Shown: positions 1-64,000 of the stretch, one piece after another
Position numbering within the stretch: the first letter of the stretch is position 1
How the letters are laid out: each line of letters starts with the position of its first letter
Source of the DNA: Gnetum montanum
Taxonomy: Eukaryota > Plantae > Gnetophyta
Assembly: GCA_015680685.1 (NCBI GenBank)
Contig: MNCI01001087.1
Span: forward strand, 267,575 to 331,574
Length of the DNA stretch: 64,000 nucleotides
Reading direction: 5' to 3'
Notes under the pieces: model-generated
Told to the model about the DNA's origin: nothing
The model's input: the letters and a program-made list of their open reading frames with translations, nothing else
The model's database searches: none
Program-made: the position numbers and the translations under genes

Positions 1-786
1 CCTCATTGTGCGCAAGCTATACTCGCGCTACACTCACGCTGCAGCGTGACATCAATGTGACCTCAACGTGAGTGAGCTAGAATGATGGATTTTTTACCAA
101 ATTTTGATTTTTGAAGCCTGATTGTTAAAGTGTGAGGATTTCCTAACTATGATTGACCTTGAAAATAATTTGAAAATTAGAAATTGAGTCTGTTGTGCCC
201 TATTTTGTACCACCTTTGGAAGCTCAAGCTAGACTCACACTGCCAGCGTGAGTGCAGCATGACCAAAGCATGAGCTGCAGCGTGACCACAGTGTGAGCTA
301 CAAAAACCTGCATTTTTGAACCTGATAGAGGCTAGAATTTAGATCTTGTCGATGATGAACCCTGAAGATGATTTGCACGTTGGAGATCAGATCTTTTTTG
401 ACTCAGTTTTGGGCTTTGAAAGTTGCTCCCGCTGCACTCACGCTGCTAGCGTGACCTCAGCGTGAGTGGCAGCGTGAGGGAGGAAATCTACACCTTTTGA
501 CATCAAAATTTCAATCTCTGAATGCTGAAGCTTGGAGTTGACATCAATGGCCCTTGAGGATGGCTTGCACCTTTGAAATCGAACCATTTCGACTCAGTTT
601 CGAGGCTCCTAGAGTTGCTCACGCTGCACTCACGTTGCCAGCATGACCTTAGCGTGACCACAACGTGAGTGCCCAGGACAAGCCAGCGTGAGTCTCATGC
701 CTTAGTCAAATTTTGCTTCCAAAAAGCCAAAAGGGCTCTGGTTTCTTCTTATTGCAAAGTCCTAGGTTGAAATTAGTGGTGTTTCA
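1..786 (-). repeat. 3' LTR of element A (partial)
   Basis: Direct repeat of ~18882-19617. Both copies end ...aaattagtggtgtttca on + (TGAAACACC start on -). Confidence 0.95.
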
Positions 787-800
787 TTGGCCCCTCTTTG
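787..800 (-). promoter_or_regulatory. Polypurine tract of element A
   Basis: Minus strand reads CAAAGAGGGGCCAA immediately before the TG of the 3' LTR. Confidence 0.85.
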
Positions 801-2029
801 TTGACATCTGGAGGAATCCACCTGAGAGGCGTCGACAAAGAAGTGCAAAACACCATGAACAACCAAGTACCAAGCATTATCCGTCGACTCTTGGATGGAT
901 GTCATCGCACCATTTTTAGAAGTACATGGGATTGAGAAAATGTAATTCAAGATGTAAGGGGATTGATTGTGACCGGGGGAAGTTAGGAGTTGATCAAGGA
1001 TCATGATTGCTGTTGGAATTGTGAGATAGAAATGCTCTCACCTGAATAAGCTATATCATTGGTCCTTGTCAATAGCTGGTTCTCAGTAGACTCGGAGCCA
1101 AGACATAGGAGGTGCGTTCTTTGGAGAAATGGGACTCTTATAGAGTGTTTACAGGGCCTGTTGTAAATAGCCAAAGCCATGCAATGATGTGCAACATGGT
1201 CTCTTTGAGAAGCGAGTGTAACTGTTTTCCAAGAAAATTACCTTCTCACCTAGGGCTTGTATTAGAATGGCCAATAGTCTTTGGTTTATGATGTCAATGG
1301 GGTCATGAAGACCTTTTCTGTGCATTTTGCACTTTGACCTTTTTGTTTCTTTTTTCTTTTTCCTGTTTTTATCTTTTCTTTTTGTTTTTGTTTTCTTTTT
1401 GATATTTTCTGTTCTATTTTCTTTTCTTTGTTCTCTTTGGTCTTGTTGAAAGAGCTTACTTTTAGTGTTGTGCTCATGCTCAAGCACTTGAATTTTGTAT
1501 CATGTACTCTGTACTGTGTTTTGCATTGCAACTTCTTAGAGAGATCACAATGTACAACAATGTATCAAGAGCTTTGGGGGAGTAGAATGTATCCAGGGGG
1601 TATAATTAAATAAGACAAAGGGAACATGATGGGGAATAGGGAATGTATCAGGAGTCAGGAATGTACTTATGAACGGATTGATTAACCCAGTTGCGGGTGT
1701 TAGGAAGAATGTGATACTCTATCGTCATGATGAGGTGCATCTGTGAATGAATGCCTCAAGCGTGTCATCATGCAAACACAACTCTAAGAAGACAAGAAAA
1801 CCACAAATGAAACGGTTAACTAAGCACTTTAAACTTGAAAACAACCAAGGAGATAGAGCGACCATGTGCAATTTTAAAGCAGGTGGAATCATGAACAACA
1901 TCAGCTTTGTCAGAGTCCATGAGACAAGTTATGCAGCAAGTCTTGGTGGAACATGTACAACCAATTGCAACAACACATCCTTTTGCCTGGTTGTCGATGA
2001 TGTCATCAATTTATAGTCTTAGCAAACTA

Positions 2030-2560
2030 TTGCAGGTTAGTTTCATGTCATAACCCTTTAGACGGTGCTAGTTTAGCATCGTAGCAGACGGTGCGTTGCT
2101 AGTTTATAGTCGTAGTGGACTGTGAAGAGGCAAACTAGTTTATAGTGGACTCTGGATGCTAGTTTCATGTCATGGCAAACATATGTGGTAGTTTAGTGTC
2201 ATACCGAATAGAACTCTATGATGTCAATTTACTATGGTGACTCCAGGACTTTCTGTGGTGCCAGTTTCAAGTTGTGGCCCTAGGACCGTTCTATGGTATC
2301 AGTTTTAAGTCATGATGCCAGGACATTCTATGGTATTAGTTTTAAGTCATGATTCCAGGATTATTCTATGGTATCAATTTTAAATCATGATGCCAAGACC
2401 GTTCTGTGGTATCAATTTTAAGTCATGATGTTAGGACATTCTCTGGTATCAGTTTTAAGTCATGATGCTAGGACCGTTATGTGGTATCAGTTTTAAGTCA
2501 TGATGCCAGGACATTCTGTGGTATCAATTTTAAGTCATGATGCCAGGACCATTATGTACC
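2030..2560. repeat. Tandem array (~37-38 bp unit, ggtatcagttttaagtcatgatgccaggacattctgt) downstream of INT in A
   Basis: About 7 well-conserved units at ~2295-2555 and more degenerate units to the left. Tandem arrays 3' of pol are typical of Tat elements. Confidence 0.9.
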
Positions 2561-2574
2561 TTAGTTTGATCAAA

Positions 2575-3760
2575 CATAGTACCATTTCAAGTACAGATGA
2601 TTTGTGGGGTTAGCAAACTCATTCCCATCCATGTCAACAAGTTTGAATGCTTCGTTATTGTATGCCTTGGTGACTAAGTAAGGCCCTTCCCAGTTGGCTA
2701 AGAATTTTTCTGGATGTTCATGAATGGCCTTAAGGACTAAATCTCCTTCTTTAATTAGGCATTTATACAGGTCTTCTTTGTGTTATTTTCATTGTTGTTT
2801 CTAGTACCACTCGATCTGATCAAGCATTCGCACACATTCCTCCTCAACTAAGTCGAGGTCAGTTTTGCGCAATTCATTACTTTCACTTTCATTGAGGAGA
2901 CCTGAGAGAGCTATCCGCAATGAGGAAACCTATAACTCTAATGGAAAAACAACTTTAGACCCATATACAAGACTATATGGAGTTTTACCTATAGAGGTTC
3001 GATGTGTCATTCTGTGTGCCCACAATGTGTAGACTAATTATTTGTGCCATCATTTCTTTCTCTGATTCAACATCTTTTTGAGCACCATGATGACAATTTT
3101 GTTTGTAGCCTCTGCTTAACCATTGCTCTATGGGTAGTAAGGTGATGAGAATGCATGTTTAATACTCAGGCTTTCATAGAACCTTTTAGTGTCTGCACTG
3201 CTAAACTGTCGCCCATTGTCAATAACGATGGTCATCAGAATACCAAAATGGATCATGATATTTTCTATTATGAAATTGCAAACATGCTTAGAAGCGGTCT
3301 TCCTAAGGGGAATAGCTTCTACCCATTTTGTGAAGTATTTAGTTGCAATCATAATAAAGCTATGTCCTGTAGAGGATGATGGCGTTATTGGTCCAATTAA
3401 TTCTAATCCCCATTTTTGGAATGGCCATGTGATTTGTGTTGTGTGCAATTCGTTAGGTGGCACGTGTATTAGATTACTATGCCTTTGGCAAATGTCACAT
3501 GTTCTGACCTTGGAGATGCAATCGTACTCCATGTGTGGCCAATAGTAGCCTAAGTGCCTAATCTTTGTTGCCATTGCTTTAGGTGCTATGTGCCCTCCAC
3601 AAAGTTCTTCGTGGACTTATTCTATGATGGTTTGACCATTGATGCCACTAATGCACATCAGCAGAATGTCTTCGTAGCATTTGCGACATAAGGCATCTCC
3701 TATTAATGCGTATTACCGAGAGCGCTTTCGCACAGTGTCCTTTTGAGCATTTGTCAAGTG
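2575..3760 (-). pseudogene. Integrase (HHCC zinc finger, rve core, GPY/F tail) of element A
   Basis: GYYWP...CDICQRH, WPFQKWGLELIGP, YFTKWVEAIPL, IVIDNGRQF, SSPYYP and NWEGPYLV-like motifs, with internal stops. Confidence 0.93.
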
Positions 3761-3919
3761 TTGTGGAGGTTCTCCTCTTAGAAGGTACTCTTTTATGTCA
3801 TCGTACCATTCTATTGCGTGTGTTGTGCTAACAGATGCTATAGGCATTTCATCAAGAGTGTTAATTATAGGTTCGACAGAGTTTGTTATTGAGTTAGGCA
3901 ACGCATGGAACATTTCGGG

Positions 3920-4310
3920 TGTCATGTTTAAGGCAAGTGTAGCAAGTGCATCGGAAATAGTGTTTTCACTCCTAGGGACATGTTGTATATCCACTTCTAC
4001 TAGTTGTCTCAACAGATGTTTGGTCAAATCACAATAAGGTTACAAATGGAGAGCTTTGTGTGCATAAATCTCAGTGACTTCATTAATGACTAGCTGTGAA
4101 TCACCTCGAACTACAAGACGTGAGATTCCCTAAGTTAATGCTGCTTGAAGACCTCTAAGAAGACCTTTGTATTCTGCCACATTATTGGTACAAGGAAAGG
4201 TCAATCGGTAGGCAAAGGGTTGGATTTCTCCATAGGGGTATATTAACATGGTCGTAGCACTTCCTCCTTGGGAAGTTGAAGCTCCATCAAAATAGAGGAT
4301 TGCCTCATAG
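3920..4310 (-). pseudogene. Additional archaeal-type RNase H (aRH) of element A
   Basis: LYFDGAS...TNNVAEY...GDSQLVI...HVPRSENTISDALA. Lies between RH and INT, which is diagnostic of the Tat clade. Confidence 0.92.
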
Positions 4311-4379
4311 TTTTTGGGTATGGTTTCTATACTGTTAACATTCTCATCTCGGAATTCAGGGTTTATCGTTGCTTGATCG

Positions 4380-6046
4380 TGCGTTGGCGAGACAGTTAAT
4401 TGCATGACTATTGCTTGACCTTTGGAGGAAGATTAAGCAACATAGTGTAGGTTAAACTCTACAATCATTGCTTTCCACCTAGCTATCCTACTCGACTCAT
4501 AGATGTTATTAGTGATGGAACAAAGTACATTATCCCTACAAATGATGTAAACTTGATTACGAAAGAGATAATGCCTCTATTTCTTCAAAGAGAAGACGAG
4601 GGCAAGGCATGATTTGTCTACATCGTTGTATCGTTGTTCATAGGCAATTAAAGCATGGCTTAGGTAATATACAGGGATCTTGACTCCATCTTGAGGTTTT
4701 TGACAAAGCATCGATGCAATGGAAGAATCAAAAGTTGCAAGGTAAATGTAAAAGGTTTTATTATCTTGTGGGGGATAAATGGTCGGCAGCTGAGCTAACT
4801 CTTGTTTTATGTTCTCGAACACTTCTTGGCATTGTTGAGTCCATTGGAAATGTACATTCTTTCGTAATAGGTGTTGCATGGGTCTCAACTTATCCATCAG
4901 CCTTTCGATAAAGCATATAATAAATTGCAACCTACCTTGAAGGCCACATAATTCTGTGAGCTTTTTTGGTGGTTTCATGTTAGTTATTGCCTTAACCTTA
5001 TCAAGGTCTATCCGTATTCCTATTTTAGAGACTACAAAACTAAGCATTTTCCCCTTTTTGACACCAAAGACACATTTCTTTGGATTGAGTCTAAGGTCAT
5101 ATTTGAGACAACGTTTAAGCACTAGGTCTAGAACGTTTACATGTTGTTTGGTGGTTTTAGATTTAACCGCGATATTGCCAACGTAATCATTGAGCAAATT
5201 GAGCATGTAATCACTAAATATCTATGTCATTGCTTGTTGATATGTTGCTCTTACATTTTTAAGGCCAAATGGCATCATTGTATACCAGAAAATGCCCCAA
5301 GGTGTCATAAAAGTTGTTCTAAGTTTATGTTTCGGATTGATTCTTATTTGGTTGTATCCTGAAAATCCATCCATAAAGGATAATAGTGCATGCCCAGCGG
5401 TTGTGTCAATAAGTTGATCGATGCTGGGTAGCAGGAAGTCATCCTTTATAGTGGTTGTGTTAAGATCACGGAAGTCAATGCATATGCGTATACTACCATT
5501 GTTCTTAGGAACTACAACAATGTTTGATACCCAATAGGAATAGTCAACGGCCTGGATGAAACCGACTTGGTAGAGCTTTGTGATTTCAACATGGACTGCT
5601 AAAGCTACTTCAGGTCTAACTTTTCGTGATTTTTGTTTCACCGTTTTAATTTTTTCATCAAGGATAATATTGTGTTGGACAACTCAGGGATCTAGTCCTG
5701 GCATGTCGATATATGACCATGCAAATATATTTATGTTGTCTTTCAGTACTTGAGTGATGTCATTGACAAGTTGTGAGTCTAATAGGGTGCTTAATTTCAA
5801 CATTCTAGCTTTGCCATTGAATGTAGTAATGCAGATTTCAACTAGAGGATCTTCAGTGATATTATCAGCTTCTAGATCCAAAGTCTTAGTCACATTTTTA
5901 GACCAATCTGATGTTTCTTGAGTGGAGGCTATTAAATTAGCATAGGTGGATGGGTCTAGATCCAAGGATTCTGGATTGCTTGCTCTTTTTACCTCCCCGT
6001 ATGGTCCACTGAGAGACAGTGTTGAAAGGATATTCTTGGTTGCCAT
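4380..6046 (-). pseudogene. Reverse transcriptase and degenerate RNase H of element A; the reading frame opens at its own ATG (6046)
   Basis: IFAWSY.DMPGLDP, WVSNIVVVPK.NGSIRICIDFRDLN, SFMDGFSGYNQI, MPFGLKN, LNPKKCVFGV and PVYYLS motifs. The YVDD box has decayed to YVGN. Confidence 0.95.
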
Positions 6047-6169
6047 GTGCTTGCTCCTACCAATTTAAACCAAGAGCGAAGAGACACCCACTTGATGAAA
6101 GAGTCACTAAATGTAAATGAACACAAGGAATTTTAATATGTACTAACAAAATTGGGAGACGCAGTGGTA

Positions 6170-6285
6170 GTCATGGCAGTTTTAGGCAGTGCCGGGCCAC
6201 ATGGCAATTTAAGGCCATACCGGGTTGCATGGCAGTTCAAGGACATACCGGGCTGCATGGTGGTTTAAAGCCATACCAGGCCAGA
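6170..6285. repeat. Short tandem array (~29 bp, catggcagtttaaggccataccgggc) between the RT start and the cargo gene
   Basis: Four visible imperfect units. Confidence 0.8.
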
Positions 6286-7544
6286 TAATATTCACGTTGA
6301 CTTATCATTTGGATTGAGTGCATAGAGCATTTTTTATTTTAAAATTTTGTGCGAACAATAAGTTTATGAGACTTTAAAATTTTATGAATTTTTGAAATGT
6401 TTATGTGTATGTATATATATATTTTTTTTGTTTTTAACTTTTCATCCCTTCCTTTGCATAATAATAACTTTCTTTGGCCTCATCTCCAGAGGCTGGAATG
6501 ATGAGGGATATAGGCCAACATAAAACAAAGATGATATAAATGAGAACAAAAAATTAAACGTGGTAAAATTTAAATAAATAAAATAAGAGAAAATAAAATA
6601 GAATGTTTTGGATTTAAAAGGGGGTTTTGAAATGAAGGGAGGGGTATTTTGTGCTAGCATGAGTTTGTGGACTGTAGCGTGAGCTAGGAGTGCAGCATGA
6701 GCAAGGTGACATGAAGGATAAGGGTAGAGGAAAGGCGAGTCGAGACAAAGGGAAGAGGTAGGCAGATCTAGCATTCATGGAGGAGAGAGAAGAACTTCTC
6801 CAGCGTCTCCCCCAAGCCAAGATTCCAACGTGGGATGGGTCCTTGCACAGGTAGATTTGTTTTTTCTTACTTTTCTCCACATTTTTATGGACAGCGTTAC
6901 CTAGGGTAGAATTTCTGTGGCTGTGATTTTCTTTATTTTTGTGGCATTTGGCATGAGTGCTTAGGGCGTGAATGCGCGCTTTGAGCGTGAGTGTCTAGGG
7001 CGTGAATGCGTGGTTGGATTTTCAAGCTTTCTTAGGCGTCCTGGTTTTTTGGCAATGTGAGTGCTAGGAGAAGAGAAAGGCGGTGTGAGTGCAGGCTTAG
7101 CAGCGTCAATTTTTTCTTTTGCAACATCAATGTATGATAATCCATTATTGACTACATCTTCAGAAACATTTGCTGCAAACAAGGGTTCCAGGGCAGGGCA
7201 ACGTGAACCACAAATTTTCAGGCTTTTAGGGCTTCTTGGGCCACAGGGTTTTCATCTTTTTCGAGCATCCTCGACTGCAGGGTTTCTTAGACTTCTTGAG
7301 TGTCCTGGGCCACAGGGTTTCTCAGCCTTCTTGGGCTTTAGGCCAAGACACGGCTAGCGTGAATGTGGGTGATGAAAGTGGAAAAGTGAGTGTAGGCCAA
7401 GAAGGCCTACGTTACAGGGAAGCCCTATTCTTTTTGGCAACGTGAGTTGTGTTGTAGGAAGGCATGTTCTTCTATGTTTTGTGTTGGCAACGTGATTGCC
7501 AGCTTTCTTGGGCAAAGTGAGCACAAGATAAGATTTCTATGGGG

Positions 7545-7652
7545 ATAGGCATCTTGGGTTCCAGGGAGATAGGCACTGTTGGTTCCAAGGAGATAGGCAT
7601 CATGGGTTTCAGGGAGATAGGCACCATGGGTTCCAAGGAGATAGGCACCATG
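7545..7652. repeat. 24-bp tandem repeat (ggagataggcaccatgggttcca) in intron 1 of the cargo gene
   Basis: About 4.5 units. Produces the spurious (PMVPISLE)n ORF. Confidence 0.85.
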
Positions 7653-8558
7653 GGTGGTTGGAACAGGTCTTGATCCCTGCAACGTGAGTTGCTGGTTCCC
7701 AACGTGAGCTGGAATGTAGAGGACCAAGCATGAGTGTTGGGGAGGCAGAATGATTTTTTCTGAACAATCCTAGCATGAGCGCTCCCAGCATGAGTCATTC
7801 GGCAATAGGTCCCAGCGTGAGCCCTCCCAACGTGAGTTTTTTTTTTTTGGAAAACTATAGCTTGAGTTTGCTGGGAAAGGCCATAGTGTGAGTTGATGCT
7901 AGAGCAGTTCCCAACATGCGTTAAAAATGTGAAGACGTGCATTGTTTACTAGGATGCCTATAAATTGCTTGTTGTTTACTAGGATCATGTTTATACTATT
8001 TACTGTTTTCCTTAAGACGAATGATTTAAACCTTGATTCAATGAGTGTTTATGTTCTGCCCTTCTGTGTGGATTTATTGTGAAATGGGTTTCAATGTATC
8101 CCAGTGAGCATCAGATACACTAAATAGATATTGGTGTCCTTGTCTCATGGGGTGAAGCTATGCATTCAAAGTATTTGTTTATGTGATTTTCAGTTTATGT
8201 GATTTTGACCTATTGTTAGCACTTAGATTCTTCACTTACCTAATGTCTTAGCTGTATGCAGGGGACCTAAATCTTCTCTTCTCATCGTTGAGCTTGTTGG
8301 CTTACTTGCTTGGTCCGGCCCCTTTGGACCAGACACACCTCCCTATGATATGCGCATCGGGCCCCATGTGATATGGTTCCACCCTAGTGTTAGTTCATTT
8401 TTTCATTTATCCTGCAAAATTTTAGTGTGGTTATATGGTCTTACCTAAGTGAACAGTTGGCTCGTGATGTTATTGAGACCATGTTGGCTGGGTCTACACG
8501 AAGCATGCTTGCCTTTGTTACCGACATAGATGAGGGGCTTTATAGAGTTGAGGGAGGC

Positions 8559-10564
8559 CCTGCTGAGGGTCCTAGATCTACACGTCCCTTGACTCGTGTG
8601 TGGGAGCTGCCCACTTGTACTCATTACAATAGTAGCAAAACACTTTTCTTAGCCTTCCATGTGCACACTCTATTTCAAAACCCACTTGGGACAGTATATA
8701 AAGTGGACAGGTATGCATTCTTGTGTCTTACTTTAATTTTGATTCCTTTTTCAATTTTGTGTCATCATCTAAATGTTGTTTTCCTATGCAAGCCTCATTT
8801 TGATGAAAATGGGATGTGTGATAATAATGGTGGGCTTGCCTTAGCATGCACAGCACTAGAGACATTCATGGCAGTCCCCATTCTTCGTGTCGTGGTACTG
8901 AACCAGATAAAAGTGGCTATTATTGACTACCATAGGAAGTTCTTGAGAGATTTTGAATGCTGCCAAGTTCGTGGTTGGTTACATAAGGATTTGTCTTCTA
9001 ATGCCCCAATTTTTCCTCAAAGGTTTGATCTTGCACCCACCCCACCTACACCATTCATAGATGATAAGTGACCGCACTCTAGACTCCATTTTCTTTTGCT
9101 ACATCATCATGTATCATGTTCTTTTTCTAACTCTTCACTCTATGTTTTTCTTTTTACAATAGTAATCCCCCTGAAGAAGTTACCATTATAATAGGGCGTA
9201 CTGAGACCACACTTTTTACGAAGTATGGGGAGGTAGAGCAATCACAAAAATGGTTGCAGAAGAAAGCTTTTGATTTGATCATCAACCGCCTTACTAGGGC
9301 AGGTTTGATGGACTTGTTTACAACTTTGACTCCTAGCGTTTCGGCTACTNNNNNNNNNNNNNNNNNNNNNNNNNNNNNNNNNNNNNNNNNNNNNNNNNNN
9401 NNNNNNNNNNNNNNNNNNNNNNNNNNNNNNNNNNNNNNNNNNNNNNNNNNNNNNNNNNNNNNNNNNNNNNNNNNNNNNNNNNNNNNNNNNNNNNNNNNNN
9501 NNNNNNNNNNNNNNNNNNNNNNNNNNNNNNNNNNNNNNNNNNNNNNNNNNNNNNNNNNNNNNNNNNNNNNNNNNNNNNNNNNNNNNNNNNNNNNNNNNNN
9601 NNNNNNNNNNNNNNNNNNNNNNNNNNNNNNNNNNNNNNNNNNNNNNNNNNNNNNNNNNNNNNNNNNNNNNNNNNNNNNNNNNNNNNNNNNNNNNNNNNNN
9701 NNNNNNNNNNNNNNNNNNNNNNNNNNNNNNNNNNNNNNNNNNNNNNNNNNNNNNNNNNNNNNNNNNNNNNNNNCCTGCTGAGGGTCCTAGATCTACACGT
9801 CCCTTGACTCGTGTGTGGGAGCTGCCCACTTGTACTCATTACAATAGTAGCAAAACACTTTTCTTAGCCTTCCATGTGCACACTCTATTTCAAAACCCAC
9901 TTGGGACAGTATATAAAGTGGACAGGTATGCATTCTTGTGTCTTACTTTAATTTTGATTCCTTTTTCAATTTTGTGTCATCATCTAAATGTTGTTTTCCT
10001 ATGCAAGCCTCATTTTGATGAAAATGGGATGTGTGATAATAATGGTGGGCTTGCCTTAGCATGCACAGCACTAGAGACATTCATGGCAGTCCCCATTCTT
10101 CGTGTCGTGGTACTGAACCAGATAAAAGTGGCTATTATTGACTACCATAGGAAGTTCTTGAGAGATTTTGAATGCTGCCAAGTTCGTGGTTGGTTACATA
10201 AGGATTTGTCTTCTAATGCCCCAATTTTTCCTCAAAGGTTTGATCTTGCACCCACCCCACCTACACCATTCATAGATGATAAGTGACCGCACTCTAGACT
10301 CCATTTTCTTTTGCTACATCATCATGTATCATGTTCTTTTTCTAACTCTTCACTCTATGTTTTTCTTTTTACAATAGTAATCCCCCTGAAGAAGTTACCA
10401 TTATAATAGGGCGTACTGAGACCACACTTTTTACGAAGTATGGGGAGGTAGAGCAATCACAAAAATGGTTGCAGAAGAAAGCTTTTGATTTGATCATCAA
10501 CCGCCTTACTAGGGCAGGTTTGATGGACTTGTTTACAACTTTGACTCCTAGCGTTTCGGCTACT
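8559..10564. other. Scaffold gap (N 9350-9773) flanked by an exact 791-bp duplication (8559-9349 = 9774-10564); probable assembly artefact
   Basis: Identical sequence on both sides of the N run at an offset of 1215. Confidence 0.9.
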
Positions 10565-13500
10565 GAGATGGTCACTATTGTTGATTCTTTCAGTGGTGAT
10601 GCTTCCCATTTTAACACACTAGTTCGAGAAGTCAAGGTATCTTTCCACTTGACCACTAAGTTTATTTCTGATCTTTTTTGTGTGCCCATAGATGGTGTCA
10701 TGGTGACCGTAGATAAAGCAACTAAAGACAAACAGGTCATAAGAGAGCTTGAGCAGTGGTTAGGCATGTCTCGGGGTCCTAAGGACTTTGCTATGCGAGA
10801 TGATACCTAATCAATGGAGATGAACTTCTTGTATCCTCTCTTCTGGGCACGAGCCTTTCCCAAATCTCTTTCTCAAGGAAGAAGCCTTGGGATCAAGTCC
10901 ACACGTGTGATACGTGCAGTTTTAGAGACGAGCATGCGCTATAACTGGGCACAGTTTCTTGGATCTAGTTTCCATGGAGAGATTGTTAGGTTACATTCAA
11001 ACATCCACACCAAATCCCATTTTACATTTGCTTTCTTCACAGGGTATCTACGTAGGTTTGTTGAATTCTTAGTAGTTTATGGTGATAGCCACTATATTTG
11101 GAGGGATCGTTCATAATTGTTCCACCCTTAGATTCGCCATTTGTATAGCACTAATAGATCCTAGGATCTACCAGAAGACATTGAGGAATCAGTATCAGTC
11201 ACTACTGGGGGTGCGGCTAGTCGTTCCCATCATTCCCATGATTGCTTAGGATTGGAATCGCCTAACCTGTGCACATCTGCTAAAAGGGCTGAACGTTTGA
11301 TTGGTGAGACTGTTAGGAAGTTTAAAGCACAGGTGAAGAGGAAAGAACGCCCAAGGGAGCCTGCTCCAGTTGTGATGCCACCAAGATCAAAGAAGATTCG
11401 ATTTGTACTACCAGTGGAGGGTAAGTAGTTTATTTTATTGTTACATATTTATTTTTATTGTGTTTTGGTTTATATGTTATTAAAAGTACATATATACTAT
11501 GTGATACTAACTCTAGGATTCTAGTGTTATTCAAAGGAAAGTCCTGAGAGGGAGAGAGAGGTCATGGCCCCGATAGTTGAACCAAAAGCAGTCACCACAG
11601 GACCTGAGGAGAAAGGAAAAGAAGGGGAAGAAGTAATCGAGGAACCTCTTGCTCCGCAAGAGGAAGATGTGACAAGCATCGTAGGGATGAAGCTTGCGGA
11701 GGCCTTGGATGCACTTAGGCATTCAAGTGATGAAAGAGATGTCCTTGATGGTTTCTTTGATGGATCTTTGCAACTTGGTGATCCACCCAGGCTAAACAAC
11801 GAAGGAATTTTTGGTATGTTCCCTTTAGCCTAATCCATATTCTGTGTCCTTTAATTTTCATGTGTTATTCTTAATTATCTTGGTTATCTTTAGCATCATA
11901 GGTAGATGCTGAAATTTTTGAGGCACATATATCTTGGGAAGCGGCGTCAAGATCACATGTCCCGGTTGAAGAGACCTCCCTTGCTTGTCCCACATCAACT
12001 GAATAGCTGAGACCATGCCTTGAAATTCCTAGCAAAATAAATTTTTTTAAGAGCATCGTTCATGATGTGGTCACTCACCTATGAGAAGCTCATCCAGAAA
12101 TAGGTATGCTAAGTATCTCATTTTTTATTTTTGTTTCTTTACGTTCATTATTGATTATGGCTTATTCATGTGTGCAGTACTTACACCTATAGGCGCTAAG
12201 CTCCAGTAGGATCCTTCTGAAGCCACTCATATTAATGCTCTCCCTGAATTGCCAGGGAATATTGGGCAAGTCCCTAGGAAGTTTTACGATGTAGTTTCTA
12301 GTTGCATTGTACAGAACAGCAAATTGCTTTGGACTTGTAGGCATTCGGTTGAATATCTATAGGAAGAGGTCCACTCATTGAAGGAAGCACTAGCAAAGGA
12401 GAGAGAGAAGAAAAGGGATCTCCAATCTCATTACGATCTTGCTGCTGCTAGGCTATCCGGTGATAGCACTTGGCGCACATCTAAAATCACCTATGCATGT
12501 TACTAGATGGTTTTGAATAGAAAAATGTAGGTGACACGGGACTAGTAGAACAAAGAGCACAGATGGACTTGCTAAACAGAAAATGTCATGATTGGAAGTC
12601 CTTCGTTGCAAAAGTACGAAAATGGAGCCAAGACCAAAAGAACCACAAGCATCAGTATAAGAAATGGTTAAAGGAGGAGTTAATTGAACATCACCAGATG
12701 GAGATGTTCATCGATGGGTTAGGCTTGCGATCTGCTTATGACAGGTTCGCTGAGTGCATCGAGGTGGAGGGATCTCTAGAGAGAACCATTACTACCGCCT
12801 CTAAGGAGGCTTCAACTGGCATGTTCTCTCTTGAGCGTCCTACCTGGACTTCAGTGGACAAGGGGAAAACCTTGGCTGGTATTGATCTTAGCCTGGAGGA
12901 GGATTGGGAAAACGTGCCTGAGGAGGAGATTCTATGGCATTTGGAGGCCAACTTAGGGCCTTCCTCACTTGTGAGTGTTTTATTGTGACATTTATTTTTG
13001 TATGGTTTTATCATTTTCATTGTTAGTGTTACTGTTTTTCTAAGTTTTGCATTTATGATTTTTTTTACTGGTATTACTTGTTTTTATTTTTATTTTTTCC
13101 TATAGGGACATGTTAATGATGGAGCTGGCCCCAGTGGAGCGAGAGCGGATGATGAAGAGGATCTTGGGGACCAGCCCCCTTCATGAGCTTAGTGTCAATC
13201 AAACTTTGGCCATTAAATGTTTTTGGATTTTTGGATGTTTAATGGAAACATATGGTTGACAAATGTAATAATATGGACCTAATTATGGCATAACCTGTTG
13301 GAATTTTACTACCATGTTGACGTATCATTTTTTTTTATTTTGTGTGTTTTCTCTTTTTATTTGTTTTTTTCAAGTATTATCGTGAACATATGCATGTAGC
13401 TAAATGTAAAATGGGGGAACAAGACATAAATCAACACTTGTAAAAGAAGAAAGTAACGAGAAGGCATAGATCGCGATTGCAACTTATATCATTTAAATGA

Positions 13501-13808
13501 AAATTTGACATAACATAGTGAATGTTTGTAAACTTGTAACGTATTGAACCCTAGTTTAAAGCCATTTTGGGCTATGCAAATTAGTTTAAAGTCATGGTGG
13601 ATTGTCGTATTTTTTGTCAAAAAAAGAAGGATTACCAGTTTTATGCCATAGTGGGCCAAAAGCAATAACAATTTAAGGAAACTTTTAAACGGAACCAGCC
13701 ACTTCTGACCATGGCTAGTTTAACATCATTGTGGACGTTCACTGGTAGTTTTACATCATACTGGATGATTGGTAGTTTAACGTCGTTTCAAACATTTAGT
13801 GGTTCACT

Positions 13809-16800
13809 CTAGTTATTGAGTTGCCTCTTAATCTTTTGTAGCTTAACGTGAGGGGTAGGGCATGCACACATGATCTTATACTCACCATCCCCTTCACTAG
13901 TGATGTCAAAGGGTAACTCCGACCAAGAGACATCAGTGGGAATGGCTCCTATGTTTGTGTTGTCTGGTGTTTCCTTAGTTTCAGTAGGGTTGTAAGTTAA
14001 CATTGGGTTCATGTTTTGAGGTATGCTCATAGTTCCTTGCTTAGGCTCAACCAACTCAATTTTTTACTCTTGATCTACCTCAGGGTATGAGGAAGTGAGC
14101 AATACTATTGTATCCCCACATATGATGATTTCACCGTCCTCATAAGGTAGGTGGATCTCCTGATGGATTGGTGAGGATACGGCTCTAAGTTGAGCTAGCC
14201 AGCGATGTCCTAGAATCAAGTTAAACCCTAGCATTTCATCAACTACTATGAATTCAGCTGATGTGGGGAATTGGTCCCCAGCTATGAAATCTAAGGTAAC
14301 CATACCTTTCACTCTAACATGGGAACCACTGAAGGATTTTAGGAAAGAAGTTGTCGTGGGCTGTATTTGTTCAGTGAGTCCCAATTTTTCGATGATGGGA
14401 AAAGGTATTACGTTTGTTGCCCCACCATCATCGACATGGACCCTACATATCTTGAAATGATTGACTTGTATCATTATGAATATACGGGCTGTGATGACTT
14501 CTCCTATTTTCTCATATAGTTTAATTTCCTTAGCATAAAACTCTAAGGAGATAGTCTTTGATTCCTAAGGTTGCAGGGACAATACTACATAAATAGACGG
14601 CTCATCTGCAAGAAGGTCCTCACTAACAAGGATCGAAGTCAGCATCTGTATGAGAGCTTCCCGATGTATAATTGAAGTCATTACTAGATCATACAGGCTT
14701 AAAGAAGTATTCTTTTGTTTCAAGGCTTGTGTGACTTGAGTTAATGCACTCGCTAAATCTTTACCATTTGGGCCACCCTTATCTGTAGAGACTTGGTCTA
14801 GTTGAGCCAGCATTCGTATCTCCTGTGGAGGGATTTTTGTGTTGGTAATTGAGGATGCTGGGTTTGGGACACAACCCGTGACATTATCCTCATTTTGATG
14901 ACTCGTACTAGGCTCATTAATGGGCGTACCCATAGGAACAATGTTTAGCGGTGTGGGCTTTGCCGGTCTTAATTCATGCTTATGGTTTTCTCTTTCCAGG
15001 CACTCTCTTGTTAGCCTATCGGCAAAATGTTCTCGCAAAGGTCATGGGGGAATGGAGGTGGGTTGTGTGTCAAGGTGTTTTGGCACCCGGATAACAAAGG
15101 GAATGGGTCAGTTTTTAGATGATGTGGTTGTTGCTACAATAGAAGGAGGTACACGGATGATGAATGGTTTTTGTGGTATAGGGAATGTACGTATGATGAA
15201 AGGGGTTTGAGGAGATGTTAGGGTAGGTGTGTTTTCTGAAGGCTTGCGAATCACAAAAGGTTTTTGCAGGACATCCTATCTATTCTCCACATGGATAGTA
15301 TTAATCACATATGATGCATCATTAGTATTGAGAGGATCCTTGTAGAATCCCATGGATTGGTTTTGGGGTCTTAATAGATTTCCCTCATCGAATACTACTC
15401 CACCCCTATCAATCATGTGTTGTATATCTTGTTTCAAGATGAAACAGTAATCAATCCCATGACCACACCATTGGTGATATTCCCGAAACCTATCCAACCT
15501 AAAGCCTCTTGGAACAGGGGGCTCATTAGCTGTTGCTAGAGCTAGGTTCTTGGCCAACTCACAAAATCGACCATGTTTTTGAGAGGCCACAGGAGACATT
15601 TTTTTATGTTGGATTAGCCCGGCCTTTAGAAGTTGATCAGCAATTGTGAAGGCTTCATAGGCAAGGGTGTATATTGAGCAGGGTCTTTTCTTTCGAATGT
15701 ACGGGCATGACCCATGTTGGTGTTTTTATTTGATAAAGGTTCAGGTGTAGGCATAGGTGTGTTTCTTTCGTGGCCGTTTGGGGTGGCAGTTTGTTTTCCC
15801 TTTTGTCTGAGATGGTTAGGTCAGGCTGTCTCTGCTATCGCCGCTACCGTTGTTTTGGATTTATCCTTCCTTGTATGTTGGCTCCTAAAGGTCGAGTAAG
15901 CTGGCTCATTACTTGTTTGTGCCACTTCCTCTATGTCCTTAATTTTCACAAATGCTTGGCTCAAGGTATGGGCTTTCAAATAATAGAGTCTTAACTTAAT
16001 AAAGTCATTCATAGCTACCTTATAGATGGTAAGCAGATATGTTTTAGGGATAGGCTTGTGAAGTTCATTTAGGGTTACACTCCACCTTTGGATAAATTTC
16101 TATGCTGGCTCTAACGGTGCTTGTTTAATATGGATCAAGTTATCCAATGTGGCTTCAGGTTTTAAATTATACTTGAAACAGGTGACAAATTGGTGCAACA
16201 AGTCCTCTAGAGAAGATATGAAGCTACGGGGTAGAGCTCAATACCAGTCTAAGGCCTTTCTGGCTAAGGAGATAACAAACACTTGCAGAATTACATGAGG
16301 CCATGCCTGAAGCAATAGGCATTCTATTCGAAATGTCACTAGGTGAGCATTTGGGTCTCCCTCTTCATTGTACTTGGTTAGCTGGGGTAACGAGACTCCC
16401 TTTGGCAAGGTTAATGGTGGAATTGAAGGGTCGATTAGATCATCTTAATAAAAGTCCAATACCTTGACTTCCTTCATGTTTACAGTTTTGAGACGCTTTA
16501 ATTCTTCTGCTAACGAATGCATCATTTTCTTCATGTCTGCCCACTCTTGAGCGGTAGGCAGATCGGTGGGTTGAGTTGGTGGCAACTCATAATGATTCGA
16601 TTGTTGCATTGTTTGTGGAAAGAGAGATTGTTGGACTATCATTTGTTGCGGTGGGATGACATTTGGGGCTAAGAAAATGGGGTGTGGTATGCTATAGTGA
16701 GTAGACAGGGTTTTCTAAACAACTGGTGGTACCCACTACCCAGCCATAGGTTGTGAAGTCACTCCCTGAACATCTTGGGTTGAAGTAATCAATGGTGACA

Positions 16801-17212
16801 TGTGGATTTGCACTTGAGGTATGTAATGGGAGGACGTGAAAGCTAGTATGACCGATGGCATCCTAATCACTTGAGGCCGAAAGGTCGATCTTGCGTTAGT
16901 TTGGGGAGGGAGTTTTTGGGACTGTACTTGTGGAGGTATGATGGAAGTGGATGCATCAGAGTGAATATTGAGCATGGAGAAGATGGGAATGGAAGCAAGT
17001 ACCTCTTGTCAGGAAACTGGTGATCCAATGTTTGCATATGAAGGGGGAAGCACAGTTTCTTCCAGAAAAGGGTGGAATAATGAGCTTGTATGGGCATGGA
17101 GGCTAATGGTATGGTATGAATCCCCATGTTTAGATTGGGCTGCGAAGTCATCTTCCTCATCTCCATTCTGAGGCTCTATTGGAGGTAGTTGTAAGGCTTG
17201 ACTTCTTGCCAT
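13809..17212 (-). pseudogene. gag-protease ORF of element A
   Basis: Retrotransposon gag region (KYNEEGDPNAHLV-like, YHQWCGHGIDYCFILKQDIQHMID). Aspartic protease RVHVDDGGATNVI...FNLILGHRWL. Ends KIKRQLNN*. Confidence 0.9.
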
Positions 17213-17910
17213 GAGAAGCTAGGATATGCATTTATGATGGTGTTCAAACAGCGGGATTATATCAAATGCTGAAGGGATAATTTCATAGTCTCACTTCACT
17301 TCCCTCTCTACACAATCGATAGGTAAGCTGGCTTGGATCTTAACACAGATGAAGTTATACTATTCAGGTGTAAGAGTTGCATAAGTAGGGTTTTTTCCCT
17401 GTAGCCTAAGTGACTAGCGCATAGGGCCTTGGGGGTTTATCTGTTCAATAACAGTTATGGGTTCTGTGGCAGTCACAAGGTTTGAGGTTTCAGCTCCAAA
17501 GTTAGAGGTCGGAAATGTCACAGGGTTAACTTGGGAGGATTCAATAGTGAGTGTAAGTAAACTGGGCTGGACGACTTGAGTGTGAGACTCTACATCGTGA
17601 GTAGCTACAGCGTGAGTAAGCTGACAGATAGCGTGAGCAAATACAGCATGAGTACTACAGCATGAGCAAGCTAACAAATAATGTGAGTGACTGATAGCGT
17701 GAATACTATAGCATGAGTAGCTATAGCATGAACAAGCTGATAGACAACATGAGTGACTGACAACGTGAATAGCTAAGAACAAGGTGGGTAAGTCAAGCCG
17801 TGCGTGTGCATGCTAGCTTGACAAGCTGAGCTTTAGTTTTAGCACTTCGTCTGTGTACTGTTTGGATAGGTAGTATGATCTACGTTTTGGTAGACGATAA
17901 ACAACTCTGG

Positions 17911-17926
17911 CCTCCTTCTAGCGCCA
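17911..17926 (-). promoter_or_regulatory. Primer binding site of A, complementary to the 3' end of tRNA-Asn
   Basis: Minus strand TGGCGCTAGAAGGAGG, 6 nt after the LTR end (…TACA). Matches the plant tRNA-Asn(GUU) 3' end CCTCCTTCTAGCG-CCA as recalled. Confidence 0.85.
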
Positions 17927-17932
17927 ATTTAC

Positions 17933-19617
17933 TGTACTAACCTAAATCGTCAGTGTACGGCTGGAAGGGAAAACAAACACCGAAAGATCATTGGGCACAC
18001 ACAGCTAACCTTGCCTTCGCCCAAGGGCAAGCTAGAAAAGAAAATGAAGATAGAGTGCCTTAGATGATCTACATGCAAATCAACCAAGGACTTCCCCGAG
18101 CGTGAACTATGACCTGTGCTGGGGTTATCGTAACTGATGTTTGAAACGTAAACAGTGTGCACGAAATGTAAACAAAAACGTATGCAGAATTGGTATTGTA
18201 AACATAATGTAAATTGAACGTAAAACATAGCAAACAATATAATGGCTGGCAAAATTAACTGTATTGTATTGCTTAGAAATGATGTGTACCAATCAAAGTG
18301 TATTTGCACATGTGGATGGAAAGTCAAGCACCAAGCCCTAGGACAATGTGATGTGTTTCAGGAGTGCTTGGATGCTAGGAGTCAGGTGTGTCCGAGCACC
18401 CAAGGATTGCTGGTCTGAGTTTCCTAAGCCATCTGCCTTTAAAATTGCCTACCTTGTTTATGTGAATTTATAGGGTATTTATAGGGTTTGGCTAGGCTCA
18501 GGTGTAGAATTCATGGGTTGAATCAACGGTTGAGAGATGAGAGAAAAATGGATCTAGTGACACATGTTCGATAGACAGCTTTGTATGAGTTGGATGTGTG
18601 TGGGCAAGCTATGTTTTCGACCAAGGGCCTTGTATCTTACAACGTGTGATAACTTACTCAAGCTAGCTTATGCTCATGGAAACACATACAATTCAGAGTG
18701 TAAGAGCCTGACAAACTCACAAATGATGAAAATTTACAGTGAAATTAACTCTGGCTTGCTTGAAACTTATAGATCTTTGAATTGACCGTTGTAGGATATT
18801 AATTTGAGTGGTTCTGTGGCTGTTTCAGGTGTCTTCGCCTGACAAGAACTTCCAACGTGAGTTGCTTTTTCCTTAGCATGTCCTCACCATGCGCATGCTA
18901 TACTCACGCTACACTCATGCTACAGCGTGACCTCAACTTGACCTCAGCGTGAGTGAGCTAGAATTATGGATTTTTCACCAAATTTTGATTTTTGAAGCTT
19001 GATTCTTGAAGTGTGAGGATTTCCTAACTGTGATTGACCTTGAAAATGATCTTAAAATCAAAAATTAAGTTTGATGTGCCCTATTTTTTACCACCTTTGG
19101 TAGCTCACGCTGGACTCACACTACTAGCATGAGCTGTAGCGTGACCACAGCGTGAGCTGCGAAAACCTATAATTTTGAACCTAATAGAGGCTGGAACTTG
19201 GATCTTATCGATGATGAACCCTAAAGATGATTTGCACATTAGAGATCAAATCTTTTTTAACTTAGTTTTGGGCTTTGAAAGTTGCTCACGCTGCACTCAC
19301 ACTGCCAGTGTGAGTGAGTGACAGCGTGAGTGAGAAAATCTGCACCTTTTAACACCAAAATTTCAATCTCTGAATGCTGAAGCTTGGACTTGACATCAGT
19401 GGCCCTTGAGGATGGCCTTTGAAATCGAACCATTTCGACTCAGTTTCAACGCTCCTAAAGTTGCTCACACTGCACTCATGCTGCCAATGTGACCTTAGTG
19501 TGCCCAGGACAAGCCAGCGTGAGTGTCATGCCTTAGTCAAATTTTGCTTCCAAAAAGCCAAAAGGGATCTGGGTTGTTCTTATTTCAAAGTGTTAGGCCA
19601 AAATTAGTGGTGTTTCA
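17933..19617 (-). repeat. 5' LTR of element A (~1,685 bp)
   Basis: TG...CA termini, adjacent to the PBS, right part repeated at 1-786. Flank gtacc (19618-19622) is the expected TSD. Confidence 0.92.
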
Positions 19618-22600
19618 GTACCCAGCTAATTTCCTAGTGATACAAGTGAACAACAGTAAAGGGGACTTCCCAATAATAATGGGGAGGGCATGGCTAAGTA
19701 CTATAGATGCACGCCTAGGAATCTGTGATCTTTCCCTGGAAATATCTAAAAATAACACTTTTGGAAAGATGGAGAAGAAGAAGGTTCCATGCATCGCATA
19801 TAGTGATACAGGGTGCTATTACATGTAGAGATCATGAGTTGTGCAAAGTTTAGCATTGTCTGCATGCAACTGGTGTGTACAAGACATTAATATACAAAAG
19901 TACCTGTATGCAGTAGCCACGCGACAAAAAGACACCCAGTGGCTGAATGTTGATCAAGAGAGCAACTCACTAATGTGCATGGAACTAACTAAGGGAATAA
20001 TTAACGCTTACATCGAAAGCATAGATGCACTCGAGCAAGTCCACTACCAACTTCCAAACCTTAACGTTGAAAACATCAACTAGGGGAACTTGGAAATTCC
20101 TGAAAAATTTAAACAAGAGCCCTTAGATTTGAAACCATTGCCCACCAGTCTAGAATATATGACCCTTGAAAATGGAAAACTGGTAATCATCAACGTAAGA
20201 CTTACTTCCAAACAAAAAGAAAGACTGTTGAAAGTAATTAACAAGTGGTCAAAAGCCTTTTCTTGGTCATATCCTGAATTAACTAGAATAGATCCTAGGA
20301 TATGCAAGCATAGGATCTACACTTACCCTTCCATGAAACCTCAAAAATAACCGTAGAGGTGATTGAACCCAAAATTAAAGCTAGTAAAAGAAGAAATAGA
20401 ATAGCTTCTTAAGGCTAGGTTCATATATCCTATTGTTGATAGTGAATGGGTTAGCCCTCTGGTGATCATGCCTAAAAAGGGAGGCAAATGGAGGGTGTGC
20501 ATAGACTTTAGGCTATTGAACATGGCAACATTTAAGGATCACTTTCCATTGCCATTCGTTGACCAAGTCTTAGACACCATAGCAGGGCATCGCTATTACA
20601 ATTTTCTGGATGGCTATAGTGGATATAACCAAATACGGATAGCCCCAAAAGACCAAGCCAAGACAATGTTCACCAATCCTTGGGGAACGTTTGCATATAA
20701 ACAAATGTCATTTGGCTTATGCAATGCTCCTACCACATTTCAATGCCTAGTTCTAAGCATATTCCAATAGCAGATAGGGAACGAAGTAGAATTCTTTATG
20801 GAAAACTTCTCCACCTATGGAACAAGTTTTGATCAAGCCTTGGACCGATTAGAGCAAGTGCTGAAAAGATGCGTAGAAACTAACTTAAGACTCAACTGGT
20901 AGAAAAGCCATTTAATGGTCCAAGAAGGCATAGTACTTAGGCATAAGGTTTCACATGCAGGAATAAAGGTAGACCCAAACAAGATTGGGGTCATCCAAGG
21001 AATCACCCAGCAACTAGAAACTATCAAAGACATTTAATCATTCCTTGGACATACTAGCTACTATAGGAGATTCATTGAGAACTTCTCCAAGATTTCTAAA
21101 CTGTTGGTAGAGCTAATAAAGAAGGACGTACCATTTGATTAGACTAGAGAATGTGAACGAGCATTCCAAACTCTAAAATAAAAACTTGTAGAAACTCCCA
21201 TTCTACAAGCTCTTGACTGGTCCAAACCATTCCATATAATGACTGACGTGTCCAATTATGCTTTAAGAGTTGTACTTACATAGTTGGATGACCAAAAACT
21301 TTCTTACTACATCCACTGTGCAAGTAGGAGTATCGCCGGTGCACAACTTAACTACACAACTACAGAGAAAGAGTTAATGGCTGTAGTGTTTTAACTGGAT
21401 AAGTTTAGGCACTATGTGTTAGGTTACAAAGTGTTCATTCACATGGATCATAGTGCAATCTGATTCCTCATGAACAAGCCAATGGTTAGCCCTCATATTA
21501 TACAATGGTTGGTAATCCTACAGGAGTTCGATCTAACGATGGTCAATCGAAAAGGCATTGAGAACGTAGTTGCAGATCATTTATCTTAGTTGCACTGGGA
21601 CAACAAAGAGGATGAATATGTAATGTCTGATCATTTTCCTGATGAAGCCCTCTTTGCCAGTGTAGTGAATAACCAACTCACAGAGACGAACTGGTATAGT
21701 ACCATTCTCACCTATCTCCTCACCCAACAAACACCACAGGAGCTAGAATTTAGGAGAAATAACAGTTTCTTCACAAAGCCAAGTACTTCATGGAAGTCAA
21801 CGAACAACTTTACAAAGTGTGTCCCAATGGCTTGGTTCAATGGTGCGTGCCCAAGGCAGACCAACTGAGAGTTCTCCAAGACACTCATGAGGGCCCTTAT
21901 GGGGATCACTATGAGGGCCCTTATGGGGATCATGATGCCCATTAATTTTTTTGATCTTGTGAGTGCTATCAATGTGATGGAGGAATGACCGCTAGAATGG
22001 AGGGTCTGCAACAACAATGGATTCAACTGTTAGAACCCTTCGACATTTGGGGAACAAACTTTATGGGGGCCATTACACCAATGTGCAATGGAAAAGCCTA
22101 CATTGTAGTTGTCGTTGACTATCTAACGAAATGGGCTGAAGCAGCTGCTATTATGGACTACACATCATCTACAGCTACACGATTGTGCAACAAAAAATCG
22201 TAAATAGGTTTGGTATGCCAGGTGCACTTATTTTGGATAATAGAACACATTTCATAGGTGAAAATTTTCGGAACTTAATGCAACACTTAGGGGTTGAACA
22301 TAAATTGACTACAGCTTATCCCCCCCAAGCTAATGGACAAGCCAAGGTCACCAAGAGGGAGATCAATAAATATTGATGAGGACAATTAGCAAATATAGGC
22401 AATACTAGAGCACTAAACTGAATGATGCTCTTTGGGCATACCGCTCCACTTGGAAACTCCCTATAGGCTACTCTCCCTATGAGTTAGTGTACGGAAATCT
22501 TCCAACGCTTCCAATTCAAACCAAACTCCATACACTATCAATGGCTTGTGACCTCCACCTAAATCTGGATTTAGCACAAAAACAAAGGTTGGAAACTTTA

Positions 22601-22900
22601 AAAGTGCTAGACAAAAACTGATTAGCTACCTTATCATCAAATGAGTTGCATAAGGCATATAACAAGCAACGTCATGACTTGAAGATTCGAAAGGTTAAAT
22701 ATCAACCAAGAGATAAGGTTCTCTACTGGAACCCCACACATGTGCCATAGCGCACCAAATTTCAAACACTATGAGAAGGACCTTACATTATTCATGCAAC
22801 CTTTCCTTGAGGGACCATGACCATATACAAACCTGAGAGCCCTGATAAGAGATTGTTAGTCAATGTGCAATAGACCAAACCTTTCCATGAATTCAGAATA
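19618..22900 (+). pseudogene. pol (PR end, RT, RH, INT) of element B
   Basis: SEWVSPLV, KWRVCIDFR.LN.AT.KDHFPLPF.DQ, FLDGYSGYNQI.IAP.DQ, NYTTTEKEL, VDYLTKWAEA and TAYPPQANGQ motifs, with many stops and frameshifts. Confidence 0.93.
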
Positions 22901-24897
22901 GTCAGTGCACATAATACCTATGAGAAGGGATGAACTTGCTCACTATTTCGGATCTCCTCCTTCCAACTCAATCATGAGAGAGATGGCCACCTCTACTAAT
23001 CAATTGAGGCCCTTAGTTCCTTTTTTTAAGTTTTTTTTTACACATTTATGTTTTACAAATTTCTTTAACTTTTCTTTTATTTTATTTTTTTGCAACATCG
23101 TTATACTTTTTCATTTTCTTTATGTGATTATTTGTTTTGCTTTCTTTTCTTTTTGTCTTTGTTTGTTTTGTTAGGTTCATCACCTAATAAGTGCTCCTGA
23201 TGGTGGTATGAACTGTATTCTATTGATTGTTAATGTTGGGTTTTTACCTTTGAGTTATAATGTTGATACTAAGGTATGGTTCTTTTAATATAACAGGCAA
23301 TGAGTCCACGTCATCCATGCATTTATGAATTTCTATAGTCTCTCTTGGCTTGGAACTATACAGTCCCTTTCTTAGTAATAAAACTATTAACGAATTGGTG
23401 ATTGGGCACTTCTCAAACTAAGTAAGGACTCAAGGATTGAAAAGGGTATGATTTCAAGGGGATTTGATGCATTTGTGCTGGCCATTCTCTTGGGTGCTTG
23501 GATGTTTTTTTCTTGAGTTTTCCTTACCATTCTGACATTACTCCAGTATTGGGAAGCTGAGCTAATAAAAATAAGTCTTTTCATGGTGTGGTTCTCATGC
23601 AAAAAAAAAATAGTATGAATTCAAAGCACACCCCTTAGACAAGATAATCATCTGAGCTACAAGCACTCGTTATGGAACCAAACAAACATGTTCCCTCTAA
23701 CTAAGGCCCTTTCTCGCTTCCTACTTGTCCCTTTCTCATTTCCTCGAAATGGTGGTGACTCTTTGGCGAAAGCATTCTTTTTACTTCAAGTGGATGGATT
23801 GGCCAAGTATATTAATGCAAAGTCACTGGATGTGGATTGTTTGAGGCTGGACTTGGAATGAGATCTACTCAGTCACATTAACCATAAATACACAAGGGAC
23901 TATACAGCACCTTGTTCTTGGGACTCCATTCCATTCTCTTCTTCCCATCATTCTTTCTCCATTCTCCACCTCATTGTTAGTTGTATCAGTAGTATTTTTT
24001 TTGGTTGATACATTATTTTCTCTTTGGTGAATTCTTAGGGTTAAGTCATTAACTTTTGCTCCCAAATGACATTTCCAGAGCCTACAAACTCTTTGAATGT
24101 GGGTTTGTCAGGGCATAAAAGGCATGAGCCTACTTTGGGAAGGACCCACTGGCATTCCTATTTGATGCATCAGTTAACTTCTTTACCTTAAACATTTCCA
24201 CAATCAACATTTGTTTTGCTCATTTCCACCTCTAACATCCATTTTATCAGCCTTGCCGTTGTTTCTTTTTCTCCATCTTTCTTGTTCCTTATCTTTTTCC
24301 ATTCTATCACTACTAGTGAATTGCTCTTAGTCATGGGGGCCCTAGTCTAATTTTTTTAATTTTTCCTAACCCCTATACCTTGGGTAGTCACCAACATTAT
24401 ACCTCTAAAATCCTTATAGGCCATATCACAACTCAGCCAATGGACCTTACACCGAAGCAAGGTATCAATTGTATTGTGATTTACTTATCCTTGCTCATAT
24501 GTGACTGTGTTGTATGTGCAGATGGCAATCATACAGTAATGGACTGGATCTAGAGGAAACACTCAGGATGGACTGGTGCTAGAAAAGTAGTGTAAGGAAC
24601 AAGATTTATGGTGCACTCATGGATGAACAATGGAAGGCACAATCTTGGTGTCAGTAGCAACATGTCTTCTCCTTTTCTCTCTCTCTCTTCTCTCTTAGCT
24701 ACCAAATAAGGTCGAATGTCAAATGTGTACAGTATTCACTCTTGTGGTCATGAACACTAATGTTGCCATGTATTGTAATGTTGATCCATTCACATGTCAC
24801 CCCATTCACCATTAGTGTCATTCAAGTCAATAATCCCATACCTTCCCAATATTTTGTAAGGAACTTGAGGACGCATTTTCATTCAGTCATGGGGGTA

Positions 24898-25685
24898 TGA
24901 TGAGTCGCGATATTGCGTACGTGATATCGCATCTACCACACGATATCGCGCCCTGCCTCATCTTCTATAGATAATAGGTGGCACCCTTTGTTCCTAATAG
25001 TTATACTTAGACCCTTAGCCAAATTCTTGCAATTTAGTCATTCCATAGTTAGAATAATTTCTGTGTGCCCGCAGTAGGAGTCATAAAGTGAACGGATCTT
25101 TATTCAAGCAATTTGTACCTAAGCATAGAATTATGTACGATAATAAAGATGAACTTTATGATAGACCTTGCAACATACAGATTAAGCTAATTAGTAATTA
25201 ATTATTTTTGAATGTTTAATGTTTTCCTAGTTAATTAATTTCTCTCTCAACCTTTGACCCTCCTAGTTAAGTACACTCAGTACGACTACTTCGAGCATGC
25301 GTGTAGCACTTGGTAACCCAGTAACGATTAGCATTTGGTAATCCCAGTAGCATTGCACTGGTTCAAGATGTGTATGGAAAGTGGGAACGGATACTGGTGT
25401 TAGGAACAATTAGAAACTAGTTAATATAAGTTATTTACTTTGTTTTCTCTCCCTCTCCTTATTAGCAAAAGACATCAAAAAGGTAAAAGCTATAAAAATC
25501 ATATACCTCAAGCTTACTTAACCATACAATCGTGACAATACAAGTAAGTTTGAGAAGACAACGATTGATTAACCCTGAGTGTTCCATTAAGGCACATGAG
25601 CACTTAGTCCTTGGAGTTTGATCGGATCGCATGTGAAACACTCGTATTCATATGGTTGAGTGTAGGGGTACCTTGCCACTCATCA
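24898..25685 (+). repeat. 3' LTR of element B (788 bp)
   Basis: TGATGAG...CTCATCA inverted termini, preceded by a PPT. Homologous to LTRs at 27810, 34075 and 51400 (opposite strand) and 63659. Confidence 0.92.
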
Positions 25686-27715
25686 GTCCCATATGTCCTC
25701 CACACACAATCTCATGAACTTGCTCAAGGACTATTCTAGCTTCGGTTCTAACAAAGCATACTAACAACATGCCATCATAGGATCATTGACATAATATGTT
25801 ATCATCTACAATGACATACTATTTTGATCATTTACATATAGTATCCTTTTGAATAATAGTTATGGCTTGTGAAGATTCTCCATGCATAAGGTAGAACTTG
25901 ATATCATCGTACCACTCCTTTATAGGAGTAATATAAACTATGGCCACAAAGTTATCCTTAGCATTCTATGTGATGGGTATAGCACAGTCCATGGTTAAGG
26001 TGGAAAACTTACTAAACACATTTGGTGTTACACTGAGGGCTAGCATCGTGATGGCATTAACTATAGCATTTTTGTTTCAAGATATATGTTGGATATCAAC
26101 ATTTATAAATTATTGTAATAATTGCTTCCCTAAGTCACAATAAGACTGTAAATGTTTAATTTTGCATCCGTAAAGCTTGGTTGCTTAGTTGACCATGGGT
26201 TGTGAATTGTCCTTGATCATTAAATGCTTAATTCCTAGGTCACAAGATACCTTCATCCCCTTAATCAAATCCTCATACTCTATTATGTAGTTGGTGCATG
26301 GGAACTCAAAACAATAACCAAAGGGTTGGATTTGACTAGACACAAAGGTTATAATGGTAGTAGCACCACCATCATGGGTAATTGATGCTTTGTCAAAGTG
26401 CATGACTACCTCATAATCCTAAAGTATTTGGATAATAGTGTTGACATGTTCATTAAGAAACTTAGGGTCTATGTCTGCATGGTCATCAATAAGCAAAATA
26501 GTAAGTTGTTTGGTTATAGCTTGACCTTTCATTGAGAACTGAGAAATGTAATGAAGGTCAAACTCTACTATTATGGCTTTCCCTTGGGCTCTATGACTAC
26601 TCTCATAAATATTAGTCATTATGACTCTAAGTATGTTGTCTTTGTAAATGACATTGACTTGGCTCCAAAAGAGGTAACATCTCCATTTCTTCAATGAAAA
26701 GGCTGGTGCTAGATAGCACTTCTCGACTTTAATGTATTAGGTTTCATGGGCAAATAGGACATGGCTAACGTAGAATACTAGCATTTATATGGTCCATCAT
26801 TACATTTTTGACAAAGGAAAGAGATAACTAATGTGTCAAAGATAGCAAGGTAGATGTAAAAAGGCTTACCCTCTTATGGAGCATAGACTGTTGATAGTTG
26901 TACCAACTCTTGCTTAAGGTTTTCAAGGACTTCTTGGCATTGAGTTGTCCACCCATAGTAAGCTCCTTTCTTAAGCAAGTGTTGCATGGATTGTAGCTTA
27001 TCCATGAACATAGTAATAAACCTACAGATAAATTATAATCTACCTTGCAATCCCCAAAGCTTCTGAAGGTTAGTTAGCATTGTCAAGTTCGAGATGACCT
27101 TAACTTTATTAGGATTAACACATATCCCTACTTCCAATACTGCAAAGCCAAGCACCTTACTAGTTTTGACATCAAAGACATACTTCTTAGGATTAAGTAT
27201 AAGTTTGAACTTAAGGCATTGTTTAAGCACAAGGTCTAGGTCAATAGCATGGTCACCCATCACTTTAGAGTTAATAACTATATTGCCTACATAATCATTG
27301 AGCAAACCAAACATGTAATCACTAAATATATACATCATGGCTCTTTGGTAGGTTACTCTACATTCTTTAGGCCAAATGGCATCATGGTATAGCAAAAGGT
27401 ACCCTAAGGGGTCATGAAAGTCATGCTAAGTTAGTGTTCTAGGTTGATCCTCATCTGGTTGTATTTCAAAAACCCATCCATAAAGGACAATAAGGCATGT
27501 CTAACCGTAGTATCAATAAATTCATAAATAATAGGCAAAGAAATGTTATCCTTGATGGTTGCCTTATTTACATCTTGGAAATCAATGCAAATTTAAATAC
27601 TCCCATTCTTCTTGGAGACTATCACTATGTTGGATACCCACTTCACGTAGTCATCAACTCTAATGAAACTAGATTGGTAGAGGTTGGTAATTTCATCACG
27701 AACTTTCAAGGCTAA
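25686..27715 (-). pseudogene. RT, RH, aRH and start of INT zinc finger (Tat type), attributed to element C
   Basis: WVSNIVIVSKKNGS, LSFMDGF, MPFG, LNPKKYVF, HFDKAS...TNYIIEY...DNSQ and EQVHEIVCGGHMG, which is cut by the LTR of B. Confidence 0.88.
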
Positions 27716-27809
27716 GTCTTGCTAGTTCATTCCAACGATATTAAATAATTTTTTACTAAGTTCTAAATAGTGCATGTAATAAACAAATAATCCTCGAAAA
27801 CAGTTCGAA

Positions 27810-28666
27810 TGATGAGCAATGAGGTACCCCTACACCCAAATTTATGAATCACAAGCATTCATGCGCAATCCAGTAAAATTTCGTAGACCTTAAGTTCCCA
27901 TGTATGCTAGTTCTAGGACATAAAATCTAATCATGATAATCATTGTCTTCCCAACTACACTTGTGGAACTTAGTTGTATGGTTAAGTGTAATTGACTCAC
28001 ATGATTTTTATTATCTTATATTTTATTCACCTACAATTAACAACAAGATGAAACTCAATTTATGAGCCACTTTAACTAATATAATTGCTAATTAATAACC
28101 AACTATCCTAACATAAGTATCCAGTCCCACTTTCTGTGAACATCTTGAACATGTATAATGCTACTAGGTTACCAAAAGTTAAGCATTGCGAAAATTACCA
28201 AACATCATGTGCATGCTCGAAGCAATCATACTTATGTGCTTAATTAACTGTTATTTAATCTAGCTAACTTAATTTAGCTTAATAACTTAGAAGCATTAAA
28301 AGAAATTGTACAAAAAATTAAATACCTAAATAAAATATTTAAGTTATCCAAGGTGCTGCAAGGTTTGATCAAAAAGCTCATCTTTATTACCACACACATG
28401 ATCATGCTTAGGTACAACAATGCTCGAATAAAGATCCATAAACTCAATGACTCCTATCGTGGGCACCTTGGAAAATATTCTAACTTTGGTGAAAAGAAAC
28501 TACAAGATCTCTACTATACTATGACAAAATCTATTGCCCAAATAGTGTGCCTAAGTGCTATATTTATAGGCCAGCACACATCCCACAATATCAGATATAC
28601 AACATCTTTTCTTGGGCCTCAATATCAGGTATCCAATATCGAAGCCAGATATAGTACTATTCATCA
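27810..28666 (-). repeat. 3' LTR of element D
   Basis: tgatgag...tcatca, direct repeat of 34075-34944. Confidence 0.9.
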
Positions 28667-30749
28667 TACCCTCACAATTGAATGAAAATTCGTCCTTGAG
28701 TGAACAAAAAAAGAAACAAGTCCCTTACAAAATATTAGAAGGTATGGGATTATTGACTGACATGCAAATTAAGTCAAATAGAACAGAAAATTCCCAAGTG
28801 CCCAACTATACAAATTTACAATGTTTTTACAAAATTGGGTGTTCGTGACAATAGAATTGAACACCCTTGACAAAACTAACATCCAAATCTTCTTGCAACT
28901 GAAGAGCAAGGGAGAAGATTCAATGATCATGAAGGTCCTCATCGCATGGTGCTATTGCTTATCCTTTGTTGAAGATAGTCCACACTTCACATTACAATCA
29001 CAACAAAATTATGGATTAGTGTATAATGTGTAACTTATAGCTATAATGTACCTTGTCTCGTCAATAGTTACACTTGGCTAGGTTGTGATTATGGTGGATT
29101 GATTCTTTTAATAGTGTTAGTAGAAAGACTAAAAAATAGGGTGAAATGGATAAGCAATCCATTATTAAATTCTAAAAATACCAAATGTGATGAAATGTTT
29201 GAAGAGGATTAAAGAATTTACAAAAATAAAAAGAGGATTTCACTGAAAAACATTGTGAAGATGCGCACAATTGGTTATCATTAATGGGGCACACAAAAGG
29301 ATTTGATTATGAGAATGTCTAAGGATAAAGGACATAACTAACCCAATTAAAAGATATGCAAGTGGGTCCTCCCCAAAGTAGACACATGTCCCTTATTGCC
29401 CTTGCATATCCTCAAACTAAAGAGTCCATGATCCCCATGATTGATCAATGGTTAAAGAAAGTTAAGTACAAAAACCTAAAAGAAACTACTTAATAATTTT
29501 GACATATCAAACCAAGACATCAAACAAGAACATGAATACCAGCAAGAGGTGAGGCATGGAAAGCATAGATGGATGGGAAAGTGTGTGGAATGGAGTTCCC
29601 AGTTAAGGTTACAAGAAGTCCCCTATGAATTTTATGATTAAATGACCTAATAAAATCCATCCTTAGTCTAGACCAAAACCAACCACATTTAGTGACTTCA
29701 CATCGTCACTCAAAGACTAGTCCACCTACTTGAGACATAAGAGTGCCCCCACAGAACGACCACCGTTCCTTATTTAATAAGAAAAGAGAAGCAGGAAGTG
29801 AGAAAGGGCCTTAGTTAGAGGAGAACTTCAAGCATGGATAACATGTCTTTCTAGTCCATTAACCAGTGCTTGTAGCCCATTTATTTTTTCTAAGGGATGT
29901 GCTTTGAATTCCCATCATTTTTTTAGTTTATTTATTTATTTATTTTGAAACAGTAACCACACCATGCAAAGACTTATTCAACTTCCTATTATTGGTCGAC
30001 ACTGAATGGTAAGAAATCCATGAAAACACACATGCACCTAAGTAAGCAAAAAGGCACAAAGAATACTGAGTCCCCTTGAAGTCACACCCTATTCAACCTT
30101 TGAATCCTTTCCAAGTTTGGAAATTACAAAGGTTACAACTTCATTAAAGGTTTATTAATGAAAAAGGAACCTCATATTTCTAGAGCAAGAAATACCATAG
30201 AGTTTGTAGATGGATGGATATTGTGGACTTACTGCCTATTTCATAAAAAAGAAACCATGTCTAAGTTATCAATAACAAAATTCAAAGCTAGAATCTAGAC
30301 ACCAATAATCAAATAACTAGATAGCACATGCCACCATCAAATAAACCACATTGTACCCATTTGGCAATAAGGCACATTATTATTAAAACATAATAAGAAA
30401 ATCACACCCAAAATAAAGAAAAATATACAAGAATTTTTAAAACATTTAAGAAAAATAAAACATACCAATGATGTTGTAAAACAAAAACTTGGAAAAAATT
30501 AATCACATAAAAACAAAAAGGTGTAAGATAAAGATGGCATAAAACAAAAAGTTGTAAAAATAATAAGGTGTAAAACAAAAATGTTTAAAATAAAAAGATG
30601 AAAAGCTAAGGAGTTACTTATATAATTAGCATGGATGGCCATCTCCCCCACGACTAGGTTGAAAGGAGGAGATCAAAAAGATTGAGCATGGTTGTCCATC
30701 CGATAAGGCATTTGTTCTATTGGCTTACTTAGGCTAGTGGAAATGTTTG

Positions 30750-31880
30750 ATTGGTTGCATGTTACCCAATTATTTCTTATTCAAGCTCTCAAGTTTGTAG
30801 ATCAACATGGCCCTAGAAGAAAAATTTTCGTAAATGATATAAGGTCCTTTCCACAATGTCTAGAACTTAGTTCATTGAGGTACATGTGTGGGGTTCCAGT
30901 AGAGGACCTTATCTCTCAATTGAAATTTAACTTTCTTAATTCTAAGGTCATGGCACTTTTTGTCAAATGCCTTCTTTAACTTGTTCAATGACAGGGCCAC
31001 AAATCGATTTTCATCTAGTAGCTTGAGATTTATTAATCTTTCTTTTTGTGGTAGACTAAAGTCAAGGTCAAGGTCATAGGCTATTGAAAGTGTATGAAAC
31101 TCGGATTGAATAGGAAGTATTGGTAATTTTCTATACACCATCTCATAGGAAGAATCGCCTATAGAGAGTTTCCATATTGAGTGGTAAAACCAAAGGGCAT
31201 CATTAAGTTTTTTGCTCTAATCTCTCCTATATTTGCTAACAATTCTCATCAGGATCTTTGTGATTTCCCTATTTGTAACCTCAACTTGACCATTGGTTTG
31301 GGGATGATAAGGTGTTGTTAATTTATGCTTGACCCCCAAGTGTTGCATGAGATTTTGGAAAGTAGTGTCTATAAAGTGGGTTCCATTATTAGAAATTAAT
31401 GCACATAGCACACCAAACCTATTTACAACATTCTATTATACAAACTAAGCAGCAATAGAGGATGTACAGTTGGTGATAGCTAGTTCTTCTACCCATTTTG
31501 TACAATATTCGACAACGACTATGATGTACGACTTTCCATTTAACATGGGTGTGATGGGATCCATGAAGCCAATGCCATAGATGTTGAAGAGTTCTAGTGG
31601 TTGAATCCACTACTGAGGTTCGATCATTCATGCAATCGTTCCACCATCTCATTGGTAGCGTTTAATAGAGTGGACAAATTGTTGAGAATCCTTGAAAAGT
31701 ATTAGTTGATAATATCCTACCATCTAGATTTTAATGGTTGTGCATCTCCCAACATAGTGGCCCCCACAAGGATCCTCATGAGCATCCTAAAAAACACATA
31801 GTTGATTAGCATTAGAAACACACCAACTAACTAGGCCATCAGTGCACACCTTGTAGAGGTGCTCGTTAATCTCCACGACT
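30750..31880 (-). pseudogene. Integrase of element D
   Basis: HEDPCGGHY, ISNNGTHF, TPYHPQTNGQVE and KVLYWNPTHVP; highly similar to INT of B and E. Confidence 0.88.
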
Positions 31881-34074
31881 GTGGTTGCTACCACTATTGA
31901 TACTACTCGTATGGTTGTGATGGAGATTCACTTGGATAATATTTTTGTTGTTAATGAAATTTCCTAGGATTACCTTGAGGATAAGGCAACCTTCTAGCTG
32001 CTTGCCTTTTTACTAGTCGTGGATTTAGAGCATACACCCTAAGCTCTTGTAAGTGTGACACGATGGGGCAACATCCCTTAGGATGTTTATATTAGTAGAT
32101 GTCATACTCACCATCATCATCTAATTTAGTTTCTGCAAATTCCTATATTGTAGAAATCTTGCCCTTACCCCTCTAATTCGCACACTTAGCTTATTTTTTC
32201 CTCCTACGATCATAATCACTACTTTGTTCTTTACACTCTTCAGTAATTTTCAATACAACTTAAAATCTGCTATCCATAGAGTCCCATAATTGATTTACCT
32301 TAGCCAAAATCTCATATGTAAATTTTTAAATCAATAAGGTTTTTTGGTTCACCACCTCATCAAGTGACAATTCTTCCTTATTTTTACAAAACTGAACCTC
32401 CCTCTTGCGAATTGAAGGATTGTAGTTGTATTCTTTTGTACTTTCACATTTTCTCAACTTTCCTTCTTCTTTTGCCAGTAACTCAATTAGTCATTGGATC
32501 TAATGGGCTCTTAATTCTTACAATTACCCTTGGGCATAAACTCCAAGAGTTCTCCTCATTTCTAATTGGATCCCATCTATGATATGATGAACTTGCTCCT
32601 CTTGATAATAACTATAGCTAGGACATCTATGCAATAGAGAATAGTATCAACCCATTGCAACATCCAAGGATTCATGTGTTCCTTGTTTCCATCTTTGGAT
32701 CTACCTCCTCAAGTTGGACACTCGAGAGTACACCTGTATTTGTCCTTAAATATTTCGAGCAAGGTACTCCACCATTTGGTGGATTCTAGTTCTAAAAACT
32801 AGTACTATCTTTCTGCTTCTCTAATGAGTGTTCTGGGAAACAAATTAAGCCTTTTCTAATCATTTTCTATATTTTGCAAGGAATAGGCACCATGAAAAGC
32901 CTAAAGATGGTTCTCTAGATCTAAGTTATATCCCCCTTCAAACCTGGGGATATTGTTCATGTCTAGCCTCTTGATTCATCTATCCTTTATGTGCCTTGTA
33001 GGAATTTCTACCACCTTTGTAATGTTTAGCATGCTTCAAGTAGTGAGAAAAGGCTCATCGAGGTCATGATTCTAGTGCTTACAATGCCCTCTACTACCCC
33101 TTCATTCATGGTGATAGGCCTCTCTTGAATGTCTCACCCTAGACCTAGACTTGCCCAATAGTCCCTATGGTCATCTTAGTCCCATTAGTCACCTCCATTA
33201 AGATCGTGCCCCCTATAATTGTGGTCAAAGCCAAAAGAGAAAAAAGATGATAAAGAAAGTGAAGAGGAAGAAGGACTAGCATCATTATAATGCCTGCCAT
33301 CCCCTATTCAACAATTGCAACCATGATCATGATCACACTACTTATCTGCATCCCTACCATGACTTTGCTTCTTGGATCCCCCCTTGTCATTGGATCTATT
33401 CTTGCTAGAACCAAGATTCTATATCATGGATTGTAGGTTCTAGTTTTGACCTCCTAAATCAAAGTCAAAGAGAGGAGTCTCTCTAAATGGAAAAGCCCTA
33501 AAGAAGGATTCTCCACCATTTTTTTGGTACATCAAGAATGGGAAATCATTGGACTACTTTTCCTTCATAGATTCATAATGCTGCTCTAGTTGTCGATCCC
33601 TTAGACATTGTACATCTATGGGATGATAATCCCTAGTGTCACTATCCCACAAAACATATTTAGCATGAATCCCTTATATACCCAACCACATAAGATTTTG
33701 TTGAAGCATCATAGGAATTGATTGATCAAGTGACAACAAAATTTTTCCCTCCATGTTGCACCATCGTAGTAGTTCATCCTAGTGTAGGACGAAATTGAAA
33801 TTGGATACATACTCATTAGGATGAGCATATACCACTCTGTATTTTTGAAGCACCTGTTGATTTGCTCTATCATATTTGGATGAAGAATCACTACTATAAG
33901 AAGAAGACATCTTGTATTAGAAGACAAGAAATGTAGTGTGCTTTCTTAAAATTGTTGTAGCTATTTTAATGTATGATATGACCTTAGGGTTCCTTCCAAA
34001 GAGCTTGAATAATTTTTTTACTAAGTCCTAAATAGCGCATGTAACATATAAAAGATCTTTAGCAATAGCTACAA

Positions 34075-34944
34075 TGATGAGCACTGAGGTATCCCTACGC
34101 CCAACCATACGAATCACAAGCATTCATGCAAGATCCAGTTGAATTCCATAGACCTTAAATTCCCATGTATACTAGTTCTAGAACATGAAATCTAATCATG
34201 ATGATCATTGTCTTCCCAACTACACTTGTGGTGCTTAATTGTATAGTTAAGTGTAATTCAGGCACATGATTTTTGTTATTTTATATTTTATTCCCCTACA
34301 ATTAACAACAAGTTGAAACTCGATTTATGAATTAATTTAAATAATCTAATTTCTAATTAATAACCAACTATTCTAACATAAGTATCCGGTCCCACTTTCC
34401 ATGGACATCTTGAACACATATAACACTACTGGGTTACCAGACATTAAGCATTGCTAGGATTACCAAGCATCATGCACATGCTCAAAGTGATCGTACTTAT
34501 GTGACTAATTAATTGCTATTTAATCTAGCTAGCTTAATTTAGCTTTATTACTTAGAAGCATTAAAAGAAATTCAACCAAAAATTAAATGCATAAAATAAA
34601 ATATTTAAACTAGCCAAGGTGCTACAATGTTTGATCGGAAAGCTCATCTTTATTACTACACACACTACCATGCTTAGGTACAACATTGCTCAAATAAAGA
34701 TCCGTACACTCACACTTAATGACTCCTATTGCAGGTACTCTGGAAAATATTCTAACTCTAGAGAAAAGAAACTACAAGAGCTCTACTATGCTATGACAAA
34801 ATCTATTACCCAAACTATGTTCCCAAGCACTATATTTATAGGCAAGCACACATCCCATGATATTAGATATCCAACATCACTTTCAATATTAGGACTCCAA
34901 TATTGGGTATCTGATATCAAAGCTAAACAAAGTACTGTTCCTCA
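34075..34944 (-). repeat. 5' LTR of element D
   Basis: Direct repeat of 27810-28666. A degenerate PBS-like sequence (TTGTAGCTATTGCTAAAGA, cf. Athila tRNA-Asp TGGCGCCGTTGCCGGGGA) is adjacent on the minus strand. Confidence 0.88.
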
Positions 34945-37100
34945 ATTTTCATGCCTATTTGGATCTTGGATTTTCCAACACCCTAGGACTATGCTAGGCA
35001 TGTAGTTCCCAGTGTAGTCAAGGTTTCTAGATAGGAAAAAGTTGAAAAGGAATGAATCTTGGCTTATTTCCCAAGGTTCCAAAGTCTAGGCATTCTTTAG
35101 CAGGGTTCTGGATCTTTCTAGGAGTTGATTTGATAGTTCTAGAGCTATTTTGGCCATCCTTAGATGGACTACACTAAGCTTGGGTAGGGACTATGCTAGC
35201 CTGGCATAGTCCTAATCTCCTATCAGTGTAGTGAGTTTGGAAAGATTTGAACAATTAATTTTTACTACCAAAATTGACTCTAATGGGCCCTAGGACACCT
35301 AAAACTAAACTTTGGATTACTTTCATCAATTTTTAGATAAGTCTGGGGGGACTACCCTAGGCTTGGGTAGGTAGGCTTGGCTTCCATCAATGTAGTCAAG
35401 ATTGTAGGTTTGAAAATTATGGAAAAAATATAGGTTTTATGTCAAACAAGTTTAAATGGGGTTTTAACGTATCTAGAGATTTATTTACATTATTTTTTGA
35501 TGGCTTTTGTTAATTATGAGTGGACTATGTTGGGCTCAAGTAGGGACTACATTGTTCCAATGTAGTCCCAACTTTCGTCTAGTGTAGTTGGTGTCTAGCC
35601 ATGGCAAATGGAAAAAAGTGGCAAGGAGTGTCTTAGCTATCAATTCTAAGGTGCTCTAGGGTTCTCAGGACACAAGTTAAACTAGAAGATGGATTTTCCA
35701 AGGCATTCTAAGTGGACTACGCTGGCAACCATCAGTGCCTCCAAGCCACTGTAGTTACTCTTGGAAAATTGCATATGATTTGAAAAATGATGAATTCTTG
35801 CTTCCATGTTTGATCTATCAAGGTTCTAAGGTCTCTAGAGGTGGATTTGGATTTATGGTTTTTGAGTGGGCTACACTATGCATCTACTAGGACTACATTG
35901 TTCCAGCATAGTCCTCTTAGTCCTCAATGTAGTCCCATGCATGAACTTAGATTTGTGGGTTTTCTTTGGGTTTTCAATCAATTGACCCGTAATTTGAGAT
36001 TACTAGGAGTTCTAGATGGGTGTGAAGGCTCTGAGATGCAGTATTGGAGGTGTATGGTTGTTTGCGTTGTTTATTTGACCCTTAAACCCTAGGGCTATGC
36101 TAGCCCAGCATAGTCCTTGGGTTTCCCTAGTGTAGTCATGGGGAAGAGGAAAAAAGTGACACCATTCACTACATTTGATCATATCTCAAGCTTGATGGAA
36201 GCTAATACTTGGGTTTGGATGGATGGTATGTTGATTCAGACTCAATTGGAGGCTAGATGGAATGCATGGCTAGCTTGGGGCTTGAAGGAAGCAAGATGTC
36301 TTACTGGACTATGCTAGGCACCCACTGGGACTAAGCTAGCCCAACATAGTCCTTGGGTTTCCCAATGTAGTGATGGGATATGTTGGATTTTTGACACAAT
36401 GGAATGAATTTTACCAACTTTTAGTGTTGTTGAAAGCTTTGGCTAGACTTTTGTGAAGTATTATAGTCGATTTAGAGGTAACTAGAGGCTAGATGGACTA
36501 GAAGAAGTCCATTCCATCTTGGACTATTCTAGGCATCAACTAGAACTACGCTAGCCCAATATAGTCCTTAACTTTCCTTAGTGTAGTCATCAATATTTTG
36601 TCAAAATCTAATACATTTAACCACATTCTAAGGTTGTAGGACACTTAAACTAAGTTTTATAGAGGTAATATATAAGTGCTAGTTATCTCAAGGTTTCCAT
36701 GAATGCTAGTATCAGCATAGTCTAGTATGGAACTCCAAAAAGCTCAACATAGTCATGTCAAAATCTAGCATTTTAGTAGCATCTAGTAAGGCCCACTCAA
36801 AATTAGCAAGTTTTTTATGCCAAAATCTCCACATAACTCAATGTAGTCCTTAGTTTCTAATTTCATCTCCAAACAAAGTGAAGTTGCAAAAGGAAACCAA
36901 CGTTTCAATTTAGATGCCTAGGTTTAAGTGGGTTTTACTTGTAAACACTTGGGGAAGATCATTATTATTTTATACTTCTTGCTACTATGCACAAGTAAAG
37001 AGTTTTGCTATTATCACCACTATCTACTACCTAGCTTCAATGTAGTTCTAGCTACTTGTGGTACTAGTGTCAGCATAGTCACTAGTACTACCAAGAATCA
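34945..37100. repeat. Dispersed array of GACTACGCT(G/A)/CAGCGTAGTC motif variants upstream of the cargo gene of C
   Basis: More than 20 copies on both strands, mostly CpG-decayed (gactatgct, agcatagtc, agtgtagtc). The same motif occurs in the LTR of C at ~47400-47800. Confidence 0.85.
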
Positions 37101-37142
37101 AAGATCTTCTATGTTTTTGGACACCCATCTTTCATACCTTTG

Positions 37143-40100
37143 TGAAGAAGAAGACTCCCACTAGGAACCTTACATTAGAAGATGTAGACATCACTTCCCA
37201 GAGCTTAGCATGTCTACCTCATCCAAGGATTGGAGAAGGCTCCATCACCATCTTTCCAAGGTACACATTCTTACCAATTTTTCCAGTTTATTTCATGTAT
37301 TCTATTTTTTGGGTTTTCTTCCATTTCTTAGATCTAGGCTTATGTATTCATTATTTTGAGCTTCCATAAAAATCTCACTATAGATCTAGGCCATGTTTAT
37401 TCATTTTTTATGCTACTTGGGCTTTCGATTTTGGTTTTGTTGATGTTTAAATGATTTTCCCACGATTTTCATGGATTTTTGCTTTTCCCACCCAAAAAAG
37501 CAACACCACTTTTGGATTCTTCTTTGAGAAAATGGCTAGTTTTTTTAATTCTCTAAGTTTATGGAGTTATTGTCTATTACTTTTTGGTCAATGAAATTTT
37601 AAACCACTTAATTTTTCCTAACGAATAATTTTCTATGACTATTGTCATCAAGCTATGTCAAGTGGGTTTTCTACCCTTAGGCTATTTTTTTTCTAAGATA
37701 TGTAATTTTTATACACTGAAATATTACAAAATTTAGGTTTTATGGTTATGTATTTTTAGGTTACAATTCAAGGATTCCAAGAAAATTTTGAATCACCAAA
37801 TCTGGATAAATATTTTGGCTACTATGGTAATTTTCATGACCACATGCAAAAAGGGTTTCTAACATGATGACCACAGTTAGGTAATTTTGATAATTCTTTT
37901 TGTGAAACTATGGTTAATAATTTTTACAATTTCTTGTTATGGGGTTGTAGTTCATGGTTTACAATTTCAACGACTATTGAATTTTTGAATTTTGTTAAGC
38001 GGTTGATTTTTTATGGTCATTTCTGTTTGATCACATGAAATTGTAGTTATAAGGCTATTACACATTTACCCCTATGAATATGGACAACATTGAGTTTGTA
38101 AAAAACAATTCTTCAATGTTCCATGGTCTTGTAGATCGTCTATGATATTGGAAAGGGGTTGGAAGTGGTCTAGATCAAATTAAAAAATTTTCCATATTTT
38201 TTGTAAGTGTTTCCTATGGCCATTTTGGTGTAAAGTGTGAGTTTGTTGAATCTTGGTTATAAACTTAGGCTATATTTTGTATCTTTTCTAAGTGGGAATT
38301 TAATGTGGAAATTGGAAATTTTGTCCTTTACTATTACTTTTACATTTTTATTCCTAAACTGCCAATTCCATGTTTTTGGTTGTAATTAGTCATTGTTGCA
38401 ATTTTAGTATTAAACTATCATTTGATGTGAAATATTTCAATTTTTTAAGTGTTGTTTACTATGTTTGATGGTTATAAGGCTAAAACAGCTGGTGTAGTAG
38501 TTGTAATGTCATCTTGCTTATTAGTTTTAATGTATTTATTCAATCCTATCTTTTAATTTTAGTTTTTTGATTTGCATGGTCATAACAATTATGTGTTGGA
38601 TGTTACAGGACTTTCTTGAAACCAATTTTGGTGGTTATAGAGATGGTGGGGCTTTTATGCTACATCCATCTCCCTAGGAATAATGCTCTAATTTTAGATA
38701 TGGAGTGGGACTGACGTGGAATATGGTTTAGGCCAAGAGCTAAAGACTTCCTTTCCTATCTTCCTCAGAACTTTAGTGTGATGGTTTGGTCATACCTAAT
38801 GTCTAAAGCTACAATAATAATCATAGAGACCATCTTACCTAGGTTATCTAGCTTAATTGTCAAGTTCATGATGGATGAACTTGATGCTCATGTGAAGGGA
38901 AAGATCAATGAGAGCACTACCATTGTGAATTCTTGCAAATTGTTAAAAATGTAAAAGATGCCTAAATTTAGCTAGTATAACATGGACAACACTTTGATTG
39001 TTGGCTACCATGCTCATACATTTTTCCAAAATCCTCCAAGCACCATTTATCACATAGATGGGTGAGTAAGGTTGCCTTTTTGTTTATGGTTATTTTCTTT
39101 GTTATGTACTTAAGTTGTGATAATTTTTTGTTGTTTTACTTACCTATAGATTTAGGATGGATGAGCAAGGCTTAATCAAAGGTAACAACCTCCTACTCCT
39201 AGCTCACATAGCTTTAGAGGTGTTTACCAAAAGCCCAAACTTGAGGCTTGCGATATTGGAACAACTAGAGAGTAACTATGAAGATAGCACGGAATGCCAT
39301 CCTAAGGCTTATACAAGATGTCTAGGGAATGGAACAATAGATAGTTGGTGGGGCAACCCATCCCTTGATGACTTAGAAGTAAATCCATCCCCTAGAGCTC
39401 CTAAGATGCCTACATCAAATAAGTGAAGTGGGTATTTTTATTTTGTTGATTTGGGTTATTCGTATGCTACCATTTTTTTTAGTTATTTTGGTTTTGGTTA
39501 TTTAAATAGTTGTATTAGTTTTCTTTTAACTTAGTTATATTTGTTGTAACTTGCTTTACATGATGTACTTATGCTAAGGCTAATAGGCTATCCTTTGTTA
39601 TGTTGTAGAGGCCACTCTATCAACTAAAGTTACAATTATCACTTCAAGACATGTTGAGGAGACCTTGATCCTATTGGCTGTCAAACTAAGCACTCTATGC
39701 TATACATGCAAGGGTTATTCATGCAAGCCTATTTGACCTCTTCATGGCCCCAAGCCCTATCATTCCTACTGTAGAGGTGATGAACATCATTGACTCCTTT
39801 AGCCAAGAAGTCAGCAGGTTTGTCACCCATGTTCATAGTGTGACTGTTGTTTTAGACATTAATGCATCCACCTTTAATGAATTCGTTGGTATTTCAAATG
39901 ATGGCATACCAATTATTACCAAATTAGGGAGGGAGGTGGACCATTGAGAGGAGGTAGAAGAGTGGCTAAATGCTCATCGTGGTAACAAGGGATAGTCTCT
40001 AAAACAAATCAAGTCACCATTGATTAGAGAAACATATCCCTTGTTCCAATCCTGATCATTTCCTAAGTTGTTATCATAGGAAAAGATCTTAGGCATGGAG

Positions 40101-42090
40101 TAGGCTTGGGCCATGAAGTAGGTAGTCACCGAAGATGCCTAATTCGACTAGGCTGCACACTTGATTTCTGGACTATAATGGAAGATCCAAAAGCTTCGCA
40201 ACAACCTCACCATGAAGTGTCATGTGCACTTTGAACCTTTTTTAGATTATTTATAGAGGTTTTTAGAGTTCCTAGTGGTGAGGAAGGGTGGACGATGGAT
40301 TATCCAAGATCCATCTCAACTCATCAAACCATGGATGAAACTCCTTACTTTGATCACTTAAGCCCAAGACCCACCAAAAGCTATAGGTGAATCACTATCT
40401 ATCACTACTAAGGGGATTAGTGATAGGCATTTTGTATCCCCTAATAGCACAGGGTTGGAACCTCTCATAATACCAACTAGTGTCAAGAGGTCTTAAAAGT
40501 TACATACAAAGGCTGAGGGGACAACTAGGGCCAAGCTTAAGAGGCCCTTGGTGGATGAGACAACACTATTGATCAAGGAGCCTTTGCCAAAGAAATTTAT
40601 CTTCAAGCTTAAAGGGATGCAACATGATGTTAGAGCTATGTTCTTGTTAATTTTTTTTTTTTTTTGTTAATTTACTTTTTCACAAGTCATGGTGTTTAGT
40701 TGGTATAGTTGATTGATGGTCTTGCAAAATGTGTTATGTTACTTTATGTTTCATGGTTGATATTTTTGTAGGTAAGCAAAAAGAACAAGAGGCCCTTGCA
40801 ACAACAATAGGGGCTTTAGAGAAGCAAAGGCATTAAGAGAAGAAGGAGGAGCAGCAATGTCAAGAAGATGAAATACTAAGGAATTATGAGGATGAAGTGT
40901 TGTAGCAAGAGGAAGATGAAGTTTTACCCCTTATTCCCATGGGTCACTTTGATGCCTTCCTAGAAGATCCACAAATGGATGAACCCCCTATCATCATATT
41001 AGAGGACCTCCTAGGTATTTATGATTTTCCTTGGTCTTAAATGTTGTACATGGAATCTGTCATTTCTTCACACTTATCTTTGGCTATAACTATTTATTGC
41101 TTTCTACACTTATTGTAGCCCAAGAACCGTAGGTAGAAGCTTCCACATCTACCTTATGCATGCAACTATGGATGGATACCCTCAATAAACTTAAATTCAT
41201 GTGGGGTGTAGCTAAGGATATGATTAGCCAATTGTAGCAAATAGTTCCTAAGATCATTAAGAGTCCTAACCCATTTTGCCTTTATTGTTTTCTATGTTTG
41301 GTTTTGATATGGTTTTCTATGGTTATGAAGTTTTTTTGTTATTAACTAGTTTCACTTGGATTTTTTTTCTATGTTGGCTACAATGCCTAAACTAAGATGG
41401 AATCCTGATAACCCAGTTCAAGTTGCTGCCTTACCCCCTTTATCTCCTAAGATGGAGAATGTCCCAAAAAATCTATATGAGGGTGCCACTAGGTGTGCAC
41501 TCGCATGCACTAAATCGTTGTGGGAATGTAGACAATCTAATGATTTCTTATGGAAACAAGTTGTAGAATTGAGGAAGGACAACCAAAAGCTAATAGAGGA
41601 GGTGTAAGAGCTCATAGATCGTAAGGACTTCATAGAAGCCTAAGTGCACAACAGAGACTCCTTGCTTAACAAGGAGATAACTTGGGCTCATTATTGGAAT
41701 GCGATCCAAAGCAAGGTTTCCCTTGTTATAGAGGTGGTAGAATAGAATCTCCAAATTGATCTCATAAATCATAAGGTTGGTAAGTGGAAAGATTACTATG
41801 CTTGGGTCCTTGAGTGGGGTCATACACAAAATGATGACAAAAGGATGTACAAAGCTAAATGGGAAGCCTACCTCAAATGGCTACAGGAGGAGTCTATAGA
41901 GTGGTGGAGGCTAGAACTATTCATGATGGACATCAACATGGAGAAATTCTATAAACTATTTGTGAAGAGCATGGTTGTAGCCAACTCCCCTACTCGTTAG
42001 ATTACTACTGCCTCAGGGGAGGCAACTATTGCCACATTCTCAAATAAGCTCCCCACATGGAGTGACATTGATAAGAAAGTTAAAATGTCC
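37143..42090 (+). pseudogene. Antisense cargo gene of element C (homologue of 6777-13186), heavily decayed, last exon not found
   Basis: Exons ..-37260, 38609-39061, 39150-39422, ~39600-40640, 40772-41014, 41119-~41260, ~41380-42090. Same splice phases as A at introns 1, 2, 3 and 5. Homologous peptides, e.g. IEMVGLL/VELVGLL, QNFSVMVWSY/QNFSVVIWSY, HTFFQNPP/HTLFQNPL, RFLEFLVV/RFVEFLVV, ITTASGEA/ITTASKEA. Confidence 0.8.
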
Positions 42091-42479
42091 ATAACATCAT
42101 AACCAATTTTAGGCCATGGCAAGCCATGTGATACTTGTCATTTTAAGGCTGTGGCATGTTGTGTGGAAGGCTCTACAATACGTAAAAGAAAACATAATTT
42201 TTGGTTATTTTTATGGATTTTTTAAATTTTTAATAGTTTTTTATAAAGTAGTTGTTGTTTTTGTTGTGAAAAAAGGAAAAACAAAGAAAGAAAAAGGCTT
42301 TTGATGAATAATCATGCAAACAAAAGTAAATCATTAAGCTACATGTAGAAAATGGTTAAAAATAAAGTAATTAAAAAGGCATAAACTAGCAACAAAAAGA
42401 TCTAGGCTAACTAGTTATGAATACACATAGTTATAAGGTTATGATCACATAGGGTGTAAGAAGGATCAAGAGCATATAT

Positions 42480-45400
42480 CACTTATGCAAGTGTTTCTTG
42501 ATCTTCGAGAGATTGGGAAATGTGTATGGTCTATTTTGCACTAGTTTATATTATCCATCTCCTTCACTAACAACATTAAAGGGGAGCTCTTTCCATAGCT
42601 TATCAATCGATTCATCATTGTTTACATTCGCCTCTTTTACTCTATCACTCCTCTCAGTTTTGTGGCAAATGATAGGAGTTTATTAATGAAGCTCCACTTT
42701 TAACCCTTGTTCTATATTAATATTGTTAATAGCTAAAGGAATCGCACTATCACTGTGGATAATGATTTCAACTTCCTCATAAGGCAAGTGGATTTCTTGA
42801 TGAACAGGTGAAAAAATAGCCCACAATTGAGCTAGCCAAGGTCTTCCTAGGATGAGGTTGAATCCTAGTGTTTCTTCTACCACCAAGAAATCTACAATTG
42901 TAGTGAATTGCTCCCCTGCCACAAAATCTAGAGAAATTAAGCCTTTGACAACAACCCATAGTCTATTAAAGGATTTAAGGACTGAAGTTGACATATGTTA
43001 CATCTGTGTTTTCAAGCCCAAGCATTCAACAATGGTATGAGTTATGACATTGGTTGTCATCCCATCATGTACATGTACTTTATGTACTTTTTATTCCCCA
43101 ACTCGTATGGTTATAAAGAAAGGCTCCTTGGTTACGTTGCCATTTTGGAGATTTGTTTTGATTTCACTGTTACAAAATACCAATGATGTTAACTTTGATT
43201 CCTAGGGCAAAGAGGGTACCATGACTGCATGGATAGACTCTTCATTAGTGAGGACATCCTCGCTAATACGAATGGAGGTCAACATCTTAACTAGTGCCTC
43301 ACAGGTGGGTAGAAAAAGTCATGACCAAGTTGTACAAGCTTAGAGTTATGTTCTTTTGCTTGAGCGATTACTTAACCTATTCCATTGCATTAAGGAAGTC
43401 TTTATTATTGGTTTTTAATTTGTTATTTCTAACTTCCTCCATATGTCCCAAAATGAAAATTTCTTAGTTAGGTTGTTGTTGTCACCTAGCCTCTTTCTTT
43501 TCTTCTTGGGGTTTTCGTTCCTCCCGTGGTTTACTTATTAAAGCATCTTTGGTTGTGGAAGTCATTTGAATAGATGAGATGGAAGTGGGCTTCAGTGGAC
43601 CCACCTCCTTCCCTAACTTAGACTACTTATTAGTGTTGTTCTTGGCTTTTTGTGCAATATTATTTTGTTGTTTGGTTGGTGGTTTCTTATTAACCCTAGT
43701 TGGTTGCAAGGAAGAAGACATTACATTGGCCACCATAGGGTGTTGTTGCTTTGTTGCTGGGAAAGCTTGTGTTGTAGAGGGCTGAGGCACCTAATGACAA
43801 AAGGATCCTTAGGGGATATTTGTGATGGTACCCTTACAACAAAAGGGGATCTTAAGCTAGTATAAGTTGAAGAGTCCCTTTCATTACAATGGGGTACTCG
43901 AATCATGAATGGTTCCCTCACCCATGTCTGATTGTCATCAACATTGACTACCGATATAATGTATGAACTGTTGTTGGTGTTTAATGGGTCCTTATATACA
44001 TGCATCGATTGGTTCTAAGGCCTAACCAAGTTTGAAGTATCTAGTACTAGTTCACCCATATCAATCATCTTTTGCAAGTCATCTCTAAGCGCAAGGCAAA
44101 AATCGATATCATGACCTGACAACTCATGATAATGGTAGAAGCTATTGAGCTTACAATACTTGGACATTGTAGGGTCATCCTTAGTTGCTTGAGCATGGTC
44201 TTTTACTATTCCACATAACCTATCATGCCTCTTATCAAAAATCTTGGTCATTTGCTTGTATTGGATCTTAATGCTCTTCAAAAAATGGTCTAGAAGCTCT
44301 AACAACTTAAGGGGTAACTTGGTATATTTCAACTAGTCTTTCTACATGAAGTTAGGCCTAGATGTAGTCAATGCAATGGCCCCATAGGTAGATGGTTGAT
44401 TGTTATTGTTGGTAGTAGGAGACTTGGGTTGGTTAGTCTTCGACCCTTAGTTAGTTGGTTTGCTCTCCTTAATCATGGTTGCTACTGTTACATTATTTTG
44501 CCTATCCTTCTCTTTGTCTTTATTCGAATGTTGATTTTTATATGCCACCTAGGCAAGATCATGGCTAGCCTTTGCAACATCCTCTATGTTCTTAGTCTAG
44601 TAAAGGCTTAACTAAGAGACCATGAATTAAGATAATATAATTTTAACTTTATGAAGTCATTAACCACTTCCTTGAAGATAGCTAACAAATGTGTTTCAAC
44701 TATCAGTTTTGGTATCTCGTTGAGCGAAGCATTCCATCCTTGGATAAACTTTTGCACTAGCTCAAGGGGTCCTTGCTTAACATTCATCAGTTGGTCAAGC
44801 ACGGTATCAAGTTTCAAGTTATACTTAAAATGGTTAATAAATTGCGAAATTAGTCTTCCAAAGAGGATATGTATCCTCTTAGCAAGGCATAGTACCAATC
44901 AATACTTTTCCTACCAAAGACAGAGGGAAAATTCACATAATTCTATGTGACCATGCTTGTATCAATAAGCACTTGAAGTGAAAGATAATCAGATGAGCAT
45001 TCGAATCACCTTCGACATTGTACTTAGTGAATTATGGCACAGGGACACCATGAGGTAGAGTTAGCTGTGGGACTATAGGACTAATGGGATCATCTTGGTA
45101 AAAGTCCATTATCTTCACAATCTCATACGTTGAGGCTTTAACTTTCCTTAACTCTTAGGTCAAGCCCTAAATCATGTGGAAAGCTTAATCCAGTCCTTGG
45201 GATGCCCCTATTGGTTGTGGGCTTTGAATGAAGGATTAACGCATGAGCTACAATGCCTATGGTCTTGCTATTGGTTGGGGTACTAAGGGTAGAGGCTAAG
45301 TTACTATAGTGGTAGGTGTGATAAATAAACAAAATGATGTATGTGCTAGTATTTGGGGCACAAATGGGACAAAGGGAATGTGTGATCCCCAAGTCACTTG

Positions 45401-45780
45401 GGGTTGCACTATGGACCTTTTCTATGTGACAAAGGAGGTAGTTGTAGTAACAATTAATGATAACAGTTGTAAAAAAAATAGGCTGTGTATCAAATAGCAT
45501 GGAAAAATGGAAGGTTGTGGATTCCAGCACCAAGTGCATTTGGCGCTTGGCTATGATGAAAGTTGGCCCAAATATGGTTGGGTACGATAGGGACAAAGGC
45601 AATGGCACATGTCCAAATGAAGAGGCAAAGGGGATAGATATAGGCATTGTGGTCTTAGAGATTCCTTCTTGAAAGAGCCCTCCTAAAAGGTTCTCAAGTT
45701 CAGACTCTACCCCAAACTTGTCTTCTTTCTCTAGCTACCCATCAGAAGTAGCTTTTAGCTCCTCTTCATCCATCTCAATT
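42480..45780 (-). pseudogene. gag-protease ORF of element C
   Basis: KYNVEGDSNAHLI, FKYNLKLDTVLDQLMNVKQGP, YHELSGHDIDFCLALRDDLQKMID and FNLILGRPWLAQL. Ends KIKKHLHK*. Confidence 0.88.
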
Positions 45781-46569
45781 AGTTGAGATAAAATGCATGC
45801 ATAAGTGTTAGTCAGAGGTGTTTGATTTTATAGAGAGGGAATATACTCCTTTCCGTTATGATTTATGAGCTCATATTCTCTTTTGACTTCTACTTCCATT
45901 CGTGAAATTAGCATGCCAGCCAAATCTTGCTGCAAATGTAGTTATAGTGATCCTCATTTATCACTAAGGATCTTGGACTTTTCCCCCTAAGTTGCAAGGA
46001 TTACCTTCATTTGATAATGGCAGGGTCTTTAGGATCATAGACCTTCATGACCTATTGGATAGACATCTCTTCAATGAAGTTAAAAGGCAATTTGGATGAT
46101 TATTGGAAAGACATGTTGAAAATAGAGTTTTAGAATTTTTTTACTATTTTTGGTAAAAACATTGTAAGTAAAATGATCTACAAACATAATAGACCAAAAA
46201 TAGAAAGGCAGTGGAAAATAGTTACTAAGCAGTAAAAATGGAAAAAAGGAAAAGTGGTATACCTACTGAATGGAAACAAGTGTCATAGTAGAAATGATGT
46301 TGGATAGAATGATGTTAGACAAAATGCCATTTAATGGAAAAGCTTTGAACAAAATGGGTGTTGTAATAGACAAGAAATTTGCAGCAAAACCCAACTCTAT
46401 TACCACTACTACACCAAGGCTTGTGGAAGAAGGTTTGATAGCCAACGTTGTTATGATGAAATGATGGAAGGGAAAAAATGTAAAAGGCCTAGCATTGGAA
46501 AAAAAAATGGCTAAAATGGGTTTATGGCCAGGAATTTAGATGAAGGCCCCCCTTCTAGTGATAGAAAAC

Positions 46570-48089
46570 TATTGGTGTTGGAAATCTCAGTTATTGGAAT
46601 GGGAAAACCAAAAGATCCAAATGTTGAATTAGTTTTAACCCTGAATCCCAAGGGCCTCTGAAAAACATAATTCAGAGTGCCCTGGATGGTCTAATCAATC
46701 ATCCAAGGACTTATAGAACATAAATAAAAATGGTAAATGAAAGTGTAGATGTTGACATAGACAAAATCAAAAATGAAAATTAAAATATAAATATAAACAA
46801 AAATGTAATTATAGTTACAAATCCAAAAGTGAAAACAAGTGCAAAAATGAAAATGTGAACTAAAACTTTCACAACATAAATAATAACTTCATAAAGAATA
46901 AAGAATAAGGTTCATAAAGTACATATTTCTTGCCATATTCACTAGATGTTGTTGGCATGAGCTTGAAGTCAATTGGAGAAGGTAGGCTATGTTCTACTAC
47001 AACTCCATGATCTAGTTTCTTCCTAGCTCCAATTTCTAGCAACTTTTCATCAGTTTCCACCAGGATCTACAACTTAGTGATGTAAATGGGTTTTCACTTT
47101 CAGTGCAATCGCAGCTATGTGGAAGTCTCTATACCTAGCATAGTGCTAGTTTTGACTACAAGAGTAGAAACAAGGTTGCAAATGAGTTGTATGGATTGTG
47201 AAAATGCCAAAATTGTTGTTACAAGTGTAAAGTTTGGAACTGCTACCAAGGGTTGCAAAAAATGCCAAAGTGCTCAGAATGCAAAAGTGTTGGAACCTAA
47301 AAATAGTGTTGACATTGGGTATTTATAGGGTTGATGTGGCTATTTATGGGTCTATGCACCACTGCCACGATTGCTAAAAGATTAGTGTCAACATGCAAGT
47401 CACAATAGTCATACTTTCAGCGTAGTTACCATTTATAGTAAGCCTAGTGTGGACTACAGCCACAAAACCATCCATTTACTATAAATAGAAAATAGAATTT
47501 TGTGACTACGCTGGCATGATCCTTACTATGCTGGCATTGGTGAACTATGCTAAGGTTGTTGAAAAGTGGCAAAAGCGGTGAAAATTATGCAAAAATTTGG
47601 AATCTACAGAAATGGTGGAATCGATTAGAAAGTGTCGTACCTAGTGGATAATGTTGTCTACACTACCTGTTGTTGACTTGGGATGACTATGCTACCTATT
47701 GTTGCAAAATTGGAAATTTCAGTAATCCCAACATTGCACTTTGGTTGGGTCTTAGTAGTGATTACACTAGCTATTATGGCTACTGTAGCTACTGTGTCTA
47801 CTAAAAATGGCTCCAACATAGTTGGGGCTATACCCCTACAAAAACCCATGAAAATGCTAATTTTAGCCATTCCCAAGGAATTTTCAACCTTCCCAAGCCC
47901 AGATATAGACATGGGATACCCTTTTCTACTTAGGAAGTAAGGAAATAACAACTTTTGAAACATTGTTTGGCTCCAAAAAGCTGAAGTATGAAAGATTATA
48001 GCTCCTTATCTACATATTCAACATTTACAATGAATCCTTGCCCCAAGTTGGGAAATAAAGGTTGCAACATGAAATTTTATGGTGTTTCA
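46570..48089 (-). repeat. 5' LTR of element C (~1,520 bp)
   Basis: Right end aattttatggtgtttca matches the LTR terminus of A. Left end abuts a decayed Asn PBS (cccccttctagtgata). Confidence 0.8.
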
Positions 48090-51000
48090 TTATGTAAGGA
48101 AAATTGAGAAAGAGGCAAGAAAGTGCACTTGAGAGAGGTTGATAGAATCTCTTATAAGTATCTTGTCTTAAGCTTTCTCTCCATAGTGAGTGATTGAGGA
48201 TTAAGAGGGGACATGTGTGGCTTCTAAGATCATTGGGAGAGTTGTGAGGTAAGCTTGGTTCCTCATCTTTGATGTATTTCCTATGTATTTTAAGAGCTTT
48301 CTTAACATAAGGTAGATTTTCCCCATTTCATTATGTTGTTTTTGTTTTCTAAGCTAGATCTACTTGAAAGTTGTGGATTGGGTCTTGTTGAGGTCTATTG
48401 AGATGCTCCCCACTACACCATATTAGTACCCATAACATGCACAATCATGCAAGTGGTGGTATCATGTGTGGCCTTTAATAAAAATAACATTTAAATATCG
48501 TAAGTTTTAAATGATTTCTAAAGAAAATATTTGAAAATAAAATTCTAAATTTTGTTATACTCTGAGAAATGTATAGAAAAAGCTGGTATATGTATACAAT
48601 ATAATGATAGTCTAATACATAATAATAATAAATTAAATCTCAATGCATTTTATTTACTATTTATGCTCAAATGTTATTCTAATTGGATATCATGTTCCTT
48701 GATTCTTCATAGGACTTTTGTAGGATATCCTATAGTGTAGGTTTTGCACTAGAATTTAATTTCACCCTAACATCCTATTGGTGCAACAATTGGCCATAGG
48801 TATGGAAAAATTTAAAATTATAATTACAAGCTAAATTCTTCTCATAATTCCTGTTAAAGTAAAGTAATTTCTAAGATAAAGAAAGAATAAATGGTTGAAG
48901 GAGTGTTTAATGGAATAATTCTTTGAGTTTAAACCCTCTATTAAAAAACATGATCTGTGGTTGCATTGCTAAAGCATAGAATAATTTTAGTTTTTGATAA
49001 AATTTCATAACAAGATAGGGTTTAAGCTATCAAGTGATTGTTAAGATGAGTTCAATTAATAATTTTTGAAAAAGGGCCCAAATATAGATGCAACACATTC
49101 TAGGTTTGTAAAACAAGTATTTTGAAGTAGAACATACCCTTTAAAGGATTTTTCATGCATTTTTTTCAAATTTAGGAAGCTAGGGTTTTCAAGTTAAATA
49201 AGACACAGCATGTATAAATTCAATTGAACATCACAAATAGAGCCTATGAATTGGTTAAAGGCTCAAATTCATATTTCCCTAACTGTAAATAGGTTAAGCA
49301 CATCAAAAATAAAATTGCAGGACTTAAGAATCAATTTTATGGGATTGAGCATTAGAACAAATAGTTAAGTAGTGAGTGAAATCCTCATTTTTGAAGAGAA
49401 AGAACTTAGTTAGAAAAAAGAGATTTACCAAATTAGCTAATAGAGCATAACCTTTAGGTTGGTAATGAACAAAAGAAATGACTTTACCAAATTAGGTTCT
49501 ACTAAGCCAGCTTTAAGATTTAAAGCATTAAATGTAGTTTTATGAAGTGGTTCTATGAAGTTAGCTCATAGAGTCAAAAAGTAGCTTTACAAATCAATTC
49601 CTCCACATAGGCATCATCTTATAATGTAAAGAGATAATAGGAAACTCTAAAGAATGGTTCCACAAGCAAGCTCTACCACGTCAACTTTGTTGATATAGCT
49701 TAAAAGTTTCAGTGATATTCATTTCACTAAGGAAAGACTCATAGAGCTTGAAAATGGTTCTACTAAATAGCTCTACCATGTAAGATCTCTGATTGATACA
49801 TGTTCATAAAGCCAAAATATAAATCTACAAGGAAAACCTAAATTGGTTCTATGAGCAATATTAACCATGCAGATCAACCCTTCCATATCATCTCTTGAAA
49901 AGTTAGCAAGCTCATAGAATTAAGGAAACTAATTAGAGAAGAGAGCTTTAAAACAACCTTTTCATATCAACATAAATAGGGAGCTCATAGAACCAAAAAT
50001 TAGCTCTACAAAATGGTTCTTCCACTTTGACTTCTTATGTAATGTAAGATTTATAGAGCTAAAAAGAGGTTTTAGAAAAAAGATTATTCTACATTAGCAT
50101 ATGTCACATCACAACTCAAGAAGGATGCTACTCATAGAGTAAAACATGGGTGTACAAAGTATCTTTAAAATGAGCTCTGCCATGCCAACATAGGTTGCAA
50201 TAGTAAGCTTATAAAGCTAGTTCATAGAGTTGAATTTCCACTCTACAAGCAAACTCTACCACGCAACATCTACCACATCAATATACATTAGGTCAACTTC
50301 TAATAAAAGGCTAGTTGATAGAAGCATATTTATATTCTACAAATAAACTCTTATACATCATCATCTACCATGTTAGCATCCAATACGTTAGCTACTGAGA
50401 AGGCCTACCTCATAGAGCTCAAAAGTGATTCTACAAAATAGCTCTATGAGCGACAAGTTCAACCCTAGTTCTACAACGAAAGCTAGAATAGTCCTATGAA
50501 CTACATCATCATTTGTTCACATCAACATGTAGAAGAAAGCTTATAGAACCAAAAGTTAGCCTTACAAGATAATTCTTCTAAAGGAAAGAAGCAAAAAAGT
50601 AGAATTAGCTTCATATATGATGTGTGGATTTCACTTCAAAAAAATTGTAGAATGAAAAATTAGCTCCACAAGGAAAGTCAAAGATAATACTATGCAACCA
50701 AATGGAAAGCTCATAGTTAAGCCTTCATAGAGCCAAAATATGACTCTATAAAATAATTCTAAGAAATGATTCTATCATGTCATCAATTTACTAGCTTCTC
50801 CTTTAAAGAATGGGCTCATAAAACCAAAATTTAGCCTCATAAGCAAGTTCGTTTTTGGTCCTACCGCATCCACTTATAGAAGAGGTTTGTAGCACTGAAA
50901 ATGGTTCTATAAACAAACTTTTCCACATCAACTCATAGGGAAAGTGCTTTTACCATTCACATAGTTGTAGGTTCGTAGACCTAAAAAATAGCCCTACAAA

Positions 51001-51399
51001 GTGATTCTACCACATCAGTTGTTGTGAAGCTTAAAAGGAATTTTCTAAAGTCACTATACCATGTAAGCTCTAAGTTTAGCTTATGTTTGTAGATGAAAAA
51101 TATAGTTTTACAAAGAAGCTCTAAGTGTCATGTAATATACCACCACATCAGCTTAAAGATGGAGTTTCTAGAACAAAATTTCTATTCTACAAGCAAGCTC
51201 TACCATGGCAGCATCCTTCACACTAGCTTTTAGAATTAGTTCATGAGGTAGAAATTTAGCTCTACAAACAAAACTTAAAGTAACTCTACCATGTCAGTAG
51301 TTTCCAAATCAACTTATACAAACAACATATAAAGCCAAATTCAGCTCTACATGGAAAAGACGCTTCCACATTAGTTCCTTTGAAGAGTATGTCTGTACA
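48090..51399 (+). mobile_element. Fragment F: probable LTR 3' end + iMet-type PBS (tggtatca, 48457) + non-coding leader with degenerate GCTCATAGAGC/GCTCTAC repeats
   Basis: PBS-like octamer after ...CA and a repetitive leader at ~49400-51380. No coding domains seen. Confidence 0.5.
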
Positions 51400-52285
51400 T
51401 GATGAGCAACAATTATACCCTACACCTAACCCTACAAATCACAAGTGTGCACTAGTGATCCTGCTAAATTCCATGGACTTAGTTCCTAAGTTTGCCTATA
51501 GACAAAGATTGTGAATCTAAAGGTCATGTGATCATCATCTTCCTAACTCTCACTTTTGTATGCTCTTGGGTATGGTTAAGTGTGAGTTAAAGCATATGAT
51601 ATTTATTTTTATTTATAATTTTTATATTTTTATCTTAAGTCCTATGTGAAGAGATGAATAATTAATGACTAACTCTTTTAACTAGTATTCTAATGGCTAA
51701 CTATCCTAACATAAGTAGCCTTCCCACCTTCCGTACACATCATGAACTAATACTAACACTATTGGGTTACTTAGTGGGGATTACTAAGCATACCAAATAG
51801 CCACTAACAAAATTACCAAGCATTGCATGTTATGCTTAAAATGGTCATACTTATATTTCCATGATTAATTACTTTTAATTGTTATAACATAAAATGTAAA
51901 ATGCATGTAAAGTAAAGTGCTAATAGGAGAGATTAAGCTCATCTAAGTGCTACAATGAATGTTAGAAATCTCATTTTTATTGCCGTTCATACCAAAGTGT
52001 TCAAGTACATGATCCTTCAATAAATATCCATACAATCTCTCAATTCACATTGCAAGCACTTAGATCAAAAATATTATAACTCTAGAAACAACAAAATACA
52101 AAAACTTCCCTATACTATGAACTTAACATGCCATAAATGTGTTGGGTATGCACATTTATATAGGCTTGACTATGTCAATGTTGATGTATTTGTGTTAACA
52201 CAATAGGGATATGTCAACGGGGCTACATCAATGGGGTTGCATCAATGCAAGCTTGTTGATGCAGCCAATCAACTATGCTTCATCA
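51400..52285 (-). repeat. 3' LTR of element E
   Basis: tgatgag...tcatca, homologous to the LTRs of B and D, followed on + by tacccccatgact (PPT). Confidence 0.88.
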
Positions 52286-52499
52286 TACCCCCATGACTAA
52301 GTGAAAACTCATCCTTAAGTGAACAAAATTAGGATCAAGCGTCTTACAAAATTAGGGAAGTATGAAATTTATTAACTAAAAATAACAAATGAACCAACTA
52401 ACCAAATGACTCTAAGTACCAAATTGTATGGAATTATAAAATTACTAGTCATGACAACAAAATTAGACACCCTTACAAAAAATGGAAACATGTTCCCTT

Positions 52500-55244
52500 A
52501 TATTGCCAAAGGTGAGGCAAATTTCAAACAGTGCTAGGAGGCATAGGCTCCTAGGACATTGAAGGTCCTTTGCCAGGCTCCAGCAATCATGGTGGTGGAG
52601 GTGGCTAAGGCTATCTTGCTACTATTAGTGGAAGCCTGAAAGCATCCAACAATGCTTTCATCTTCTCTTCCTTACTATGTAGGTCGTACATAGTCCATGT
52701 AGCTTTGCCAATGTGGGCTAGTACAAGAATATCCCACAAGCATGGCATTATTTAGAACATCTCTGCATTGAAAAACCATGCTGCAAATTGTTTACATTTG
52801 ATGTCGAATGTCTTTACAAGGTTTTGTAGCTCATGATGATCATTCATTCTCCTAGCAAATTTCATAGCAATAGATCATTGGTGAGTGAATCTACTCCAAA
52901 GAACTTCAAGCTCCACGTTGGTTGTCTCCAACTATTATTTTGTCTTCTTGTGGTGCTTGAATTCTACTTTGTACATGAGGTAAGAACTAACCATCTGCTT
53001 CTCCAATTCTATTTTTGGCCTTCTTGTGGTCAACATAGCCAAGTATTGCATATTGAAGGGTGCTAAGCTCTATACATTCTATCATATCCTTAATATGCAA
53101 CTCCTTTAGGTGAATTTTAGCTTTGTTATATGTGTTTAAGCCATTAAAGATTGGCTACCACACATTACCTCTTTGTTAGAGTTGTTGGAGGGCTTCATTC
53201 ATCTTTGCCTTAGCCAATTGTACCCCCTTTTTGTTCACCTTCTTGAGGAGCCCAACCTAGTTCCTGTAATGACCTCATTTTTCTAGGCAACTACCTCAAT
53301 GGTTATTTTTTGGTGAAGCACTTGAACTTCCTCCATCAAGGGATTTTATTCTCTGCTGACTTCCTCAAATTAAGGTTCACCTTGGCTAACTACTCCTATT
53401 GCTATCAAACGAATTCAACTATTTATTCCTTCTACTATTCAACACTACACAAGTGGTGAATGTCCTTGATGAGGACCAAGTTTTCTTTGCAAACTTGAGC
53501 TAGGTCCTTATTAGTGTTGAATGTCAAGGCTTCTAATAAGAAGATGTCAAATACCGTAGCCTCCTTCACATTCTCAACCTCTCTAAGTCTTTCTTGAAGC
53601 TATTAAAAAGCTTCATTTCACATGAGATCTAAGTTGAGATTGGTAGGGTTACAAAGACGAGCCCACAACTTTGCAACTTCAACATCCAACCATTGGTCTT
53701 TGGTAGTGGCTACTTGTAATTGAGCATTGGCAATGATCAAGTTACCCTTTGTCTTCAATAGATCTGACTAGGTTGCTATGTTTTCATCTAGGAGATCAAA
53801 GATCTTTAAAAGTAGTTGTCCAATTCCACTAGCCTTTCCAACACTTCCTCATGTTGGGTTGTACTCAACCAACCACTTCCTGCTGTTGTGGGTGTTTGAA
53901 CATCTTCCATGATGTCAATGTCTAGTACCACTACCATAGGAGCATTTAGAACCACAGCCACCCTATTAGCCATCACCTCTACCCCTGTCTCTTGTTCATG
54001 ATGCGACATCATCAAGACAATCACTCCCTTGCCTTTCTCCAAGCATACCAAGAAAGTTGTGGCATTTCTAGAGAATTTAGAAAAGTCTTGTATAAGGATG
54101 GACACTATAACCTCTTGGGTGCAAGGATTCGTTCCTACAGGTGCCTGCATTAAGAATAGTAGGATGGTTTTCTCTAGCCAGCTAATGGTCCTTGTGACCT
54201 CATTGAGATGGCTCAATGCTGAATGATAAATGAATGGCTCACAATCACCTACCAAGCCTTCTTGTTGCTATAACTACTACTCACAAAGCTTTCAAAGAGT
54301 CTCTACAACTACACATGCTTCTAGCATGGTCTCTCCTATAGCTTGTGGTGGTGGTCACTCCTCTTCCTATAGCTTTGTAGTGCTTTATCTTTCATTATCT
54401 CCTGCTAAGATGTAGTAGGAGCATGGCAAAGTGTGTCATTTTCATAGTGTGTTATGCCTCACCTCTTCGAGAGCTTCCAAATGAGGCACAAAAAGGATAA
54501 TGTCTTCCTTCCTTTTTCATTTGTTTTAAACCACTACTCTATCTCTACATAGATAAGCTAAGGAAGGTTAATAGGGAATTTTCCATAATTTTGAAATATG
54601 TGTGCTCCACCTTGGTGAGTGCATTGTACTCCTTGTATTCCACCCCATAACAACACTTGATCCACTCTTTCTTAGCTTCAAGGTCCACCTGGGTGAATAT
54701 CTCTGCCAAAGTTGCCGCAATACTAGGTAAACCAAGGACCTCTATGATAAACTCAACCAAGTATGAGATGGTGATGTCTTTGATTTTAACTGATGTGTCT
54801 CCCTGTTGGTTGTTACAAAATAGATAGGTTTCCCCCATGTACCACTCTCCACTACAGGATAGAATGGGCCACATAGGAGAGCCTTGTAATTATGTGCAGA
54901 CTTTCTCAAGCACTAGTTCCAAGAAGGATTCAAAGTTGAATTCTTTGAGAACTAAACTCTAAACCTTCTTGGTTAGGATTTTTCAAGGCATGCCTATGTT
55001 AATGTGACCTCCATGTTAGGTCTTGGCCTTGGTGCCTTATCTTGCTTAGATTAGCTAGTTTCCATAGTGGGAATCTACTGAACAAATTCCACTTTAGGAT
55101 CCTTCTGAATAGGTCCCATCACATGAGTTACTTCAACTTCTTACTCTTGGGGCTACTATGGCTATTGCTAGTTCCTTCCACCTCGTGGCCATTTCTCCTT
55201 AGATGAAAAGGCCCTCCTACTATTGCTTTCCTCTTTGGTGCCAT
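52500..55244 (-). pseudogene. Extra ORF (Athila ORF2/'env-like' position) of element E; Transposase_32/PMD-like N-region and coiled-coil C-region
   Basis: Starts ATG GCA CCA AAG AGG AAA (MAPKRK). Contains VKIKDITISYLVEFIIEVLGLP. Heptad/E-rich C-terminal part and many stops. The 3' boundary is approximate. Confidence 0.6.
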
Positions 55245-56999
55245 CTATGATCACAAATATAACCAAGGATTAGTAATTAATGTATAACCTTTAGTTTCTT
55301 TTTATACCTTTCTCATTTGGTTAGGTTACACTTAGGTTCATTTGTGATCTTGGTAGGCCCATTAGTTCATTATTTTATTATTATTTTATTCATCAGCTAC
55401 CAGAGTTTGTTTATAAGGTTTCACTTAGTGTAAGTAGGATTTTTAATATTATTTTAATGATTAAACCTTAGAGAGTTAGAAAAATTTTCCAACATGAAAA
55501 ACTAAATATTCTAAAAGAGTTTCAAGATGAAATTAGAGTCTAAAGAAAGCTAGAAAAGCCTAGAATGATGACAAGTCATAGAATAGGGCATGAGATTATC
55601 TTTGAAAAAGGAGATTTTTAAGAAAATTAAATATGCGCAAGGGTTGCAAAACTAGATGTTTATTATGTAAAATGATAGAATTGAATGCAAACTAACTAAG
55701 GGACAAGAATTTTAATGGAACCATACTAAAGAGTATCAAGTGGATCGTCTCAATAGCAAGCTCATGTAATTAATACCCTTGCATGCCCTCATACCCAAGA
55801 GTCTATATGCACCAAGGATGATTAATGATCATGAACCATTAAAAATCAAATCCACATGAGAAATCATCAAAGGATTAGAACATACCAAAAAAGACACATT
55901 AATTAACCATTATAGGAGGCAGTGAGATGGTGGATGATAAGAGTTGAATGATGGAAGAGAGAGAGAGAGAGAAAGAATGAAAATGGAGTCTCGCATCTTG
56001 GTCACATGAAGTCCTTATGGAATGTGTGGTTAATGTGACCTGATATTGTCCTGTCCTTAGTTAGAACCAAGTCCATCCACTTATAGTGACTTTACATTGG
56101 CACATTTAGATCGTTTGACCCTCCAAATTCATGAACACCCCCAAAGATTAACCACCATTCCAAATGAAGAAAAAAAGGAAAGCAAGAAGTTAGAAAGGAC
56201 CTTAGTTAGAGGGGTGTCTTTAAGCATGCATGACATGTCTTTCCAACCCAATAACCAATGCTTGTAACCCATTATGGTGTCTAAGGAATGTGCTTTGAAT
56301 TTCCATGTTGTGTTGTTTTTCATGGGAACCACACCATGCAAAGACATGCTTCTTGTTAATGGTCAATAGTAGGAATGATGAGAGATTAATGAGAATACCC
56401 ATAAAACTTAAGAAGGTAGTCAAGTACAAAAGGTGACAAGTCCCCTTGAAGCCACACCCTTATCTATTCCACTTGATTCATTCTAAGTCTATTAAGTATC
56501 AAGGTCACTTATTCTTTTATAAGTTGTAGTTAAGAAAGAACATCATGCTTTCAAGATGAAAGAACTCCATGGAGTTGAGTGGAATGGGTGGATGATGTGA
56601 GCTCACTACCTAATACCATAGGAAAATCAATGTTTCATTAGTCGATGTCATAATTCAAAAATGAAATCCAATTATTGAATAATCAATCTAGACATGAAGT
56701 ATAGTTTAATTGAACTTCCAGTAATTAACAACTATATTAAGCACTAGAGTCCTGATGGACAATAAAGAAGAAAACACATGTAAGAAAATTTAAACAAGAA
56801 AAATATATAAAATAATTTGCAAAATACTCAAGAAAATAGAAAATGAATAAAGAATGGTGTAAGATAAGAAAAGTTGAAAAACTAAGGAGCTATCACAAAA
56901 TCTTAGCATGGATAACCATCTCCCCCATGACTAATTGGAAAGGAAAGACCCGAAAGATAGAATGTGCTCAATCATCAGTTGAGGTGTTCCTACCACATG

Positions 57000-59043
57000 T
57001 TATCCTTGATTCCATGAAAGGTTTAACTTATTACATGTTAACCAACAACCATTTGTTCAGACTAGCATAATCATCATGACCCTAAATGGAAAAGTGATAT
57101 GAATAATATAAGGTCCTTCCCATAGCATCTGAAATTTTTTGCATTGAGGTACATGCATGGGCTTCCACTAGAGAACCTTATCTTCCAATTGGAATTTAAC
57201 TTTCCTTATTTTTAAGTCATGACATTGTTTAGTATGTTCCTTGTGCACTTCATTCAAGGATAGGACTACAAATCAATTTTTGCCTAGCATGTTTAAGTTC
57301 ATTAATCTTTATCTTTAGGCTAAACTCAAATTGAGGTCAAGTTCAAAAGTCATTGAAAGTGTATGGAGATCTACTTGAATAGAAAGAGTTAGAAGTTTTC
57401 CATACACTAACTCATAAGGGGAATAACTGATAGGATGTTTGCAAGTTGATCAATAAGCCCAAAGAGCATCATTGAGTTTTGTACTCCAATCTTTCCTATA
57501 TTTACTAAATGTGCATGTTAGTATTCTATTTATTTCCCTATTTATAACTTCTATTTGACCATTAGCTTGGGGTGGTATAGAGTTATGAGGTTTTGTTCTA
57601 CCCCTAAGTGTTACATAAGTTTCCGAAAAGTTTCACCTATAACATGTGTTCCATTATCAAAAATTACTATCCTTTGCACACCAAACCTATTTACCACATT
57701 TTGTTATACAAACCATGATGTGGTAGAGTATGAATAGTCAACAATGGCAGTAGCTTCAACCCATTTTGTGTAGTAGTCAACCGTGACTATGATGTACATA
57801 TTTCCATTGGACATGGGATTGATGGATACCATGAAATTGATGTTCCAAAGATTAAAAGGCTCTAGTGGTTAAATCTAATATTGGGATCCTTCCATCCATG
57901 TAGTCATCCCTCCATCTCTTTGACATCTATCACACAAATGGAAGAACTAATGGGTATCCCTGAAGATCATTCACTAGTAATATCCTGTCATGAGGATTTT
58001 AATGGTTGTCCTCCTTCCAGCATAGTGGTCCCCACAAGGTTCTTCATGAGCATCCTAGAGGACTCAAAGTTGATCAACATCAAGTACACACCATCGTACC
58101 AAGCCATCAACATAACTTTTGTAGAGGTTGTCTTTGATTTCCATGTAGTGTTTAGCCAATTGAAGAAATGATTATTTACTCTTGTTATCCCATTCATGTG
58201 GCATCTCTTGAGTGAGTAGGTAGAAGAGGAAACAATCATACCAATTGAAATCTTTGGGATTTCGAACTTCAATAATTTTAGCAAAGAGGACTTCATCTAA
58301 ATATTGATCAAATAATAGTCCTTCATTCTCTTTGTTGTCCAACCATAATCAAGACATCATCGACCACATTCTCGATCCCCTTTTTGTCCATCATAGTGAG
58401 GTTAAACTCCTAAAGAATCATTAACCACTATATGACATAGGGGCTCACCATTGGTTTGTTCATGAGGAACTAGATAGCATTGTGATCTGTATGCACAAAA
58501 ACTTAATATTCAAGGACATAGTGCCTAAATGTCTCTAATTCATACACCACTACCATGAGCTCCTTTCATTGGTGGTGTAGTTCAGTTGTCCATACACAAT
58601 ATTTTATCTTACATAATGGATGTAGCATGGATATTTCTGATCATCCAATTGTGTAAGCACAACCCCCAAAGCATCGTTGGATGTATTAGTCATGATGTGA
58701 AATGGTCTAGACTAGTCAAGTGCCCTAGAATTGAAGTCTCCACAAGCTTCTATTTTAACTATTGGAATGTGCTCTTACATTCCCTAGTCCAAGTAAAAGG
58801 TGCATCCTTCTTTGTCAGCTCCACCAATGGTTTAGCAATTTTCAAGAAGTTCTCAATGAAGCACCTATAATAACTAGCATGGCCAAGGAATGACCTTACA
58901 TCTTTTGTCGTTTCTAGTTATCTAATGATTCATTGGATGATCCATACTTTTTTCAAGTCTACCTCAATCCCTTTACTAAAAATGTTGTGCTCCAAGATAA
59001 TGCCTACTTGAACCATCAAGTAGCTCTTTTTTCAATTGAGCTT
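57000..59043 (-). pseudogene. RT end, RH and INT of element E
   Basis: RSFLGHASYYRCFIENF, NYTT.E.EL, HEEPCGDHY, VDYYTKWVEA and KLNDALWAY motifs in decayed frames. Confidence 0.88.
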
Positions 59044-60211
59044 TGTAGTGATGGAAAATTATAGCACTAGAAAACTGAAAGATTCTATTTTAGCACTAGA
59101 AAACTGAAAGATTGAATTTTGCTTTTGCGCTCAATGAGATGTGTTACATTCAATGAACTTGATTTCTACTTTTTTGGTAAATGAGATATGCTACATTTAG
59201 TAAACTTAAGCATGAGGCATGTTGGAGAACATGTCAAAAGATCATGGTGCATGAATGTTAAACATAGGTTTTTAGTGTTAACAAGGTATGAAAGGCTATA
59301 ATTTGGCTACAGGGAGTGGCTATGTACAAGTGGTGATGGAAGTGATGTGAGGTCAGCATTGTTGGCAAGATCAAACAAGCTAACCACATCTCGTGCATTA
59401 AGGTTACGCGATAGCTCACTGCTATGATGAGTCACATCTTTGTAATGACTTCAGGCTTCATCCTACAAACACAACTCCAAGAGAACAACAAAACAAGCCA
59501 AAGAGCACATGTGATTACAAGAATTTGTATAAGCCTACATGAGTCAGCAAGCATACATAGACGATAATTGTTTATAATCCACATATATAGGAGAGGGTTG
59601 TATTTTGTTTAATGGATTTGTACAAAGTTCATAGACTTTAAGATGCCAAAAAAAAAGTGTTATGAATGCCATTCGTACTCATTAAAACTTGTGAGCAAAG
59701 GCAAATGATACTAAAAGTAAACACATTAATTGTTAGAGGTAATTAAGGTCATGTGAAGGCTTTAATGTCACCTTGCAAGGGTTTGGTGATGTCTTGAGCA
59801 ATCTAGATTCCAATCAGGAACTTGGTTTCATGTGCTTTCTCCTCACCATCATGGTTTGAAATAAGGAGTTCAACCAAGGAATCCTATGTGATGTTTCTGA
59901 CTTCAAGGTCAAGGGCAATTAAGCCATTCTAAGGCATTGAGGCTACATGGTCAAAGGCTTATAGGTTGTCGATTTAGGCATCCATGGGGTAACTTGTTTG
60001 AACAACATCACCATAAGGATCAACTTGAGCTCAAAGGCTAGGCGAATCACTTCCTCATCTCAATAACTTAATCTTGCATATCAACACAAGCACATCAAGT
60101 AGCATCTACATGATAAAATCATTAAATAGTGCTAGAATAATGTGAAATATCATAATACAAGGTCAAAACAAAGTAACACAAGGCTAAACAAGGCAAGGTA
60201 GGGTCACTACA
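59044..60211. repeat. Probable solo/recombinant LTR of another family
   Basis: 8-bp inverted termini TGTAGTGA...TCACTACA, and it truncates the RT of E abruptly. Flanking 5-mers differ (agctt/aggca). Confidence 0.45.
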
Positions 60212-61325
60212 AGGCAAAGTAAGGTAAAACTAGGCCAAATAAGGTAGAAGCAAAGTAAAAACAAAGTAAGATGAAGTAAGAATAAGTTTAAAACAAAATA
60301 AAATATGGCAAATAATGTTAAATAAGTTCAAATAAGACAAGTAAGGTCAAAATACTATTAATTAATTACATTTAGTATTTTTTTGTCATTTTGTATTTAA
60401 GATAAGCAAAATTCTAATAAAGTATGCTATAATTTGGCAAAATTTAGCAAAAATATGCTACGAAATGTTAAAATTAGAAAAAAGTAGGTTATAAATTGTT
60501 AAAATAATGGACTTTCATGGTCAAACTAGTTTAGAAAACTTGAAAAATTTCTATTTCCTAGCATGTAGAGGCTATGGTCAACTTCAAGTCTAGGTTCAAT
60601 GTATCTAGTCGATCATCTCACACTTTTCCAAGAGTCCACTAAGTATCATATGGGCAAGTTTAAAAAAGAAATCAACAGTTTCTATTTTTATTTTTTATTT
60701 TTTTAAGGGGATGGAATTTGAATTCCATCTTATGAAATCAAATATGAAAGTTTTTATGCATCCATACGATAGCCCACACGATGCAACACGATGGGCATCG
60801 TATGAAATCTAAATTCCATGGTGCAGCATCAAGATGGAAATTTTTATTTCGTCTATGGGATGGCACACGATGGGCATCGTGTGGAGTTTGCTTTCCATCG
60901 TATCGTATAGCATCCAAAGTCTCCAAGGTTTAGCAATTAGAATTCCCAAGGTTTTTTTGCAGTGGAAGATGCAGGAAGGAGGCAATGGAGATCTGAGGAT
61001 TACGTCTGGTGCGACGATCACGCTGGCGAAGGGCGCGGGGCCAGCTTGTGTGAACTGCATGGTGTTCCAACCTATCTACTGCAGATTTAGACACAACCCA
61101 ATATTTTATACTATGCTTCGCAACCCAAAACCCAATTATATGTATGCCAAAACTAAAAATGATTCCAAAAGAGCAAAACCCACAAGTGAACAGGAAGCGC
61201 CAGATCTTAATCCCAAACAGAGCAAATCTCTGCGTTTTTCCATCCCAGAATCTTAAGCCGCCATGGACAAAACAGTGAGACCTATGAGACCCAACAAAAA
61301 ATTAAGCTGTTCAAGCTCCTAAATT

Positions 61326-61598
61326 ATGGCTAATTTTACGGCAAGAACGAATTTGGTTACAGCGTATTTAGGCAAATTTTATTTATTTATTTATTTGTTT
61401 TTGTTTTTGTTCTGCTGTGACTGTGGCTCCAGTGGCGGTAGCATTTTGGCAGCACAATCCCAAGAGAATCCAAAAGACGTAGCGTGCGTGCAGGGCCTGC
61501 AAGATGTCATTGAAGATCTGAACAAGAAGCTCGTGAAATGGAGCTCGGCCAAGATCCAGACCCCAGCAATGATACCTTCTGGGAGCTTCTTGTTTTAG
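61326..61598 (+). pseudogene. 5' fragment of an LRR receptor-like protein/kinase (signal peptide + LRRNT_2 cap, RLP44/BIR-like), frameshifted
   Basis: A hydrophobic stretch is followed by ENPKDVACVQGLQDVIEDLNKKLVKWSSAKIQTP. Adding one T gives TP-C-NDTF, the cap cysteine. No LRR repeats follow. Local CpGs are retained. Confidence 0.45.
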
Positions 61599-62299
61599 TC
61601 TCAATAAACATCTCTCTGTTCAATGAGCAGGCTTTTTTTTTTTTCAAGTGCTGGTGGTGCCCTGTTTCTGTCGGTTCTATCAGCATCAGTGTATGCTGGA
61701 TTTGTACAACTCCGTTTCATGAGATTTTGTGCTCCGTTTTCTGTTCTTCAGTTTACCTTTAATGCATCAATTTATTAGCTGACCAATTCTAAATTACTTC
61801 CTTCTCTTTATCTCGTTCTTTTAATTTCTGATTCATCAACGTGCAGCTCCTATATCTCTAATTTTCAATGCACAATGTCTTCGTTTCAAACACTTTCTCT
61901 GTACATACAATAGGTAAATGGTAATCATGAGGCTAGCTTAGTTTTGTAAATCTGATAGGCTCCATGGAAATGATGTGCAATTTTACGTTTGCATATATAT
62001 ATTGAGAATGTGAGTCTTATTGTTGAGGCAGGTGTACCTAAATATGTGTACAAGGCCTGAGTCCTTATTATATTTAAATGGACTTAATCCCTTTGCAGAC
62101 ATTTCTTAGCATTTCATTGCTAGAGACAAGATTTAAATTTGTCTAGGTTTTGACCCTTCAATGACTAGTTACTATTTCTCTGATAGTGTATCTATGGTTG
62201 AACCACTGGCTCTTCATATTTTGATGAGTTTCTTTCCAGGAATGAAGATCCTACCTTCTATCACCCATCATTGTTATATTTTAAGTTGAATTTTATTCT

Positions 62300-63658
62300 T
62301 TCCGAGTTTTTAGTCATTGAAATATTAAGACAAACATATTTGGTTTTGATGTTTTTCTACTTTTTTAATGTTTTATGTTTTTATGTAAACATAAATAGTA
62401 AGTGTAATTTATGAGCATAAATAGTAAGTGTAATCTATGAGCTGAGGCATGATAAAAAACTAGGACACAAAGAAAAATTGGTAAATAAAATATGTTGTAA
62501 TAAATTTATAAATCAGGATGTAAACAAGCAATTAAAGATTGTAAATAATGTCATTAAGTGAATTGACCACAATGTTTATATAGAGGAAAGAAAGAAGAGG
62601 CTATCACATTCACTAGTTTTAGGTCCTAGCAAGTCATTTGCCTTGTCAGTCTTAGGCTTTGGTAGGCCATGGCCTTGGCAAGCCATTATGTTGCTAGTTT
62701 TAGGCCTTGGTGGGCCATCAAGTTGCCAATTTTAGGCCTTGGCAGGCAATGACCACACTTGTTAGACAAGTGTGGGATAGTCTCACAAGAAAATACAAGA
62801 ATAAAAAAAACATTGAAACATGATATAAAGCCACAAAATGAGACAAACAATAATTAGTAAAGAAAGGGGCAAGATGTTAACTATGGATTTGTTGCTTGAT
62901 CTTTGACATATCAAGGAATCCCTTCTACACAATTCTATGCTCAACATCCTTCTTGCTCAATATGATAAGTGGAAGGTTTTCTCGTTGGTTGCTTGATGTC
63001 CTAGAGTTAGCACTATTAACATTGTTGTTGTCATTGGTGGCCCCAGCTTGTGTGTTGGGAGTTTCATTTTGAAACTCCACCTCTAAAGCTTAGTCAATGT
63101 TGACATTATTAATTGATGGTAGGCACGTGTCATCCCCACGAATCACAATTTCACCACCCTCATATGGTAAGTGAATCTCCTGATGTATAGGAGGTGAATC
63201 CACTCGAAGCTTAGCCAACCATGGTCTCCCTAGGATTAAGTTAAACCTAGGTGTCTCTTCAACAACTAAGAAGTTGGTGGATGTGGGAAAGTATTCCCTG
63301 GCTACAAAATCCAAGAAGATAGAATCTTGAACTGCTACTCATGATTTATTGAATGACTTGAGCACAGAGGTAGAGGTTTCTTGGATGTTTTTAGACATGC
63401 CTAGCTTCTCAACAACAATAAATGGTACCCCACATTAGTTGCAGCCCCGTTGTCTACATGGACACGATGAATGTTATACTTGTCAAAACATATAGTAATG
63501 AGGAGAGGAACATATAGCACTTCTCCATTCCATGGGTCAACCTTCAATTCATTATCATGAAAGGCAAGCATGAGTTGATGTTTATCCTCGTTAAGCAAAG
63601 TTCACTTAATGATGGAGTGAATGGATTTTTTGTTGCCAAGCATGTCTCTGCTCATAGG
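62300..63658 (-). mobile_element. Fragment G: third Tat element of the A/C family (gag end, protease, post-PR repeats)
   Basis: HRVHVDNGAATNV...FNLILGRPWLAKL...HQEIHLPYEGGEI. The ORF ends KIKQQIHS* at ~62878. agttttaggcc repeats at 62610-62750. Confidence 0.85.
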
Positions 63659-64000
63659 TGATGAGACGCGACATGCACAGTGCCGCGATATCGCGTACGC
63701 AATATCGCGGCCGCATCCCATGCGATATCGCGTACACGATATCGCGTCTTTCCCTACGATATCGCGTACGCGATATCGCGGTCCGCCGCCATATCTATAA
63801 ATAAGAGGCAGCACTCCCCTTATTTCCCAATCCTGGCTAGAAATAGCGAAGCTCTGGCAAATTGATCACTCCAGAGTTAGAATTTTTCCCATGTGCCCGC
63901 AATAGGAGTCCTAGAGTGAATGGCTCTTTATTCGAGCAGCTTGTAACCTGAACCCAAGTTGTCTACGGTAATAAAGACGAACTTGATTGGATAAACCTTG
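63659..64000 (+). repeat. Start of a young B-family LTR (H) inserted in gag of G
   Basis: TGATGAG start, homologous to 24898-25170. No PPT before it. CpG-rich GCGATATCGCG array is intact. Confidence 0.88.

Follow-up and report, generated by a model that had tools for sequence, protein, structure and literature searches.

The window, a stretch of 64,000 nucleotides of Gnetum montanum DNA, contains two LTR retrotransposons (here A and C) whose coding regions lie on the minus strand and which carry, between their gag-PR and RT regions, a gene on the plus strand (here the cargo gene). The principal features of the two elements are as follows.

1–19620, minus strand: element A, an Ogre/Tat-type LTR retrotransposon; the start of the window truncates its 3' LTR
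2573–6046, minus strand: RT-RNase H-integrase frame of A, with its ATG at 6046 (Pfam)
5225–5641, 4580–5206 and 3131–3616, minus strand: RT, RNase H and integrase domains of A, respectively (Pfam)
13809–16444, minus strand: gag-PR reading frames of A, with a protease-like segment at 14067–14564 and a stop codon at 13809–13811
25831–27718, minus strand: part of the RT-RH-INT region of C, truncated at about 27725 through the insertion of another, nested LTR element (27725–34944)
37209–42099, plus strand: homologue of the cargo gene in C, with no ATG
42554–45031, minus strand: gag-PR of C, found by protein match to A

The LTRs of element A (1–786 and 18882–19617) are 83% identical; the inner LTR end was not located, and the PBS was hence not placed. 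Pfam matches to RVT_1, RT_RNaseH_2 and rve lie on the minus strand of A in the gypsy order, and a weak candidate for a second, archaeal-type RNase H (3716–4432) lies between RNase H and integrase. This candidate consists of sub-threshold matches at 4133–4432 and 3716–4039 (RNase_H, E 0.02; RVT_3, E 0.03 and 0.015), one to the N-terminal and the other to the C-terminal half of the profile. The gag-PR of A gave no match in Pfam, and matches between it and the gag-PR of C show 38–65% amino acid identity. In A, the protease is fused to gag, with the stop at 13809, and pol follows in its own frame past a spacer, with the ATG at 6046. The order is alike in C, where RT extends to 27718, the cargo gene occupies about 37209–42099 and gag-PR begins at 42554; on the far side of the nested insertion, a weak 8-residue motif (35923–35946) was all that could be recognized of the N-terminal part of the RT of C. 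The best explanation of A and C is that they represent two sub-families of Ogre/Tat-type Ty3/gypsy elements that have diverged from each other, each represented by an old copy that is now dead.

A sequence-only reading of this DNA had proposed that a plus-strand gene, opposite in orientation to the element, fills the gag-PR/RT spacer of A. The ends of the flanking frames (13809 and 6046) and the restriction of the A-versus-C protein matches to the plus strand bear this out, although we count nine exons in A where eight had been proposed. The resulting map of the spacer is as follows.

6047–6776, plus strand: region upstream of the cargo gene and its presumed promoter, with a tandem array of four 28-nt units at 6172–6283
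6777–6850, plus strand: exon 1, with the ATG at 6777 and followed by a phase-2 donor
6851–8261, plus strand: intron 1, GT-AG and 1411 nt long, which contains tandem arrays at 6947–7010, 7237–7333 and 7544–7655
8262–8710, plus strand: exon 2, in which the NIF/FCP1-like domain begins
8711–8791, plus strand: intron before exon 3, with a non-AG acceptor in A (8790–8791)
8792–9067, plus strand: exon 3, with the remainder of the NIF-like domain
9350–10564, no strand: assembly gap (N run, 9350–9773) and second copy of a duplicated block (9774–10564), of which only one copy is to be counted
10378–10775, plus strand: exon 4, equal in the single-copy reading to 9163–9349 plus 10565–10775; the intron before it is 10283–10377
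11043–11420, plus strand: exon 5, after a conserved phase-1 intron (10776–11042)
11517–11813, plus strand: exon 6, an acidic region; RNA of relatives is spliced from its donor at 11813
11906–12103, plus strand: exon 7, small, poorly conserved and without an open frame in A
12201–12970, plus strand: exon 8, the C-terminal part, the best conserved and with the highest RNA depth; it contains stops and a frameshift
13106–13186, plus strand: exon 9, with the stop codon at 13184–13186

In total, the gene comprises about eight spliceosomal introns and about 2.9 kb of exon sequence. The segments 8559–9349 and 9774–10564 are 100% identical over 791 bp and flank the N run, and an N run between two copies of one block points either to an error of assembly or to a duplication in place. 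When the block is counted once, A becomes collinear with C, and the gap falls within a 95-nt intron (9068–9162, equivalent to 10283–10377). Spacers in this lineage measure about 5–6.5 kb, that of A being about 6.5 kb in the single-copy reading and 7.76 kb as assembled. (A scan for bacterial promoters and terminators was set aside as irrelevant to a plant gene.)

The sequence-only reading had also placed a homologue of the cargo gene at 37143–42090 in C. The homologue is indeed collinear with that of A between PR and RT, but there is no start at 37143, and its extent is about 37209–42099. No third copy was found within the 64,000-nt window. As had been noted, DNA similarity between the two copies is low (44–65% identity within the matched blocks). 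The introns of C, all on the plus strand, are as follows.

37261–38608: intron 1
39062–39149: intron 2
39423–39608: intron 3
39982–40245: intron 4
undefined start to 40771: intron 5
41015–41136: intron 6
41234–41396: last intron

Comparison of the two sets confirmed that A and C share a first intron of about 1.4 kb (6851–8261 and 37261–38608) that is GT-AG and in phase 2 in both, with the codon split after its second base. A further proposal, made on the eight-exon count, was that introns 1, 2, 3 and 5 agree in position and phase. On our nine-exon count, introns 1, 2 (beginning at 8711 in A and 39062 in C, phase 2), 4 (10776–11042 and 39982–40245, phase 1) and 6 (11814–11905 and 41015–41136, phase 1) correspond at both ends; intron 3 shares its donor (9068 and 39423, phase 2) and intron 5 its acceptor (intron end at 11516 and 40771). 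The intron at 12971–13105 was seen in A only. All splice sites are GT-AG on the plus strand with the exception of one site in each copy. In both copies the introns other than intron 1 contain 44–45% T and 23–24% A on the plus strand, T and A being about equal in exons, and the short introns are accordingly U-rich on the plus strand only.

Protein comparison of the two spacers yielded 11–12 collinear blocks on the plus strand, with E values down to 1e-13, and no match on the minus strand. The plus-strand frame of the cargo gene has a pN of 0.40 and a pS of 0.79, the latter meaning saturation of synonymous sites; the corresponding values of pS and pN are 0.75 and 0.25 for RT-RH-INT and 0.80 and 0.28 for gag-PR. 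Five control frames gave pN/pS ratios of 0.64–1.3 and showed no such asymmetry, a contrast that is inflated by the choice of blocks for their amino acid similarity. By codon position, A and C differ at 0.47, 0.34 and 0.65 of sites. Taken at the level of sequence, these comparisons support the view that the ancestor shared by the two lineages already carried a plus-strand gene, which was then kept under protein-level selection. The proposal of a long-maintained, selected gene thus draws support from the frame-specific constraint and the retained intron sites; both copies, however, are disabled. In particular, the cargo gene of A contains at least nine in-frame stops (including 11114, 11129 and 11162 in exon 5, 11522 in exon 6, and 12207, 12360, 12504 and 12518 in exon 8) and two frameshifts (near 8395, in exon 2, and near 12505–12520), and that of C has 13 or more in-frame stops, two or more frameshifts and an exon 1 without an ATG. 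Both are pseudogenes. Likewise, the predicted junction 11420^11517 is canonical but leads straight to the stop at 11522.

Could the gene have been of no use to the element? Insertion of a host gene, or of a second transposon such as a PMD-bearing MULE, might have happened once in the ancestral PR-RT intron, with neutral carriage from then on. LTR elements are known to capture genes (PMC7264820), an insertion in the spacer, which in Ogre is an intron, would be tolerated (PMC6317226), and the cargo gene has evolved faster than RT or gag-PR (pN of 0.40 versus 0.25–0.28). Retention of protein similarity and of intron positions in the face of saturated synonymous sites is, however, unlike neutral cargo. 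Apart from the assembly duplicate, no direct or inverted repeats flank the cassette, which also has neither TIRs nor LTRs of its own and no TSD-like structure, and no host or transposon homologue was detected in protein databases (with single-exon queries) or in Pfam. We therefore regard neutral carriage as quite improbable.

To follow transcription of the gene we used RNA-seq of Gnetum montanum (oligo-dT runs X15–X17, together with run X12 for strand), with 9774–15700 as the reference stretch. The reads derive from a relative that is 82–90% identical; sense RNA was close to zero in depth over this stretch, and no splicing of it was seen. Summed over X15–X17, depth was about 0.8–44 per bin over the cargo gene (9774–13337) versus 0–4.6 over gag-PR, and it fell to about zero past 13337, near the predicted 3' end. 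Depth was low over the introns 10776–11042 and 11421–11516 and over 11952–12149 (which includes part of the intron 12104–12200), though reads were counted at 82% likeness or above, so that conservation, and not splicing alone, shapes this profile. In each of the three runs X15–X17, 15–23 reads pass from 11813 directly into the homologue of 11906, and sub-threshold split reads join 10278 to 10382/10384. In X12, first mates over 12546–13139 mapped to the minus strand in 79 cases versus 2, a bias indicating that the RNA is plus-strand. These data demonstrate that relatives of the cargo gene are transcribed from the plus strand and spliced. The expressed relative may itself be defective: it lacks 129 nt of conserved exon and seems to read a stop soon after the 11813 junction, in the small exon. 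Of the differences that set A apart from this relative, the 39 with the best support were classified: 11 are synonymous and 28 non-synonymous, as expected under neutrality; the split is uninformative on selection, since it fits neutral decay of the dead copy A.

The RNA variants are homogeneous, almost every read carrying one and the same alternative letter, with a consensus agreement at loose ends of mostly 0.88–1.0, suggesting that one locus is perhaps the source of nearly all the RNA. Such a dominant source, along with the near absence of gag-PR expression and the death of both copies in the window, would suit a scenario in which the RNA comes either from a domesticated host gene or from a single fossil locus, the copies within elements are passengers, and the conservation between A and C records only an ancient functional phase. 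The apparent deletion and stop in the expressed RNA would nevertheless be unexpected for a domesticated gene, and the gene sits at the same place in two diverged element lineages; we consider this scenario unlikely. Still less probable, to the point of being very doubtful, is that the RNA and not the protein is what matters, with antisense transcription regulating the element through dsRNA/siRNA or splicing interference and the reading frame being incidental. Antisense RNA is abundant relative to the sense gag-PR signal, and regulatory antisense RNAs have been discussed for LTR elements (PMC7264820); yet a role of RNA alone leaves unexplained the codon-position asymmetry and the conservation of amino acids in one frame only.

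The reading that we favor, and consider probable as a whole (the assignment of A and C to two Ogre/Tat-type sub-families being part of it), is that the Ogre/Tat spacer houses a selected, transcribed, antisense, multi-intron accessory gene. The spacer would have been enlarged in this lineage to its present size and would now hold the gene on the opposite strand. Plus-strand transcription would begin at the presumed internal promoter (6047–6776), be followed by splicing, and end near 13.2–13.35 kb, giving rise to a protein with a regulatory, non-catalytic role for the element. Because the cargo introns read CT-AC on the genomic RNA of the element, the spliceosome would leave them in place; being antisense, they would stay unspliced before reverse transcription and pass into each daughter copy. 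Only genomic RNA from which the PR-RT spacer had itself been spliced out would lose the cassette as a whole.

In the literature covered here, the accessory ORFs known from Tat elements lie either 5' of gag or in the interval from pol to the 3' LTR, and none has been placed between PR and RT; they include the sense PMD-coiled-coil ORF 5' in Ogre, the antisense PMD ORF 3' in TatIII/TatV, Tr28 in Retand, gene23 in maize Grande and that of rice RIRE2 (PMC4408406, PMC6317226, PMC7264820, PMC11963269). Like these, the cargo gene is borne by the element, conserved across copies and diverged lineages, antisense (as they often are), separately transcribed, as seen in the spliced RNA of relatives, and without a clear cellular homologue. 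It differs from them in its location, its multiple spliceosomal introns and its NIF-like N-terminus, and in having no PMD or Tr28 match. The claim that a gene at this position had gone undescribed agrees with the literature covered here, in which we found none for Tat elements; Steinbauerova et al. 2011 (Genetica) lies outside it, and a prior description there is possible. As cited in PMC6317226, the gag-PR/pol spacer of Ogre is an intron of about 0.27 kb (Neumann 2003, Steinbauerova 2008). In both cases gag-PR and RT-RH-INT occupy separate frames with a spacer that is noncoding on the sense strand, but the far larger spacer of A holds a gene on the other strand. Antisense accessory genes have counterparts among retroviruses, for which antisense promoters are mentioned (PMC7264820).

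Accessory genes of plant LTR elements are poorly understood, and every position so far assigned to them is at an end of the internal region. If an antisense gene in pol is conserved, has kept about eight introns despite reverse transcription and is transcribed to this day, it would show that retrotransposons carry complex genes of cellular type, and that an Ogre-type gag-PR/pol intron can serve as a cargo bay. Annotation of sense ORFs only, or masking of elements, would then miss an entire protein family. HBZ of HTLV-1 is likewise a spliced antisense accessory gene of a retroelement; unlike the cargo gene, it lies outside pol, starting in the 3' LTR, and it has one intron and encodes an unrelated, bZIP protein.

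The protein would begin with an NIF/FCP1-like HAD domain at its N-terminus, continue through a central domain and an acidic linker, and end in a C-terminal part that is conserved. Word-based protein searches with the segments 8394–9068, 12521–12985 and 10346–10807 gave no match, within a length window that excludes full-length kin, and phmmer found nothing at E ≤0.001 for 8394–9068 among 1.84 billion representative proteins. Pfam searches with 28 segments from the plus strands of A and C (E limit of 10 for 20 of them) showed neither PMD (PF10536) nor Transposase_28 (PF04195), although HMMER filters discard very weak matches and the domain is split by an intron. In the ESM Atlas, 10346–10807 had unnamed neighbors only, below 0.9. 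An AlphaFold (AF2) model of 8394–9068 built from a four-row alignment had a pLDDT of 44 and was unusable, and a PDB sequence search with the NIF-like pieces returned nothing. Pfam PF03031 (NIF) matched C at 38715–38951 over profile positions 37–80 with 17.6 bits (cut-off 21.8; E 0.003) and did not match copy A; in the ESM Atlas, however, all 30 named neighbors of an exon of copy A were NIF clusters (0.92–0.93). A conserved block upstream of the NIF match (8269–8313 in A, 38619–38663 in C), aligned by eye with motif I (the catalytic DxDx(T/V) at the start of such domains), contains no DxD in either copy. The N-terminus thus seems to be weakly NIF/FCP1-like, of the HAD type, with the catalytic Asp motif apparently absent.

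These features raise the more tentative possibility, which we hold to be clearly less likely than not, that the element needs a catalytically dead, CTD-phosphatase-like regulator, made from a host-like, multi-intron antisense gene in the gag-PR/pol intron under a promoter of its own that is independent of the LTR, and acting, for example, on RNA polymerase II or on host silencing. On this view, a gene nested in an intron would be passed on by reverse transcription. In Arabidopsis, MAIN/MAIL1 (PMD) act on transposon silencing with a phosphatase-like partner, PP7L (PMC7156037). That pairing of a transposon-derived domain with a phosphatase-like protein resembles the present case conceptually only, since PP7L belongs to the PPP family, the cargo protein is HAD/NIF-like, and PMD was not detected in it. 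A dead NIF/FCP1-like domain would nonetheless provide a concrete candidate for a link between these very abundant elements and host transcription or silencing.

Elements A and C, the two old Ogre/Tat-type LTR retrotransposon copies on the minus strand of the window, carry a real element-borne, spliced, antisense accessory gene (the cargo) in an unusual place, the spacer between protease (PR) and reverse transcriptase (RT). The hosts are laid out as follows.

Host elements
1-786 and 18882-19617, minus: LTRs of A, 83% identical, the 3′ LTR running beyond the window edge
13809-13811, minus: stop of the gag-PR frame of A
6046, minus: start ATG of the RT frame of A
C, minus, order as in A: RT to 27718, nested LTR element 27725-34944, spacer, gag-PR from 42554

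Pfam identified RVT_1, RT_RNaseH_2 and rve on the minus strand of A, and a second RNase H was seen as two sub-threshold pieces between RH and INT. Separate gag-PR and RT frames are of the Ogre/Tat type (PMC4408406, PMC6317226). Sites resembling a donor (13840-13806) and an acceptor (6065-6046), both minus, could possibly serve an Ogre-type sense splice across the spacer.

Our gene model for the cargo of A comprises nine exons (~2.9 kb in total), so that the plus-strand multi-exon gene of the sequence-only reading stands with one exon more than the eight proposed there.

Cargo exons in A, plus strand
6777-6850: exon 1
8262-8710: exon 2
8792-9067: exon 3
10378-10775: exon 4
11043-11420: exon 5
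11517-11813: exon 6
11906-12103: exon 7
12201-12970: exon 8
13106-13186: exon 9

Cargo introns compared between A and C
I1: A 6851-8261, C 37261-38608; phase 2; both ends common
I2: A 8711-8791, C 39062-39149; phase 2; position and phase common, A acceptor AA
I3: A 9068-9162, C 39423-39608; phase 2; donor common
I4: A 10776-11042, C 39982-40245; phase 1; both ends common (267 vs 264 nt)
I5: A 11421-11516, C end 40771; phase 1; acceptor common, C donor degenerate
I6: A 11814-11905, C 41015-41136; phase 1; both ends and acceptor context common

GT-AG is found on the plus strand at every intron site except one per copy, and the proposed junctions 6850^8262, 11420^11517 and 12970^13106 are all canonical. 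The identical intron positions and phases claimed earlier for A and C are borne out at I1, I2, I4 and I6, with only the donor in common at I3 and only the acceptor at I5. Plant introns are usually T-rich and poorer in A. Leaving I1 aside, the cargo introns of either copy contain 44-45% T and 23-24% A when read on the plus strand; in the exons, T roughly equals A. This plant-type composition speaks for transcription in the plus orientation.

The locus in A includes a run of 424 N (9350-9773) bracketed by exact 791-bp duplicates (8559-9349 and 9774-10564), which probably represent an assembly artefact rather than a local duplication. With one duplicate and the gap removed (1215 nt together), A and C blocks keep nearly the same offset on either side of the gap (30358 and 30424), and the sequence of A is therefore continuous in a single-copy reading. 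In that reading the gap lies inside a 95-nt intron (9068-9162, equivalent to 10283-10377) and no exon is interrupted; duplicate and gap enlarge the apparent locus by 1215 nt. Other repeats at the cargo are short tandem arrays only, located upstream of its ATG and within the first intron (in A, 6172-6283, 6947-7010, 7237-7333 and 7544-7655, with units of 28, 34, 35 and 24 nt, respectively); TRF found none in the matching region of C (34900-38650). The possibility that the cargo is a mobile element of its own, with its own terminal repeats, which the sequence-only reading had set against its proposal, was rejected: no direct or inverted repeats flank it.

We compared the six frames of A with the six frames of the remaining window. 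The known element genes gave stronger matches from minus frames, and the PR-RT spacer gave matches from plus-versus-plus only, in particular 11-12 collinear blocks between A and C with 32-56% amino-acid identity (E down to 1e-13). Nucleotide identity in these blocks, which were picked by protein similarity, is 44-65%, with differences by codon position of 0.47, 0.34 and 0.65. Because synonymous sites are saturated, the following proportions yield no dN/dS value.

Nei-Gojobori proportions, A versus C
Cargo, plus frame: pS 0.79, pN 0.40
RT-RH-INT: pS 0.75, pN 0.25
gag-PR: pS 0.80, pN 0.28

In the five other frames, pN/pS of the cargo blocks is 0.64-1.3. This frame- and strand-specific asymmetry shows that the predicted plus-strand cargo protein has been under long purifying selection, with a rate of evolution ~1.5 times that of the proteins of the element itself.

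Neither A nor C retains an open cargo frame. A contains frameshifts near 8395 and 12505-12520, a non-AG acceptor (8790-8791), in-frame stops at 11114, 11129, 11162, 11522, 12207, 12360, 12504 and 12518, with no frame open across exon 7; in C, exon 1 lacks an ATG, and the reading is broken by at least 13 in-frame stops and two or more frameshifts. Such decay fits the age indicated by the 83% LTR identity.

Parts of the stretch are present in ten DNA runs (organism A and four other coded organisms). Four RNA runs with the same species label were mapped on 9774-15700 at ≥82% likeness, and nearly all reads were 82-90% alike to A and therefore come from relatives, not from copy A. In the three oligo-dT runs (X15-X17), summed depth, which at this threshold also tracks conservation, was ~0.8-44 per bin over the cargo (9774-13337) and ~11-44 over exon 8, low in bins holding I4, I5 and I7, ~0 beyond 13337, shortly past the predicted stop, and 0-4.6 over gag-PR; mean depth in X15 was ~14 over the cargo versus ~1.9 over gag-PR. 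The reads bore out plus-strand splicing in relatives, at joints that fall under the tool's reporting threshold: in all three oligo-dT runs, 15-23 reads depart from A exactly at 11813 and continue in sequence matching A at 11906, directly past an AG, at 21 of 30 positions. A further 16 reads enter at 10382 from sequence resembling the end of exon 3, and split reads join 10278 to 10382 or 10384 (two each). Only when read on the plus strand do these joints show GT-AG. In the fourth run (X12), first mates over 12546-13139 lay on the minus strand (79 vs 2), which by usual library conventions indicates plus-strand RNA. (Note that hundreds of thousands of X12 poly-T first mates at the T-rich 13328-13370 are a mapping artefact, not expression.) X12 reads over gag-PR (13536-15700) were few, mostly in plus-strand orientation (~96 vs 17 summed bin depth), and suggest that antisense transcription in some relatives reads on past the 3′ end of the cargo.

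The RNA variants are homogeneous, and one locus may thus dominate the signal. That locus is without 129 nt of conserved exon 4, where A has no splice signals, and, read on in the phase set by the donor at 11813, it meets a stop soon past the junction. Of the 39 best-supported differences that separate A from the expressed RNA, 11 are synonymous and 28 non-synonymous, a split as expected from neutral decay of A. The window thus holds two dead copies, and relatives are transcribed.

The encoded protein may adopt an FCP1/SCP/TIM50-like HAD fold, probably non-catalytic, a prediction that we regard as a reasonable lead. Pfam NIF matched C at 38715-38951 below threshold (E 0.003; 17.6 bits vs a cut-off of 21.8), and, independently, NIF clusters make up all 30 named ESM-Atlas neighbours of A 8394-9068 (0.92-0.93; 181-191 shared features). 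In both copies DxD is absent from the conserved block just upstream of the NIF match, motif correspondence being judged by eye. Searches with single exons found no relatives in protein databases or the PDB, Pfam detected neither PMD nor Transposase_28 in plus-strand segments of A and C, and an AF2 model was useless.

Among the extra ORFs known from the Tat clade, Ogre carries its PMD-coiled-coil ORF in sense orientation 5′ of gag, TatIII and TatV have antisense PMD ORFs at the 3′ end, and Retand has antisense Transposase_28 ORFs; Grande gene23 and the RIRE2 ORF are further examples (PMC4408406, PMC6317226, PMC7264820, PMC11963269). These four papers describe neither a gene between PR and RT nor a multi-intron antisense gene, and the Ogre intron between gag-PR and pol is ~274 bp (PMC6317226). 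A full-text literature search found no other such description; an earlier mention is possible in Steinbauerova et al. 2011. The cargo belongs to the same class as these ORFs but differs by its place between PR and RT, and would represent a new variant within that class, with a putative function.

The element nested in the RT region of C has LTRs at 27725-28666 and 33989-34944 (83% identical), past which the N-terminal RT part of C was not found, save a weak motif at 35923-35946. The window end holds a third gag-PR-like segment (63093-63586, minus) that is kin to A 14073-14564, with no adjoining cargo homologue found within the window. RT- or integrase-like segments of other retrotransposons occur at 20405-22519 (plus), 31301-31588 (minus) and 56857-59040; overall, the window amounts to a nest of LTR elements.

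Follow-up and report, generated by a model that had tools for sequence, protein, structure and literature searches.

The extra ORFs of Tat LTR retrotransposons encode a PMD, with or without a coiled coil, or Transposase_28 with a coiled coil, and are often antisense (PMC4408406). The PMD and PMD plus coiled coil types have been reported in TatIII and Ogre, and the Transposase_28 plus coiled coil type in Retand (PMC4408406, PMC11963269, PMC6317226). PMD-C and VANC have a common fold, and VANC binds DNA (bioRxiv 2024.09.27.615353; PMC13547354).

We analyzed a window of 64,000 nucleotides of Gnetum montanum DNA, in which a Tat-type Gypsy element (element A) holds an accessory gene of eight exons. 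The gene is located on the plus strand, antisense to gag-pol, between the protease and the reverse transcriptase (RT) and inside the LTRs, and its product has approximately 1,070 residues. Like the Tat extra ORFs, it belongs to a Tat element that has a second RNase H, and it encodes a globular domain followed by a predicted coiled coil, and like those of TatIII/V and Retand it is antisense. Unlike them, it is located neither 5' of gag nor 3' of pol, and it has seven introns, a HAD domain at its start that is predicted to be dead, and no Pfam match to PMD, DUF7745, or Transposase_28.

Arabidopsis MAIN/MAIL1-PP7L and MAIL3 also tie an inactive phosphatase domain to a transposon-associated domain (PMC7156037, PMC11180769); however, the phosphatase domain of the accessory gene is HAD/NIF rather than PPP and is encoded by the element, so that the gene is not a module of PMD plus PP7-type PPP phosphatase, and the echo of MAIN/MAIL-PP7L proposed in an earlier, sequence-only reading is an analogy only. 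VANC anti-silencing proteins (DUF1985; PDB 9LNK) are likewise transposon-encoded accessory proteins, and the fold that they share with PMD is a candidate for exon 4; unlike the accessory gene, VANC is found in Mutator-like DNA transposons, and the comparisons yielded no match with exon 4 in sequence or fold. The Transposase_32 (PF20167) and ATHILA ORF1 (PF03078) proteins (PMC11728184), to which we return below, differ from the accessory gene in being sense-strand and without a phosphatase domain. A host enzyme domain is likewise fixed in an additional ORF of the large Gypsy elements of orchids that have captured an AlkB demethylase (PMC9289625); the orchid AlkB is active, whereas the enzyme domain described here is predicted to be dead and is spliced and antisense.

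The host element and its spliced antisense gene

Element A is a complete but decayed Tat-type Gypsy LTR retrotransposon that holds the antisense accessory gene. The features of the locus are as follows.

1..786, minus strand: 3' LTR of element A; 83% match to 18882-19617, TG start on the minus strand, clipped by the window start
787-800: polypurine tract of element A, a purine run immediately before the 3' LTR
2573..6064, minus strand: pol of element A, interrupted by stops and comprising RT, a native and a second, archaeal-type RNase H, and integrase
6777..6850, plus strand: exon 1, 74 nt with ATG; GT at 6851
8262..8710, plus strand: exon 2, NIF/FCP1-type HAD domain with replaced catalytic aspartates; the element A copy has a frameshift near 8400
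8559..10564: assembly artefact, a 791-bp exact duplicate (8559-9349 = 9774-10564) flanking a 424-N gap
8793..9067, plus strand: exon 3, duplicated at 10008-10282 by the assembly artefact; 30% identical to 39157-39420
10378..11420, plus strand: exon 4, with four in-frame stops; a conserved globular region of about 210 aa is followed by a Ser/Thr-rich segment and a basic patch that resembles an NLS
11517..11813, plus strand: exon 5, acidic and of low complexity, with splice signals
11906..12103, plus strand: exon 6, with splice signals
12178..12970, plus strand: exon 7, helical with heptad-like stretches (predicted coiled coil); the element A copy has a frameshift near 12500
13106..13186, plus strand: exon 8, which encodes an acidic tail and contains the stop codon
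13815..16525, minus strand: gag and protease of element A, found by tblastn with an intact Tat polyprotein; 41-52% matches to 42479-45175
18882..19617, minus strand: 5' LTR of element A; TG start, one end mapped
37208..42078, plus strand: accessory gene of element C, a more decayed second copy; exon 4 block at 39675-40610
42479-45175, minus strand: protease and gag of element C, adjoining its accessory gene in the same layout as in element A

An LTR pair, TG ends, and a polypurine tract, as expected of a Tat-clade member, are present in element A, and the K2P distance between the two LTRs is 0.12. No primer-binding site or target-site duplication of element A was found in the window, which excludes its left end. 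The 5' LTR adjoins a truncated protease from another Gypsy element. The pol region matched the Pfam models RVT_1, RT_RNaseH, Integrase_H2C2, and rve and was collinear with an intact Tat polyprotein (39% over 1112 aa); between the native RNase H and the integrase, the additional archaeal-type RNase H, a Tat trait, matched RNase_H/RVT_3 weakly (E 0.016-0.03, under the cut-off). In a quick tree without named references, the RT formed its own branch outside a 65-row clade containing all 22 PMD-labelled rows. Element A has neither an RT inside the Ogre clade nor a sense 5' PMD ORF, the marks of the Ogre subclade.

The gag-protease frame of element A ends at a stop shortly past the protease, and a 7-kb insert separates the protease from RT. 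A sense intron removing this insert, as in Ogre, was rejected: no conserved donor was apparent by eye past the protease, and no such joint occurred among the reads, neither set of which covers both ends. We also discarded the idea that the gene derives from a separate nested element: it occupies the same position in two elements, and no ends of its own were seen. Elements A and C are only 41-52% alike in gag-protease, yet the place of the gene and its exon order are retained.

RNA evidence came from short poly(A) reads in raw-read runs with the same species label, the sources of which are relatives 80-95% identical. Their coverage was exon-shaped, and joints 1-2, 3-4, 6-7, and 7-8 were seen, whereas 2-3 and 4-5 were absent among the joints listed. 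The read depth was 21-40 in exon 1 versus 0 in intron 1, and the exon 1-2 joint occurred in 6, 4, and 4 reads. At 11813, 15 and 23 reads departed carrying exon 6-like letters; the exon 6-7 joint (12099-12201) was found in 2 reads, and two stranded runs gave the exon 7-8 joint (12970-13138, with a GT start), with 2 and 3 reads. Some reads ran through intron 2, the acceptor of which is damaged in the element A copy. A read pile at 13328-13370 is a poly-T artefact. The fusion proposed in the sequence-only reading is supported by the reads of relatives, which splice exon 3 to exon 4. The element A copy is a pseudogene, other family members being the source of the transcripts; no copy was found intact, and the relatives' short reads show no open frame.

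Exon 2 and the FCP1-type phosphatases

By sequence, exon 2 is an FCP1/SCP-type HAD domain (NIF, PF03031). The second copy matched NIF at 22.0 bits against a cut-off of 21.8 (E 1.4e-4), just over the cut-off and in this copy only, and the element A copy matched with an iE of 0.003. Exon 2 also matched TIGR02245 (E 7e-4) and, by hhalign, NIF (96.3%, E 2e-9), and its two copies were the top NIF matches among 642 six-frame pieces. JAMM, 2H, and histidine-phosphatase readings of its HxH motif were discarded on the NIF match. Exon 3 likely completes the HAD domain at its C-terminal end and adds a linker, although exon 3 alone gave no significant hhalign match to NIF. No homologue of exons 2-3 was found among 1093 and 1568 longer candidates or in PDB sequences.

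Over approximately 136 aligned columns, the R/H-P, the W, and the core strands of the FCP1/SCP/UBLCP1 HAD phosphatases (PF03031, TIGR02245) are kept, but the aspartates of DxDxT and DD, which all 15 control proteins retain, are not. All four catalytic aspartates are replaced in both copies: DxDxT aligns with E-[ML]-V-G-L (EMVGL/ELVGL), in low-confidence columns fixed by position, and the DD of motif IV with GY/AF. The domain is therefore predicted to be catalytically inactive.

Exon 4 and the PMD/Transposase_32 group

All of the motifs quoted in the sequence-only reading (GLMDLF, EMVTIVDSFS, FISDLFCVPIDGVMV, RYNWAQFLG, GYLRRFVEFL, and KRKER...PPRSKKIRF) were found in one plus-strand frame (10379-11422), with AG at 10376-77 and GT at 11421 as splice bounds. 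That reading mentioned neither the four in-frame stops, of which the second copy has more, nor the duplication of 8559-9349 at 9774-10564 (100%, an assembly artefact). The conserved block that it placed in element C was confirmed at 39675-40610 (31.4% over 315 aa, E 2.7e-35); the local score between the copies was 265, whereas 500 shuffles gave 29.7 +/- 4.8 and none as high. Codon positions 1, 2, and 3 were 45, 58, and 36% identical over 312 codons, a pattern that past selection on the protein would produce. The basic patch is present in element A but weaker in the second copy, and the PMD-like "PIDG" motif is unconserved (LFCVPIDG in element A versus FVGISNDG in the second copy).

A Pfam search, which presumes PF20167 and PF03078 in the copy used and in which HMMER filters discard weak matches, gave no match of either copy to PMD (PF10536), Transposase_32, or ATHILA at E<=10; a control Ogre ORF1 gave 44.7 and 210.4 bits with the PMD/DUF7745 models. 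Compared by hhalign with 14 Ogre ORF1 (DUF7745/PMD) rows, all Ogre-type PMD-like members rather than PMD-B or PMD-C, exon 4 scored 0.3% (E 0.2), as did the negative controls, and 13 of 100 shuffles scored as high. An N-terminal motif HMM did not place its motif in exon 4, which also lacks the two motifs T-x-E-E and C-F-T-F that the PMD-like rows contain. Comparison with an Athila-like accessory ORF (54548-54886) also gave 0.3% (shuffle P 0.20 and 0.09). Beyond the window, exon 4 had no match by sequence or by profile in the databases searched: there were no homologues among 1711 candidates in a 5.8-billion set (lengths 191-609 only), in 1.84 billion representatives, or in viral and metagenome contigs; PDB sequences gave chance matches only; and a language-model atlas was without result for every part of the accessory gene.

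The AlphaFold model of exon 4, from a two-row alignment, had a pLDDT of 30.4, too low to use; with it, Foldseek found no viral or PDB match at E<=0.001, and VIA-align gave a best Z of 5.0, with VANC21 not among the best 50 rows. For the control Ogre ORF1 model, 9lnk ranked first (Z 5.8, rmsd 5.4, 191 aligned). The sequence negatives for exon 4 are weak because the true PMD-like control profile also failed to find its structural relative VANC21 by sequence. By eye, exon 4 of both copies fits what we take to be the motif spacing of PMD/Transposase_32 proteins. It presumably also follows the Transposase_32/ATHILA pattern of a helix, a long beta-hairpin, h-T-x3-h-x2-h-h-x-h-P, and a later N-W. We give slightly less than even odds to exon 4 being a remote member of the PMD/DUF1985(VANC)/Transposase_32 group, and any kinship would be more Transposase_32-like than PMD proper. 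Of the fusion suggested in the sequence-only reading, the element-encoded, fused, dead phosphatase with a fold other than that of PP7L is supported; the PMD/Transposase_32 identity had no match above controls.

Proposed role of the accessory protein

Our main reading (probability about 0.42) is that the accessory protein is a nuclear helper, with a dead FCP1-type domain and an exon 4 chromatin domain, that favors transcription of the element. Exon 4 would be the central domain of an antisense accessory gene carried by a Tat-type LTR retrotransposon family. The catalytically stripped domain would probably hold phosphorylated partners, and the exon 4 domain would reach chromatin, whereby element transcription would be favored. 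The introns may survive copying because they lie on the opposite strand to the packaged RNA, the basic patch may be a nuclear signal, and the C-terminal helices may oligomerize, in which they would resemble the extra ORFs of the "PMD plus coiled coil" type in other Tat lineages. Exon 7 is 28-39% identical to 41389-42075, its coiled coil being predicted from a crude heptad score, and in the second copy it gave a weak DivIC match (E 0.06). In a bolder and unlikely version, a spliced gene was captured by an old Tat lineage, which retains it antisense within gag-pol; its product, a dead FCP1-type phosphatase fused to a PMD/VANC-fold DNA-binding domain, would be the element's own anti-silencing factor, which would trap phosphorylated transcription machinery on element chromatin as a transposon-side counterpart of host MAIN/MAIL1-PP7L with a different phosphatase fold.

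The strongest competitor, possible but less probable than the nuclear helper, keeps the same fusion gene but makes exon 4 a lineage-specific domain unrelated to PMD/Transposase_32, its hydrophobic pattern merely similar, in an accessory factor of another kind that acts, for example, on element RNA or the particle. All profile tests of exon 4 were blank while equally thin profiles gave 96% for NIF, PIDG is not kept in the second copy, the RT lies outside the PMD-carrying Ogre-like clade, and Gypsy extra ORFs form 314 unrelated groups (PMC6317226). Against this, the true PMD-like profile missed VANC21 by sequence, yet its model ranked VANC21 first. The presumed motif spacing, which fits in both copies, also speaks for kinship.

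It is improbable that the gene is a passenger without a role for the element, whether an old capture from the host or a DNA transposon or a domesticated copy that serves the host and is the source of the RNA. The spliceosomal introns point to a host gene as its origin, the relatives' reads have common differences, as if from one or few loci, and many exon 1 reads continue into unrelated sequence; however, two elements that differ widely in gag-protease keep the gene's place, exon order, and protein-level conservation, and no host homologue was found in 1.84 billion representatives. Least probable of all is a true PMD (PF10536) convergent in function with MAIN/MAIL1-PP7L and MAIL3: although the phosphatase domain lacks its aspartates, exons 3-4 are spliced together, PP7L, which is without catalytic residues, partners MAIN/MAIL1 (PMC11180769, PMC7156037), and Tat elements carry PMDs (PMC4408406), exon 4 matched neither PF10536 nor DUF7745 where Ogre ORF1 gives 44.7 and 210 bits, it lacks T-x-E-E and C-F-T-F, PP7L belongs to the PPP family, unrelated to HAD, and MAIL3 has another domain order and enzyme state.

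What the extra genes of plant Gypsy elements do is a long-standing question, and the majority of these genes lack a recognizable domain. In the literature searched, comprising papers readable without subscription and parts of the domain tables of two surveys, neither a NIF domain in an LTR element nor a layout of this kind was found; a gene with seven introns, antisense between protease and RT, would be missed by surveys seeking long single ORFs before or after pol. In two distant copies of this gene, a recognizable enzyme fold has lost its active site, which provides a testable handle, namely phospho-peptide binding without catalysis. If exon 4 has the PMD/VANC fold, the pairing of such a domain with an inactive phosphatase would have arisen on at least two occasions, one on the host side and one on the transposon side of the conflict between them.

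The accessory gene and its retrotransposon setting

The window consists of decayed plant retrotransposon DNA. Element A, a Tat-type Gypsy element on the - strand, is bounded by two LTRs, ending at 19617 and at 786, which begin with TG and lie K2P 0.12 apart; a polypurine tract adjoins its 3' LTR, and its 5' LTR borders the cut protease of another element. An intact Tat polyprotein was collinear with element A (gag and protease, 16429-14124; pol, 5872-2573), and its pol gave Pfam matches to RT, two RNase H domains (the second one weak) and integrase, arranged in the Tat order (PMC4408406; PMC10508981). A quick RT tree (77 rows, no named references) grouped element A with the window's second Tat pol, outside the clade into which all 22 rows with a PMD-like ORF fall. 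An insert of 7 kb separates pol from protease, where the following gene lies antisense to gag-pol:

6777-13186, + strand: accessory gene between protease and RT; eight exons, ~1,070 codons (sum of exon lengths)

Element C, a second copy of this layout, has the same gene adjoining its protease; exons 2, 3, 4 and 7 match at 28-39%, and its gag-protease is ~41-52% identical to that of element A. The same gene in the same setting indicates that the accessory gene is an old part of the family and no chance insertion.

The second Tat pol (25693-34944; RT 67% identical to element A), which may belong to element C, is interrupted at 27719, where a nested element with 83% identical LTRs (27725-28666 and 33989-34944) lies. 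A further decayed Gypsy element (53000-59040, -) carries a 3' sense accessory ORF (54548-54889) in which a Pfam scan found no match, and beside the family's third protease fragment (63027-63574, -) there is no accessory-gene match. Tandem arrays occur within element A at 2215-2557 (37/38 bp), 7544-7655 (24 bp, intron 1) and 17590-17771 (51-66 bp). The starts of exon 1 and of the pol frame lie ~700 bp apart in a head-to-head arrangement (6064-6777), with a 28-bp tandem array (6172-6283) between them; this region is possibly a two-way promoter. Upstream of element C exon 1, a short motif recurs many times with loose spacing (35000-37100).

Conservation and splicing of exon 4

The exon 4 motifs quoted in the sequence-only reading all share a single + strand frame (10379-11422), which contains four stop codons; the exon is flanked by AG and GT boundaries. 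The block is, as had been claimed, kept in element C (39675-40610; 31.4% over 315 residues, E 2.7e-35). The alignment of the two copies scored 265, compared with 29.7 +/- 4.8 for 500 shuffles, and codon positions 1, 2 and 3 were 45, 58 and 36% identical, respectively, indicating that the block is real and was formerly selected as protein. Exons 2-4 are partly doubled because of an unmerged contig overlap: 8559-9349 is an exact 791 bp repeat of 9774-10564, around a 424-N gap, and the 8559-10564 duplication is an assembly artefact.

Raw RNA reads under the same species label, from two studies, were aligned at 80% likeness, using 26% of runs X4-X6 (X5 and X6 being one sample) and 2% of X1 and X3. 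Only 1/758 and 1/584 reads, and 3/552, 1/417, 1/370 and 6/405 in a further set, reached 95%; almost all therefore derive from relatives. Coverage tracked the exons and was zero across most of intron 1. Reads crossed the joints of exons 1-2 (6, 4 and 4 reads), 3-4 (2 in X4, 2 in X6), 6-7 (2 reads) and 7-8 (2 and 3 reads, stranded runs), and joints 2-3 and 4-5 were absent among the splice joints listed. For the 3-4 joint, X4 also had 16 loose ends with letters like the end of exon 3; at the donor of exon 5, loose ends with exon 6-like letters numbered 15 and 23. Intron 2 (8711-8792), whose frame is open throughout in the element A copy, was traversed by relatives' reads, 11 deep at 8717 in X5, and is possibly retained. 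The reads joining exons 3 and 4 run contrary to separate transcription of exon 4, the case that would have refuted the sequence-only reading. Short reads are no proof that exons 2 to 4 share a single open frame.

At 6778-6877, 165, 121 and 96 poly(A) reads matched exon 1 and then diverged at 6838 into unrelated sequence, indicating that another locus joins this first exon to a different downstream exon. In the stranded run X1, most reads over RT (4400-6050) and gag (15450-17500) were in + strand orientation, antisense to gag-pol; X3 had few reads over gag.

The phosphatase and exon 4 domains

Exon 2 of element C scored 22.0 bits against Pfam NIF (cut-off 21.8) and E 7e-4 against TIGR02245. Our NIF reference set comprised 15 intact proteins from 18 recovered at 20 viral loci (near-duplicates removed; 3 checked as NIF). 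Alignment of exon 2 to this set with hhalign gave 96.3% (E 2e-9), and an HMM of the set ranked C (iE 5e-10) and A (iE 0.003) top among 642 six-frame pieces. The NIF-invariant DLDET and DD aligned to EMVGL/ELVGL and GY/AF, respectively, in the accessory-gene copies; the replaced aspartates are catalytic in HAD enzymes. The motif I replacements are common to two independent decayed copies, so the loss predates decay. PP7L belongs to the PPP family and lacks catalytic residues (PMC11180769), and the exon 2 domain aligns as HAD/NIF with its aspartates replaced, so the description 'dead phosphatase of a different fold' is correct.

The PMD/Transposase_32-like label of exon 4 gained no support from sequence comparison: Pfam at E<=10 gave no PMD, DUF7745, Transposase_32 or ATHILA match, and no homologues were found in large protein sets. 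From 80 fetched plant Tat loci, 10 of 14 scanned ORFs were DUF7745, 3 of those also PMD, and 14 such rows were aligned. With hhalign, exon 4 reached 0.3% (E 0.2) against these rows, as did one negative control (the other, 0.5%); 13 of 100 shuffles scored equally high against PMD-like rows, and an N-terminal motif HMM failed to place the motif. Pairwise shuffles against 10 PMD-like rows gave P<0.05 in 0 for A and 1 for C. These comparisons are consistent with the strongest alternative, that the exon 4 domain is unrelated to the PMD/Transposase_32 group, which has a lesser but real chance of being correct.

The PMD-like profile also missed VANC21 among PDB sequences, yet our model of an Ogre ORF1 from a plant Tat locus (L016:3753-4868, DUF7745/PMD; pLDDT 47.7) ranked VANC21 (9lnk) first of 48161 chains, with a middling Z of 5.8 (rmsd 5.4, 191 aligned; next chain, Z 3.6). 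Kinship in the PMD/VANC group can thus escape sequence comparison, and DUF7745 may share in the fold link between PMD and VANC. The exon 4 model had a pLDDT of 30.4, too low for fold comparison. By eye, both copies keep an h-T/N-x3-h-x2-h-h-x-h-P/S-x2-G spacing after a long hairpin, and element A has a later N-W-A-x-h-h; as a lead, these fit Transposase_32/ATHILA better than PMD. In Tat extra ORFs, a coiled coil follows a PMD or Transposase_28 domain (PMC4408406; PMC11963269), and exon 7 has heptad-like stretches on a crude score, which raises the prior for kinship somewhat. We regard remote kinship of exon 4 to the PMD/VANC/Transposase_32 group as a little short of an even chance, and its being PMD proper as improbable.

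Novelty and proposed role

Extra ORFs in Tat elements (PMC4408406; PMC11963269) and host enzyme capture by a Gypsy element, AlkB (PMC9289625), are already known. Our literature searches, including the accessible text of PMC6317226, PMC11728184 and PMC9289625 and a blank term search of PMC13468544, turned up neither a NIF domain in LTR elements nor an antisense gene with several introns lying between protease and RT; the NIF term was absent from the PMC6317226 supplements, from which that survey's domain table may be missing. What is securely new is the antisense, spliced pseudophosphatase gene, and PMD as a label for exon 4 is unproven.

The layout, its conservation, splicing in relatives and the stripped HAD domain are demonstrated. 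We tentatively propose, with a probability of roughly 0.4 for the whole, that the accessory protein is a nuclear helper that would favour the element's transcription. That the gene is a passenger or domesticated gene is unlikely, given its place beside the protease in both elements. A strict PMD convergent with MAIN/MAIL-PP7L, finding no Pfam match, is less likely still.

In the nuclear-helper proposal, antisense introns would not be removed from packaged RNA and would thus persist, and the basic patch would take the protein into the nucleus. Much as FCP1/SCP enzymes recognise the tail of Pol II, the dead HAD domain may hold phospho-proteins, and its substrate could differ from that tail. VANC, an anti-silencing factor, binds DNA, while PMD-C proteins oppose Polycomb at DNA motifs (bioRxiv 2024.09.27.615353; PMC13547354; PMC5418596; PMC7156037), and exon 4, if it has a PMD/VANC fold, would direct the protein to chromatin. 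The net outcome would be that transcription of the element is favoured.

What the first reader, a model, noticed from the sequence alone, without database searches (positions are those of the whole stretch)
34945..37100. Element-specific short CG motif arrays (A: CAGCGTGAGT; C: CAGCGTAGTC) suggest a co-evolving protein/target-motif system
Seen: A has dozens of CAGCGTGAG(T)/ACTCACGCTG copies confined to its LTRs (1-700, 18850-19530), its 5' leader (17570-17830) and the cargo gene 5' region/intron 1 (6650-7930). C has a related but distinct motif, differing by about one base after the AGCGT core, in its LTR (~47400-47800) and upstream of its cargo gene. Motifs occur on both strands, often as inverted pairs, and were not noticed in coding regions. 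Known: VANDAL transposons encode VANC proteins that bind family-specific short motifs accumulated in non-coding TE regions to remove silencing. Inference: the cargo protein, or a recruited host factor, recognises its own element's motif, giving a VANC-like system in an LTR retrotransposon.
Basis: partly seen in the sequence, partly recalled or inferred. Interest (0 to 1): 0.85.

Follow-up and report, generated by a model that had tools for sequence, protein, structure and literature searches.

The report
Retrotransposon word arrays beside antisense gene
Related plant jumping genes each carry dense arrays of their own short DNA word in front of their main promoter and in front of a spliced, backwards-facing extra gene, whose protein likely binds that word to switch on its own family (binding untested).

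Summary
The arrays are real, but mostly as copies decayed by cytosine deamination. Exact counts are 15 (A word) and 2 (C word). Allowing deamination gives 46 copies in A's four non-coding regions and 27+7 in C's; shuffle means are below 0.5. Each element almost excludes the other's word.

A and C are Tat-type Ty3/gypsy elements. Each holds a multi-exon antisense gene (8 exons in A) between protease and RT, where Ogre has its intron. Relatives of A's gene are transcribed and spliced in poly(A) RNA.

The words lie upstream of a shared LTR TATA box and at the cargo gene's 5' end. Many form back-to-back dyads at 11/22-bp spacing, in 150-235-bp units. A third relative (E) has a third word at the matching place but no recognisable cargo.

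The cargo protein has no database relative and could not be folded, so a VANC/PMD link is unproven. A's and C's arrays show no protection from methylation decay.

Best reading (0.45): the cargo protein recognises its own family's word and activates it. Main rival (0.3): host transcription-factor enhancers, like Sirevirus RM boxes. Co-evolution is suggested, not shown.

The parts
34945..37100 (.). Element C internal array upstream of the cargo gene: about nine 154-235 bp units, each with a back-to-back cluster of the C word (decayed CAGCGTAGTC), 22-bp same-strand and 11-bp opposite-strand spacing
37100..42100 (+). Element C cargo gene, antisense, multi-exon, broken by at least 20 stops in the five exon frames counted; exon 1 placed by eye only
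42600..46050 (-). Element C gag and protease (41-53% aa to A)
47023..47031 (-). Element C primer-binding site, one mismatch to A's
47035..48088 (-). Element C 5' LTR; TATA context at 47317-47332 identical over 16 bp to A's; 7-9 C words, most upstream of it (47418-47820)
25686..27724 (-). Element C RT-RH-aRH, cut on both sides by nested insertions (D at 27725-34944; LTR of B at 24900-25685)
1..786 (-). Element A 3' LTR (U3 part), four ~180-200 bp units with dyad clusters of the A word at 11-bp spacing
2600..6106 (-). Element A pol: RT, RNase H, aRH, integrase
   Evidence: Pfam; start
6640..7930 (+). A words just upstream of cargo exon 1 and dispersed through intron 1, all on one strand, in unrelated flanks
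   Evidence: no RNA reads over these arrays
6777..13187 (+). Element A cargo gene, 8 exons (about 6777-6850, 8262-8710, 8792-9068, 10378-11420, 11537-11813, 11906-12103, 12178-12970, 13106-13187), about 1,100 codons; broken by 6 stops in the frames counted, frame changes near 8400 and 12510 and a mutated acceptor of intron 2; 8559-9349 is duplicated at 9774-10564 across the N gap
   Evidence: RNA
14000..17250 (-). Element A gag and protease
17570..17830 (+). A leader array: tandem units of 15/51/66 bp, word spacing 14-16 and 21 bp, one strand
17930..19617 (-). Element A 5' LTR (PBS just inside, TATA context 18473-18488, word clusters 18853-19520); about 88% identical to the 3' LTR over aligned columns
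59755..63574 (-). Element E, third member of the lineage: protease 63574-63027, pol N-terminus 60018-59755, 3-kb spacer without a detectable cargo homologue
60762..60910 (.). E word cluster CATCGTRT (6 strict copies, two 18-bp palindromes), followed by a 1-kb CpG island

Best explanation
These Tat-type retrotransposons carry subfamily-specific arrays of a short CG-containing word at the LTR promoter and at the 5' end of a spliced antisense gene, and the protein of that gene likely binds its own subfamily's word and would thereby activate, or shield from silencing, both its own promoter and the LTR. Shown: the arrays, their exclusivity, their position upstream of a conserved LTR TATA box and at the cargo gene's 5' end, the dyad geometry, coding constraint on the cargo gene, and spliced poly(A) RNA from relatives of A's gene. 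Inferred: that the words are protein-binding sites (dyads, helical spacing, the same word in unrelated flanks); that the binder is the cargo protein as a dimer or multimer (basic NLS-like cluster, coiled-coil-like segment, a resemblance by eye to PMD/Transposase_32 recalled from memory and not confirmed); that this is a positive-feedback loop like foamy-virus Tas at internal promoter and U3; and that word and protein drift apart together between subfamilies as VANC and its targets do. Also inferred: the antisense gene keeps its introns because they face the other way in the genomic RNA, and it sits in the protease-RT spacer that Ogre splices out.
For: Exclusive words in A and C, and a third word in E at the matching place. 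The A word recurs in three contexts (LTR units, leader tandem, dispersed intron copies) whose 12-bp flanks are only 24-27% alike between contexts; C array vs C LTR 25-27%. So the word, not a larger repeat, is what recurs. All 17 close opposite-strand neighbour pairs in A LTRs, C array and E are back to back. Same-strand neighbours fall on helical multiples in 11/11 and 7/9 (A LTRs), 10/10 (C array) and 3/4 (E), vs 0.39 expected. Units are 44-50% alike in spacers and 72-84% in word columns (partly circular). Cargo A vs C over 632 codons: nucleotide identity 0.49/0.60/0.35 at codon positions 1/2/3; in the longest exon wrong frames score 83 and 43 vs 340; aa identity 28-43% vs 51-66% for gag, PR and RT. 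The exon 1-2 joint is seen in 3 of 3 poly(A) runs (6, 4 and 4 reads; 2 samples, 1 study) and not in the DNA contigs. Literature: Tat eORFs encode PMD plus coiled coil (PMC4408406); PMD resembles VANC's DUF1985 and host PMD proteins work with DNA motifs (10.1101/2024.09.27.615353; PMC13547354).
Against: No DNA-binding domain is identified. Pfam gave none, PDB none, protein databases none (one search gave one repetitive protein matching only profile positions 249-289), and AlphaFold gave pLDDT 30 and 35. Profile comparison with element F's weakly Transposase_32-like ORF was negative. There is no methylation shield in A or C: CpG o/e 0.10 in the C array vs 0.15-0.18 in C's body, 0.44-0.57 in A arrays vs 0.47-0.48 in A coding; in the LTR pair 6 of 14 word CpGs vs 4 of 9 other CpGs show deamination. 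E has an array but no detectable cargo. The unrelated B-family LTR has its own CG array and no copy of F's extra ORF in the part seen. Helical spacing is absent in A's leader (3/9), A's intron (2/6) and C's LTR (1/3), and copies made by tandem duplication are not independent. Only two cargo-word pairs exist here, and word and gene are physically linked. The three words share CA[GT]CGT[GA], whose CGT[GA] is the NAC-family core (recalled, no call).
Confidence: 0.45

Rival explanations
1. The arrays are enhancers for host transcription factors, used at both the LTR and the cargo promoter; subfamilies differ because tandem-unit turnover fixes variants around a shared core, and the cargo protein does something else.
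For: Shared core CA[GT]CGT[GA] in all three words. E keeps a cluster without cargo. Sirevirus RM boxes show the same layout (palindromic, element-specific around a shared core, in LTRs and upstream of the extra ORF) and matched mainly stress-related sites in PLACE (PMC2829016 sections 9 and 19). B-family LTRs have a different CG array.
Against: Flanks of the core and the dyad spacer (0-1, 2 and 3 bases in A, E and C, read) are fixed differently in each element across all its contexts, which one host factor would not require. Cross-occurrence is 1 in 63 and 1 in 38. The recalled NAC dimer site has the opposite orientation to these back-to-back dyads (memory, not tested).
Confidence: 0.3
2. The arrays are neutral products of slippage, template switching and homogenisation in non-coding parts of the element, with no binder.
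For: Words lie in tandem units at two scales. DNA contigs show many skips and back-steps in the leader and intron arrays. Family-specific tandem arrays are common in Retand elements (PMC11963269).
Against: The same word recurs in separate regions up to 12 kb apart with unrelated flanks and no alignable repeat (blastn: at most 2 hits of 19-26 bp between contexts, none between C array and C LTR). Spacers have diverged to 44-50% while words persist. Other tandem arrays of A (2282-2553, 6172-6283, 7544-7655) lack the word.
Confidence: 0.1
3. The dyads act as RNA or chromatin structure: hairpins or siRNA sources as proposed for Sirevirus palindromes, or nucleosome-spacing signals (units of 150-235 bp).
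For: Palindromic dyads. Unit length is near a nucleosome repeat in both A LTR and C array. PMC4728375 abstract.
Against: A's leader and intron copies are single-strand and cannot pair locally. A hairpin needs complementarity, not one fixed word. RNA reads do not cover the cargo-side arrays. No folding test was run.
Confidence: 0.1

Closest known systems
VANC proteins and their target motifs in Arabidopsis VANDAL (Mu-like) transposons (PMC5735166, abstract and Results read)
   Same: Element-encoded, intron-containing accessory gene; 8-10-base word at high density in introns, intergenic and terminal non-coding DNA; different words in related families; turnover through tandem repeats.
   Different: Class I element, not a DNA transposon; DUF1985/DUF287 not detected; words contain CG and often form inverted dyads, whereas VANC21 motifs are arrayed in one orientation; binding and hypomethylation not shown.
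Sirevirus repeated-motif (RM) boxes (PMC2829016, abstract and sections 9, 19 read; PMC4728375 abstract)
   Same: Element-specific, CG-rich palindromic words with a shared core and variable spacer, clustered in the LTR upstream of a conserved TATA box and upstream of the extra ORF; function untested.
   Different: Ty1/copia with a sense env-like ORF at the 3' end and a CGG-CCG core; here Ty3/gypsy, an antisense multi-exon gene inside the gag-pol span, core CA[GT]CGT[GA], with unit periodicity. RM boxes vanish from the linker when the ORF is absent; E keeps a cluster.
Tat/Ogre/Retand elements with extra ORFs (PMD-CC, TRP28; Grande gene23) (PMC4408406 section 6; PMC6317226 passages; PMC11963269 parts 1 and 3; PMC7264820 parts 1-2)
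   Same: RT-RH-aRH-INT order; GAG-PROT separated from RT by a non-coding spacer; antisense accessory gene with its own promoter; tandem arrays nearby; regulatory role already proposed.
   Different: In the parts read, eORFs lie 5' of gag or between pol and the 3' LTR, and Ogre's PROT-RT spacer averages 274 bp; here that spacer is about 8 kb and holds an 8-exon antisense gene. No PMD or TRP28 match by Pfam.
Foamy-virus Tas and its response elements (PMC3798896, passages)
   Same: Proposed logic: an element-encoded activator with sites at its own internal promoter and in LTR U3, giving positive feedback.
   Different: Analogy only; no sequence relation tested; Tas is sense-strand and lies after env.

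Membership tests
VANC/VANDAL anti-silencing system | Encoded by a Mu-like DNA transposon | tested here: not met
   Host element has LTRs, PBS, gag, RT, RNase H and integrase.
VANC/VANDAL anti-silencing system | DUF1985/DUF287 domain or PMD-like fold | tested here: inconclusive
   No Pfam or PDB match; folds failed; queries are broken copies with one relative only.
VANC/VANDAL anti-silencing system | Family-specific short motif at high density in non-coding parts | tested here: met
VANC/VANDAL anti-silencing system | Motifs arrayed in the same orientation | tested here: inconclusive
   True for A leader and intron (10/10, 15/15); LTRs, C array and E have inverted dyads.
VANC/VANDAL anti-silencing system | Motifs gained and lost through tandem repeats | tested here: met
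   Indels of whole units between A's two LTRs, tandem units, joints in family contigs.
VANC/VANDAL anti-silencing system | Protein binds its cognate motif | not testable with these tools
   Needs EMSA, DAP-seq or ChIP.
VANC/VANDAL anti-silencing system | Loss of DNA methylation around the motifs | tested here: inconclusive
   Proxy only: no CpG retention at A or C arrays; a CpG island beside E's cluster (o/e 0.68 vs 0.15-0.22). No bisulfite data.
Tat clade of Ty3/gypsy (OTA) | RT-RH-INT order with an additional aRH domain | tested here: met
   aRH (RVT_3 E 1.4e-15 in A, 8.7e-8 in C) between RH and INT.
Ogre | GAG-PROT separated from RT-RH-INT by a spliced spacer | tested here: inconclusive
   Separation is present in A, C and E; splicing of the spacer was not observed, as no laid stretch spanned it.
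Ogre / Retand | eORF 5' of gag (sense) or 3' of pol (antisense) with PMD or TRP28 | tested here: not met
   Cargo lies between PR and RT; no PMD or TRP28 hit.
Ogre / Retand / TatI-III | Placement in the RT/RH/INT phylogeny | not tested
Sirevirus RM boxes | Ty1/copia host and CGG-CCG palindromic core | tested here: not met
   Gypsy domain order; core CA[GT]CGT[GA].
Sirevirus RM boxes | Clusters in the LTR upstream of a conserved TATA box and upstream of the extra ORF | tested here: met

The most novel reading that the evidence does not exclude
A plant LTR-retrotransposon lineage carries, inside its protease-RT intron, a multi-exon antisense gene for a divergent PMD/VANC-fold multimer that binds subfamily-private dyad arrays spaced at nucleosome length, autoactivates and locally unsilences its own subfamily, and has diversified together with its word at least three times (A, C, E): a VANC-like private anti-silencing code in a class I element.
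Probability: 0.35. Interest if true: 0.87.

Novelty: new variant of a known kind. Interest (0 to 1): 0.64.

Why it matters
How LTR retrotransposons that fill large, heavily methylated plant genomes escape silencing, and what their extra ORFs do, are open questions. A 2026 paper states that whether retrotransposon extra ORFs act like VANC remains to be investigated (PMC12844716, passage). This lineage offers a direct swap test: expressed, spliced accessory genes with different, sharply defined candidate words. A positive result would extend sequence-specific anti-silencing or self-activation from DNA transposons to retrotransposons and suggest a function for Sirevirus RM boxes. Even if host factors bind the words, a multi-exon antisense gene between protease and RT was not found in my searches.

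Tried and rejected
No whole genome is held, so copy-wide motif and tree tests were impossible.

Cargo homologue searches were blank: word-based searches with the longest exon, the HMMER scan of 1.84 billion representatives (the one hit is a tandem-repeat protein, rejected), phages, metagenome and viral contigs, PDB by profile and Pfam. The ESM Atlas gave no result. AlphaFold models were unusable, so no fold search was run.

An RT-based metagenome scan gave 7 loci of 1.3-2.8 kb with no cargo match and 0-1 words each. Element F's extra ORF (weak Transposase_32, E 0.076) found no homologues and did not match the cargo.

Codon positions of 57 family variant sites listed by the read tool were 16/18/23, which is uninformative. 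The run search listed no RNA holder, which is no evidence; raw reads were laid instead. The strand of run X13 could not be fixed.

Rejected: 'dozens of exact copies'; a second cargo copy at 8559-10564 (100% identical 791-bp duplicate flanking the N gap, most likely an assembly artefact); an intron at about 8389-8425 (homology to C runs through it, so it is a frame change in copy A). Sasaki 2022 (EMBO J) and Tanaka 2026 (VANC21 structure) are not held. bioRxiv supplements on PMD clades (10.1101/2024.09.27.615353) were not seen and may bear on the domain question.

Full report
Setting. The window is a nest of decayed plant Ty3/gypsy elements; no whole genome is held. Self-alignment and Pfam define element A on the minus strand: 5' LTR about 17930-19617, PBS, gag and protease (17250-14000), an 8-kb spacer, RT-RH-aRH-INT (6106-2600) and the 3' LTR ending at 786. 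The aRH domain makes it Tat-type (PMC6317226 passages). Element C has the same layout: LTR about 47035-48088, PBS 47023-47031, gag/PR 46050-42600, spacer 42600-34945, RT-RH-aRH 27724-25686, interrupted by nested elements D and B. A and C share 51-66% amino-acid identity in gag, PR and RT and an identical 16-bp TATA context in the LTR.

Observation. Exact words are few: 15 CAGCGTGAG and 2 CAGCGTAGTC. Most copies carry C>T/G>A changes at the CHG and CG cytosines. Allowing these, 46 of 50 A-type hits lie in A's LTRs, leader and cargo 5' region, and 27 + 7 C-type hits lie in 34945-37100 and C's LTR, against shuffle means below 0.5 and maxima of 2-3 in 300 shuffles. Each word occurs once in the other element's arrays (62:1 and 37:1). 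Only 1 of 38 C copies has both bases of the central CG changed, as expected if CG was the original state.

Geometry. In A's LTRs and C's internal array the words form clusters of minus-strand copies followed by plus-strand copies. All 17 close opposite-strand neighbour pairs (A LTRs, C array, E) are back to back. Same-strand spacing is 11 bp in A's LTRs and 22 bp in C; the central spacing is 8-9 bp in A and mostly 11 bp in C. The clusters repeat every 166-203 bp in A and 154-235 bp in C, in units whose spacers are only 44-50% alike while word columns are 72-84% alike (columns were chosen by the word, so this is partly circular). A's leader and intron copies are single-strand and not helically spaced, nor are C's LTR copies. 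The flanks of the word are at random identity between contexts (24-27%), so the word itself recurs in unrelated surroundings.

The cargo gene. The spacer of both elements holds a plus-strand gene, antisense to gag-pol. In A it has 8 exons and about 1,100 codons; homologous exons follow in the same order in C. Over 632 aligned codons, identity by codon position is 0.49/0.60/0.35, a coding-constraint pattern, at only 28-43% amino-acid identity. Poly(A) reads from relatives, mostly under 90% alike, cover the exons, leave the upstream array and intron 1 empty, and show the exon 1-2 joint in 3 of 3 runs (6, 4 and 4 reads; two samples of one study), absent from the DNA contigs. Loose ends at 10382 and 11813 fit two more junctions by eye. 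Many exon-1 reads (165, 121, 96) continue in other sequence, so part of the signal may come from a chimeric locus. About 68,000 and 72,000 contig records from two DNA runs lie on 9774-19617, cargo exons included, so this is a large family. The position matches the protease-RT spacer that Ogre splices out, which averages 274 bp there (PMC6317226); splicing of this spacer was not observed here.

Protein identity. Unresolved. The architecture is an N-terminal domain, a central domain of about 260 residues, a basic cluster, an acidic segment and a coiled-coil-like segment. By eye the central domain resembles PMD/Transposase_32 at both ends; this is recalled and was not confirmed. Pfam, PDB, two word-based searches, a full HMMER scan and contig scans found no relative, and AlphaFold gave pLDDT 30 and 35. 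The link is plausible from the literature: Tat eORFs encode PMD plus coiled coil (PMC4408406 section 6), VANC is structurally like the PMD protein MAIN (PMC13547354 section 10), and host PMD proteins act with promoter motifs (10.1101/2024.09.27.615353 passages).

A third member. Element E has a protease 54% identical to A's and a pol N-terminus at 60018-59755 (34%, E 3e-6). About 700 bp from that start, where A's array begins, it has six strict copies of CATCGTRT (shuffle mean 0.16, max 2 in 1,000), forming two 18-bp palindromes. The three words share CA[GT]CGT[GA] and differ in the following bases and in the dyad spacer. E's 3-kb spacer has no cargo homologue by tblastn or tblastx and only two short DNA matches to the 3' end of C's cargo. 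E cuts both ways: a third private word, but an array without recognisable cargo. It may be a deleted, non-autonomous derivative, and that it is one contiguous element is inferred.

Methylation proxy. A's and C's arrays were not protected. CpG observed/expected is 0.10 in the C array vs 0.15-0.18 in C's body and about 0.45-0.57 across A; in A's LTR pair 6 of 14 word CpGs and 4 of 9 other CpGs show deamination. This speaks against lasting anti-silencing at these copies, but dead copies record long silent periods. E differs: 60741-61800 has 0.68 vs 0.15-0.22 elsewhere in E, either local protection or a captured gene piece.

Mechanism. I commit to cargo self-recognition at 0.45: a nuclear multimer binds the dyads at its own promoter and at U3, giving subfamily-private activation or unsilencing. 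Host-factor enhancers (0.3) are the main rival, because of the shared core, E, the unrelated B-family array, and the Sirevirus precedent. Neutral turnover (0.1) does not explain the same word in unrelated flanks. RNA or nucleosome structure (0.1) does not explain the single-strand arrays. Co-evolution is not shown, since two linked pairs cannot show it.

Comparison and novelty. It works like VANC/VANDAL in layout (PMC5735166 Results) but is not a member: the host is a retrotransposon and the domain is unconfirmed. The closest descriptive precedent is the Sirevirus RM box (PMC2829016 sections 9 and 19). Antisense accessory genes with proposed regulatory roles are known in Retand and Grande, 3' of pol. 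My searches listed no paper title or abstract on a multi-exon antisense gene between protease and RT, or on VANC-like function in an LTR element; the library lacks most subscription papers. Earlier AI notes report a similar word-plus-regulator layout in fungal elements; they are leads, not support. Verdict: new variant of a known kind, interest 0.64.

Noticed in passing
window 63665-63790 and 24905-24950: The LTR of the unrelated B family starts with its own CG-rich palindromic array (CGCGATATCG type; 12 and 6 deamination-aware hits).
   Followed up: partly
window 55000-53300 (minus): Element F has a decayed sense ORF after integrase with a weak Transposase_32 match (E 0.076) and a coiled-coil-like tail; no homologues found.
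   Followed up: partly
window 60741-61800: A CpG and CHG island inside the otherwise depleted element E, with gene-like pieces on both strands and no Pfam match of note.
   Followed up: partly
window 8559-9349 and 9774-10564: 100% identical 791-bp duplicate on both sides of the 424-N gap; most likely an assembly artefact.
   Followed up: yes
window 6778-6838: Most poly(A) reads on cargo exon 1 continue in sequence unlike this copy, suggesting a well-expressed chimeric or alternative transcript from another locus.
   Followed up: no
window 15367-17669: Run X13 shows strongly one-sided coverage over gag and leader (up to 46 vs about 1); the library's strand convention is unknown.
   Followed up: no
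window 2282-2553, 6172-6283, 7544-7655: Other tandem arrays in A (38, 28 and 24 bp units) that lack the word.
   Followed up: no
window 49500-51400: A decayed repetitive stretch next to the LTR at 51399-52120, seen as recurring peptides in six-frame translation (output); not reported as an array by the tandem finder.
   Followed up: no
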